Positions 1 through 64,000 of a stretch of DNA of 64,000 bases are shown piece by piece. Position 1 is the first letter of the stretch. Every line of letters starts with the position of its first letter. This DNA comes from Guillardia theta CCMP2712 (Eukaryota; Protista; Cryptophyta), in the NCBI RefSeq assembly GCF_000315625.1, contig NW_005434626.1, positions 1-64,000 on the forward strand. The letters run 5' to 3'. The notes under the pieces were generated by a model, which saw only the letters and a program-made list of their open reading frames with translations, was not told the DNA's origin and did not search any database. The translations under genes were made by a program, and so were the position numbers.

Positions 1-115
1 TCCTCCTCCTCCTTCTCTTTTTCCTCCTCCTTCGCTTCTATCTCCGTTGGTATCGTTCTCCCCCAGCCTTCCTATCTTCGCTTTCTCCATGTTCTAATGT
101 TTCGTCGCCATTCAG

Positions 116-1017
116 GTTCTCTTGATTTCGACGTTATGGTAGAAGAGGAGAGATAATCGGGTGCTTGCCTTGACGTGCTTCTCCTTCTCCTCTTTCTGCT
201 CCTTCTCCTCCTTCTCCTCCTCCTCCTGTGTTCTCGACGGAGCAGAGGAATTCTTCGCCACCACAGCTGTCAAAGTGAGTTTCCTATCACCTCATCCCAT
301 CAGTTAACCTGGCAGCCTTCCTCTCCCTCCTCTCCTTCCCCCCCCTTTCCTTCGCGTTCCTCCGTTCCCCGGGCCCCCTGCGCCCCTTCCCCCTCCTTCA
401 CCAACTCCTCCACCCTCCAGGCATTCTCCAGAGTTTGCCGTCAACGAGGCTGAGCAGCATCGACTTGCTCTAGAAAAGGAGCTCGAGCGGTAACTTCCAT
501 CTGCTCCTGCCCCTGCTCCCCCTTCTCCTGCTCCTGCTCCTTCCCCTGCACCTGCACCTGCACCTGCACCTGCACCTGCACCTGACTCTGCTCCCCCTTC
601 TCCTGCTCCCCCTGCTCCCCCTGCTCCTTCTCCTGCCCCTTCCCCTTCCTCTTCCCCTTCCCCTGCACCTGACTCTGACTCTGCTCCCCCTTCTCCTGCT
701 CCTGCTCCTTTCTCCCTCTCCTTCCCCTCCTCTCCTTCTCTGACAGTCGCAGGGTACGGCGAGTGAACAGGGCCTTCGAGAGCTATACTGACCGTTCTCA
801 CGAGAGGTAGAGGGGAGGGGAGGGGAGGGGAGGAGGCGAAGGAGTTGAGACTGGAGGATGAGGAGCTAAAGTGGGGCAGGGAGAGGAGGGGAGGAAGAAG
901 TCAGAGTTCTCACTTGCTCCTCGCAGCTCCCCGGGAAATTTGGTGAGAAGCTCTCCGATAATGGCGCGCGATATGACAAGGAGGGAGGGCGATGGGGAGG
1001 GCGACACCCTCGTTTGA
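116..1017 (+). CDS. 3' part of a multi-exon hypothetical gene that starts before the window
   Basis: Short AG/GT-bounded exons between pyrimidine-rich introns read EEFFATTAVK, HSPEFAVNEAEQHRLALEKELER, VRRVNRAFESYTDRSHER, SPGNLVRSSPIMARDM. Not every junction was phase-checked and no domain is recognised. Confidence 0.35.
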
Positions 1018-1287
1018 TGGAGGAGGGAGGGAGGGAGGGAGGGCGAGAGAGAGAGCGAGAGGGAGGGAGGGAGGGAGGGAGGGAGGAGAAGGCTTGCTCA
1101 AGATATGAAGGTTATGCGCCTTACTCCCTTTGTCGTTCACTCTGAAGCAACATGGCGACGGCTGATGGACAAGGGGAGGGGAGGGGAGGGGAAGAGAGCA
1201 GAGGGAAGGAGAAGAGAAGAGAGGAGAAGAAGGGGTCAAGTCCATCAGCACTGTTGTCCTTTCACCTTTTATCCTCCCCTCCATCTT

Positions 1288-3388
1288 TCATAATCTCTGC
1301 TCGCACAGCGGCTTCAACTTGTCGTATGCAGCTCTGTGATCCACGTCAGGACAATCCAACGGGCCATGAGCAAGGAACAGCAGGAGAGAAAGCGAGAGAG
1401 AGGGGGGGAGGGAGGGAGGGAGGAAGAGAGGGAGGGAAAGGGAGTGGGGGGGATAAGAGGGAGAAGGAGGGAGGAGAGGGAGGGAGGAGCTGACAAGGAA
1501 AACTCACCCAATCATCTTGAACCTGTTTCCTGCCTCCGCTCGCTCCTCGTGCGGTCTTGTGTCGGGGTGCCACTTCTGTGAGCATGGTTAACGTATCCCC
1601 TGCCCCTACTGCTTGCACGCTCCATCAGGCTGCCTTCTGGCCGACCACCACCCACAATACTGTTCCTCCCCCTCTCCCTCTCCCTCCTCCCACTCAATTC
1701 CTGCTCATCGTACTCCTTACACGCTCACCAGCCCTGTCCTCCTGCCATCATCCCTGACCTAGCCCTCCGCCTTCCCCTCCGCTCTTCCCCTACCTTGGCG
1801 CATGCGATGTACGCTTTCTTCAGCTTCTCCTCGCTGACCTCGCTCTGCGCTCCCATCACACGCCTTGCCCTTAAGTCACAACCAGACCATCAAGCTAGAC
1901 GTCACAGGAATCTCCAGCAGCCTCATCGCACTCTCCACCTAGAGCCCAGCTCACTCCGAGCACCACGAGCCCAGCACATCCCGAGCAGATGCATCACCTC
2001 CTGCCTCGGGACCATGGGGGGCATCTCGAAACTCTGCGCTTGCTCTGCTCTCTGCTTCCTCCGATGCCGGAAGTGCTGCTGAGACTGTCACGCCTGACCA
2101 ACCCGTGCACCTCTCACCGAGCGAGCCTCGTTGTACTGGCGCGAGAACTCACGAGAATGCTTCTCATGGATTTCTTCCTCTCTGCATCGACCGAGAATCA
2201 TTCGCTGTCCTAGCATGACCCTGCGTCCACCTGCTTCCTCTCCCCCCCNNNNNNNNNNNNNNNNNNNNNNNNNNNNNNNNNNNNNNNNNNNNNNNNNNNN
2301 NNNNNNNNNNNNNNNNNNNNNNNNNNNNNNNNNNNNNNNNNNNNNNNNNNNNNNNNNNNNNNNNNNNNNNNNNNNNNNNNNNNNNNNNNNNNNNNNNNNN
2401 NNNNNNNNNNNNNNNNNNNNNNNNNNNNNNNNNNNNNNNNNNNNNNNNNNNNNNNNNNNNNNNNNNNNNNNNNNNNNNNNNNNNNNNNNNNNNNNNNTTC
2501 CTCTTCTCCCTTCCTATCCTCGCTCTCTTCGTCCCCACTCCCCTCCCCTCCCTCCCTCCCTCCCTCCCTCCCTCCCTCCCTCCCTCCCTCTTCCTCCTCT
2601 CCTCCCCTCAACGAAGCAGAAGTGGAACCTCTTCTGAAATTCTCTCCAGAAGGTGTCGAACTCCTCCTGCTGTTGCTTTGCGCTTGGACTTGCTACCCTC
2701 GGAGTTAGCAACGATTGGACTCACAGAGCAAGAAGACCCTTGCGCTCCTCCCAAGATCTCTCCTTGACAAACTCGTCGAAACCTTTCTGGAACCGCTCGG
2801 CGTCTACCTTACTCCACCGCTTGTTCCAGCGGGAGAACATGCGATAGTTCATTGCAAGAAGAGCCTGGAGGTGGATGAGAAGAAAGGGAGAGAGTGCTAT
2901 CAAACCTACCCCGGAGAGAATTGTGCATGCTAAGATTGTCTTTCCAGTGTGTAGATCTTGTATCATATGCTGTCTTTCACCGTCATAGGCTGACGAATCC
3001 TTCGAAACCCTTTCTGGCTCGTTCGATAATGGCATGGAGCCGGCAAGATCCACCACGTCCTCGTCGTCAGCATTATCATCAATACTCGGGTCATGCTGCA
3101 AGCAACGACTAGAGTAAGAAGATGTGCAGACATGCTAGTAACGATGCTTGAAGAAACTTTAGACCCACCTATCCCCCGTTCTGCCCGCCTCTCCCTGCCT
3201 CCTCTCCTCCAGCATCTCCCCCTCATCTCGCTGCCAACTTCATCTTGTCTTACCACCATGAATCTTGACGCCACTGCTACGGCAGCTCCTCCTCCTGCTG
3301 TCGCTGCCATTGCGCCCCATGCGCCGCTAATCCAGCTCCGCATGGATTCCCAACCGGTCGCAACTTTGTAAGGCATCATCACCCTCAT
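1288..3388 (-). CDS. DnaJ/Hsp40-type protein with a C-terminal J-domain and a hydrophobic middle segment (multi-exon, crosses a gap)
   Basis: Spliced 3' exons give ARRVMGAQSEVSEEKLKKAYIACAK|KWHPDTRPHEERAEAGNRFKMIG|AAYDKLKPLCEQRL*, i.e. J-domain helix II, the HPD motif (1561-1569) and helix III. Stop at 1288. Upstream exons include TILACTILSGVGLIALSPFLLIHLQALL. The 5' end and linkage across the gap are inferred. Confidence 0.75.
2249..2497. other. assembly gap (N run); other gaps at about 26037-26273, 28575-28674, 30378-31218 and 37026-37228
   Basis: Runs of n in the sequence. Confidence 0.99.
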
Positions 3389-3409
3389 ACTCCTCGTGGC
3401 AAACCACCC

Positions 3410-3860
3410 CGCCGGGCCGGGCCCGGGCGCGCGGCCGGGCCGGGCGGCCGGGCGGCCGTGACTGCCACTGCAAGTTTAGGCCCCCAACGCGTTACACTAC
3501 TTTGTCTCCTTTGACGGTTTGTGATTTGGTCTTAGTAACCGCGTTCGGAGTTCTGCACTAAACACTTGCACTGGGTCCTCAGCCTGGCGCGGCAACCAGT
3601 CACAGCGCGGCCTCAGTATATTCGGGGGCCCCCGGGGGGGCCGCTCCGAGGCTCAGTCCGAAGGACTGAGTCGCAATGCCACATGACCGTCAGTGATCTG
3701 AGTGGCTAAGCCGGCTACTGATCATCACCAGCAGCCTACCGTTGCGCGGGGGGGCTTACCCGGACGTCACAGGCTGAATCAAATTATCTTAGTAGGCCCG
3801 GGGACGGTTGTGACAAATGCGGCAGAACTCTCAGAACCGCCGGTTCATATAGTATAAAAA
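3410..3860. promoter_or_regulatory. GC-rich palindromic intergenic island upstream of the J-domain gene
   Basis: CCGGG/GGCC arrays, palindrome cgggggcccccg (3623-3634), perfect hairpin ctcagtcc-gaa-ggactgag (3652-3670), recurrent TGAC/GTCA words. A regulatory role is inferred from position only. Confidence 0.4.
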
Positions 3861-3909
3861 ATATCAAGTCAACTGACTCGTCTCCCTGGCAGTGGCCCCG
3901 CCGGACGGC

Positions 3910-6900
3910 TCATTCGCAGCGCAGGTTCCTGTAGGATACATATCGCTTGTGCCCCTCTGCCGTCCTCAGGTCCATGTACTCCTTCATCAACAGCTGCAGC
4001 TCGCACACGTGCCCCGCTACCCCCAGCTCCCTCGTCCTCTCCGTCACCACCCGTAGGTTCACCGCCACGTCCCTGTACCCCCCCGTCGTCCGCGCGTCGA
4101 AGCTCGGGTCCAGCCTGTTCTTGATCCTCATCACCACGATCTCGGGGTCTCCCAGGATCCGCTCCAGACACTCGCACAGGTCCTCGAGCCGCTCGAAGAC
4201 GATGCACTGCCGCACCACGTCCAGCAGCCTCGACACGTCGTTGTTGTAGGATCGCACGAGCTTCTCCACCGCCCGGTCCACGCTCTTGATCGGCGCCCAT
4301 CGGACCTGCTGCGCGAGGTTCTCGTCCTCCATCGCGTCCTTCCAAATGATGCACTCCAGCCTCCCGTCCAATGCCAGCAGGGAGGAGGGGAAAGAGCCCC
4401 TGGACGCGGCCGCAAAGTCTTGAACCTTCTTGCGGAAGATGGGCTCGACGAAGACTGCTTGTGCGTACAGCTGGTCCAGGGACTCGACTTTTGTGTCTTG
4501 GCTCATCTTCCACACCCCCTTCTTGGACAGAGCGCTCCTGGAGTTCCTCCTCTTCATCCAGTCGAGAGGAAGTGACCATGTCTCCAGCAGGCAGGAAGGG
4601 TCGTGCACTCGGCTCTGGATGACCCTGTTAGGCACGCGGTGTAGCGCGACAAGCTCGGAGATGCGCTGCAAGGCCTGCCTGTTCTCCTCGTTGGAGCAGA
4701 GGGAGTTCCAAAGGTCGTTGTACTTGCGCTGCTCTATCTTGATATTCCTGGAGGCCTTGAACAGATGGAATCTTCTGCCAGCATGGAAGTAGAGGGCAGT
4801 GATCATGAGGATGAAGTTGCTGTAGCCGAACTGATCCTCACTCACGGGGTTCCTGTACAGATTCGAAGAGGATGCTGAGCCCCCGATCCCCGTCCACGCG
4901 CAGTAGAACGGCAGGACAGTCATCATGTACCTCTCCTGCAGCTCGATCACCAGGCCGAAGGTGAAGTCGCCGGTCCCCCAGAAAAAGGAGGCTATTCTGG
5001 TTCCAATCCTGTCGAAGTTGCCGATGAAGATGAGCAGGATCTCCCAGACTCCCACGACGTGAAAGAGCGAAGCAAACAAGGTCTTGGGCAGACTCTGGAA
5101 GCCCAGCCTTGCCGTCACCACTGCCCCGACACAGGCGAACGGTTGAAAGAATACAAACACGGTGGATGCTATGTACATGGCCCGAAGCTGAACCGTGAAC
5201 TCCAACGTTCTCCCCCGGAGACCCGAGGGATCGTTGCAGATTTCCGCACTCGGGGTCGACTCACATGAAAATATCGTCCACTCCTTCCACGACGCTGCTG
5301 GCAGATCGAGGGGGTCGACGCCAAGATCGATCGGTGAGTCCAAGATGTCAAACTTGAAAGCTACCGGGTCAAGACCCGCCAGTTGCTCGTTGCTGTCGAG
5401 GGTGAAACGCCAGCCGTTCGACAGCGCTGGCAAGGAGAAGAAGAAGTAGCGAGTGGTGTTGGCATCCTTAAACGAGGTCGGATAGTGTTTCTTGCAACTG
5501 TCGTACACGAGGGTGAAGTTTGATACCGAAGTTGCGGGGATGAAGTTGCGGACGACTTTGTCGCGAAATTCCAGTATTTGCATCCGTCCTACGTGGACGG
5601 AGGAAGCGTTGTTTTTTAAGAATCCCCTCATGTGATCGGGGGTAACGTAGAAGTAGAAGAGGAAGGCTGCCGCAAGGATAAGCGTTGCCTGCGTAATCTT
5701 CTTCTGCAACGCGTTCCTGACGGGGTTTGAAGAGAAAATGATGCTCGAAGTCATCGTGTTCTGGATCCCTCCCACGATGCTATTCAGCTTCTGATCCATC
5801 ACTCCTCCCGGATACTTGCTCATCTCGGTAAGGAACAAAAAATGCAGGTCAGATTCCCTTTCGCGGGTTTGCAAGAGAGTGTCTGACTGCCGTCGCTGAT
5901 CCGTCGAGAAGAGTCTGGTTGCGAATTGGTTCAAGTAGTCATTGATGAAGGACATCTTTGTCTTCTGCATGAGGTTCACCATCAAATGGACTTTCTCTCT
6001 CCCAACCCATCCCCTGTCGTATCTCACTATGTGTTTCACTCGTCGGTATCGCAGCCGCCTCTCCTGAGTCGAAAGCGCCTGCATTCCCAGTATCGCGAGC
6101 CGCAGCTCGCACACGTGCCCCGCTACCCCCAGCTCCCTCGTCCTCTCCGTCACCACCCGTAGGTTCACCGCCACGTCCCTGTACCCCCCCGTCGTCCGCG
6201 CGTCGAAGCTCGGGTCCAGCCTGTTCTTGATCCTCATCACCACGATCTCGGGGTCTCCCAGGATCCGCTCCAGACACTCGCACAGGTCCTCGAGCCGCTC
6301 GAAGACGATGCACTGCCGCACCACGTCGAAGAGCCTTGACGACTCCCCGTTACACAGATAGAGGACCTTCTCGATCGCTCTGTCCACATTCTTGATCTTG
6401 GGCCACTCGTAGCTTTCCCTCAAGTCTTCGTTGCCCATGATCTCATCAACGCGCTGATACTCTCTGGGCTGATTGCGATGTGCTCGTATTGGTATCATCC
6501 CATTGGTCTCTGCTGCATGCACATGGGCCTTCTCTCTGAAAATAGGCTCCACAAGGATTGCTTGCGCATACAACTGGTCAAGATTCTGGATGATCCCCGT
6601 CACCGATCGTTGTTGGATGCCGGCTGGCTCCTGATGTACACTCACGGGGAGACAGGGTGTGCATGGGGTCAGGCAAAACATCCTGCAAAGCTGCGATCTC
6701 CAGCTTGTCCAGCAGAGCCGTTGCGACTCGTTCTCCTCCACTTCTGCGACACTAGCACTAGTTGTAGCAACGTTGTTGGTTCGGTCACACAAACGCTGCA
6801 CGGCCTCCTGGTTCTCATCGAGTATCTCTCCCCACTTGCTCGTGAAGACCTTGAAGTCCTCTCTGATCGAATGCTCCGCCCACCTCTTGAAAACTTGCCG

Positions 6901-7828
6901 GAGTCCGAGGAAAGCAAAAAGCAGGAAAACGGCAACGATGGACTGATAGGAAACGATCCATGCTAGCGAAGCGAAGAAGTAGATGAGGCATGATAGTATG
7001 CTCAGCTCTACCACGTTCGACTCACTGAAGAGGAGTGGACAAGGGAAGAGAAGCACGTCCTGCCAAAACATTCAGTCATGCCGCAGACAAACAAAAGGAG
7101 AGAAGTGTTTTGACTTCACCTTGATAGCCACGACTAGGAAGAGAAACGACGGCGTTCCAGCCAGAGTTTCCTTGTACTCAGCGTTCAATTCCAACTGCAG
7201 GAAGATCAAGAGGCAAACAACAGCGTCGAGTATCCCCATCACTCCAAAGACCTGCTCCGTTGCGTCAGACAAGACCTCCACCCATGCTCCGCTTCACCTT
7301 CCTAGACAGGTGCGCTCTCTGCAAGACGGAGCAAACCAACGCAACGAGCAAGGCAACCGGGGGGATCAGCCGGCTCAGCAACTCCAGACGGGTGCCCCAA
7401 CCGCATGCGCGGTCCCCCCTCAATTCGTTGGGGTTCTGAATAATGTGGTAGGCGGTCGAATCGGCGATGTACAGGCCTTGGGATCGGAGAGCAGTGATTT
7501 CATGTATCCGTACTGCCATCCATGGAACAGACATGACGAATGCAAAGATTTTGCCAATCTTAGAAGACATGAACGCCGTGATCGGCTCCCAGGAGTACAG
7601 GAATAGGGTCGGCTCATGCTGATAGGCGAGCCTCTTCTTCAGCTCCAGACCCATGAAGCCCCCAGGGAGCTGCGTGTGCAGCCGTACAAAGGCATGCACA
7701 TAGGACGCACGGTTGATCACAAAGATGGCCGAGTCATTCTGAAACAGCCGGATCCCATAACTCGTGTCCTCTTCCGGTTCAATGCCTGCATCCTCCGCGG
7801 AGGCTCTTGAAATCGTATCGCTGAGCAT
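3910..7828 (-). CDS. Polytopic membrane protein with two RelA/SpoT (RSH synthetase)-like nucleotidyltransferase domains
   Basis: Three exons join in phase via introns 7252-7297 (46 nt) and 7060-7119 (60 nt). Two copies of IKxVDRAxEK...DVVRQCIVF...RIKNRL...GGYRDVAVNL...HVCEL(R/Q)L resemble the RSH synthetase motifs RxKxxxSxxxK, DxxGxR, GYxSxH and EIQ. Two hydrophobic multi-TM blocks. Start codon uncertain. Confidence 0.8.
3996..4221. repeat. 226-bp direct repeat, copy in the C-terminal RSH-like domain; identical to 6102-6327
   Basis: gcagctcgcacacgtgcccc...cactgccgcaccacgtc matches the second copy base for base by eye. Confidence 0.95.
6102..6327. repeat. 226-bp direct repeat, copy in the first RSH-like domain; identical to 3996-4221
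   Basis: Same sequence as 3996-4221; the flanks diverge immediately. Confidence 0.95.
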
Positions 7829-8319
7829 GGCAAGACAGACGCCCTCTACCCACCCCACGACAAGACAACCACCCGACTCACAGCTGCATCACTTCTGGTG
7901 CAGCTTGAGTCCCACGATCATAGAGAGCAAAATCCCCTTTGCCACTCAGTCCCATTATGCCCGCTCAGCTCTGACACCATGACCTTGTCGGTGACAACTT
8001 CTTCCAATGTCCTATCCATGTCCAACGGGTTTTCATAACCCTTCAACACATTCCTTACTACCTTTTCTGTTGTCCCCCCCCGCCCCCCTCCCCTCCCAAG
8101 TTCCTTCGGTTATCTTGGCCCTTCAATCCTTCTCTGATACCCACAATCATCACCTGGAAGCCTTAATCCCTGCCAACTACCCTCGTCATTCCTCCACGAC
8201 ATCTATTTGTCAAATCTCTCCCTCCTCCTCCTCCTCCTCCTCCTCTCTCTCTCCCTCCGCCCTACCCCTTCCTCCCTGCCGCGCCCATGGTCATGGCTCT
8301 GAAGAACCAAGAACGAGAC

Positions 8320-9090
8320 CACCCCACCCACACCCGTGCTCCCCCGTTCTCCCCAGTTCACGTCTGTACTACCCCTTTTATAATAATCCTCTTGTATATC
8401 AAATATGGTTTTACCGTTTGCTACCCACCCTCTTACCCCTATAGTACCGGTGGTTGGTTGACGGGCAACTGAGGTAGACTCACATGCACCGGTCGACACT
8501 AGTACCCCTTGCTGAACCTTGAGGATCCGTTTTGGTTACGTGTTACCCACCGGTCCTGGGAAGGGTAAACCCCATGGAGTTTGCCTGTCAATTTAATACG
8601 AATTACCACCACCACCCCTCACAAACCACAAAACAACCCACCCCACGGTACATACTTTACCTTTAATATTACAGTAATAAAAACCATCTTGAAAAGATTA
8701 TTTTTCATGAAGATTCCTTTGAAAAATATTTTTTCCAGTCAGCGACTTTGCAGGGGGACGTACCACCTGGGTGGGGCTGGTTAGGGCTCTCCAAGTACGG
8801 GTACTTTTGAGTGAACAAAGAGGGGTGAAGGCCTTTATTTTTTAAGCTCTGAAATTGTCACGACCCCACCCCATGTCCCAAAAAAAGTTTACACTTATGA
8901 TATCTTGATTTTTACACTACCCACCCCCGGAATCTACAACGCATCTTCAACTCCGGTGATGACGTACCCCCTTCTCTCCTGCTGCATTCCAGCCTGAATA
9001 CCCCCGTCCTTAAGGGATATTACCCCTACCCTCTAATGTCTACTCGCTCAGTTCGTCACGAGCCTTACCCCACCCCCCACCGACTAAAAT
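8320..9090. promoter_or_regulatory. ACCCC/GGGGT-rich intergenic island upstream of the RSH-like gene
   Basis: Dense accc, taccc and gggt words with lower GC than neighbouring exons and no convincing ORF. Similar islands recur upstream of other genes. Confidence 0.4.
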
Positions 9091-10184
9091 TAAAAATATC
9101 AGCTGTTGTCGTAGCGGGAGGAGATGGTCGGGAGGAGAGATGGGCCGCGGTCGGGGAGGAGAGGAGGGGTCAGACAGACGAGACTCAAAGAGGATTGATG
9201 CAGCAGCTGTGCTGGGCTACGACGATGAAGCGAGTCATGGATGGGAGGGTGAGGCCACGGGGTCTGTTCGGCACAAAGGCTGTTCAACAGGGCTGAGCTG
9301 TATGCCATGACAAGATTAGACCGCCTGCATGCCAGACATCACGGACCGAAGTTGCAAGTGCAAGACATGACGAGTGAGCAAGTCATGTCAAAGGCTCGCC
9401 GGCCATGCTCGGCGAGAAGTAGGAGGAATGCGCGAGATGCTTGCCATGTGTAAGGATCTACTTGAAGTTCGCATGCGTCATCTGGGACTATCTCATTAGA
9501 GGGATTTGTTGACAAATGCCAGCACCGCCAAACTCATTGCCTCCCTCCATGGCTGGCTGGTTGACTTCGCAGTAAGTTGCAATCTTAGCCTCAATGAAGA
9601 GAAATCGGACTGACTCCTGCCATTCCCCCAAGCTCCTCCTTTCCTGCTCTTCTCTCAGGAAGAGGAGGGCATGGCAGAGTTTTGCTCAGAAGATCTTCGG
9701 AGAGCAAGGAGACAACAGCGAGTGATTCATGTGATGAGCCGAAAAGACATCCATGAGAATGAGCACCTGTTGGATCTTGAATAAACTCGTTCTTTCGAAG
9801 TCTGCTGCCATTTCTAGGTACCACATCCCCCTCCCCACTCCGATGAGTCACATACGACCTCTTCTCTTCTCTTCTCTTCTCTGCATTCACCTGGCCGCCC
9901 CCGTCCAACCCCCCCAACACATCCCCTCCTTTTCATTCCCCCCCTTCTTTCCAAAATGCTCAGAAGTTTTGCAGTCCTCCCCAACTTCCCTTCCACGTAC
10001 CATTCTCCGGGCCGCCGCACTGCTCTTACTTGTGGTCGAGGACATTTTCCTTGCCAGCTCTTCACTCTGATGATCCTTGCATTGGCGTACCGGTTGAAGC
10101 TGAACAAGACCGGAGCTCTTGATACTGACTGAGCGACCAGGCGCAACGCTGGCCAAGCTAGTCAAGCCAGTCAAGCTAGTCAAG

Positions 10185-12578
10185 CTAGGCCTTCCACTCT
10201 GACGGAGGGCTGAGCCTTCTTGACGGGTACAGGAGAGGCTCCTCGAATACTCCCCCACCAGCCTGCATGCTGACAAGTGAGGCAGGCGGCGCGTCGTCGG
10301 TAGGCTCATCGTGTTTGGCTTGTGCCTCCTGCCTCCTTCCCGACGTCGTCGAAGCCCTATCATCCTGAGTCAGCCCTGACGCCTGAATAGCGTTAGTCTT
10401 CTTGGAGGGATAGAGGGAGATGTTTGCGCGGCCCTCGTGAGGGCGGTTTCGATCGTCAGCGCCCTGGGGCGACTGAGGGAGGGCAGAGGTCGCGTGCTCA
10501 AGGTTGGAGGAGACGTTGCGAGGAGACACGCCGTTGTCTGAGCTGCCATCGGCGCTCAGGAAGTCGTCGTACAGCTTCCTCCTGATAGCCATCGAGGTCC
10601 TAGAGGTGTTCATGTTGTCGCTGCGGTTGAACTCCCGCCCACGGTGCCGGGTCTCCGGGGCTCGCCAGACCCGAACGTCCTCCCTTCTCTTGAGCTCAAC
10701 TTGGATGTCTTGCCTCTGGTCCATGCAAGTGCTCCACAACAGCCTGAAGTCCTGGTCATGCTCCAGCATGCTCCTTGCCCCAGACTCCTCGCGCAGCTCC
10801 AGGTAGTAGAGCTCGACATCTTCGTCGCAGACCTCAAAGTGCCGGAGGATCGCGCTCAGCACTGTCTTCAAGGAAGGAGGCTCGTCGTTGAGCAGCGTCA
10901 GGCTATACACTGACCCCGCGTGGTGTGCGTGAAGGGCCACCGGACCTGGTAGGAGCGTCAGATTGCAAGGGAGCGAGGGCTGAAGTCACGGAGCCACCTT
11001 GATTCACCGGGTTCGACATGTTCCGGATCAGGTGGCAGATGTTGGTCTTGTGCAGGCTGTGAGCCGGGCCTCTCGCGCTCTCGCTCCCTGTCTTCCCTCC
11101 ACTGTGAGACGCCTGGCCAACCTCCTTGACGCTCCTCTCCTGGTGCAGCAGCCTCGTCCCTGTGGTGCGATCGATGCACTTGTGGGGCCATTGTCGGCAG
11201 GTCTGCGACTCTCTCCTCTCGCTCTCCCTCATCTCGTTCCCTGGATCCTTCTGAGTGGCCGGAGGATTCAGTGCGGGGGAGAAAACGGGGCCTAGCCCAA
11301 GGCTCGTCGGAGCTCCAAAGGAGGCGCCCGGGGTCTTGGGGGAAGAGGAGTTGGAATCGTTTAGCCCCTGCGAGGCGTCAGCAACTTCAGCCATCAGGTG
11401 TGGGTCCCACCATGTTGAGGTTGTCCAGCCTCTTGAGGTTCGGGTTCTGCTTCAGCAGCTCGGTGATGAACACGGCGTTCATGACATGCTGATAGTCCAG
11501 CGTGATCGACGGGGACAGGCGGAAGTGCTGCTCTCATCAGCCCCCGTCAGGACGGCAAGAGCAAGGAAGCTGTCTCCCACCTGCACATCGACCGTGTCCT
11601 CGGCCGACGTCAGGGTGACACGGAGGAGGGTGGAGTTGTTGCCGACGTACTGCCCCATGGCTCGGACACCCTCTATTTCAAGGTGGTTGCCGTGCAGAAA
11701 CAGCTCCTGCAGCGACTCGTTGACGCTCAAGCTCTTCCCGAGGAACAGAGCTCCCTTGTCGCACACCTGCCGCTCGCATGTCACGCAGTGCATACTCGCG
11801 AGCCCCGTGCCGTCAGGGCGCCGCTAACCTGGTTCTCAGCCATGTCGAGACAAGTCAGGGGGCAGCCCTTCACCTTCAACAGCTGGCTAATCGCGTGCAC
11901 CCCCTTGTCACAGATGGAGTTTCTCCTCAGGTTCAGAGCAGTGACGCTCCTCTTGCTCTCTCTCAGCGCCTTCACGACGTGTGCTCTGCGTGCAGCCGTC
12001 AGTACCACCCAGCACCACGAGACGATGGGAGGGCCGCACATCCCACTCGACGTCAGGAGGTTATTCGCCACGTTCATCGACGTCAGCATGGAGCAGGAGA
12101 GGAGGATTCGCTCTAAAGCATGCGCGCTCTCGTCCGTCGCCCTGTTGCAGTCCAGGAACAGCTCCCGTAAGCAGCCGCCCTCCTCCAACGCATGTGACAC
12201 CCGATGCACTCCCCCGTCGCCGAGGAGACAGCCGCTCAAGCGCAAGCTGGTCAACGACTGGGAGGAGGCGACGAGTCCTTGAAGAGCGATGATGGACTTT
12301 GGGCCGACCTTGTTCCTCCCCAGCTCCAAGACCTTCACGTCGTCTCTCCTTCTCACCTCTTCCAGTAACGTCGCGATCTCCTCATCGCTCAACCCCTGAC
12401 CCCAGACGTCCACTTGTCCGTTCCCATCGTTCAAAGCCTGGAGTACGGCATGGACTGAAGCCGATCCTCCTCCTACCCTCCAGCTAGTTGTTTGCGGAGG
12501 ACAGGGTTGAGACTGAGCACCTTGGTCCTGTGTCTCTTTGAAGGAGGAAGGAAACCAGTTCATAAGTGGTTTTAACAT
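10185..12578 (-). CDS. RNI-like leucine-rich repeat protein with a C-terminal PB1-like domain (multi-exon)
   Basis: About 28-aa LRRs (VKVLELGRNKVG, LTSLRLSGCLLGDGG, LRELFLDCN, VTALNLRRNSICDKG, LTCLDMAENQ, LQELFLHGNHLEIEG). The last exon has VYSLTL...LKTVLSAILRHF...VELYYLE...LEHDQDFRLLW...IQVEL, a PB1-like pattern. ATG at 12578 (MLKPLMNWF). Confidence 0.75.
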
Positions 12579-13433
12579 CCTTCTCCTCCTCCTCCTCTCA
12601 CCTCCTCCTACCTCTCCTCTTCCTTCACCTTCACCTCCTCCTCCTCCTCCTCTTCTCGGCTCTAACCTCTCAGGAGCTGCATCGATGTCTAATTGGGTCT
12701 GAGGAGGAGGTAGGGGTAGTATGCCACTAACGGGTAGGGGTAGTGGCCTGGGTACGATGGTCAGAACGGAATATGACGGAGGGTGGAGTGGGGTAGGCGA
12801 GGGAGGATTAGGGGGTGGGGGTGGTCTTGAGGGAATCAGTACTTTGTTGGACCCGGAAAAATTTTGAGAGAGGAGAGAGGGAGGGGAGGGGAGGGGAGGG
12901 GAGGGGATCAGAGGAGAGGAGATCAGAGGAGAGGGGAGGGGAGGGGAGGTAAGAGGAAGGCAGAGTAGCTTGCCAATTGTTCGGAAGACGAGAGACGTTG
13001 CGGTAGATAATCTGAGATAGGGAGAAGATGAAATTGCCGGAATTGAGAGCTTTGAAAGGGTGACGACGAACCATGCTCTTATCAGTCTATACCCGCTCAT
13101 GTCCTTGCTCTCGATCTTGCCAAGCAAAGCAGGCGCAAATTGAGTTTGTGTCTGAAGGAAGGAGGCATTGATTAATATTCAGAAGGCAGAACGCGTGTCT
13201 CGTTATAGCTCAGGAGTCACTGAAAAAGTGATCGGAACCCCCCTGAAAGATGTATCGCATGACACCTAGGGCATGAGCATCCTCCTTACCTTGGAGTCTC
13301 CACGAGCGTCAATGCGCATGAACTGCCTTGTGACAGGGCCAAGCTTCCACAGACAGTCATTCACGATCTCGATATACAAATAACTCTCAGCCCGACAAGA
13401 CATGAAATCAATTTATTTAGATACAAAAACCCA

Positions 13434-14396
13434 TTAGACATCAACATTCTTCTCTTCTACAATATGTATAAAATCAAAGTCGAACACGGACAAGTCCTCC
13501 GGCGCTGAGCCTTTGCTCCTTGCCCCCGGCCTGAGACTGCCATCGTTGAAGGACTTCCCGGACCTGGAGTTAGCGATCCGTCTGAAAATTTCAGTCGCCT
13601 TCCTATCGGCTACCTCAACGTCCTCACATTCGAGCGCCGCCCAGTCTGTTCGGTTCCTGGGCATCAAATGCGCCAGGGAGTAATGCTTTACATCCACAGC
13701 GTACAGGCTGGACTGTCTCGGATGTGAGCTCGGCAGGATCCCGTTGGCGATCACCTGGAGAGAGTGGCAAGGCGGCGGGGGCGAGATACAAGACTGTACA
13801 GAGAAGAGCATGCTCGGAATGTGGTTCGACTCGTCGTTTTCCTTCTCGCTGTGATCAAGCTGCGGCCCCTTGCACAGCTCGAACGACGTGCTCGCTCGCC
13901 TGTAGGCCTTCCCAGCGAAGGCAGTCGGAGACTCTCTGCGCTGAGTCACCACACTCTTGAACATGGGGCTCGCGCTGTTCCTCCGACGGTACTTGCTGCT
14001 GTCCCCTGGTGAATTCCGCAGCGTCCCGATGCCCTGAAGGTCTGGAGCCGGGGAAATGGAGTTGACATGAAGCAAAGATTGATTTCGATTGTTGATCTGA
14101 CCGTTGTCCCAGTGCGGACAGCCGAGCACACACACACTCTTTGATCTCAACCTTTTGTAATGCTCGTCCTCCCTGTGTTGTTCAGATGCAGACCTGTTGA
14201 AACTGCCTGTGTGTGGAGAATGCTGGTCTTTGCTGCGCACTTTCGATGTGAGAAGGTCTTTAGAAAAAAACATTCCATCTGATCTTCTCCTCATGAGTTT
14301 TTCAATGCAATTTTCGTTCATCATTGTTGCATTAGGCATGTCGGCCTTTAAAAGCGAGTAAGAGTGTTTCAGACCTGTTGTTAATTCTGTGACCAT
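13434..14396 (-). CDS. Hypothetical Ser/Arg-rich protein
   Basis: Uninterrupted ORF of about 320 aa with RRxS-type motifs (RRRNSASP, RRESP, RRAST). No domain recognised. Confidence 0.55.
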   Translation of the reverse strand: MVTELTTGLKHSYSLLKADMPNATMMNENCIEKLMRRRSDGMFFSKDLLTSKVRSKDQHSPHTGSFNRSASEQHREDEHYKRLRSKSVCVLGCPHWDNGQINNRNQSLLHVNSISPAPDLQGIGTLRNSPGDSSKYRRRNSASPMFKSVVTQRRESPTAFAGKAYRRASTSFELCKGPQLDHSEKENDESNHIPSMLFSVQSCISPPPPCHSLQVIANGILPSSHPRQSSLYAVDVKHYSLAHLMPRNRTDWAALECEDVEVADRKATEIFRRIANSRSGKSFNDGSLRPGARSKGSAPEDLSVFDFDFIHIVEEKNVDV

Positions 14397-15186
14397 GTAT
14401 ACATACTTCAGAAGAATCCCTTCCAAACCATGAAAATGTGATGAGCGCTTCTAATGGAGGAGGTGACGGGATGATGAGCAGGAGGATAGAGGATAGAGGC
14501 GCGAAGAAGATGTTCAGAGAGTATGCTCTGTTTGTGTGAGGGAATCAGCGTAGCAACGAAGGCGCAGCCAAAACGGTTTGGTTTGTTTTTTTGGGGAGAG
14601 TTGCACAATAACAACGATGTTTTTATTTCAATAGTCTATACATGATTGCTTATGAACTATATTGTTTATGTTGTTGTTCAATTGCATTTTTAATGCACCG
14701 TTTTTGCTTGTACCATAAAGTTTTTCGAAATAATGCTTGGCAGCCCCAAAAAAGACAAAAATTAAAAGGGACATTACAATATACTTTGTAGTTTACTGAA
14801 ATTGGTTAAAGTTTACTCTTGCTGACTTTTATTGTTCGTAATAAACTTTAAATAATTTTATATGGATGTCCTTGGTCAGCATCGAGCCAACCGCATTTAT
14901 TTGGGACCCCCAGGAACCAAAGACATCCACCCCTACCCCCCTAATGACACACCCTACCTACAAGAATTGGTTGACGACCACCCGTTTGGCTCTTTTCCAC
15001 CCCGCATTTCCTCTTTCCACACACAGAGATCAAATAACCCTACCCCCTATACACAGGCCAAATGTCACCCCCACCCCCAATAAACAGTACTCCTGTAAGC
15101 TAGTACGCCCACCCTGCCCTGGAATGGTACAATCTTGGTGGGGTGGGGTGATAATACCCTTAGGCGGGCCGGCTAGTGATGTTGCC

Positions 15187-15966
15187 ATGATGCCGCTAGA
15201 TTATTCCCAATGCTTCGACGAAGAGGGGGAGGTAACTCCATCGATGCTGCGGTCAGTTGAAGATGCGAAGGATGAAGAGAGACGAGACACAGCAGAGCAG
15301 ATGAAGAGAGATGGCAACGTGGCTTTCAAAGCTCATGAAGCGAAGAAAGCTCTCGGGTTCTATGCAAGAGGGATTGCGATGTTGGAATCGAAGGCGAAGA
15401 AGGCGAGTGAGACTAGTTCTCCAGCTCAGAAATCGAAATTCGAGTGCGGTTCCAAGATAACAATGGCGGTTCAGGACGGCGGGTTACAGATGGAAGGGAT
15501 CGTGAGCTGTGTGAATGGTGATGGCACCTATGACATAATGCTAGACTGCGGGGACGATCATGACAACGTCCCTGAGAGCAAGTTGAGGCTGATCGAAACC
15601 CAAGGAGACAACGCTAGCACGCAGGAGCTGCTGGCAGCCCTCTACCTGAATGCTGCTCGCTGCATGTACCAGTTGGAGCAGTACGCACAGGGGGCAAAAC
15701 TTGCCACAAAGTCGATCAGCTGCAATCCGACCAACGGTGCGGCATTCTTTGTCCGTGGCCGTTGCCGTCTTGGGATTCCTACGCTAGATGATGCGCGAGC
15801 AGATCTGCGGCAAGCGGTGGCATCCGACAGTGGAAACGCCGAGTTCAGAAACACTCTTGCTGAGTGTCAACGCAGGATCAAGGACAGGAACGAATCCAAC
15901 AGAGAGACCGCGCGCATGTTTCTCAACTACTGCAGGGAAGAGGGGATATCCGCTCCTACTCTGTGA
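15187..15966 (+). CDS. TPR co-chaperone-like protein with a Tudor-like domain inserted after TPR1
   Basis: TPR1 AEQMKRDGNVAFKAHEAKKALGFYARGI, TPR2 ALYLNAARCMYQLEQYAQG, TPR3 NPTNGAAFFVRGRCR...ARADLRQA. Insert FECGSKI...EGIVSCVNGDGTYDIMLDCGDDHDNVPESKLRLI. Single exon from the ATG at 15187. Confidence 0.8.
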   Translation: MMPLDYSQCFDEEGEVTPSMLRSVEDAKDEERRDTAEQMKRDGNVAFKAHEAKKALGFYARGIAMLESKAKKASETSSPAQKSKFECGSKITMAVQDGGLQMEGIVSCVNGDGTYDIMLDCGDDHDNVPESKLRLIETQGDNASTQELLAALYLNAARCMYQLEQYAQGAKLATKSISCNPTNGAAFFVRGRCRLGIPTLDDARADLRQAVASDSGNAEFRNTLAECQRRIKDRNESNRETARMFLNYCREEGISAPTL

Positions 15967-15971
15967 AGCAC

Positions 15972-16943
15972 TCATACCTTTTTTGCTCCCTCCCTCCCTC
16001 CCTCCCTCTCTCCCTTGCTTTCTAGTTTGCATGCGTACAGTTGCATCGATTCATTACCATCGTGAAGGGGTTCCGAAAATATCACAGAAGCAGGGAAGAA
16101 TGCCATGATATTGTTCAACCCTTTTTCATCTTCTTGCTTACAGCGCTGTATCATCCTTTTCCATGCTTCGATGTGTTGTTCATCGCCTTTCCCTATCTTT
16201 TCCACCTCAAAGATTTCACTCGAATCTGGGTAGTCGGATGACTCCTCCTGCAATGCTGGGTCACTATGATGAAGGTCGCCCCCCCCCCCCTCCGGCCACT
16301 CTTCCCCCCTCTCTCCACCTTAACACACAGCACATCCATGCAAAAAAACTCACCTTCTCTTTCTCTAGCTCGTGCAGAATGTGGGCTCTCCTGAATCTCT
16401 CGATTACCTCTTCGGGGATCTGTTCACAAACACTCATTTCTTCGGTACGAATTTGACGCAACGGTAACCAGATGTTGCCTCTGCTTCCAGTATTCAATAT
16501 CTTCCTTAGGAATGATCTAGGAGAAACAACATCAGTATGAAATCCAATTACATCTCATTCAGATGTACACATTCCGTCGGACCAGAATCGTCGAAATCTT
16601 GTATTCGCTTTGCCTCCTTGTACATCTTCTTTTCCTTTATCTTCCTTCTCCACGCTTTTGTGTGCCAGATCTTGCCAAAAGGATTCTGTTTCAACCCAGC
16701 CAACTCGTAGAAGGCTTTCTGGTCTACAACGCCGAATGAAGAACTATCCTCGTGCTGCGAACTTTGACTGTAATCGAAACTGACCTCCCCTGACGAGAAC
16801 TGCGATGAATCACCACCCCGCAAGGGGCTCAAGGAGACAAAGCAATGTGTGTTGGAACCATCGATGTACATCGGCATATTCGATTGGGCACCTAGCTTCA
16901 CCAAACTGATCACGTAGATGGCAAACAACTTCCGTCCTGACAT
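15972..16943 (-). CDS. Hypothetical protein with a signal-peptide-like N-terminus and an LRGG motif (multi-exon)
   Basis: MSGRKLFAIYVISLVKLGAQS...SLSPLRGG followed by acidic and basic segments. Further exons at about 16355-16520 and 16040-16250. 3' end approximate. Confidence 0.5.
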
Positions 16944-17988
16944 GCTTGCAGGGGGTGAAAGCTCCAAGTAGATCAGGAGCTGAGGCTTCCGATGTGTCAA
17001 CAGAGTCCTAGTCAGGCTTTCGTGATGAGACAAGCTTGTGGTGGGCAGGGAGGAAGAGGATCTTCGACGAACATGGACTTTCTTCCCTCCCCATCCCCAC
17101 CATGGCGCTGGAGATCCGGCGAATCGCGCGATTCTGTTGATTTGGATTCGATTGAAATCAGGCTCAATACAGCTGTCACACCACCCCGTAGTCCAATCAA
17201 AATTCAATAACCCCACCATACCTTTTTGTACCCCTACCCTTTTGATTGAGTCAGTACCTGGGTATTTTAGCTCGCTGATAAAGTCAAAGTGGGGGTATAA
17301 AAAAATATCACCTACCCATTAGTATCCCATACCCTATCTTTTTAGTACCCCTACCGTAGAACATTTGTATCACTTTTCAGACTGCTATCACATGCCCAAC
17401 ACGGCAGCGTTGTCCATGCACGAAGGCCCGGCTTCCTGGATCTGTTCGACCTGTCCTCCTCCTCACCCTGATATGATCTTCAGCCTCCATCTCCTCTCCC
17501 CTGGACATCCCTTTCCTATACGAGTCCTCTTCTCCTCCGCCATGTTGGACCAGTGCTGACTCATGGTCACGGGCAGCTTGCCCCCTTTGCAGCAGCGCGC
17601 CTCGCATTCTATCCTTGCTCATGCCATCTCCATGCCCCTATCATCGACATCTCGACGCAGTGTTTCCATGCTTGCATGACTTGCATCTCTGGCATCTTCT
17701 CTGGATCCATGCATCCCAAGCATGCACCGTGTCCACCTCTCCTTTGTATCCTGTCAAGCAAAGTTGAAGTCCATTTGACCAGACTTTCTATTTGATGGGT
17801 TGAACCATCATGCCTTGATGCTATCAATGTAATGAGTCCGATTGACACCAACCACAATTTCAATCTTGTTCATCGACCGTTTTTGAAACCTATCTTCTAA
17901 CGAAGATCGAACCGATGCCCGAAATCAGTTACTTCCCCAGTGCCATGTAAATGGTTGCAGAACATCGTTGTCTCACTTTCTTTGCAGC

Positions 17989-19345
17989 ATGGCAACACCG
18001 CTCTGCGGCGCAAAGGCAGCCAGACGACACCTCATTCTCATCAACATTGGAATATTCTTTCTTGGATTTGTCTTCATTATCGTGGGTGCGGTCACTTTAT
18101 CCCATGGTGCGACTTGACCTGTCGCCCTTGCTGCTCGATGATATTGAACGTTCCAGGTCAACTCTTCCAGCAGGCCATCGACAGATACTGCTCCGTCGAA
18201 TGCAAGACCATCAACTGCCAGGCTCGCGAATGCTCCTCGTCTCTCCCTTCCTGCGATTGTTCCACCGGACGGGTTTGCTGTGCTTGTGGAGTGGTAGAGG
18301 GATTCATGCATGCGCAGACGCTGCTGCCGGCGTACTTCTATGCTCCTGCCTCCGGACTGATTGCTGTTGGAGTCTTCTCCCTCGTGACATCTGTCTTGGG
18401 ATGTATAGGCGCGATCAGGCACAAAGCCCCGTGGCTGTGCGGGTGAGTTGGGGGAGCGCGGAAAACACTTTCATTGATGGGCGGTCTTGTCAGATACATC
18501 CTTGCGATCTCCTTCGTACTACTCTTGCAGTTTTCTTTCGGGGTTGCTGCGGCTCTGGTGTCGGGTATGGACCGCATACCCGATGTCATGATGCAGCTTT
18601 TCGACACGCAGTACAAGGACTTCGACTGGGTGATAATTGCGCACCTACTGCTCGCTCTCTGTCTCTACCTTGCACCTCCTCCACCTCTCTTCTCCTTCTT
18701 TCTCCTCTACCTCTCCTCCTCGCAACCTTTCTCATCTCGATGGTATCCTCTTCTCAACTTGATGCAGGAGTTCCTTAGGGATTTCCTTCCCCAAGCTTGT
18801 TACATAGCCAACAGCACAAGGGCTGATCGCAGCGTGATACTTGCCCGCACATCCTCCTCTCCTTGACCTCCGCCACCCCAGGTCACTCACTTCCCGGCGT
18901 GCGCCTGGAACGGGACTTGTGACACCGACACGTCATCGCGGATGCCCGTCAACTGTTGTACAGCAAACAACATGTGCGACTTTGGGTAATTGACCGTCAT
19001 GCTCACACCACAAGCGGACAGTCTGAGTTGATCGTCAGGAACTCCAAGTACTGCACGTCCAGTCAGAAGTGTGTCAGCGGCTTCCTCTCAAGTGTCGGGA
19101 CCCCCGTGGCGGTGGCCTGCTTGCTGACCCTGGTGACGCCCTTCCTGCGCTCTCTTCCCCTCTGAACGGCACCGGCCAGGTGCTTGAAATCTTCGCCATC
19201 TGGTGGGCCTGCATAATCAGACGAGAAACAAGGCCTGGAGGTATGCGAATGAGCCTGACTATGTGCGATTACTGACTCGTCATCCTCGATCTTGCTTGCT
19301 CGGGTGGGTCCAGGAGTTTTTGATCCATCTCGAAATCATCTCTGA
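17989..19345 (+). CDS. Tetraspanin-family protein (multi-exon)
   Basis: TM1 MATPLCGAKAARRHLILINIGIFFLGFVFIIVG, TM2 GLIAVGVFSLVTSVLGCIGAIR, TM3 YILAISFVLLLQFSFGVAA, Cys-rich EC2, TM4 VAVACLLTLVLEIFAIWWACII. Stop TGA at 19343-19345. Confidence 0.8.
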
Positions 19346-19982
19346 ATCAACCTCATGAACATTCCTTGTAAAATGAATCGACATTTTTGTGCAATGATGC
19401 TCAGATCCAAAGGGATTGCTGGCGAAAACAGCGATTCCTGGGCGAACACTCGTCCTGTCGTAACCCGTTGCCGCTGCCCCTTCTTCCTCCCTCTCCCTGA
19501 GTTGCTCAAGCTCAATAATCTGTTTCTGTTCTCCTCCTCTCTCTGCCCTCTACCCTCTGTCCTGTCTCCCGTGTTTCCTGCTCTGTGCTTCCTACATCAG
19601 TTTGCGTCCCCGACCACCTTTTATACCCCACATTTCGATATGTATTATGGGGGTCAGGGTACGATGTCATATAAACACAGCCGGGATCCGAAAGAAGTCA
19701 ATGAAGAAAGAATCTCAATGAGGGAGAGGGAGAGGGAGAGGGAGGGGAAGAGGGAGAGGGAGGGAGAGGGAGAGGGAGAGGGAGAGGGAGAGTTCTACAT
19801 CCAATATGCTTGTTTGTGGTGGTAAGGGAGCCATCGTGCAATGAAGTGAAAAGATGTGTTTGATTCCATCGAGCTTTGCGATCTGTTTGAAGTTCGCTGT
19901 ACCCTGTACTCGCTTCCCTGGTCATTCTCTCAAACTCCTCGTCCTGACGTGCTACCAGACAGAGCTTCGAGCATCTTCGGCG

Positions 19983-21487
19983 ATGATCAGCAGGGGCGTC
20001 CTTTGCCTCGTTTGCCTGAGCATGTCTGCACATGCGTTTGCTCCTTCCATCGGAGGTCAGCGATCGCTCGTCTCGAACCTCAGAGGCTGAGCTTCATGCA
20101 GGCAGCCCGGCAGCCCGGCAGCTCCACTGTCCTCCTCACGCCCTTGGTGTCGGGCAGGTCTGCAGACACTGTTGGTACCGGGCGGGCAGTGACGCTGCTG
20201 TCAAGGTATGCGCTGGCAAACGTGGATCGGCATGCCTGCTGGCTAAGAAAGGGCTGGACCCGTTTGAGGACAAGGCGAGGGCGGGATGGAAGGAGACAGG
20301 AGAGTCTCTCAGCAAGGCAGCCAGCTCCCGCGTCCCCGACGCCATAACCCAGACCGAAAACACGGCCAAGAGACAGCAGAACGCCGCGATGCGATCACGT
20401 CAGGCTGCGTTCGACATGGATGAGCCGGAGGCGCTGAGGAGGATGAGGGAAGAGCGGGAGAGGCAGGAAGCGGAGGAGGTGGAGGTGGAGGTTTGAGAAG
20501 GCGCATCGCGATGACGAGGAACAAGGTGGCGATGAAGGATGCGGCGAGGAGAGCGGAAGAAAAGAATTTTGTTGCTGGTCAGGACCTGCGAGAAAGCAGG
20601 TGAGGAGAGGAAAAGAGCAGGGAGGAGCACGGAGGAGGGAGGAGGGAGAGGGAGGGGGAGGGGGAGGGGGAGAGGGGGTAGGGAAATTAGAAATGACAAG
20701 TTGAATGTGCAGGTTAATCGACGAATATGAGCGACAGAAGAAGGAGAAAGAAGGCGCGGAGGAGGCGAGCAAGGGAGACATCCGAGCTCGTGTCAAGAGC
20801 ATGCAAGGCCTCGAGAAGAGGTGAAGACAAGGGGAGGAGGGGAACTGAGAACTTGAGGACACAGCAGAGTGAGGAGGAGAGACGAGAGGAGAAGAGGGTA
20901 GAGGAGTCAAGAGGAGAGAAGAAGCGACAAGGCCAGGAGCGGTTAGTGAGGGGATGTCACCATGTGATGACAGGCTGAGAGTGGACAGCGAGGCTCTCCT
21001 GCACCAGTCCATGTTGAACATGCAGCCACTGGAAGAGGTGAGCGGAGCGCGAAGAGGAGGAGGAGGAGGAGGAGGAGGAGGAGTCTGACAGGGAGAGGCA
21101 AGATCAAGGAGGAGGTGATGTCCTTCATGAACGACAGGCACCAGAAGGTTCGCTCCCCCCGCACCCCCCCCCCCCCCCTGCTGACTTGACTGACCACGAC
21201 GCTTCCTCCTCCTCCTCGTCTCGGCAGGAGCTTGCGGAGATTGTGATGCGGCACCATGAGGCGACGAGACAGACGGCTGGTGGGAGGGAGGAGGCAGGAG
21301 GCAGGAGGCAGGAGCGGAGGAGGCAGGAGGCAGGAGGCAGGAGGCAGGAGGCAGGAGGCAGGAGGGAGGTAGCGGCATCCGCCCGCTGAATTTCTGCGAC
21401 GGCAGAGAAGGCGAATGCTTGGATGAACGGCTCCTTCAGAATCAAGAGCGGAAGGTTGGATAGCCTTGAAAGCTGCTCCTGCTCCTG

Positions 21488-21538
<51 letters not shown>

Positions 21539-22772
21539 GCCATCTCCCTGAGCTATCGTCACAGCCAGCATCTTCCCCTTCCCCTTCCCCTTCCCCCTCT
21601 CGTTACCTCCAACTATACCTCAACTGGTGTTCCTCCTCAGTTCCTCGTCCTAGCTTGCTGTGCTCCCTCTCCCCTCCTCTCCTCCTGACAGCAGAATGAG
21701 ATTGTTCCTGAAGGTTGCTCGACATCACTAACAGCCACATGAGAATCCGCTCGGTCGTAGTCAGGACGAGTGAGCTTGACTAGCTGCCCTTCACCTTCCC
21801 CCTGCTGACGGGACTTGTTAAGATTTTTTCGGGAAGGAGGCGGAGGAAGAGCAGGAGATGCAAGTTGACTACCTGGACGGCAAGACGTGCGATGACGCAG
21901 ACTCGTTGAAGGTGAGGAGAGAAGGGAGTGAGCAAAGAGAGAGAAGGAGGGGAGGGGGGGAAGGGAGAGGAGGAGGGAGGTGAGGGAGGTGAGGGAAGGA
22001 GAGAGGACAAGGGAGGGAGAGAGGACAAGGGAGGGAGAGAGGACAAGGGAGGGAGAGAGGACAAGGGAGGGAGAGAGGACAAGGGAAGAGGGAGGGAGGT
22101 AGGGAGGGCAATCTTCTGACGGCGCCTCCTTCCCTTGCTCTCTCAGATGAGGATCATCGAGCTCCTGCAGTCCTGCGATCTCTTCCGATCGACCGCCTCC
22201 ATCCTCTCCATGCCCGTCGGGTCCCGCGGCTGGTCCGTCCCCGACCACTTGTTCCTCAACGGTCAGCCTGCAGGCCCATGAGAGCTGGGGATGGGGCTGA
22301 CGATTCTGCCGCAGAGATCCCCTGCAACACTGAGATCAGAGAATGGTTCTACCGAGACGTCTGCGATGCCGTTCAAGTCAGTCTCTCTCTTCCTCTTCCT
22401 CCTCCTTCCTCTCCTCCCTCTCCTCATCTCGCAGCTTCCTTGTCACTCCATCCTTGCCCTCCTCCTCCGCCTCCTCCTTCTCCTTCTCTGTCCCTCCTCC
22501 TTCTCTGTCCCTCCTCCTCCTCCTCCTCCAACTCTCCTCCCCAGTCCTTCTCGTCTCCCCACTTGCCTCCTCCTTGCCTACTTCTCCCTTGGTGTTCTCC
22601 TCCTCTTTTCTTTCCTGCTCTTGCCTAGTTCGACTCACTCGATTCATCTCCTCGTCACCCTTTGATTCCTTTCAGGTCGCTCTTCAGGACTCCAGGTTTC
22701 TTGAGTCCTGCGCTGGCAGGTGATTCCTCCCTCTCTTGACCTCCTCCGATCCCTTCTTCTGATGCTCCCTTC

Positions 22773-22817
<45 letters not shown>

Positions 22818-22824
22818 CTGCTGG

Positions 22825-22893
<69 letters not shown>

Positions 22894-25564
22894 AGCTGCT
22901 GCTGCTGCTGCTGCTGCTGCTCCTTCTCCTGCTCAACATCTCTATCATCTTCATCATTGTCATCGTCGCTCTTTCCTCGGCCTCATGTCTCCTCAAGGCT
23001 CAAGATCGAGTGCGTCCCCCCCGAGCTCAACCCGGAGATGGATTCCTTCCGCGTTGGAACGATGCTCGAGATGGTGAGAGGAAAAGCCGCACGATCTCTT
23101 GCAACCTCCCCCCCCTTCCTGCCTCCCTCCTTCGCTCCCTCGCTCCCTCGCTCCCTCGCTCCCTCGCTCCCTCGCTCCCTCGCTCCCTCCCGCCTGCCTC
23201 CTGCCTCTTCCCTCCCTCGTCTCCTTCACCTCCTTCACTGGATCCCTCCTTCTCTCACCTCCCTCCCTCTGCGCCATCGACTTCTTCCTCCCCTCCGTGT
23301 TCACCTCGACCCTCATTGCATCCTGCCTCCTCCTCCTCCTCCTCCTCTCCTCCTCCTCCTCCTCCTCTCCCTGGCAGATCTCCTCCTCTCACCTCTTCCT
23401 CGTCCTCGTCAGGTGCGGGAGATCGCTATCCGCGTCGGGGTTGTGATGGGGAGGAGAGTCAAAGTTTGCATTCAAGGGTCGCTAGGGGAAGGAATCTTTA
23501 CCGGCATGCCGCTCATGCTCAACGGCATGCGGAGGTTTCCTTGTCCTCACCTTCTCTATCCCGGCTGCTCTTCATGCTCCTCCTGCACTCCTCCTGCTCC
23601 TGCACATTCTGCGCTCCTCCTGCTCCTGCTCCTGCTCCTCCTGCTCTTGTTTTGCGCCTGCTCCTGCTGCTCCTCTTCTCCTATCCTTCGGCTCCTCCTC
23701 CTGCTGCTCGTCTCTTGTTCCTGCTGGTCTTCCTCCTCTCCCGACTTTGTGCTTCCTCCTGATGGCCATTCTCACGCAGGGTGATGGAGAGCATGGACTG
23801 GCAGGCAAGGCCAGGAGAGATGTACGAGGGGCTCCTGATCAATGTGAGGCCAGCATAGCGCATCTCCTCTCCTCCTGTCCCTCCCCTCCCTCTTCCTCCC
23901 TCTCCTCCCATCGTTTCCTCTAACGTTCTCCTGATCTGACTTCCTACTCCTCTCTCTTCCTCCGACCTCCTACTCTTCTCTGCTGCTCCGACCTCCACTC
24001 TCCTCCTTGTCTTCGTGTTTCTTTTTCCCTTGTCCTCCACCCTGAAATCTTCAGTTGTTCTATAACTTGCTTTCCCTCAATTCCTCCTCGTTCCTCTTGA
24101 CAGCGTTTAAAGTAACCTCTCCAGAATCTGGGCTCCTCCTCCTCCTCCTCCTCCTCCTCCTCCTCCTCCTCCGATCTCTCGTTGTCTGCTCCTCCAATAA
24201 TATGTCGTAGGATATCATCAATAGACGAACTGGAGAAATTGCGATTGCTGGTAACAAGGAAGGACGAGTTGCATTTGGAGAGGTAACCTTCTCCTCCTCC
24301 TTCTCCTTCTCCTTCTCCTTCTCCTGCTCCTTCTCCTTCTCCTCCTTCTCCTTCTTCTGCTCCTTCTCCTCCTCTTCCCTCCTCCACCAGCTGCTTCGGC
24401 TCCTCCTCTGCTTGTTGCCCTCATTTTCCTCCCACCCTACTCTACCCCCCTGTCCCTCACCCACCTCCTCTTCTGCAGTCTCATCCTCGACTTCCTCCTC
24501 TTCGATCGCTTCCTCCTCCTACCCGGCATGAACCTCAAACCCTGCGCAGGTGGGCCGGGAGCAAGTCGAGGAGGAGGATGATGTACAACCCCATCTTCCC
24601 TCTCCCTCCGACTCCTGACGGTGACCCCTCTCGTCTCAGGTCTTCATCATCATCGCTCCTCAGAGCATGGTTGGCGCCTCCGTCTACGAGCCCCTCAGTC
24701 AGATGGTGCTTCCGCCCTCCCTTCCCCTCCTGCGCTCTCACCCGTCTCCCCTGCCCCATCCTGCCCCCCCCCGCGTTCCCCCTTCCCCTCTCCTCCTTGT
24801 AGCATCTCAAAGTGGCGGCAGGTGGAGGCTGCTGGGCCCAAGAGGACCGTCATCCTCATCAACCCGCGCTTGAAGGATCGTCCCAGCTCCGGTGACTCTC
24901 CTCCGCCTCTGCTTCCGCTCTCTCTCTTCCATCGCACTGCCTCTTGTTCCTTCACCTCCTCCTGCTTGTCCCCTGTGTCCTCGTCCTGCTCATCCTCCAC
25001 CGCATCATCGCATGCGTCTCCCCCTCCTCCGCCCGCCCTCCTCACTTCCTCCCCACAGGCAACGTCATGTCTGTCCAAGGAAGATCTCAGCGGATCGCGT
25101 TTGCCGCCTCCTTCCGCGAGATCTTTCACTTCCGCCTCCTCTACACCGGGTTTGAGCTCTGCTCCCTGCCTCTGCTCCTACCTCTCCCCTCCTCCTCCCC
25201 TACCTCCTCCTCCTCCCTTCGTCTTCCTCCACCTGACCTCTCAGCAGTACGACTTTCATGTTCCCCATCCAAGGAGCCTTGCGAATGAACATGGCAAACT
25301 CGCCGTTCTGGACCTTATTCAAGAGAGAAACAACGACTACACCCGACGAACGCACCGGCGAATCCTACCAGGTGGCTCCTGCTCCTGCCGAATCAGCTCC
25401 TCCTGCTCCCTGCTCCCTGCTCCCTGCTCCCTGCTCCTTTAACACTATACTCATAACGTCACTTCCTCCTCTACCTCCTCTGACCTCCTTGATTCTAGCC
25501 CATTGCTGTCTTTGCTGAGGAGCCCAAGACGGAGGCGATAACCAACATGATGAACGGGGACTGA
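19983..25564 (+). CDS. Plastid-targeted DUF1995 protein similar to the C-terminal domain of plant chloroplast adenylate kinase 5, with an upstream DUF2470-like segment (many exons)
   Basis: Presequence MISRGVLCLVCLSMSAHA|FAP is ASAFAP-like. Exons LNEIPCNTEIREWFYRDV, LKIECVPPELNPEMDSFRVGTMLEMV, RVKVCIQGSLGEGIFTGMPLML, MESMDW, FIIIAPQSMVG, VILINPRLKDRPSSGNVMSVQGR, EIFHFRLLY, FPIQGALR match the AK5/DUF1995 consensus as I recall it. A single gene from 19983 is inferred. Confidence 0.8.
22773..22920. repeat. (CTG)n microsatellite of about 49 units inside an intron
   Basis: Directly visible, with few interruptions. Confidence 0.95.
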
Positions 25565-25719
25565 GGATATATCCCTACGTAGCCTTCGCTCAGCAGCATC
25601 CAACCAGCAAAGTAAATTTACAAGAAGTGAGAACAAAAGATATGATGAGAGGGTGAAGCTGCAGCTAACCAACCAGACACCTCCCTGCTACCTCCAACAT
25701 TTCGTTCCATCGTCGCCAT

Positions 25720-25840
25720 TCAAACACTCCAACGAGGAGCAACAGCCTGGTACATGTCGTCCGGGCAGTACTCGTACGAGCCGTAGTTCCCGTGGGGCAG
25801 GGGATCGTGCGGCTTCAGCTTGTGCCAGTCAACCTTCTCA
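25720..25840 (-). CDS. Possible last exon of a small gene whose 5' part lies in or near the gap
   Basis: Non-repetitive VDWHKLKPHDPLPHGNYGSYEYCPDDMYQAVAPRWSV* after an AG acceptor. Confidence 0.3.
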
Positions 25841-26957
25841 TGCTGGCAGGAGATGGTCAACATCGGTGTGAGCAACTGAAGGGTTGAAGTCAGATCATGA
25901 CAGCATGGAGGTCCGGCGATGAGATGAGCGCGGAAGAATTCAAGTGAGAGAGAAATCAAACAGGAGGCAGAGGAGGAAGTGAGGAACCAAGAAGGGAGTG
26001 AAGGAACAAGGTAGAGAGAGGGCAGGGGAGGAGAGCNNNNNNNNNNNNNNNNNNNNNNNNNNNNNNNNNNNNNNNNNNNNNNNNNNNNNNNNNNNNNNNN
26101 NNNNNNNNNNNNNNNNNNNNNNNNNNNNNNNNNNNNNNNNNNNNNNNNNNNNNNNNNNNNNNNNNNNNNNNNNNNNNNNNNNNNNNNNNNNNNNNNNNNN
26201 NNNNNNNNNNNNNNNNNNNNNNNNNNNNNNNNNNNNNNNNNNNNNNNNNNNNNNNNNNNNNNNNNNNNNNNNNATGAACTCACTGGAACGAGCATTGCTA
26301 CGAAAGGGTACTTCAGGGAGCAGACCACCCCACCCTCAAAATGCCTTCGATGTACCCCCTGTTGCCCATATTCAGCACCATCCTCATCCTACACCCCTTG
26401 ATACTACATTCAAATGACCCCTCCTTTACCATCAATGTTTTAAAATTGAAAATCTTGCTGAATTTTTGTATTGAGAAATGTATCTAAATTTACAAAATTT
26501 GTATGAACATGGTCAAATGTGGGATAAAGGGTTCAAGTACTTTAAAATTAGTAAAACTCTGTAGAATATGAATACTTGAATACTAAAACCACTTTTAAGA
26601 CTATAAGTAGTTATTTTTGTACCGATGTTATGTAAAAGGTTTTAAAGGGCGTGCGGGAGGACGAAGCACGCGGAAGGGAGGACAGAGGGAGGAAAGGAGG
26701 GAGGAATGGAGGGAGGAGGGTGGGAGGGAGGAGGAGGGAGGGGGAGGAGGGGGGGGGAGGAGGGAGTTGAAGGAGAAGATCGGGTTGGTTGCTAGAACAA
26801 CTTCATTGCAAAGCACTGCCAGTCACACCTCACTGATGCACTTCTCGCACAGGAAGCAACCCCTCGGGCTGAGCGGCGACTTCGGAGCATGCAAGAGCAG
26901 AACTGACAAGGGATCGGAAGACATTCATTCACTTGGGCAGAACGGGATACCACGACG

Positions 26958-28574
26958 ATGACCACAATGGGGGACACCATAGAAACTGCGCACATCATGA
27001 AGCTTGTGCAGTGCTACTTAGAGGATTGCAAGCTCGACATCACGCAGAAGACGCTTGAGAAGGAGCTGCAGAAGAAGTTCCCCGAAGTCTCGGCTCTGCT
27101 AGCACAAAACGAGAGGTGATATTTTGCTCCAAGCATCGCATGCCTGTGACGCAGCACCGGACAGGCCAGAGAAATTTTACCTGCAAGAGTTGATCAGGAG
27201 AGCGGGGGACGGCTCAGATGCCAAAGACGGTGAGCGGGACGAGAACATGGGCTCTCAAGAAGAAGAGGGTTCCAGGGCTTATTCAGACGACCAGAGCGAG
27301 GACGAGAAAGGACTGCTGGGGGAGCTGGGGCTGGAGGAGGAGAGCGAGGACGAAGACAACCCTAAAGCAGGAGGGAATCCAGGCGATTCCCAAGAGGGGC
27401 CGGACGAGGAGAAGAAGGTGACGAGGTCCAAGGCTGAACCAGGACGAGCTAAAGATCGAGCTAATGACAAGGGCGAACCTGGCGGCGAGCCTGCCAAACG
27501 GAAGGAGCGCGCAGCCGATAGAAATGCGAGCGTCAGAAACGAACCCAGGCGTAGAAATGCAGGAGACAATCGCACGGCGCCAACCAGGCCCAGGAATGAT
27601 CGCGATAGGTCAAGAGAAAGAGAACGGAGAGAGGAACGAGCTGTAAGGCAGCCTGGTCCTCGGCCAGATCGTAGGGAGCTGCCTCAGGGAGATCGAGTGC
27701 CCGTAGAGGATCTAAATCGAAAGGAAAGGCATCAAGAGGAGGGTCATCGTAATGCTGAAAATCGACGAAGGGAAAACGACAATCGTAGAGATACCGAATC
27801 CCGTGGATCATCGTCAAGCTTTGAGGCGCATGCTGCCCCCCGGCATGCCCAAGGGCGCCGCAGCCCACCCCGCCCGACCCCCGATCGGCAAGATCATTGG
27901 CACAATCCCAACGCAAGAGAGCGACTTCGTGAAACTCATGGGTCAACTGAACCGAATGAGCAACCAAATCAGTCCCGAGATAACCAGGGTGTGCGCTCGG
28001 GGAGCGATGATAGGATGGCAGATACCAGGGATGCGATGCTGAATGGACAGGAGGTGGAGGACAGGTCTGAACGTGCGAACAGGGGAATGACTCCACGAGA
28101 ACCTGGAAATCGTGAGTTTGCTGACCGAGAGTCCTCTGGGTATGGAGAATCGCCTCGCAGACCGCCTGCTCCATCAGAGAATCCTGAAGAAGTTCCGAAG
28201 GACAAAAACGCTCCCGTTTGGCGAGACCGAGTTGCTGCTGACAAAGATGTTCGAGAACGTGACCGTAACAGAGATGACAGACAGGGCGAGCGAAGAAGAG
28301 CCCTTGACCGTGAGAGTGACAGTGACCGGGAAAGGTTAAATAGAGCAAGAGGAATTGATAGGGACCGGGAGCCGCCGGTAGACCGGGACCGAGATCGGAT
28401 GCGGACCATGGACAGGGACCGGGAGCCGCCGATAGACCGGGATCGGGACAGGCTGAGGCCCATGGACAGGGACCGGCAGCCGCCGATAGACCGGGACCAG
28501 GGATCGGGATGCGGCCCATGGACAGGCCGGCCGGGAGCCGCCGGTAGACAGGGACAGGGACCGGGTGCGGCCAT
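26958..28574 (+). CDS. LisH-motif protein with a long acidic and RD/RE-rich region, truncated by an assembly gap
   Basis: Exon 1 contains IMKLVQCYLEDCKLDITQKTLEKE (LisH-like). A short intron near 27116 is followed by an exon of more than 1.4 kb of charged low-complexity sequence. Confidence 0.65.
28362..28574 (+). repeat. 54-bp coding tandem repeat (DREPPVDRDRDRMRTMDR), about 4 copies running into the gap
   Basis: Unit gaccgggagccgccggtagaccgggaccgagatcggatgcggaccatggacagg recurs with variants. Confidence 0.85.
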
Positions 28575-29429
28575 NNNNNNNNNNNNNNNNNNNNNNNNNN
28601 NNNNNNNNNNNNNNNNNNNNNNNNNNNNNNNNNNNNNNNNNNNNNNNNNNNNNNNNNNNNNNNNNNNNNNNNNNCCCCTCCCCCCCCTTCCTCCCTTCCT
28701 CCCTGCCCCCCCCCCCCCCCCCCCCCCCTCTATGTCCCCCCCCCTGACATCTTTCCCTTCTATCTCCTGCTCTCCTTCAACGCATTGCTCACACTCACGC
28801 TAGTCTTGTTATCTCCTCTCGCCCACTTGACCGCCTTCTGCCATGACACAATTTCGCCACCAAAATGCGCCTTTGGTCACCATCACCCCTCCGGCCACAA
28901 AGTCTCGTTTATCATCACCTCGGCATGTCCGCCCTTACATTCGATGCGCCCATTTGCTCTCCTCGCCCTACCTGCCTTTTACACTAGCTGGCAATGCCGC
29001 AACAAGGCAACAACTCAATTCGTCCAGCATGCTGCCTTGTCTTTGAGGTTTCAACTCCGTCGTTGACTTGCTTTACTTGACACTCCCTCCTCTTGTCAGT
29101 CACGTCCATGACCTCGCTGCCATCATTCATCTCATGTTGCTCCATTGGTTCCGAGCCATCATTCTGTTTGTTTTCCTTCTGTTGCCGTTGATCCTCTTCC
29201 CGCATGTGAAAGCTCCTGCTCCTGCTCCTGCTCCTGATTCCTAGAATGGCTCTTGGTGTCTCAATGCTTCCATCGCTTTCTGACCACAAACTTGCTTCAT
29301 ATCTACAATGTTGCTCTGTCTTGTCGAAAATCTTCATTGTCAATCTCTATCAAATCTTCATTATGAACCTCTATGCCTGACCCTCTGCTAGAATATGCAG
29401 CGATTTCTGTCATGCCCCTGTTTGCACTC

Positions 29430-30269
29430 ATGGGTTCTGATGTTCCTCTAAGGACTGGATCTATTTTGAAAATCGACGGAGCTTGAGCTTGTAATTTTTT
29501 TGGTTTCCTGCAACCTTGTCTTGGTACAATGTAAGTTGCCTTCTAATCTTGTGTGGGAGCTGACCGCAAAGCAATAGAATGAGTGAAAAGGACCATCATG
29601 TCAAGTGGGATGAAACCAACTTGGAGTACAACGAGCAGAACAAGTGTGCAACTATGAAAATTGACGAACCGCCTACTCCTTTTAACTTCGAATATTGCGA
29701 AGATGAAGTGGATGAAGAGCATGGTTCGACCCTGACCTGTTCTTTCCTTTTGCCTCTGACCTGATTCAACACTCTATCAGCAGCCAAAGCATCCTTGTCT
29801 TTTGCCGACCAGTGGAAGCGCGAGGGGATGGATGAGATTATCAACGACCCGGAGAAGTTGAAACCGTCGTTTGAAGCCTCGGAACCAAGTGAGGCAATTG
29901 GGATGTGGAGGGGCTTGCCTCTTACTGGTCTATACAGCCGAGGAAGACCTTGCGGAGAAGAAGAAGAAATTCGAAGAGATTCGCAAAGAGCACTATCGGA
30001 TCAAGAATCCGCTCGCAAATCATGTTCAATTCAACGAAGACAACAATGAAGAGCACGAGGTAGAGGATGAGAAACAAGGTGAGCTTCTTGTTCGCCCATG
30101 GTCGAATGACGTGCCGGCTTCAGAAGAGGAGGATGCTGAGACCAAGCACGAACTCTTCGTCAAGAAAAGGAAGGCGTTCTATGCCGAACAAGACCGTGAA
30201 GCAGCTGAGCGAGCCAAGGCCATGGAAGCTGACGGAATGGCCTCCGAGGACTCCGAGGGGAATGACTGA
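29430..30269 (+). CDS. PPP1R2: Protein phosphatase 1 inhibitor-2 (IPP-2/GLC8 family), multi-exon
   Basis: SILK motif (MGSDVPLRTGSILK), HVKWDE, MKIDEPPTPF (IDEPKTPY phospho-Thr motif) and KKKFEEIRKEHY helix. Confidence 0.9.
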
Positions 30270-31219
30270 AGTTTGAAGAAGCTTATACGGTACATGTCTA
30301 GGTATACACGATTGAGAAGCTCGTGTGGAATCATGTACTGCTAAACCGACGGACAGCCGCAAGCTTTCGACTGTCTCNNNNNNNNNNNNNNNNNNNNNNN
30401 NNNNNNNNNNNNNNNNNNNNNNNNNNNNNNNNNNNNNNNNNNNNNNNNNNNNNNNNNNNNNNNNNNNNNNNNNNNNNNNNNNNNNNNNNNNNNNNNNNNN
30501 NNNNNNNNNNNNNNNNNNNNNNNNNNNNNNNNNNNNNNNNNNNNNNNNNNNNNNNNNNNNNNNNNNNNNNNNNNNNNNNNNNNNNNNNNNNNNNNNNNNN
30601 NNNNNNNNNNNNNNNNNNNNNNNNNNNNNNNNNNNNNNNNNNNNNNNNNNNNNNNNNNNNNNNNNNNNNNNNNNNNNNNNNNNNNNNNNNNNNNNNNNNN
30701 NNNNNNNNNNNNNNNNNNNNNNNNNNNNNNNNNNNNNNNNNNNNNNNNNNNNNNNNNNNNNNNNNNNNNNNNNNNNNNNNNNNNNNNNNNNNNNNNNNNN
30801 NNNNNNNNNNNNNNNNNNNNNNNNNNNNNNNNNNNNNNNNNNNNNNNNNNNNNNNNNNNNNNNNNNNNNNNNNNNNNNNNNNNNNNNNNNNNNNNNNNNN
30901 NNNNNNNNNNNNNNNNNNNNNNNNNNNNNNNNNNNNNNNNNNNNNNNNNNNNNNNNNNNNNNNNNNNNNNNNNNNNNNNNNNNNNNNNNNNNNNNNNNNN
31001 NNNNNNNNNNNNNNNNNNNNNNNNNNNNNNNNNNNNNNNNNNNNNNNNNNNNNNNNNNNNNNNNNNNNNNNNNNNNNNNNNNNNNNNNNNNNNNNNNNNN
31101 NNNNNNNNNNNNNNNNNNNNNNNNNNNNNNNNNNNNNNNNNNNNNNNNNNNNNNNNNNNNNNNNNNNNNNNNNNNNNNNNNNNNNNNNNNNNNNNNNNNN
31201 NNNNNNNNNNNNNNNNNNC

Positions 31220-31740
31220 ATATAGGGGGTGCAAGTTTTACAGGGGGGTAGGGGTACTCCACAAGAGCTTTATGGGGTGCAACAAGGAAGGATACCTCTG
31301 TACCGGTAGATTGTAGGGGAAAATAAGGGTGGTATCTGATGGCGGAATCGTAGAAGGGTGTACCCCTGCCTTGTTAAACAGATGAGGTAGGGTGGAGTAA
31401 AACCTGCATGATCACTGAGAAAATGGGGGGTGATGAGAAGAGGCTTGCAGGGGTGGGGGGTTAAGATAAGTGCTGAGCGAAGGGGTGGGGTTATAATACG
31501 GTAGTGGTCACCTCCGCTTTGAATGTAGGGAATGGGATAACAATAGTAAAAGCGGGTAGGGTGGGGCTATGGAGAACCGTGGGTGGGAGGTCCTGGACAA
31601 TATCTGATTCATGTGACCTCAAGGTTGGATATTTGTAATGTGTACCCATAGAAAAACAGGGATGGGTATTCACCTCACCCCTCATGGGACAAAGGGCCTG
31701 CAACCCCACCTCTCACCATCAGACCCCCCTACCCCTGAGT
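31220..31740. promoter_or_regulatory. GGGGT/ACCCC-rich island upstream of lpxC
   Basis: Dense ggggt, gggta and taccc words, no real ORF. Confidence 0.35.
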
Positions 31741-31918
31741 GAAATGCTGACTCCGAGATATTGAAGATTTCCGTCTATTTGTGAATCGATGTCCTTTTGA
31801 AGCGTTTCGCAATATGGGTGAATGTTGAATGAAAGGAAATAGCTAATTCATTTATCCTATAAACGATTTATCTGTCTTGTTTTTATCTCTGGTTTAGTTT
31901 TAAGATAACCTGAAGGAA

Positions 31919-32917
31919 ATGCGGAGAGCATGGCAGCGTACCGTGAAGGCAGCGATGGCGTGGGAGGGGCAGGGACTTCATGGGGGAGAGCGAGCGCGCA
32001 TGGTGGTGCACCCGGCAGCAGGAAACGCAGGGATTCTCATCCAGGGCATTAGAGCATCTTGGGAGAGCGTCGTGGACACTTCGCTGTCCGTTACCCTGGG
32101 GCAACCCCCGAAAAACGGCTTGCAGCGAACCCTGGCAGCAGCAGGGGTGTGGATCAGTCGAGGAGGAGCTCAAACTCTTGGGCATCTTCTTTCAGGACCG
32201 ACTGTCTCCACTGTTGAACACTTGATGGCAGCGCTGTCCGGGTGTGGGGTAGACAACGCAAGGGTAGAGGTGAGTGGAGGGGAGGTTCCGATCATGGATG
32301 GGTCTGCGAAGGAGTTTGTGAGCATGCTGAAGGACAACGTCGTTGAACTGCCTGAGTTTGAGCGAAGATGGATAGTGGTGGAGAAGGAAGTCATTGTCGA
32401 CGATGGCCATGGGAGGATGGCGATGCTTTCACCACCGAGCCATGCAGAGAGGAGCAGGGGATCGCTGAGACTCCATGTAGAGGTCAACTATGATGAGAAG
32501 TTCGAGCAAGGGGCAGGAGTGACATCTGAAGGAGAAGGAGCGGGAGGTGCGGGAGGATGGAGGGGCAGATGGGGAGGGTCGCGGGTCTTCGAGTTCGAGC
32601 GAGAGGAATTCGAGGGTGTAGCGAGCGCAAGGACGTTCTGCTTCCACCAGGACGTCGAGCAGATGAGGAGGATGGGGCTAGCAAGGGGAGGCTCCCTGCT
32701 GAACGCAGTCGTGTTCAAGGGAGGAGAGGTTATGAACGAGGAAGGGCTCCGCTTCCCCGATGAGATGGTCAGACACAAGGCCCTGGACGCCCTCGGGGAT
32801 CTCTCGCTAGGAGGGAGGCTGGTGGGGAGGTACCAGTCGGTCAAGGCCGGGCACGGGATCAACGTGCAGCTGCTCAGGAAGCTCTTTGCGTCAGGGGAGA
32901 ACTACCGCTGCGCATGA
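31919..32917 (+). CDS. lpxC: UDP-3-O-acyl-N-acetylglucosamine deacetylase
   Basis: QRTVK...GQGLHGG, VSTVEHLMAAL.G.GVDN, EVPIMDGSA, ARTF, LARGGSLLNAVV, LRFPDEMVRHKALDALGDL (Zn-binding HKxxD), KAGH. Single intronless ORF. Confidence 0.95.
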   Translation: MRRAWQRTVKAAMAWEGQGLHGGERARMVVHPAAGNAGILIQGIRASWESVVDTSLSVTLGQPPKNGLQRTLAAAGVWISRGGAQTLGHLLSGPTVSTVEHLMAALSGCGVDNARVEVSGGEVPIMDGSAKEFVSMLKDNVVELPEFERRWIVVEKEVIVDDGHGRMAMLSPPSHAERSRGSLRLHVEVNYDEKFEQGAGVTSEGEGAGGAGGWRGRWGGSRVFEFEREEFEGVASARTFCFHQDVEQMRRMGLARGGSLLNAVVFKGGEVMNEEGLRFPDEMVRHKALDALGDLSLGGRLVGRYQSVKAGHGINVQLLRKLFASGENYRCA

Positions 32918-33122
32918 CTGAGATGTGAGATGGGGTAAGAGTGGAGGACAGGCTGGGTTGAGGGGAGGAGTTGTGATGGGAATGAAGGGAAGGGAGGGGA
33001 AGAGAGATTAGAAGAGAATCGATGAAAATGGGGGAGGAAGGGGAGTGGAGCGGAGGGAAGGGAAGGGAAGGGAAGGGAGGCGGATATCTGTGGAGGCACG
33101 TATTTATTAAAACGTGAGGGTG

Positions 33123-39530
<6,408 letters not shown>

Positions 39531-39559
39531 CCCGCCGCTGGAAGTCCCCGACAATGTCC

Positions 39560-39770
39560 CGGTGAGTACTAGCCGCGCCGGGTGGCGCCGGGGTCCCCGG
39601 CCCAGTGCCGGGCGCCGCGGGCCGCGCCGCGGGCCCGATCCGAGCGGATCGAATCACCGTGACCGTGACTCAGTGAGTCCGGGCCCCGGCCCGGACTCCG
39701 GAATCAGACGGTACGGTCAGCCTGAGTGACGGGGGCCGGGACTCGACGATGGGGGCGGCTTCTACGCGGG
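39560..39770. promoter_or_regulatory. GC-rich palindromic island immediately upstream of PGAP1
   Basis: ccggg and gcgc arrays, a gactc-agt-gagtc hairpin, acggtacggtca. Confidence 0.4.
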
Positions 39771-40528
39771 ATGGCGAACTCGGAAGGGGACGACATTCCA
39801 TGCATTTTCTGATGCTCGCTTTTGATCATTTTCGAGCGGGGTACCTCAGCCCAGGATTTTTGAATGGTCGGCGCACTGAACTTCCGAAAATTTGTACCAG
39901 AAACTTCGATAATGGTTGAAAGTATGTTTGAATCGGGGACCGTGTCGAGCAGTTTTAGGTTTACAAGTATTCTTGCTTCCTCCAAACAACAAGGTTTCAA
40001 ACATTAAAACTATTTTTGACCTTACACGCTTTTACACGCCTGGGGGGTGCATATACAACCAAATCGCCTGCCCTACCCTTCCCCCATTACCGTGCACTGT
40101 CCGCACCCGCCGGCGCAGGCGGCGTTTGTTTGAATCCCAGATGGCTCTCAGCCAATGGCTCTTTCATCGTATTCAAGCTCCAGGTTGGATCATGTGTGAA
40201 TGTTTGTACTTTTTGCGGCATACTGCAAGACGACGTTTCAAACAGCTCGAGCTTGTTTTTCAAAGGAAGCTGTAGGAATCAGCATCGCCATGGATTCCAG
40301 AGCCTAGGGCTGTTTTCGCCGTCAATCCTTTTGATGCTCCGAGCATTGCAAGATGGAGACTTGCTCGTTTTTGGTGATCAAGCATCCACAACCCTCTTTC
40401 GTATGATTGAGCTTCGAGCACATCTCTGACTGTAGAGTTGTTTGGTGTCAAGATTGTTTCTCGTAAAGGATCTCTCTGATTAGGCAATTGATTGTTGTTT
40501 TAGTTGGCATTCTACAAGACCCTTACTT

Positions 40529-41370
40529 CCCGTCGGAGGCAGGGAGCCGCGGCGTCAGAGTCAGCCGATGATGCCAGGAACTCGGAAATTTGAGAATATG
40601 CCTCCGAGGCTTCACTGAGTCACGCGAAGTCACAGCCTGTGATGCCAAGTAGTCGGTATCGATAGTGATGATACTTGTGACTCACCGTCCGATACGGTCG
40701 GATGCGGCCGCGAACGGCGCTCGGAGGCTTGAAGGCCTTTGAATATCAGGATCATCGGACTGGATGCAGAGAACTCAGTCAACAGAGGTGATGAAGAGAT
40801 TGGTACAGATCACAGTCATGATGGCAAGTTGATGACCGTATCGGACTGAAGGCAGGCTTGCCAACGGCTGTTGAGTACGGTACGGTACTTCACTGAGACC
40901 GGGGCCGCCCGGGCCGGTCGCCCGCCGCCTCAGTCCGGACGCCGCCGACCCGGGCCGGTGACGGACCGGCGGCCGTCACGGCGGACTCGGACCCGGACAG
41001 TCCGACTGATACGGTACGGTAGCCGCCGGACCGGCACGAGTCCGAACCCCCGGCGGGCCCGGGGCCTCGGCCCGCATCGGGCCACGGCGACGCTGAGTCA
41101 CCTACTAGGCTAGGGCCGGCCCGTCGGAGGCCGGGAGCCGCGGCGTCAGAGTCAGCCGCCGGGCCACGGCGGCTCGGCCCGGCCGCCGCCGGCTCAGCCG
41201 CCCCGCGGGGGCCCGGCGCTGCCAGGTCCGGGTCCGACACTGAGCCAGGCCCGGGCCCAGTGGTGACCGTACGGGCCGGGCGGCGACGGCCGCGCGCCCG
41301 GCCGGCCCGGGGCCCGGCCCGCCGCTTACGCACTGCAGCGCGGCCGCCGGCCTTTGGCTCTTGAACGTAA
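40529..41370. repeat. GC-rich intergenic island containing a 39-bp direct repeat (40529-40567 and 41120-41158)
   Basis: cccgtcggaggc(a/c)gggagccgcggcgtcagagtcagccg occurs twice with one mismatch. TGAGTCA/TGACTCA and tacggtacggta words recur. Confidence 0.7.
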
Positions 41371-41903
41371 CGGTATGTAACCGTGTTCTTTTTTTCACGA
41401 AGAGACAACTGGAACCGCCGCAATGGTGAGTGTTGTTCACGATGAATGCAGACGGATCTCAGTATCTATGCACGTCTAGTCGCGAAGAGGAGGATTCAGT
41501 GCTTGTAGTATGTCCTAAAGCTCTGTTTCTGTCGTTTCATATATGAATCTATGGTGGGATGTATGGAAATTGTGTGCAGTTGAGCAAATTATGTACTGAG
41601 CTGGTTTTCTTGACTAATGGTTTTTGGAATGGATTCTTCATAATGGACAGCTTTCTTTGACAATAGAAGGCATTAAAAATGCCACATTGACCAGATTCCG
41701 ATGATTGCGATTGATTTGAAAAGGAATGTGGATACAATATGATGCAAGGCCGTGATAGAATCTTTTGTTCAAATCGTGTGAAGCCATGCATATGATGTAG
41801 TAACAATTGATGGTTTTCGTGGAATATCATCTCTTCTTCAATATCATGATTTATGTACATATCTCTCCCGTTTGATCCGTTCTGATTTCTTTCCTCGGTC
41901 TAA

Positions 41904-42442
41904 ATGAATTTTCTTGTGTCAACATATACCATGCCAACTCGTCCTTCCAACACTGATATAATTTTGTTCCAGACTCAGTCTTATGGTTCCATCGAGGAAG
42001 GCAAGCCCGAATTTGAGAGGAAGAACTTCAACAAGGTGACGAAGACATCGCAGTGCCTTGTTCTGTTTGCTCATTTTTTTGGAAGGTGATCTACGGAGCC
42101 ATCGCCGCTGTTGCTGCAGTGTGCGTGGTCGCTGCCATCGTCGCCTTCGGAGGACAGCACCCCAAGAGGAGCTCCCTCCTTGCGGTCAGACTTCCCAACG
42201 GCCGTATCGTGAGGGCCGTCCCTGTCCAGCAGCTCCGCATCCAGAAGCTCTTCGGACCGGGTGATCTCCCCATCCCCATTGAGGACGACGGTCTCCCCGG
42301 CGGTGATGCCAAGGTTGTTCCTGGCAGCAACGTCCACCTCTTCGAGCACTTTGCTCCTCCCCAGCCATACGGCATGGACAACCGCCGTGATCCCCCCTAC
42401 GACACCTCCTTCGGTGGCATGGGATTCGGTTCCGACTACTAA
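41904..42442 (+). CDS. Small single-pass type II membrane protein with an N-terminal YGSI motif
   Basis: TQSYGSIEEGKPEFERKNFNK|VIYGAIAAVAAVCVVAAIVAFGG...FGSDY*, with a short intron at about 42036-42086 and strongly C-ending codons. Confidence 0.75.
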
Positions 42443-43414
42443 ATGCTCCATTGCTGGGTTATCTCGGTGCTAGTGATGGGTCCTTTTTCACATGAGTCTA
42501 CAGCACGCCGTTGAAATATTTGAAACATTAAATTAGATCTCACCGAAGGATCTGTTTCATACATACGCACGAAGGACGAAGGTGACTGTATCACCGACCA
42601 AGAAACTCTACAAGTGTGCTGGAGATGCGATGGATGATGTTCATATTGTTAGGAACCTTGACGCATCAACAGTTCTTCCATCCTAAATCATACTAGATTG
42701 CACTGTACTTCAATTAGCTCCTCCTCTTTTATCACATGGCAAAATTGCTCCTCAGGACTTGTAGTAACTAGGCTGAAACTTGGCCACATGCGGGCTATCA
42801 GCATGAATGATCCATACAATTGTTGCAAAACTGTGCTTGAAAATATCTTGCTACCAAGGGCGAGTAATGCTCAACACAATCAAAGGGACATTCAGAGTGT
42901 TGGCTACAACAGGTTGCAGCTCTACAAGCAGATTTGGACAGGGTTGGCTCAATGAGCTATACACGCGAGTGAAAGAGCTTCATGAGGTCACGTGTTTAAG
43001 ATTAGAATGGCTTGGAAACATTGCAGGAGTTGTACGAGGCACCCGTGCAGGCATCTGCAAGGAACAGACATCCTCAGGTCAGACGGGAAAACTTGAAGAG
43101 AGAATAGGAATATAGGAATAAACAGATCGATCACCCAAGAGCTTTCAAATGGAGGACGTGAGAGGTTGGAGCAAGACACTCACCGCTACGAGCAGGGTCA
43201 TACAGGGAGCCAGTGTCTTGGCTTCCCGCATAGAGCATCGAAGTGCGAACGGTCCTGCTGAACATTTTACGGCGACTCTTCACTTCTGTTCACTTCTGGT
43301 CGCCGTGACTTGTTTCCAAGGATGATGGCTGACCATTGCCGACCAGCCCGGAGCTCTGGAGCTCCGGGCCGGGAAATCCGGGGGACTGTTCGCACTGAAG
43401 GGTCGTTGATCTTG

Positions 43415-43824
43415 GTTCCAAGACCAACTGGTCCCTAAAATATTTTAAAATTAAACATGCAGATTTCAAATTGTGGGAGAAGCTTGAAAAAAGAAATGTA
43501 AAGCTGATCTGGGTTTGGAAATAACTCGAAATGATTCTATTTAAGGTTGAAATTTAGATAAGTATCAACAAATAAGTGCAAAGAATTGAAAACTGGGAGG
43601 CCCAATTTTTACGGTATATGAGAAACTTAAAAGGTTATAAGATACTACTATTTAAACAAGATTTGTATCAGTTCCTCGCCTCAACCGCTCTCTAAAATTC
43701 AATCAATAATACATGTTTCCACTTGCATATAGAGTACTTCTGTATTTAAATTGGGACAAATAAATCATATATAAATATATTTATGTTTAAAACTAGATAT
43801 AGGACTCCTGTAGTGAGCTGGAAC
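43415..43824. mobile_element. AT-rich island with weak terminal inverted similarity (possible old MITE)
   Basis: Left end gttccaagaccaactggtccctaaaatattttaaaattaaacat partly matches the reverse complement of the right end, gttccagctcactacaggagtcctatatctagttttaaacat. No clear target-site duplication. Confidence 0.25.
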
Positions 43825-44035
43825 ATGGCAGGAGGGGTTCGCCTTCGTGGCTGCGGGTATGCCGGCCTTGAAATCCTCCTCCTCCTCCTCCTCCTCACGT
43901 CACATGGGCTTCTCTACCTCCGGTTCTACTGTCTTTGTTCCCCTCGCTCCCTGTCATATCCTATTCTCCTCCTCCTCCTCCCTCGCCTCTTCTATCTTCC
44001 TTCAGTTCTCGTTTCGGTTTGTGTCTAGTTCCCGT

Positions 44036-44450
44036 TCACGTCCTGGTGTAGTTGTTATTGTCGTCCTGCTCCTTCTTGCATGCCCGAATCGTTATCAGTA
44101 TCCTCAGACGCTGGGCTGAATTACCATGATTGTTCTCCTTGAACCCTTCGGCGACCGTCACTGTCAAATTTGAGACCCCGTGATCTAGAGCTTGCATGCC
44201 ATCCCTCAAACTCTTGCGATGTTTCCCTATCTCCTTCTTCATGTTGTCTTCATTTCGCTGCAATGTTTGCTCGATTCTTCTCATGATTTTCTCGAAACTA
44301 AGTATGCGAGAAACCTGGCGTAAAGCAAGTTCCCCTCATGCAATTTGTTTGCCTGTGCTAGCAACAAATCTACTCGATGCAAGCTATCTGTTCTTTGTAT
44401 TCTATGAGTTCTTTCATTCTCTTTTGACTTGATTTGTTCTTGCAGTGGAT
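44036..44450 (-). pseudogene. Coiled-coil gene fragment with no clear start
   Basis: Putative exons KRMKELIEYKEQIACIE|VSRILSFEKIMRRIEQTLQRNEDNMKKEIGKHRKSLRDGMQALD. The downstream phase breaks and the 5' end abuts the next gene. Confidence 0.25.
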
Positions 44451-44511
44451 CAAAACAGTCTTGAACCTGAAGATTGCTGAAAATCCGGATTAGTTGGCAT
44501 CTACACTAGCC

Positions 44512-46626
44512 ATGGCTGAAATGAGCTTTGCCCCGCGCATGCGCGCGGCTCGAGGCCCTCCAACCAAGCAAGAGATGAACGAACAGGGACTGTTGGGGGT
44601 GCTGGGGTTGAACGACACCTTCAAGTTCATGCAGGGGTGTGTTGCCTCGAGGCCGATCGCAAGCGATTCCGACGCGCTTCTGGTTGTCGACTTCCCTGAG
44701 AGGCCAGCGAAGATGTTGGCGGTGGCTCTCCCTGACTACGGCAATCCTGCACTGCTCAAGACGCAGCTCTGCGACCTCCCTCGACTGCCGATGGGAAAGT
44801 TGAAGCCGACCGAGGTTGTCGTGGAGGTCTTCGCGTCCAGTGTAAACCCTACGGACTGCAAACAGAGGAAAGGCACTCTGTCGACCATCTGCCCCTTGTC
44901 TCTTCCCTGCATCCTCGGGATAGACTTCAGCGGCAGGATCGTGAGGAACGGGGAGGACTCGCCCTTCAACGTTGGAGACGAGGTGTTCGGTCGCCAGACT
45001 CTGGATCGCATGAGGGAGCTGAATGGAACATACGCGGAGTATTGCATTGTAGATTGTTCGGATATTGCTCTCAAGCCTACCAACCTCTCGCACGATCAGG
45101 CTGCTGCCGTCCCTCATGCCTGTCTCGCTGCCTACTCGTCCCTTGCTCACGTTGGGAACCTGTTGGAGAAGAAAAGGCAGAGCGACAAGGCTGTGCTTGT
45201 CCTTGGGGGCAGCGGAGGCGTCGGGAGCTTTGCTGTTCAGCTTGCAAAGAGACATTTCAACTGCTACACTGTTGCCAGCTGCTCGAAGAGGAACATGGAC
45301 TTCGTCAAGTCGTTGGGAGCGGACGAGGCCTGGGACTATACTGACGCGTTCTTCCTCAAGAGCGCCGGCCTCACCAAGTTCGATGTGATCCTCGACACGG
45401 TGGGAGGTGATGACTACTGGAGCGCGTTCCGAGGCTCCTTGTCGCACAATGGCGTGTACGTGACGCTGGTTGGGAATGCGCGCCACCTGGCAGATGAGAA
45501 GAGTGTGGACTGGGGTAGCATGCTGGAAATACGAGCAGACTATCTTTTCCGTCAGATCTCCAACAAGCTCGGAGCTGCAGAGAACTACCACATCCTGACA
45601 GGATCTCAGATCCGGAGTAGCGACCTGAAGATAATTTCCTCGCTGCTGGAGGAGGGCACTCTGCGAGTGATTGTGGACAAGACCTTCAGCATATATGACA
45701 TCATCAAGGCCCACGAGTACTCGGAGACCCATCACGCCGTGGGAAAGATCGTGTTGCAGATCAAGCAGAGTGGTGCCGACAAGGCAGGGGGGGAACAGGT
45801 GAGAGAGATAGTCTGCCATGTCTGCGATCTTGCGGCGGAGTCTTATCCGTGCCCCAGGTCAACGGAGTGGTGATGGACGAGCGATGGCAGCTCCCCATCA
45901 GCAAGTCAAAGGTCCGTCGCATCTCGTGAGCTCCTCGTGTTTGACTGGTGCGTGCAGAAGAAGCCAGAGGCCTCCGGGTCCAACTCCATCGGCAAGGGAG
46001 TGACCTTCGACAAGTTCAACCCTCCGGGCCTGGACTCGCCTGCTCAACCCGACAAGGGCAATCAGCCTGACTTCCTCTTCTCCTCCCCCACCCATGTCGG
46101 GAACTCAGCGCCTCCTCCGTCGTTGCATCAGGACGACGAGGTCGCTCCTCCTGCTCATGCTGTTCTTGGAGGACTCGGCCTCCGCCCTGGCGAGCTCGCG
46201 GCGAAGCGGTCGCCCTCTGTTCTTGATGCGCGGCCCATGGGAAGATTGGGGAAACAGACCGAGGACATAGTAAGGGGGGAGAGGGATAGATCGTTGCTGC
46301 TGAATGGCGGGAAGGAGGAGGCTTACAACTTGTCGGATATCTTTGCGCAGAAGAGCAACAGCATCAGCAAGGGGCTTCCTCTACCGAAGGGACGAGTGGA
46401 GGAGAAGGAGGAGGACGCTGATGTGGAGGACCTGACTGCGAGACTGGACGCACTTCATCGTGAAGTTGCTGAGTCGGCAGCGAGAGTGCAGCAGCTGAAG
46501 TCACCGGCTTCGTTGAACCAAATCTCCTCCTCCCCCTCTCCTTCCTCCTCCTTCAACGCTTCCGAGCCATCCCTCGTACGCCGTCGAATCGAAGAGCTGT
46601 CCAAGGGGAGCGGAACAACAGCGTGA
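44512..46626 (+). CDS. MDR-superfamily NADPH:quinone oxidoreductase-like (RTN4IP1-like) domain plus a low-complexity extension
   Basis: EVVVEVFASSVNPTDCKQRKG, ILGIDFSGRIV, VGDEVFG, GTYAEY, VLVLGGSGGVGSFAVQLAK, AHEYSETHHAVGKIVL. Two phase-0 introns link this to the 45958-46626 exon. Confidence 0.9.
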
Positions 46627-49180
46627 AGATAGGGAGCGTGGAGGTCAAAGAGTACGATCCCGTAGCTTCCCTTCCTCGGCCCTCCGACTACGGCCAACAG
46701 CAGCAGCAGTCGTGGGGAGCGCATGATAACGAGGAAGAGGAAGAGGAAGAGGTCAGCCTGCGTGGAGTGAGTGAGAGTGTCTTGACGGCCATGAAGCAGG
46801 AGAAGCCCGGCGGCTCGACACCTCAAGGTAAGGAGGGAGCAGGTGCGAGTGACACGTTGGCCCTGATCCTCGTCCTGCTCAGACGCGAGGGGTCAAGCGG
46901 ACATGGAGTCGGTGATCGCCAACCGAAGAGAGTTGCAGGTGAAAGTGGAAGCGGGGGTGGGGGTGGGGGTGGGGGCGAGGGAAAGGAGAGGAGAGGAGAG
47001 GAGAGGAGAGGAGAGGAGAGGAGAGGAGAGGAGAGGAGAGGAGAGGGGAGGGGAGGGGAGGGGCGTTGGCTGACTGTGAGTTGTCAGGCGGCAGCAGAAG
47101 AAGGTGGAGTCGCGCTGGGCACGGGAAACATCTTTAACAGGCCTTCGCCTGCTGAGCTGCTTAACAGCCACAAGGTCAGACGTCGAGCGAAAAACGTCGG
47201 GGAGAAGAATGAGGAGGAAGGGGGGGGAAGAGGAGGGAGGCCAAAGGCGAACAATTACAATAGAGTTGACAAGTACACCTTGGCAGAGAAACTCAACGCC
47301 GCAGGAGAGGCGAGGAGCGGACCATCGAGGCTCGACCCCGTCAGCCCATGTGACCTGAGGAGGAGGAGGCGTTTCTTGTGCTCGTGACCAGTGGGTAGGA
47401 CCTGATCTCGTATGAGGGGATCCTGAGGAAGAAGAAGGATGATCACAAGAGATTCGAGGACCCTTACAAGGTTTGCGCTCCTCCTCCTCCTCCTCCTCCT
47501 CCTCCTCCTCCAAGCCCCCTCTTCCCCCCTCCTTTGTCCTCCTGTAAGTGAGGGGGAATACAGCAAGCGTTCTCTGCTACTCTCAAGGACGGTGTTCTCA
47601 GCATCCGCCCTCTTCAAGCAGCTTCAGTAAGTTCTGAATAATCCTGCTCCTTCTCTCTGGGTTCTACCTCTATCTGCTATCTCCGACCATCAATGCTCTT
47701 CTCCTCCTCCCTCCTCTTCTGTCCTCCTCTCTCCTCTCTCCTCTCTCCTCTCTCCTCTCTCCTCTCTCCTCTCTCTTCCTCTCCCTTCCTTTCCCCTCTT
47801 CTCTCATCTTCTCCTCTTATCTCCTCTCGCTGATTACTTCACCCTTGCCGCATCCTCTGACGAGACGTGTTCCGCTAGCTGGCGGGCGAGGACGAGAGCT
47901 ACGACCTGCGCACGTGGCGTCTGCTGCCGAGAAGCGACAAGCTCGACCGCTTCAGCCTCACTCGCGGCATCTCCTCCTCCTCTGCCGATCAGAGCAGCGG
48001 CGTCTCGTTCAAGGCGGAGAGCAAGAACGACTGCGGGCTGTGGGTGGACGCGATCAAGTCAAACATTGCTGCGTTGCGAAAAGCCCCACAGGCCAACGGC
48101 AGTTCTCCTGCTCCTCCACCGCTTCACAACGGCCAGGAGACCGGGGACCTGAAGTCCTCCAGCCCCCCCGATGACTCTCCTCTCGTTGGACGTGCTGGTC
48201 AGAACTACTACTCTCCCGCTATCCCTCCTTCTCCTCCTCCTTCCTCCTCTTCCTTCCTCCTCCTCCTCCTCCTCCTCCTCCTCCTCATCATCATCATCAT
48301 CATCATCATCATCTCATTCCTCCTCCTCCTCCTCCTCCTCCTCCTCCTCCTCCTCCTCCTCCTCCTCCTCATCATCATCATCATCATCATCTCATTCCTC
48401 GACGACCTCCTTCTCGACCTCCTCCTTCTCGTCATCGACCGCCTCTGCCTCCTCCTGACATTCAGAGTGCTCGCAGAGCGAGCAGCGAAGAAACGAGCGG
48501 AGTATCTCGCTTCCCACACGCCAGAGAAGTCCGCAGACGGTGATGGAGGTCAACGGGTCAACGAAGTTACTCCACAAGCGTTGCCGCCCCTCCGTACGGA
48601 TGTGATGCCTGCGGAGATTGTCATCTCGAACCGCAGCGGTGAAGTCCTCGTCCTCGTCCCCTTGTCAACGTCCTTTCCTCCTCCTCCTTCCCCCCCCCCT
48701 CCCCCCCTCCTCCTCCTCCTACTACTACTCCTCTTCGTCTACTTTTCTTCCCCCTTCCCCCTATCCCTTGCCAGCTCCTCAACGTCCTCCTGGCGTCTGC
48801 TCCTCTCGCCGACTGTTATCAACAGGGGAGCAGCAAAACAAGTCCATGGCTCCTGAGTCGGCATCGATGGCACAGGTGATGGCGGATGGCGGGAGGAGCA
48901 GGGAGGGGGAAAGGAGGAGGAGGAGGAGGAGGAGGCTGACAAGGACTTTCAGTTGATGAGCAGGCAGACAGAAGTGAACGGACGAGGTGCAGGAGGGCGA
49001 GAGGAAGAGAACACCTCAGTCAAAGAGCCGAGCTCAAAAGCCTTCCAGCCGGAGTCCTCCTCCTACACAGAGTTGCAGGTGAAGTTCTGTCCTCCTCCTC
49101 CGCTGCTTCCCACTACTGCTCCAGCGTTGCTTCATCTGTACCAGCACTCCTGCACATGCTCCTGCTCTGCTGCTCCTGCT

Positions 49181-49213
<33 letters not shown>

Positions 49214-49929
49214 TTCCTCCCCCCATCTTGTTCGCGAGGGTGCCAGGCTGATGTGAAGCTGCTACAGGCACGGCAAGGGGCAGTGCCTACGCGAGCTCAA
49301 CCCATTCAGCCACCAAGCTCCTCCTCACCTGCTGGGGTTGGAATTATCTTCAAGGTGAAGCTACCACACATTCGCATCCTCGATCCTCCTCCTCCTCCTC
49401 CTCCTCCTCCTTCTCTTTCTCCCTCCCTGACCCAATTATCCTGTTACTCGATTCACCGTCTTATCTACCTTCTTACCATTGAGCTTTCTTGCTGCTCATT
49501 CCTGCGCCTCTTCTCAAATTGACCTGCAGGAGTCGAGGAGAAATTCAGCCACTGCCCTTGTCGTGAAAGGACTTGCAGCAGGTAATGTTACCTCCTCCTC
49601 CTCCTCCTCCTCCTCCTCCATCCTCCTCTGCTGTGCTTCATTCCTGTGTTGCAGCTGCTGATGTGGTATCCTCAGGTGGACCAGCAGAAAGATCGGGGAT
49701 GATTCAGGTAGAGCAGGAGGAGGGGGAGGGGGAGGGACAGGAGACGAGCAGGAGTGCCGAGCAGGAGAGGAGGAGGAGGAGGAGGAGGAGGAGGAGGAGG
49801 AGGAGGAGGGATAGGAAGGAAGTCAAGAATCTCACACAAGGGGTCAGGTGGGCGACATTCTTCTCAAGGTCGACGGGCAAGATGTCAATTCAACAGAAAT
49901 CGCTTCTCAATTGATCCTGGGACAAGTAA

Positions 49930-49962
<33 letters not shown>

Positions 49963-50501
49963 GGTGGTGGTGATGATGATGATGATGATGGTGACGGTGA
50001 TGATGATGATGATGATGATGATGACGACGACGACGACGACGACGACGACGTTATTGGAGATGATGATGATGACGATGACGTTAAGGAGGAGGAGGAGGAG
50101 GAGGATGACGACGACGACGATGATGATTCACTGTGAACAAATCAATTTGTGTGTTTTCGTCATGATGTTGATATTTCATCCTTTCGTGGATTGACTTCAT
50201 CTCAACAGAAAGGAAGTCAAATCTCCATGACTTTCAAGAGATTTGCTCAGGACAAGGTCGATATATTCCTCTTCCTCTAGGCTGCCTGTTCCCCTTCCTT
50301 CCTCCCTCCTCCCCCTCTCCCTGCTGTCCCTGCTCGCCTCACCTCTCGGATCCTATCCCTCTCCCTCTCCTCCTTCCCTCTCCTCCTTCCCTCTCCTCCT
50401 TCCCTCTCTGTCTCTCGCTCTCTCTTTTCTCTCACTTTCTGCTCTCGCAGGTTCATAAATTTACCATCACGTTAACGCGAGGAGCTCCGCAAGCAGCTTG
50501 A
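46623..50501 (+). CDS. PH-domain plus C-terminal PDZ-domain region, probably the same gene as 44512-46626 across an apparent frameshift
   Basis: PH: ISYEGILRKKKDD...QAFSATLKDGVLSI...RFSL...VSFKAESKNDCGLWVDAIKSNI. PDZ: AGVGIIFK|...LVVKGLAA|GGPAERSGMIQ|VGDILLKVDGQDV...ASQLILG..GSQISMTFKR. Stop at 50499-50501. Confidence 0.75.
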
Positions 50502-50650
50502 GCGCCTCCAGTAGAGTCTATACAACAACCATACGAATACACCTACACTCCTGTTACCTGCTCTATCCTTTCCCCGCTTCCCACCACCACCACTAGCACC
50601 ATCTTTTCCTCCTCTTGTTACTCCTCCACATGATAGTCTTGCCTCCACCG

Positions 50651-52139
50651 TCATCTTCGACGGTGTCGAGACTTTCCGTCCTTTTCGTTCTGGGGGAAGG
50701 AGTAGCTGATGCCCTGGTCGTCGAGGAGATGGCAGAGCATCTTAGAGCTGATGGGAAGGTTGGCGTCTTTCAGTATCTGAGGGAAGGGAGGAGTCAACGG
50801 TGAAGACGAGCAGAAGGAGATGGGAGCGAGGAGGAGAGCAAGAGTTGTTGGGAGAGGAGAAGAGGGGATAAGACAAGAGGAGGAAGAGGAGAGAGGGAGG
50901 AGAGGGACCTTGGAGATGTGCGTCAGAGACAGGTTCTGGCACAGCAGCATCTCGTCATATGCTTCATTCTCCCGCAACAAGTCCACACACGCCACAAGGC
51001 TTTCTTCCACTTTCCTCCTCCTCCGCTCGTTGGCAGCAGTGTTGTCCCTCCCCTTCGCTGGCTCCTCCTCTGCTCTTCCCTCCTCCCCCTCCTCTTGTAC
51101 ATGCAGCTGATGCCAAATGGACTTGAGCTTCTGCACCATGAACGTCTGGAGGGAGAAGTTCAGCAAAAGATTGCGGCGAGACGAGGAGGGGGAGAGTGAA
51201 GGAGATAACGCGAGTGTAGGGAGAGCAGCAGGAACAGGGAGAGGAGCAGAGGAGGAGCAGAGGAGGAGCAGGGCGAGAGTTTGTCGTGACCTTCGATCCA
51301 GACTTCATGCCGTAACTCGACATCAGCTCCTTCAGCTCTCTTACCTCCATCTCCTCGTACTTGGGCATCTTCTCAGCCTCAGCTGAGTTGCCAACACCAC
51401 GAGGGCACCGCGATCCTCTCACTGAGCCCCCTCTCTTCCTGACTGCTGCTGCTGCTGCTGCTGCTGCTCCTCCTCCTCCTCCTCTAGTAACAGCAACAAC
51501 AGCAACAGTAGTGGAAGGAGCAGCAGCAGTATCTCCTCCTCCTCCTCCTCCTCCTCCTGATCCTCCTCTGCTCCCTACTCCGCCATCCTGGGAGCTCTCG
51601 ACCTCTCCTAGCTTCATGCCCGAGGTGTTTCGGATCTTCCTGCGAGGATAGTCCTGCACCGACGGGCACGCGCTGTCTCCTCGCATCTTCATCTCGACCC
51701 TCGTCCGCAGGTCCAGAGCAAATAGCTCATCCTCTTCACTCTCCTCCCTCACTACGCTCGCTGCCGCACGTCCAGCCCCTTGTCCCGGCACGTCGTCATG
51801 AGCCGAGACCTGATCCTCACAGCTGCCGCCCCTCCGTGAGTTGGAGCACTCCTCCTCCCCGTCCTCTCTCGCCGGACTGGACGGGGGCAGCACGCGGGCG
51901 TCTGCTGGGCTCTCGCTGGGGCTGCTAAGGTCGATCACAGAATGATCAGCCTTGCCAGGGCTGACGACCTCGCTGCCTGCCTCCCGATCTGCTTCAAGTT
52001 TGCACTGCTCGACATGCAGATGCTTGGCGAAGGAGCACAGGTACTGGAGGGACTCGCTGCAGAAGGGGCAGACGTTGGTGCTGCTCGCTCGCTCCTGCAC
52101 CATCTCAAAGATGTCGGAGACCTTGCAGGAGTCGCCCAT
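50651..52139 (-). CDS. SLX4: SLX4-like structure-specific endonuclease scaffold
   Basis: UBZ-like CPFCSESLQYLCSFAKHLHVEQC, SAP-like MPKYEEMEVRELKELMSSYGMK..SK|TFMVQKLKSIWHQLH, and a C-terminal SLX1-binding-like domain YDEMLLCQNLSL...|ILKDANLPISSKMLCHLLDDQGISY. Two introns. Confidence 0.75.
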
Positions 52140-52439
52140 AGTCCATGCAAGGAGCCGAGATGCTGGCGACAATACAAATCAGAATAAGGAACGTCTACCC
52201 TTTTCTTGTCTTCCGACATCAGAAACCATTACTTGAACTTGTATAACCTTTCGACCATATTCGCATCTGAATCTCGAACTCATCCGAACCACCTCTTCCC
52301 TTCCTCTCCTTCCTCTCGCTGCTTCCCCTCCTCTCTCTCCTTCTCCTGCTTCCTCCCCTCCCCCTCCCTCCCTCGTCTGCTCTCTTCTCAGCATCTTTTA
52401 TCGAACCAAGGGGCTTAAATCAAGCGAGGTGACTAAATT

Positions 52440-52800
52440 TAAGTGAGATCCTGCTTAAATTAACCCATCCTTTAAAGACCGGTATGATGGCTGATCAGAA
52501 CTGGGGAAAGATGGAAGAGGAGATGGGGGAGGGGTATATGACCCCACCCCCTGTGTTTACACGAAGAAACCTGGTCAAGTACCCGGTATACAACCATCCA
52601 CCAAAATGGCGATAAACCCTCACCCCCAAGGAGCTACTACCCCACCCCTTTTCCTGTACTATTTTCACAACGTTAGTCGCTTGGTATGATTAAAAAGTCA
52701 AAAGCACCGGTACTTACATGAGAATTTTGTACCCCCATCCCCTCATTTTAACCACATACCCCAGGAATTCCAAGAGTACCCTACCCCCTGTACAAATGCA
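52440..52800. promoter_or_regulatory. ACCCC-rich island between the divergent SLX4-like and AlaRS genes
   Basis: Dense accc and taccc words between two head-to-head genes. Confidence 0.4.
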
Positions 52801-53419
52801 CGCTTTCCCCTGCCACGCCAGCCTCCATGCTGTCATGCCTTGTCTGACGCTTCTCTTCCACCAGCACCAGCACCAGCAGCAGCTCCAGCAGCAGCTCCTG
52901 CTCCTCGCTCTCCTCCCTCTCCTATCTCCTTTCTCCACCCCTACCTCCTCCCTCCCTTCACCTTCTCGCTTCCTTCCATCATCCACCACATCTCCCCCAC
53001 CCGTTTCACTGAACCTCCCTTCCTCAACCTCCACTGCCTCCCCTGCACAACATCATGCCTCTCCAGAGCTCGCAGAACAGTGATTTTATCTCTTGATGAC
53101 GCTGATTTCTTTATTTTTGAAGAATCTCTCCTCGATCGTTGCCTTGATTACTCTGTTTTGGTCTTTTTGGTGTGACACATTCAACTTCCTCCTTGAGCCC
53201 TCAGAGGGCAGAGAGCTTCCTGTCCTTGGAAGAGTTGACTTCCTGTGTTCAAACTTCACAGCTCGCCTCCATCCTTCCCTTTAGCACACGCTGCCTTCTC
53301 GGCATGAATGCAGAGGGCCTCTACCTCCCTTCCCCCCCCTCTTCTTCACGGCTGTGCGGGTCATCCCGCCGTCATCAGGCTTGATTCGGTTCTCACTAAT
53401 TCTCACAGGAGATCCGGAC

Positions 53420-56396
53420 ATGTCGGAGTTAGAATGGCCCGTGTCCAGAGTTCGCAAGACTTTCATCGAGTTCTTCCAGTCCAAGGATGAGAAGGGAGGG
53501 GCTGACGGCGGCCACACGTTCTGGGCCTCCAACAGTGTCGTCCCCTACGATGACCCCACCCTGCTGTTCACCAACGCAGGTATGAACCAGTTCAAGCCCA
53601 TCTTCATGGGCACCGTCGACCCCAAGAGTCCGCTCGCCCCTCTCAAGCGAGCATGCAACTCGCAGAAGTGCATCCGCGCGGGAGGCAAGCACAACGACCT
53701 TGACGACGTGGGTAAGGACGTGTACCACCACACCTTCTTCGAGATGCTCGGCAACTGGAGCTTCGCCACCTACTTCAAGAAGGAGGCCACGGCCTGGGCA
53801 TGGGAGCTCCTCACCAACGTGTACGGCCTTGAGCCGGACCGTCTGTATGCCACCTACTGCGAGGGCGACCAACACAAGGGAGGGACTGTGCCGCCTGACG
53901 AGGAGACGCGTCAGCTGTGGCTCCAGTACCTCCCCCCTGAGCGAGTGCTCAAGGGAAACATGAAGGACAACTTCTGGGAGATGGGAGACACTGGGCCCTG
54001 TGGCCCTTGCACTGAGCTGCACTACGACCGTATCGGAGGAAGGAACGCTGCTCACTTGGTGAACATGGACGACCCCAACGTGCTCGAGATCTGGAACGTG
54101 GTGTTCATCCAGATGTTCCGCAACAAGGATCAGTCGCTGAGCATGCTTCCCGGCAAGCACGTGGACACCGGGATGGGGCTCGAGCGCATCACCTCGATCC
54201 TGCAGGGCAAGATGTCAAACTACGACACAGATATCTTCACTCCCATCTTCGACGCGATCCACAAGAGAACTGGCGTCAGGCCCTACACCGGCAAGGTGGG
54301 CAAGGACGACAGCGACGGCATCGACATGGCGTACCGCGTGGTTGCAGATCACATCCGCACCCTGACCATCGCAGTGACGGACGGAGCTCAGCCTGGCAAC
54401 GACGGGAGGAACTACGTGATCCGCCGTATCCTCCGCAGAGGAGTCAGGTACGCCAGGCAGTACCTCTACCCTCCCGGCACGCAGTACGAGGCTGGCTTCT
54501 TTTCCAGCTTGTCCTCCATCGTGGTCGACGTGCTCGGGGAGGCGTTTCCCGAGCTGAAGGGCAACCCAGGAGTTGGCATGACGCCCGAGAAGGTGGCTTC
54601 CATCATCTTGGAGGAGGAGGTGTCGTTCCTGCGCACCCTCGACAGGGGTATCGCCCAGTTCGAGAAGTTTGCCGAGATGGACCAGTCGGCAGGAAGAATC
54701 AGCGGCGAACATGCGTTCATGCTCTACGACACCTTCGGGTTCCCCGTGGATCTCACGCTGCTCATGGCGGAGGAAAAGGGAATCTCCGTCGACTCTCAGG
54801 GCTACGAAGAGTGCATGGAGAAGCAGCGCGCGAAGTCGCGAGGTGAAGCAAAGGAGGGAGAGGTTGTGCTGGTACTGGAGGCCGAGCAGACCGACAAGCT
54901 GGCCAAGGAGCTGGGAGTCGTGGCCACCGACGACTCGACCAAGTACGACTGGACGTCAGCTGGCAGCGGGCCACGAGGAAATGCGACGGTGAAGGCGATC
55001 TGGGACGGCAAGGAGTTCCTGTCGGAGGCGAAGGAGGGGACTTACTGTGGCCTAATCTTCGACAAGACCAACTTCTACGCGGAGGCCGGAGGACAGCTGT
55101 TCGACACTGGCCGCGTCACCACCTCCGAGGCCGTGTTCAACGTCCAGAACGTGCAGAAGTTCGGAGGATACATCCTGCACTCGGGCAACCTCGGGTCAGG
55201 GTCGGTCAAGGTCGGGGACGCGGCTGAGCTGGACGTGGATTATGAGAGGAGATCGCTCATCGCCTCGAACCACACCTCCACTCATCTCCTCAACTTCGCC
55301 CTCCGCAAGGTGCTGGGAGCTGACGGGGCGGTGAACATCGACCAGCGCGGCAGCATCGTGGGGCCGGACAAGCTGAGGTTTGACTTCTCCTACGGGAAGC
55401 CGATGAAGGTCGAGGAGGTGGAGCAGGTGAGGACGCTGGTGCAGGAGCTGATCCGAGGAGGCTACCCGCTGCAGAAGAAGGAGGTAGCACTCTCTGCGGC
55501 CAAGCAGATCAAGTCGCTGCGAGCTGTGTTCGGAGAGGTCTACCCCGACCCCGTCCGAGTCGTCAGCGTCGGGCCAGTTCCCCACTCCATCGACGACCTG
55601 CTGGCTAAGCCCGATAGCGGCGAGTGGGAGAAGCTCTCGGTCGAGTTCTGCGGAGGAACGCACATGGACAACACCAAGGAGGCGGTCGACTTCTCGATCC
55701 TCGGAGAGGAAGGGACGGCCAAGGGCGTCCGCCGCGTCGTCTGCGTCACACGGGATGCGGCGAGGCAGGCGAAGCAGGCGGCCGAGGACTTTGACGTGCG
55801 CGTGGCAAACGCCGGCAGCATCACGGACATGAGCGAGCTGGACCGGGAGATCTCGAGCATGCGAACAGACGTGGACGCGATCGTGATGGACTATGTGAGG
55901 AAGGATGCGATCAAGAAGAACATCGACAAGCTGAAGGACAAGGTGCTCGCATGGGAGAAGCAGATCATCAAGGAGAAGACGGACTCGGCGCTTCGATGGG
56001 CGGAGGCGCTGGAGGTGAGCGGCAAGTTTGTGGTCGAGGAGGTGGACGTGGACGGAGACGTCAAGGCGATCGATGCGGCCATGAAGACCATCAACACCAG
56101 GGCACCGGCTCTTCCCGTCTGCCTCCTCTCCCGCTCCTCCAAGGGCGACAAGGTCTCTTGCCTGGCTGTGGTTCCAGGAGGAGCTGGAGGCCTGGACGCC
56201 AAGGACTGGATCAACGCGGCGCTCGAGAAGTGCGGCGGCAAGGGTGGAGGAAAGAGCGACCGCGCTCAGGGAGCCGCCAAGGTCTTTCTGCTGCTGCTGC
56301 CGTTGCCCTCTGACTTTTCTTGCCCAGGATGCCAGCGGCTTCGAGCAGGCGGTGGCAGCGGCCAAGGCATACCCGGCCAGCAAGGGTCTCGCCTAA
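53420..56396 (+). CDS. AARS: Alanyl-tRNA synthetase, eukaryotic type
   Basis: LLFTNAGMNQFK, QKCIRAGGKHNDLDDVG..YHHTFFEMLGNWSF, DNFWEMGDTGPCGPC, VDTGMGLER, editing motifs HTSTH and EFCGGTH, GKGGGK. One intron at 56282-56327, then DASGFEQAVAAAKAYPASKGLA*. Confidence 0.97.
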
Positions 56397-56434
56397 AGCT
56401 CCTGCTATCTTGTTATAGACCTGAGGCCTCCCAT

Positions 56435-58950
56435 TCATTCTCCTCCTCCTCCCTTTCCTCCTTTCGCTCCCGGTAGCATCGAGAGCCGTCGGAAGATCTT
56501 TCGGGCATGCCCGGCCTTGACGCCCATAATGAGCAGGTCGTCCTCCCCTGCCATCACGTCAGCCGCTGCCTCCTCTTGCTCTATCGCACCCATGGCGGCA
56601 ACGGCCTCGAGAGAGTCCCAGCCGTGCTCCAGGAACGCGGGAGCGTACTGCCCTAGCCCGAGCTCACCCAGCCATCCCACCACCGCCCACTCGCCATCTC
56701 CTCCCACAGCCTCGCGCTGCTTGGTCGCGCTCACGGGGGTGGGAGGAGGAGGAGGCGTGCGAATCTTCCTCGTCGATCTCCCTGGGGTGGAGACAACAGA
56801 TCGCGTGTCTCGGGGGGTCTTGTAGGCATCCATCATAGGAGAGTGAAAACGAACCGTCGACAGGACCTGACTAACCTCAGCTTGGCTCTCCCCTGCCTTT
56901 CGCCCCCTACTCCTTCTCTCTCACCCCCCCTCCTACCCCTTCCCTTCCTCTACCCCCTCCTCCTGCTCCTCACCTGGGTCTCATCGCCCCTGCCTAGTCG
57001 CCTTCTCTCGCCCCCTGCATCCCCCAAGTCCGACGAGTCGTCTTGACCCTCCTGCTGCATCTGCTGAATCTTCACCAGCCTGTTGACCGAGTGCCGGAAG
57101 TCCCCGAAGGAAGGGCTGCATCCCAACCGTCACAGGGGAGGAGGAGAGGGAGGAGGGAAAAGGAGGAGGGATGAGGGGATGAGGAGGAGAAACGAGTCCC
57201 CACCTGGAACTCTCGTGCTCGAGCTCAGACGTCTCGTCCTCCTTCCGCGGCCTGCAACGCAACTCAGCGGCGCGAGGCAGAGCAGGACATACGCTATGTG
57301 AGGGGAAGGAAGTTTGAGAGGACGGGGAGTCTGACGGACGTCTTCAGGGCCCATGCTGACGAAAACCTTGAGGGACAAGCAAGTTAGAGGTAGGATCACA
57401 AGCGACGGCAGAAGAGAGGAGGAGGAGGAGGAGGAGGAGAAAGTCTATAAAGGTAGAAGCTAAAGCTCATGTTTAGGTTTCCATAGGGACAGGCACGGGA
57501 AGGAGGGAGGGAGGGAGGGAGGTGATGGTGGAGGAAGAGAAGTGTTTCACATGCTCGGGGTCGTCCACTTGAGCTTCTGCTGACAGCTCCCACTCTCTGG
57601 CTCGCTGTGCAGGTTCAGATCAAGCAGAGCTTCTCCCCGTAGCAACCTCCTCCCTGCTCGTCGAGACCTCCATCTCGTCTGCAAGATCCTCCTTCTTCAT
57701 CCCCCCATCCTCCGCCGCCCCGATCGCGGGAACAGCTAGCAGGCGGTCAGTCCGAAGATCACCAGCAACATGAGGCAGGCAGGAGGTGGAGGGATGAGAG
57801 AAGAGAAGGCGGTTCTATCACCTGGGGTGTGCATGGAGGTAACGCAGTGCCATCGCCCGCTTGCATCCTTCACCCCATCCACAACTCCTACCTGCCAGAG
57901 CAGCGTCACCGACGGAGCAGGAGCCTCAGCCCTGACCTCGTGCAGACAGTCCCGCAAGACTCCCACACACCCTGGTCCGCTCAAGGGATCTCGAAGGGTC
58001 AAGGAGCACTGCTCAATGCTGCCTCCCAGCGCAGTTGAGAGTCCCTTGGAGCCCTCCAGCCTCTCCAGGCCGTTCACCGCTGCCTCAGCAGCAGCTGTGA
58101 AAGGTTCAGGGAGCTGCTACAGCGGGAGGAAGAGAGGAGCTACCATTGGCGATGTCCTGCATGACGGAGCCCTCCACGACGTCATGCACAACGAGGACGT
58201 CCAGGTACATGAGATCCCCCAAGGTCTCCTCCATCCACCTGCCCTCTCTCCGACTCTGCAACAGCAGGTGGCTGGAGCGCATTGGGGGATCATGGAGCTG
58301 CGAGCAGAGGGGAGAGATGAGGAGCACCTGAAAGACACGGCGAACATGCCAGGCCGAACGACCTCGGAGGCGGATGCATGGACGTGTGCTATCAGCACGA
58401 TCCCCGCCTGACTCTCCTGTCACTCTGCTGTCCCTCGACCTGATCGCGCACCTGAGGCTGCCTGCGCACAACGTAGAGAGGGAGGGTGAACGATGTTCCC
58501 TCCTCCTCCATCGAAAGTTCTGCAGCACCGCACGTGCAAACGTCAGGCAGTGCCTTCACGAGCAGCGACAAGTTACCGTCATGCCGCCTCGATTCTCGTC
58601 GCCCGCTCTTGAAGAAGTCGTCATGCACAACCAACAACGTCGAGACGGAGAGTCACCTGCTGTATCCCCCCTTGCAGCCTCATCGACCTGGGCAACACAC
58701 CGCCCCCCTGCCTCGCGTGAGGCGCCAAATTCACCATCGTGGATGTGGACGAGAAGGGCAGGGAGGAGGCGAACAGAAGCAGCACCAGCACCAGCAGAGA
58801 CAGAAGCATGTCACTGTTAAACTTGTTCCTCCATCCGTTGCTGTATCAGATTTCACGTTTTCTCTCCTCTTGCGTCTCCCGACTGATCCGCTGCTGGACT
58901 CTTGCGATCGCTCACCATCTCAACCCGCGATCCCTCATACCATCCTCCCT
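56435..58950 (-). CDS. Multi-exon protein with a C-terminal SAM domain
   Basis: VVGWLGELGLGQYAPAFLEHGWDSLEAVAAM|GEDDLLIMGVKAGHARKIFRRL is a typical SAM domain. Upstream exons are unrecognised and the start is uncertain. Confidence 0.65.
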
Positions 58951-59252
58951 TCCCTCCCCTTGATTCTGCTTCTGCGGGCCTTGGTTGTCGTCGTTTCCCT
59001 GTGGAGTGTCCCCCACTCGTTTCGGTGAGATGAAGAATGAGGGGTAACAGCGACTTGATGCACGGAATGGGAAATGGAAGCCCAAGATGAAGCAAGGGGA
59101 GGAGGCAATAGGGAGCGACGAATTACAAGGTGCAGGAGCGAAGAAATTCGGCGACCAGGGAAGAGCAGAGTGGGGCGAAGAAGGAAAGGGAGGGGAGGGG
59201 GGGATTTGCCGGGGGTGTTTAAGGGGGGTGATGTGGGAGGAAGAGGAGGAGC

Positions 59253-59382
59253 AGGACGTGGAGGAAATGGAGGATGTGGAGGACGTGGAGGATGTGGAGG
59301 ACGTGGAGGATGTGGAGGACGTGGAGGACGTGGAGGACGTGGAGGATGTGGAGGATGTGGAGGACGTGGAGGACGTGGAGGC
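59253..59382. repeat. 9-bp minisatellite (GAGGA[C/T]GTG), about 14 copies
   Basis: Directly visible. Confidence 0.9.
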
Positions 59383-59499
59383 TATGATCCTGGCTAGACG
59401 GAGCACTTTCGTGGCATGGCGCTTGCGACGACCCAGAGGAAACTCAAAAAGCTAGAAAAATCGAGAGGAACTCTTCGAGCTTATTGAGTTTACAAGGCC

Positions 59500-60260
59500 G
59501 GATCGCTAGTGACCCCTTGGGAAGTCAGCCTTGGGCCGTGCCAGGCCCTCCTGCACCTATCATCAGCCCCCCTCATCCCCTCCTCGCCCAACCGCTACCC
59601 TCACCATCACCCCCACCCCCCCTTTTGTCTTCATTATCACCCCTCCCAAAGAAAACCACCATACTCTTCTACACGACACCCCAACTCGTACTATAATGAC
59701 CCCACAGGACCACCCCATCAGGAAAAAAGAACCTTACCCCCCCTGCCCACCCCCTGTAAAACCCTTATAGGTACCCCTCTGACTCCTTGGTAAGTAGTAC
59801 CACCCCTCCATCGGGAGGTGAAACATGGATGGGTAACTGCGCCAACTAGTTGAGGTACGCAGGAGGCAACGAAGAGAGACAGGGGTGGTAGTATTAGGGG
59901 GTAGGGGTTGTGAAAGAAGCAAGGGTCCTGAAGGTAGGTTCATTTTGGGACGGGGAGAGTTGAATGGGGGTGGGGTTATTGGTATCGTAGGGTAGGTTTG
60001 TGTACATGTTGCTGGCCTGTGAGTGATGGGAAATAGGTGGGTAGGGGTGTAATTATTAAAACCAATGAGGGGGAAATATGGGTGGGGTACTACAGGATGG
60101 AGGTGGGGTTATTATGAAAAAGATTTCACAAGCAGTCGTTGAAAGATAGGGGGGGTGCTAGAGAGAGGGGTGGGTAGTCTCATCAGAAGCTTAGTCAGGG
60201 TAATTGGAGGCCACCCCCATCCAATCCGGGATTTACGGGGGTGAAGCTGAGGGGGTAGGG
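59500..60260. promoter_or_regulatory. ACCCC-to-GGGGT strand-switching island between the divergent SAM and channel genes
   Basis: The left part is C-rich (accc) and the right part G-rich (gggt), switching near 59810. Confidence 0.45.
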
Positions 60261-60639
60261 TCATCCTGCGTTTGGCCATGGCAAGACTCGGGCAATGTTT
60301 GAAGTATGGGGAGAGGAAAAGATGGGAGAGGAGGAGGACCGGAGTAGACCATCCTTGCTCTCCTGCTCCTGATTCTCTCTGAGCTCTTCTAGCTCTTCCC
60401 TTTCATTGTGATCTCTCTCCCTCTTTCTTCTGGCATCGACCTGGACTCCTTCCCGCACCTAAAAGTCACCCAGGCAGAAACATACATTACTCATGATGGC
60501 ATGGAAAGTCCAGGGGTATGAAATTTAAGGATTTGCCGACCAGACTTCGTCTGTCTTGAAGGTTGTTCATTCTCGTTTCACTTGATGGTCAGTCGGCATA
60601 GCTTTTGAATCTCGTCGCAACTCCCCCACACTAGCACCG

Positions 60640-63600
60640 ATGAACACGGACGATGGTTCAAGTGCCCGACTGGAATCCTTCTACGAGGTTGAAAACTTCT
60701 CCGAAGCTATCAGCGACCGTCAGAATGGCGCGCATTCTACCGGCATGGACGGGCATGCGTCGGATGCGCACAAGTTCGATGCGGGTCCCGCAGTTGGTGA
60801 GGATAATGTGCTGTTGTCTTCTCTGCTCCCCGTAACGATCTACTTGAACTAGATGCCGCGGAGAAGCAGAAACAGAAGGTGGATCCCAACCCTCAGTACT
60901 GGCGCAGACATGTTGGCCATACCGATGGGACGCTGGACATGCTTTTTGCGCCCAATATGACTCGGATGTACGTCAGCGGATCCGAGCACGAGGAGACCCC
61001 GCAAGAGGAGGTATCAGAGACAAAGAGGAAGACAATATCTGCTTTCCAGAAGGTGAAACTGATCACTGCATGGGCGAAGAAGGGCAAGTTCCTCAACGGG
61101 AGCAATGGATGGCACTCTCCCCTGAAATCTCCCAACAGGGGTTCGAAAGTTGCTTCGACCCCTGTTGAACCAGAAGCTGATGCTGAACAAGAGGTTCAAG
61201 AGATAGCTGAAGATGGCAAGGCCCTGGACAGGTTGCGGATAGCTTCCAAGAAGATTGGCATCGCCAAGAAAGCTTTTGGAAAACGCCCTGAACTGAAGCA
61301 GGCTTCATTCGCAAAGAAATTTCCCATCAACAAAGCTCTGCAGCGAGCCGCCCATCGTGTCACGATCGTCAAGGCTTTTGAGCACAACAATCTGTTCTCG
61401 AGGCTTGCGGCTGAAGCGAAGGGCTACATGAACTCTGGATCTCCAACTCTCACCGCTCTCAAGGTTTGTTGTTGCGCTTTCATCGTGACCTGATGTGCAT
61501 GACCTTGGTGTTCAGGCCATCCTCTCCAGCGATCGAACAAATGCGGAGATTATTGAGCTGACGTTTGACTATCCTTCTCTCAAAGCTGAAGTGAAGGCGA
61601 TCTTGAAGAAGGAGCAGAAGGATCGTGAGCGGCGGCTGACGGAGGAGAGGGTAAAGCTGGCTCTTGGAGGGACCAGAAGACCCTCGAGGAGGCCGACGCT
61701 GCATAAGAGCGCATCGCTCATGTCTGACCCGCTGTCGAAATGGTCGCCAGTGGAGATTGACGAGGATGAGCGGAGGAGGGTCCTCGGGTATGGTCAATCG
61801 AAAGAGGAATTCTTGGAGAGTTTAGGGGGCAAGGCGGATGTGACGGCGAATCAAGTGGTTGTTGCTCGCCTCATGCAAGCCCTGTCAGACCTGAACAACA
61901 GCCAGGAATCTGACACTTCGAGACTGCATCTTCTCAACTTCTACAAATGCTTTCACCCAGACTCAAAGTTTGTTGACATTTGGACAATAGTTTACGTGAT
62001 GTTGATCCTGTACATAGCGACGATTGGAATTTACCGAACTACGTTTGTTGAGATTCCCTCCTCTAACTGCAACCCTGCTTTCTCCGAGTGGGATTGGTTC
62101 GACTTTTCCGTGGATGGATTTTTCTTGATTGATGTGCTGCTTCGAACATTCCTGTTCGGTCAATTCGGGAATAATAATGCTTCCACATGGGAGAACTCAG
62201 AAGCGGTTTTGGAGCCATCGAAAGTGATTGTAATGTACATGAAGAACGGTATGTTGGTGGACACCATCACGAGCGTTCCGATTCAATGGATTGTCATGTT
62301 CGGAGTCCCTAGCTGTAACACGTCCAACAGCTCCCAGTTGCTCTACTTGCGTTTGCTGCGTCTATACAGATTAACTCGCATCTACAAATTGTTCCAGTCA
62401 TACAAGATCAAGAGCTGGCTACGTTACTTGAAGAGGCGGATAGGAAACAACAACATTCTGCAGATGGTCAATTTAGCTATCGTGGTGATGTCGATCAATC
62501 ACATCTGGACGTGCCTCTCGTGGCTGGTCCAGTCGACCGACAGCACCATTGATCCGGCATCTGGTCTCTCAGGGTTTGAGCAATACCAGACCGCCATCGG
62601 TCTGCAGCTAACTGCCTCGCCGTTCCAGCAGTACTCTGTCTCATTCATGGTCACTCTTCAGATCATGTTTGCCATCGATCCCTACAACGCTACCACGACA
62701 CCTGAAGCTTGGTTCGGCGTCTTGACTGTCTGCCTGAGCGTCGTCATCAACGCGACGATGTTGAGCAAAGTGATTGAGATCTGGGAGACGATCAACAGGG
62801 CGCAGACAGAGAGAGACAACAGGATCAATGCGGTGATGGAGTTCTTGCGATCCAACGGGATCGACGGGATGCTGCGCAACGACATCTTGGATTACTTTGA
62901 GTTCAGATACTCAAACGAGCACTTTGATGTTGAGAAGAAACTCCTCGATGAGTTGCCGACGGAGATGCAATCGCGGGTGATACACAAGATCTTTCCTCGG
63001 GCTCTCGATTCATGCTACCTCTTCACGGGAGCAAGTGAAGGCTTCATCGCACAGTGCGTCGTACGCATGGCTCGTCGGCCGCTGCGCACGATGCCAGGGC
63101 AAGTGATCACGGCAGAGGGCACTTTGGGCTCGGAGATGTTTCTGGTGAGCTCTTGTTGCGATGCCACACCAACTGACCGATGTCTCTGTAGCTCAAGTCG
63201 GGCTCAGCCGAGGTGTCTGTCCAGGACGTCGGAGGGAAGCCCAGGGGCCTCGGGCTGATCGGGCCTGGCCAGTGCTTCGGGGAGATCTCCTTGTGGATGG
63301 AGTCGAGGAGGACGGCAACGGTGACGTCACTGGACTACTGTCAGCTCTTCATGCTCGCCAAGGAAGATCTCGAGAACGTACTCGATCGCTTCCCCGAGAT
63401 GGCTCCCTCCATCGCCACTTTCGCCATAGCCCCGATTCTCCGCACGAAAGAACTCGTCCCCAGCATGGAGGGCCTTACGCAGTATGCTGCTGAGCGGATT
63501 GCAAGGAGAATGGCATTCAATCGGGAGGATTTCGCCGATGGTAATCCCTCCTCCTGTCCCGTGCCCTTCCTGGAGCTACCCTCTTCGCCCTCTTCCTCCC

Positions 63601-64000
63601 CTTCCATCCCTCTGATTTTCCAGCTTTCCTTCCACCTCTCTACAGTTTATTGCGATTGACGGCTGCAAGCAGGCGAGGAGCTCTGCTCCTACGGCAAGCC
63701 TGCAGCCACTGCGTACGTGATACGGACAGGGAAGATCTTCTCGGAAGTCTACCAGGGCAGGCTGGAGATCCTCCACAATGACCTGCGATGCGTTGGCTTC
63801 ACGGAGATGCTGGTCGGCAAGACGTACCAGGAGACGGTCAAGGCAAAGGGAATGGTACAGGCGTACAAACTGACATACTCGGACATGCTCGAGCTCTTGG
63901 GATCCTCCAGGTGTTCTCCTTGCGCCTCCCTCCTTTCCCCTCCCTCCCATCATGCGGCACTCACTCCTTCCCTTCCTCGCCCCATTATCACTCCCCGCTC
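60640..64000 (+). CDS. Cyclic-nucleotide-binding-domain ion channel (CNG/KCNH-like) with two CNBDs, running out of the window
   Basis: HPDSKF..IW (pre-S1), DFSVDGFFLIDVLL, S4 LRLLRLYRLTRIYKL, HIWTCLSW, C-linker ILDYFEFRY...LLDELPTEMQ, CNBD1 with FGEISL...RRTATV, and a second degenerate CNBD at about 63670-63910. Confidence 0.9.

Follow-up and report, generated by a model that had tools for sequence, protein, structure and literature searches.

Can a membrane receptor of a eukaryote carry RelA/SpoT-homologue (RSH) synthetase domains as its output? This question is raised by a gene of the cryptophyte Guillardia theta, situated in a stretch of 64,000 nt (hereafter the window), in which the preliminary description had recognized a transmembrane (TM) protein with two RSH-like domains in an adenylyl-cyclase-like layout. 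The alarmone synthetases known from eukaryotes are plastid enzymes that came with the organelle, together with scattered, unexplained "divRel" genes. In the literature we found no paper on a membrane tandem-RSH architecture, nothing on RelA SpoT in Guillardia nor on a eukaryotic transmembrane receptor-type RelA SpoT nucleotidyltransferase, and on the wider RSH topics bacterial or plastid work only.

Gene structure and expression

The coding sequence joined from three exons (7828..7298, 7251..7120 and 7059..3910) is 3813 nt long and encodes 1270 aa with no internal stops, which agrees with the approximately 1270 aa and the limits 3910-7828 first proposed (Table 1). Most of it is a minus-strand ORF (3910-7071, 1053 aa) with two more exons upstream. 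Exon 1 codes for the predicted cytosolic pre-TM segment with a PGG motif, the first TM helix of unit 1 (TM0, residues ~88-110), a short outer loop (111-149) and the first bundle helix of unit 1; an in-frame stop lies upstream of its ATG, and a transcript contig runs without splicing from 7298 to at least 8200. The public model of the paralogue GUITHDRAFT_107722 has a matching exon structure. All motifs listed in the preliminary description are present in the product: LFLYSWEPITAFMSSK, IIFSSNPVRNALQKK, LDQLYAQA..VEPIFR.K (twice), IK.VDRA.EK, DVVR, GGYRD and CELR / CELQ.

The gene is expressed and spliced. Contigs of runs X2 and X3 omit both introns (46 and 60 bases), which are retained in the DNA run X1, and in exon 3 transcript contigs are colinear with the reference over 4010-7058. 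The RNA nature of the X2 and X3 contigs is an automatic assignment, backed by the intron-less joints that are missing in X1. Expression and splicing rest on these contigs because few raw RNA reads (X21) could be placed, 38 in total and mostly within repeats. Adjacent ORFs code for LRR, TPR, ADH, AlaRS and ion-channel proteins.

Table 1. Positions in the window of the gene, its exons and introns, and the parts of its product (TM, transmembrane; AF2 residue numbers are those of the model).
Feature	Position	Strand	Residues	Remarks
Three-exon gene, Guillardia theta	3910-7828	minus		product 1,270 aa
Exon 1	7298..7828	minus	1-177	start ATG at 7828
Intron 1	7252..7297	minus		46 nt, GT..AG; transcript joint
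Exon 2	7120..7251	minus	178-221	two TM helices of bundle 1
Intron 2	7060..7119	minus		60 nt, GT..AG; transcript joint
Exon 3	3910..7059	minus	222-1270	includes stop codon; intron-free, continuous ORF
TM region of unit 1	6892..7567	minus	88-277	six helices, both introns inside; hydropathy and hhalign
RSH-like domain 1	6016..6597	minus	376-569	family HMM, residue comparison
226-nt identical stretch, domain 1	6102..6327	minus		Asp466 to Arg541 codon base 1
Unit 2 pre-TM segment and TM0	5617..5802	minus	641-702	AF2 model helix 56-83
Unit 2 ectodomain, predicted beta-sandwich	5182..5616	minus	703-847	~145 aa; AF2 model strands 88-224
Unit 2 five-helix TM bundle and long juxtamembrane helix	4645..5181	minus	848-1026	AF2 model
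RSH-like domain 2	3913..4494	minus	1077-1270	family HMM, AF2, Foldseek
226-nt identical stretch, domain 2	3996..4221	minus		Asp1168 codon base 1 to Gln1243 codon base 1

A duplicated membrane unit

The protein consists of one whole unit repeated by internal duplication; the unit is composed of a cytosolic pre-TM segment, TM0, an outer loop, a five-helix bundle, a long juxtamembrane helix, a flexible linker and an RSH-fold domain. An hhalign comparison shows the two TM modules to be homologous (probability 99.2%, E 8.8e-20), the HMM of the unit 2 module matching residues 139-343 of unit 1, and likewise the pre-TM segments (89%, E 2e-6), where the pre-TM/TM0 part of unit 2 corresponds to residues 30-137 of unit 1. 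The two modules with a similar pre-TM helix, a TM bundle and a shared helix that had been noticed before are thus borne out by computed homology of the TM and pre-TM parts, and the TM-catalytic-TM-catalytic layout arises by duplication of the whole unit.

Six helices are seen in the AF2 model of unit 2 (pLDDT 88), those of the bundle and juxtamembrane part at 229-253, 259-281, 287-309, 311-333 and 348-391 in model numbering, and the homology of unit 1 extends to TM0. Behind the last TM helix of each unit comes a Lys/Arg-rich stretch, the long juxtamembrane helix is predicted to extend from that helix toward the cytosol, and N-glycosylation sequons (three N-x-S/T, at 705, 735 and 755) are confined to the outer loop of unit 2. 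Both RSH-like domains are accordingly predicted to be cytosolic, as the preliminary description supposed. The ~35-residue linker between juxtamembrane helix and RSH domain was modelled with low confidence and gives no sign of a rigid path for the signal.

The outer loop of unit 1 has only ~40 aa, in contrast to the ~145-aa beta-sandwich predicted in unit 2. Two leads, both weak, relate this sandwich to the galactose-binding-like type: BT0290 by structure (Z 6.5; 91 residues, rmsd 2.2), and F5/8 type C by a feature search (0.80, without significance). The same feature search with the TM module gave no usable match. For the TM bundle, matches to TMEM45A (Z 8.8), Ste2 (7.7) and rhodopsins (~7) are under the level that the aligner itself holds meaningful for helical bundles, and a fold family was not assigned on them. 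HD, TGS and ACT domains were absent from the Pfam search of the protein, and its N-terminus is acidic and has no signal-peptide-like hydrophobic start, in keeping with the initial view that hydrolase and regulatory domains and a plastid presequence are lacking.

Identity of the RSH-like domains

The RSH synthetase fold and motif set of both domains is supported by profile, fold model and catalytic residues, on which the assignment rests because the Pfam search of the window protein was empty: it returned no family and no match to PF04607 (RelA_SpoT) at E <= 1, a DHR-2_Lobe_B match (E 0.098) being taken as noise. Among 44 family members, 15 reach RelA_SpoT at E <= 0.1, all under threshold (gathering score 27 bits), with a best E of 3.2e-4; the paralogue P0006 scores 25.4 bits and no other Pfam family recurs. 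A match to Pfam RelA_SpoT, a search proposed in the preliminary description, is therefore missing in the window protein and visible below threshold in those 15 relatives. Some paralogues carry the UniProt name "RelA/SpoT domain-containing protein". Judged by these comparisons the domains are a divergent branch, outside the curated Pfam model.

The family HMM scores domain 1 with 241.5 bits and domain 2 with 287.8 bits. The AF2 model of domain 2 (pLDDT 90.6) was compared with the PDB by Foldseek, and the best 50 matches are all RSH synthetases (probability 0.95-1.00), among them RelP (E 6.7e-6), Tas1, CapRel, FaRel2, RelSeq and RelA. VIA-align, which is independent of Foldseek, gave RelP (Z 11.0, rmsd 2.8, 153 residues), RelQ (Z 10.0), CapRel (9.8) and Tas1 (9.8 at 23% identity), so that the fold search stays inside the RSH synthetases, as the RSH-like core recognized earlier had suggested. 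At the sequence level significance against solved RSHs is borderline (E ~1e-3): a profile of 44 family sequences finds Tas1 first (E 0.001) and RelP/YwaC second (E 0.0024), with the K..K..R, D..R and GYR motifs in register, while for a single domain sequence Tas1 is best with E 0.18.

Catalytic residues of the two domains

The RSH motif set (K..K..R helix, Mg-binding Asp, GYR, ExQ and (A/G)H..Y), whose positions are invariant or >90% conserved in the family, is full in domain 2 and partial in domain 1. Domain 2 has K1146, R1150, K1154, R1157, D1168, R1171, G1215-Y1216-R1217-D1218, N1222, H1238, E1241, Q1243, G1257-H1258 and Y1261. Domain 1 retains K444, R448, K452, D466, R469, G513-Y514-R515-D516, N520, H536 and E539, but it has Y455 where the family invariantly has Arg and R541 where ExQ has its Gln, and the GH motif is missing. 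Over 44 diverse domains the invariant positions are K, R, K, R, D, R, G, R and E. When domain 1 was compared in 30 tandem proteins, R80 was Arg in 7 and Q166 was Gln in 10 of them and the GH motif was lost, while the catalytic/Mg Asp was present in all 30 and the Glu in 29. The asymmetry between ELR and ELQ, first noticed in this one gene, is hence real and conserved among paralogues. A test of contact between domains 1 and 2, run without controls, scored 0.00, which speaks neither for a binding of the two nor against it.

The family in the genome of G. theta

At least 104 RSH-like domain matches and ~30 tandem genes are present in the genome of G. theta, which provides, for this one genome, the census of paralogues that the preliminary description had recommended. 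In single-unit relatives the same TM module precedes the RSH-like domain. Among the paralogues conservation is highest in the RSH domains and lowest in the ectodomain and TM parts, a pattern expected of a conserved output and a variable input. Six further ORFs of G. theta match the domain profile weakly and in part; in none of them was a Pfam domain found. When a profile of the unit alignment was compared with a word-indexed protein collection, only five close paralogues were found, a result which says nothing on taxonomic range. HD_4 was matched at two loci of the genome, which are its canonical long RSH genes (on contigs C47 and C24), and a stand-alone Mesh1-type hydrolase able to remove a cytosolic product was not found there.

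The cores of the two domains share a stretch of 226 identical nucleotides (Table 1). Fourteen of 18 paralogue loci have an exact domain 1/domain 2 repeat of their own (117-391 nt, ~2.1 kb apart), and substitutions specific to a paralogue are common to both of its domains. Comparison of these sequences indicates that intragenic gene conversion, sharply bounded on the 3' side, keeps the two cores identical in most tandem genes. Evolution is in this way concerted within the limits of the domain, the core being homogenized per gene and the segment from one codon past the catalytic Glu staying differentiated.

It could be argued that the tandem layout and the identical stretch come from mis-assembly of two paralogous genes, or that the locus is a dead pseudogene. 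Read-based contigs do end at the repeat borders and differ from the reference at 4237 and 4267-4275. However, the 1.9 kb between the repeat copies (4201-6131) are spanned by one contig in each of three runs, the upstream exons are joined to domain 1 in transcript contigs, and the ORF is unbroken for 1,270 codons. Together with the repeats at the paralogue loci and the paralogue-specific changes found in both domains, this makes such an explanation extremely improbable, and the spanning contigs and paralogue repeats rule out assembly as the source of the 226-nt identity.

Comparison with known systems

The best structural matches, RelP and RelQ (SAS1/SAS2 of Firmicutes), likewise consist of a single RSH synthetase-fold domain and share with the G. 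theta domain the K..K..R, catalytic Asp, GYR and ExQ motifs at an identity of only 14-17%. They are soluble bacterial homotetramers, whereas the G. theta domain is the C-terminal part, and the presumed output, of a six-helix membrane unit and occurs twice per chain; it also has D-x-x-R where RelP and RelQ have D-x-x-G-x-R, and an extra N-terminal "LDQLYAQA" helix. With Tas1, a type VI effector of Pseudomonas aeruginosa that makes (p)ppApp (PDB 6ox6), it shares the spacing of "APIKS.ERA..K" and "D.AR", but Tas1 is a secreted bacterial toxin with an immunity protein, and the G. theta product is a polytopic eukaryotic membrane protein for which no such partner was seen. A small alarmone synthetase that Streptomyces exports (PDB 8vx3; Z 9.6, 18% identity) also matches in fold and exemplifies an RSH domain serving outside the classical stringent response, though it is secreted, soluble and bacterial.

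Among eukaryotes, the plastid RSH1-4/CRSH proteins of plants and algae are nucleus-encoded members of the same superfamily, but they are soluble and plastid-targeted and have HD, TGS/ACT or EF-hand parts, none of which, nor a presequence, is found in the window protein; the two long RSH genes on contigs C47 and C24 are the canonical members of this kind in G. theta. Atkinson et al. (2011, PMC3153485) list divergent eukaryotic small alarmone synthetases (divRel) from fungi, from Dictyostelium and from two diatoms, which are also synthetase-only, outside the plastid Rsh1-4 groups and without an accompanying hydrolase. That survey makes no mention of a transmembrane or tandem layout, and cryptophytes are not described in it (PMC3153485).

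The adenylyl-cyclase-like layout first suggested holds for the predicted topology and fails for homology. Class III transmembrane adenylyl cyclases (6TM-C1-6TM-C2) likewise place a cytosolic catalytic-type domain after each of two six-helix bundles, a topology that is predicted here, and their two domains are also homologous and unequal, one canonical and one variant, and come from duplication of a TM plus catalytic unit. They have no sequence or fold relation to the G. theta protein, in which there is no Pfam Guanylate_cyc match and the fold matches are to RSH. The active site of cyclases forms at the C1/C2 interface, while that of RSH enzymes lies inside one domain.

Possible function and its alternatives

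We give an even chance to the reading that this member of the cryptophyte family is a receptor-type enzyme, an RSH synthetase under membrane control with a nucleotide output. Domain 2 would be an active pyrophosphokinase that transfers the beta-gamma pyrophosphate of ATP to the 3'-OH of a purine nucleotide, and the product in the host cytosol would be (p)ppApp- or (p)ppGpp-like. Since the core is shared and the flanks differ, domain 1 may be a regulatory partner or an enzyme with altered acceptor specificity. The membrane part and the ectodomain would set the activity, and the protein would act as a sensor with a nucleotide output. Counting against this reading are the empty Pfam search, the borderline sequence significance, the low-confidence linker, the weak leads for the ectodomain, and a genome in which no stand-alone Mesh1-type hydrolase was found.

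Other functions can be proposed for the same architecture. Of the closest relatives with solved structures, Tas1 drains ATP, and CapRel and FaRel2 are tRNA pyrophosphokinases. A nucleotide-depleting effector like Tas1, which when triggered converts ATP/ADP to (p)ppApp and drains the adenylate pool, would make the family a set of sensor-coupled switches of growth arrest or cell death (e.g. anti-viral or self/non-self) and not generators of a second messenger. Tas1 is the best PDB sequence match for both single domain and profile, has the highest identity among the structural matches (23%) and the same spacing of "APIKS..RA..K" and "D..R", the large lineage-specific expansion with fast-evolving outer parts resembles immune-type receptor families, and a dedicated cytosolic hydrolase was not found in the genome. 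On the other hand, the fold score of Tas1 is no higher than those of housekeeping small alarmone synthetases, no immunity-type partner or death-domain fusion is seen in the window gene, no toxSAS-type immunity/antitoxin partner or secretion context is evident among the neighbouring ORFs, and the spliced gene is present in transcript assemblies at appreciable depth without evident harm. We consider this function unlikely, though less so than the two that follow.

Modification of a macromolecule, as by CapRel, FaRel2 and PhRel2, would mean that the tRNA 3' CCA or another non-nucleotide acceptor is pyrophosphorylated and translation near the membrane blocked. The fold matches include CapRel (Z 9.8) and FaRel2, and domains 1 and 2 differ at acceptor-side positions, which shows acceptor specificity to be evolvable in this RSH-like family. 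The best fold and sequence matches (RelP, RelQ and Tas1) nevertheless use nucleotide acceptors, a tRNA-binding extension is not evident, and domain 2 retains the Tyr of GYR(D), placed in register by the profile alignment, which in the small alarmone synthetases RelQ and RelSeq stacks on the acceptor base; we find this function improbable. One domain or both might also be a pseudo-enzyme that only binds a nucleotide, the protein then being a transporter or channel under the control of nucleotides in the cytosol, and three family-invariant positions are indeed lost in domain 1 and the large 12-helix TM bundle has matches of a generic 7TM-like kind only (TMEM45A Z 8.8, rhodopsins ~7). To such a scaffold we assign an equally low probability, as domain 2 retains all invariant charged residues, the Mg-binding Asp and catalytic Glu included, across >2,000 sequence clusters, a conservation hard to explain without catalysis, and even domain 1 of the tandem proteins has the Asp in 30/30 and the Glu in 29/30.

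Significance

The receptor-type enzyme can be extended, more tentatively, to an as yet undescribed cryptophyte class of polytopic membrane sensors that would make a 3'-pyrophosphorylated, (p)ppApp/(p)ppGpp-like purine nucleotide in the cytosol, a eukaryotic second-messenger system parallel to cyclase and cAMP/cGMP. If this is true, G. theta would have ~30 tandem receptors, each with one canonical and one variant domain, in addition to single-unit receptors. By its sequence the gene points to what may be a eukaryotic nucleotide system of receptor type that has escaped study: a large family of expressed membrane proteins, variable in their outer parts, in which a domain of RSH synthetase fold is the conserved output, predicted to lie in the cytosol. 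If active, these proteins would place (p)ppNpp-type nucleotides in the eukaryotic cytosol under receptor control or would act as a sensor-triggered drain of ATP, and either outcome would extend the outputs of receptor enzymes past cyclases and kinases.

Results

The two RelA/SpoT-homologue (RSH) domains of the 1,270-aa protein, domain 1 at residues 376-569 and domain 2 at 1077-1270, have the fold and motif set of RSH synthetases, which we regard as established from profile matches, sub-threshold RelA_SpoT matches and agreement of two structure searches on predicted models. In an exhaustive phmmer search, domain 2 matched 2,382 cluster representatives at a threshold of E <= 1e-3, of which 218 also passed E <= 1e-30; many of the matched proteins are 1,000-1,700 aa long with two matched stretches. 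The family alignment of 44 sequences has nine invariant positions (K75, R79, K83, D97, R100, D121, G144, R146 and E170, domain 2 numbering), while Q172, G186-H187 and Y190 are near-invariant. Its profile gave Tas1 (6ox6, E 0.001) and RelP/YwaC (6fgk, E 0.0024) as the best two among PDB sequences, with the K..K..R helix and the Asp and GYR motifs in register, and the spacing of 'APIKS.ERA..K ... D.AR' is common to Tas1 and this family. The Pfam check proposed in the preliminary description found no family for the protein itself; 15 of the 44 aligned members reached RelA_SpoT below threshold, with no other family recurrent, and one paralogue scored 25.4 bits against the cut-off of 27. Membership of the curated Pfam family is not established. 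The claim of RSH-like domains is borne out at the level of fold, since each of the 50 top-ranked PDB structures that Foldseek matched to the AlphaFold2 model of domain 2 on the same alignment (pLDDT 90.6) is an RSH synthetase, and an independent all-against-representatives aligner gave RelP a Z score of 11.0 (rmsd 2.8 A, 153 residues), followed by RelQ (10.0), CapRel (9.8), Tas1 (9.8, 23% identity) and an exported Streptomyces SAS (9.6).

The window is C48, a contig of the Guillardia theta CCMP2712 nuclear genome. The open-frame scan broke the gene into two frames (see table). Two stretches of 46 and 60 bases, bounded by GT..AG on the gene strand, are missing from the contigs of X2 and X3, two runs whose behaviour is that of transcript assemblies, and the DNA run X1 is contiguous through both. 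X2 and X3 are colinear with the genome across 4010-7058 and 7298-8200, so further introns are absent there. The ATG at 7828 is preceded by an in-frame stop, and the exon junctions are identical in the public model of the paralogue GUITHDRAFT_107722. The closest proteins in the protein collections are GUITHDRAFT models; no full-length protein identical or near-identical to ours was returned from the public collections, and since the best match has 56-59% identity a correct public model may be missing. A transcript contig reaches at least 400 nt 5' of the start codon, unspliced (7829-8244), and carries several short ATG-initiated upstream frames.

Coordinates of the features (window positions unless a contig is named)
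Feature	Position	Strand	Basis or remark
Identical 226-nt stretches	3996-4221 and 6102-6327	minus	DNA comparison of domain 2 with domain 1
ORF, 1053 aa	3910-7071	minus	open-frame scan
Upstream ORF	7265-7858	minus	open-frame scan
Introns	7252-7297 and 7060-7119	minus	GT..AG; joints in X2 and X3
Joined CDS, 1,270 aa, 0 internal stops	7828-7298, 7251-7120, 7059-3910	minus	spliced translation
LRR protein ORF	11781-13127	minus	neighbouring ORF
Zinc-type alcohol dehydrogenase ORF	44494-45873	+	neighbouring ORF
Alanyl-tRNA synthetase ORF	53354-56476	+	PF01411, E 2.4e-196
Ion_trans channel-like protein ORF	61495-63258	+	neighbouring ORF
HD_4 (RSH hydrolase) matches, the sole two in the G. theta genome	C47:131263-132737; C24:131220-132315		other G. 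theta contigs; both adjoin canonical RelA_SpoT matches

The four neighbouring ORFs in the window have no evident link to the RSH gene. Just 3' of the gene end (~2230-2500) ORF translations are runs of X, an assembly gap of N. Between 30001 and 32000 G+C falls sharply to 0.285, against 0.46-0.61 in other 2-kb windows, and at 30120-31262 several frames of each strand carry long ORFs, which suggests a low-complexity or repeat block.

The layout of a membrane part before each catalytic-type domain, put forward in the preliminary description, was confirmed. Scores with the family HMM are 241 bits for domain 1 and 288 bits for domain 2, and the regions preceding them are homologous (hhalign of 19-sequence alignments, probability 99.2%, E 8.8e-20, 276 columns), the aligned part being the helix bundle and the helix that follows. 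The similarity of the pre-TM helices noted earlier is confirmed and reaches further, as residues 30-137 of unit 1 align with the pre-TM segment and first membrane helix (TM0) of unit 2 in a subfamily profile (89%, E 2e-6). The HMM of the unit 2 membrane module matches unit 1 in many tandem relatives; in relatives with a single unit (650-900 aa) its match likewise lies before the RSH domain. Judging from these matches, the architecture was built from an ancestral block that joined a single membrane module to a single RSH domain.

The AlphaFold2 model of residues 620-1270 on the 44-sequence alignment (pLDDT 88.2, pTM 0.79) opens unit 2 with short helices in the cytosol, after which come TM0, a ~140-residue beta-sandwich and five further membrane helices, the last of which extends ~20 residues past the membrane; the chain then passes through one more helix and a linker of low confidence (model residues 424-457) into the RSH domain. 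Six helices in each unit would put the N-terminus on the cytosolic side together with both RSH domains. The placement in the host compartment put forward earlier holds as a prediction, also in view of the Lys/Arg-rich stretch after the last helix (7 in 44 residues) and the three N-x-S/T sequons of unit 2, all within the sandwich. Unit 1 follows the same plan with an outer loop of ~40 residues (111-149). Two weak, concordant leads connect the ectodomain with a galactose-binding-like sandwich. We assigned the membrane bundle to no family, as its matches (TMEM45A, Z 8.8; GPCR and rhodopsin, Z ~7) are rated by the aligner itself as non-diagnostic for helical bundles.

The domain profile has at least 104 matches in the G. 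theta genome, ~30 of which are pairs ~2.1 kb apart inside one long open frame. Named relatives with the membrane unit are exclusively cryptophytes (Guillardia, Hanusia, Cryptomonas, Hemiselmis and Rhodomonas), the remainder being environmental sequences. Among close paralogues conservation is highest in the RSH domains (63-64% in the core and 51-64% in the flanks of domain 2) and lowest, at 17-30%, in the ectodomain, the TM helices and the linkers.

Over 226 nt the catalytic cores of domains 1 and 2 are identical in DNA; the identity starts with the Asp codon of D..R, at its first base, and stops at the first base of the codon following 'CEL'. An exact repeat of its own, 117-391 nt at ~2.1 kb spacing, was found in 14 of the 18 paralogue loci (L001-L013 and L016), and the 3' boundary of the exact repeats is always one codon past the catalytic Glu. 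Over the 18 genes, median nucleotide identity of the core is 99.1% between domains of one gene versus 66% between genes, while the C-terminal flank is 41% identical within a gene versus 61% among domain 2 copies of different genes. The core tree pairs the domains by gene, as identical sequences or as sisters; in the flank trees the sequences cluster by domain type, domain 1 apart from domain 2, with 8 label changes against 20.3 expected (none of 500 shuffles as low). Mis-assembly was ruled out as the source of the 226-nt identity, because the 1.9 kb between the copies is spanned by one contig in each of three runs. The core identity is, as read from these comparisons, a result of intragenic gene conversion confined to the core, with the flanks staying differentiated.

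At positions 4237, 4267, 4269, 4273 and 4275 the reference is contradicted by contigs of three independent runs, one of DNA and two transcript-like. Four of the five differences change GACCGGGCGGTGGAG to GACAGAGCGATCGAG, the domain 1 version of the motif, and Val1152 to Ile. Either the reference is in error at these positions or they mark another small patch of gene conversion.

Discussion

The asymmetry between the two domains, hinted at previously by a single residue, holds in a set of 30 non-redundant tandem proteins. Domain 2 has lost none of the conserved positions. Of these, domain 1 retains both Lys, GxR, the Asp that binds Mg (30/30) and the catalytic Glu (29/30); the Arg ending the basic helix is present in 7 of the 30 (Tyr455 in our protein), the Gln of ExQ in 10, with Arg in 12 (Arg541 here), and the GH motif is lost. 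Domain 1 need not be dead, since Tas1 itself has Asn at the position of the basic-helix Arg. Its variant C-terminal flank is under constraint rather than decaying, because it is 55-62% identical among the closest paralogues. Domain 1 may bind a different acceptor or serve as a regulator.

Divergent synthetase-only RSH genes were described in fungi, Dictyostelium and diatoms by Atkinson et al. (2011; PMC3153485), whose list mentions no membrane or tandem architecture. Algal RSH work found in our literature searches concerns plastid enzymes, and no paper on the tandem architecture of membrane unit plus RSH domain was found. We place the protein with the RSH synthetase kind, as a variant whose architecture is new. 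The automatic UniProt name of some paralogues, 'RelA/SpoT domain-containing protein', shows that the domain link was already latent in databases. Transmembrane adenylyl cyclases, with which the preliminary description compared the protein, are similar in topology and in having unequal twin domains, but differ in descent and active-site construction. The preliminary observation is confirmed and its interpretation is supported in part: fold, layout, sidedness and asymmetry hold; product, gating and role are putative.

RSH chemistry as the output would use ATP as the pyrophosphate donor and the 3'-OH of a purine nucleotide as the acceptor. The product may be a messenger, or the reaction a triggered drain of ATP like that of Tas1; a tRNA acceptor of the kind used by CapRel/FaRel2 is conceivable. 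Two canonical long RSH genes that include hydrolase domains lie on C47 and C24 and presumably encode plastid enzymes; the HD_4 search of the genome found no stand-alone Mesh1-type hydrolase that might remove a putative cytosolic product. Eukaryotes with synthetase-only RSH proteins and no small alarmone hydrolase were also recorded by Atkinson et al. (PMC3153485).

Most likely, the protein is a sensor with RSH chemistry as its output; this reading fits its conserved catalytic residues, RSH domains predicted to lie in the cytosol, outer parts that vary, and the recurrence of a single output domain across many membrane proteins.
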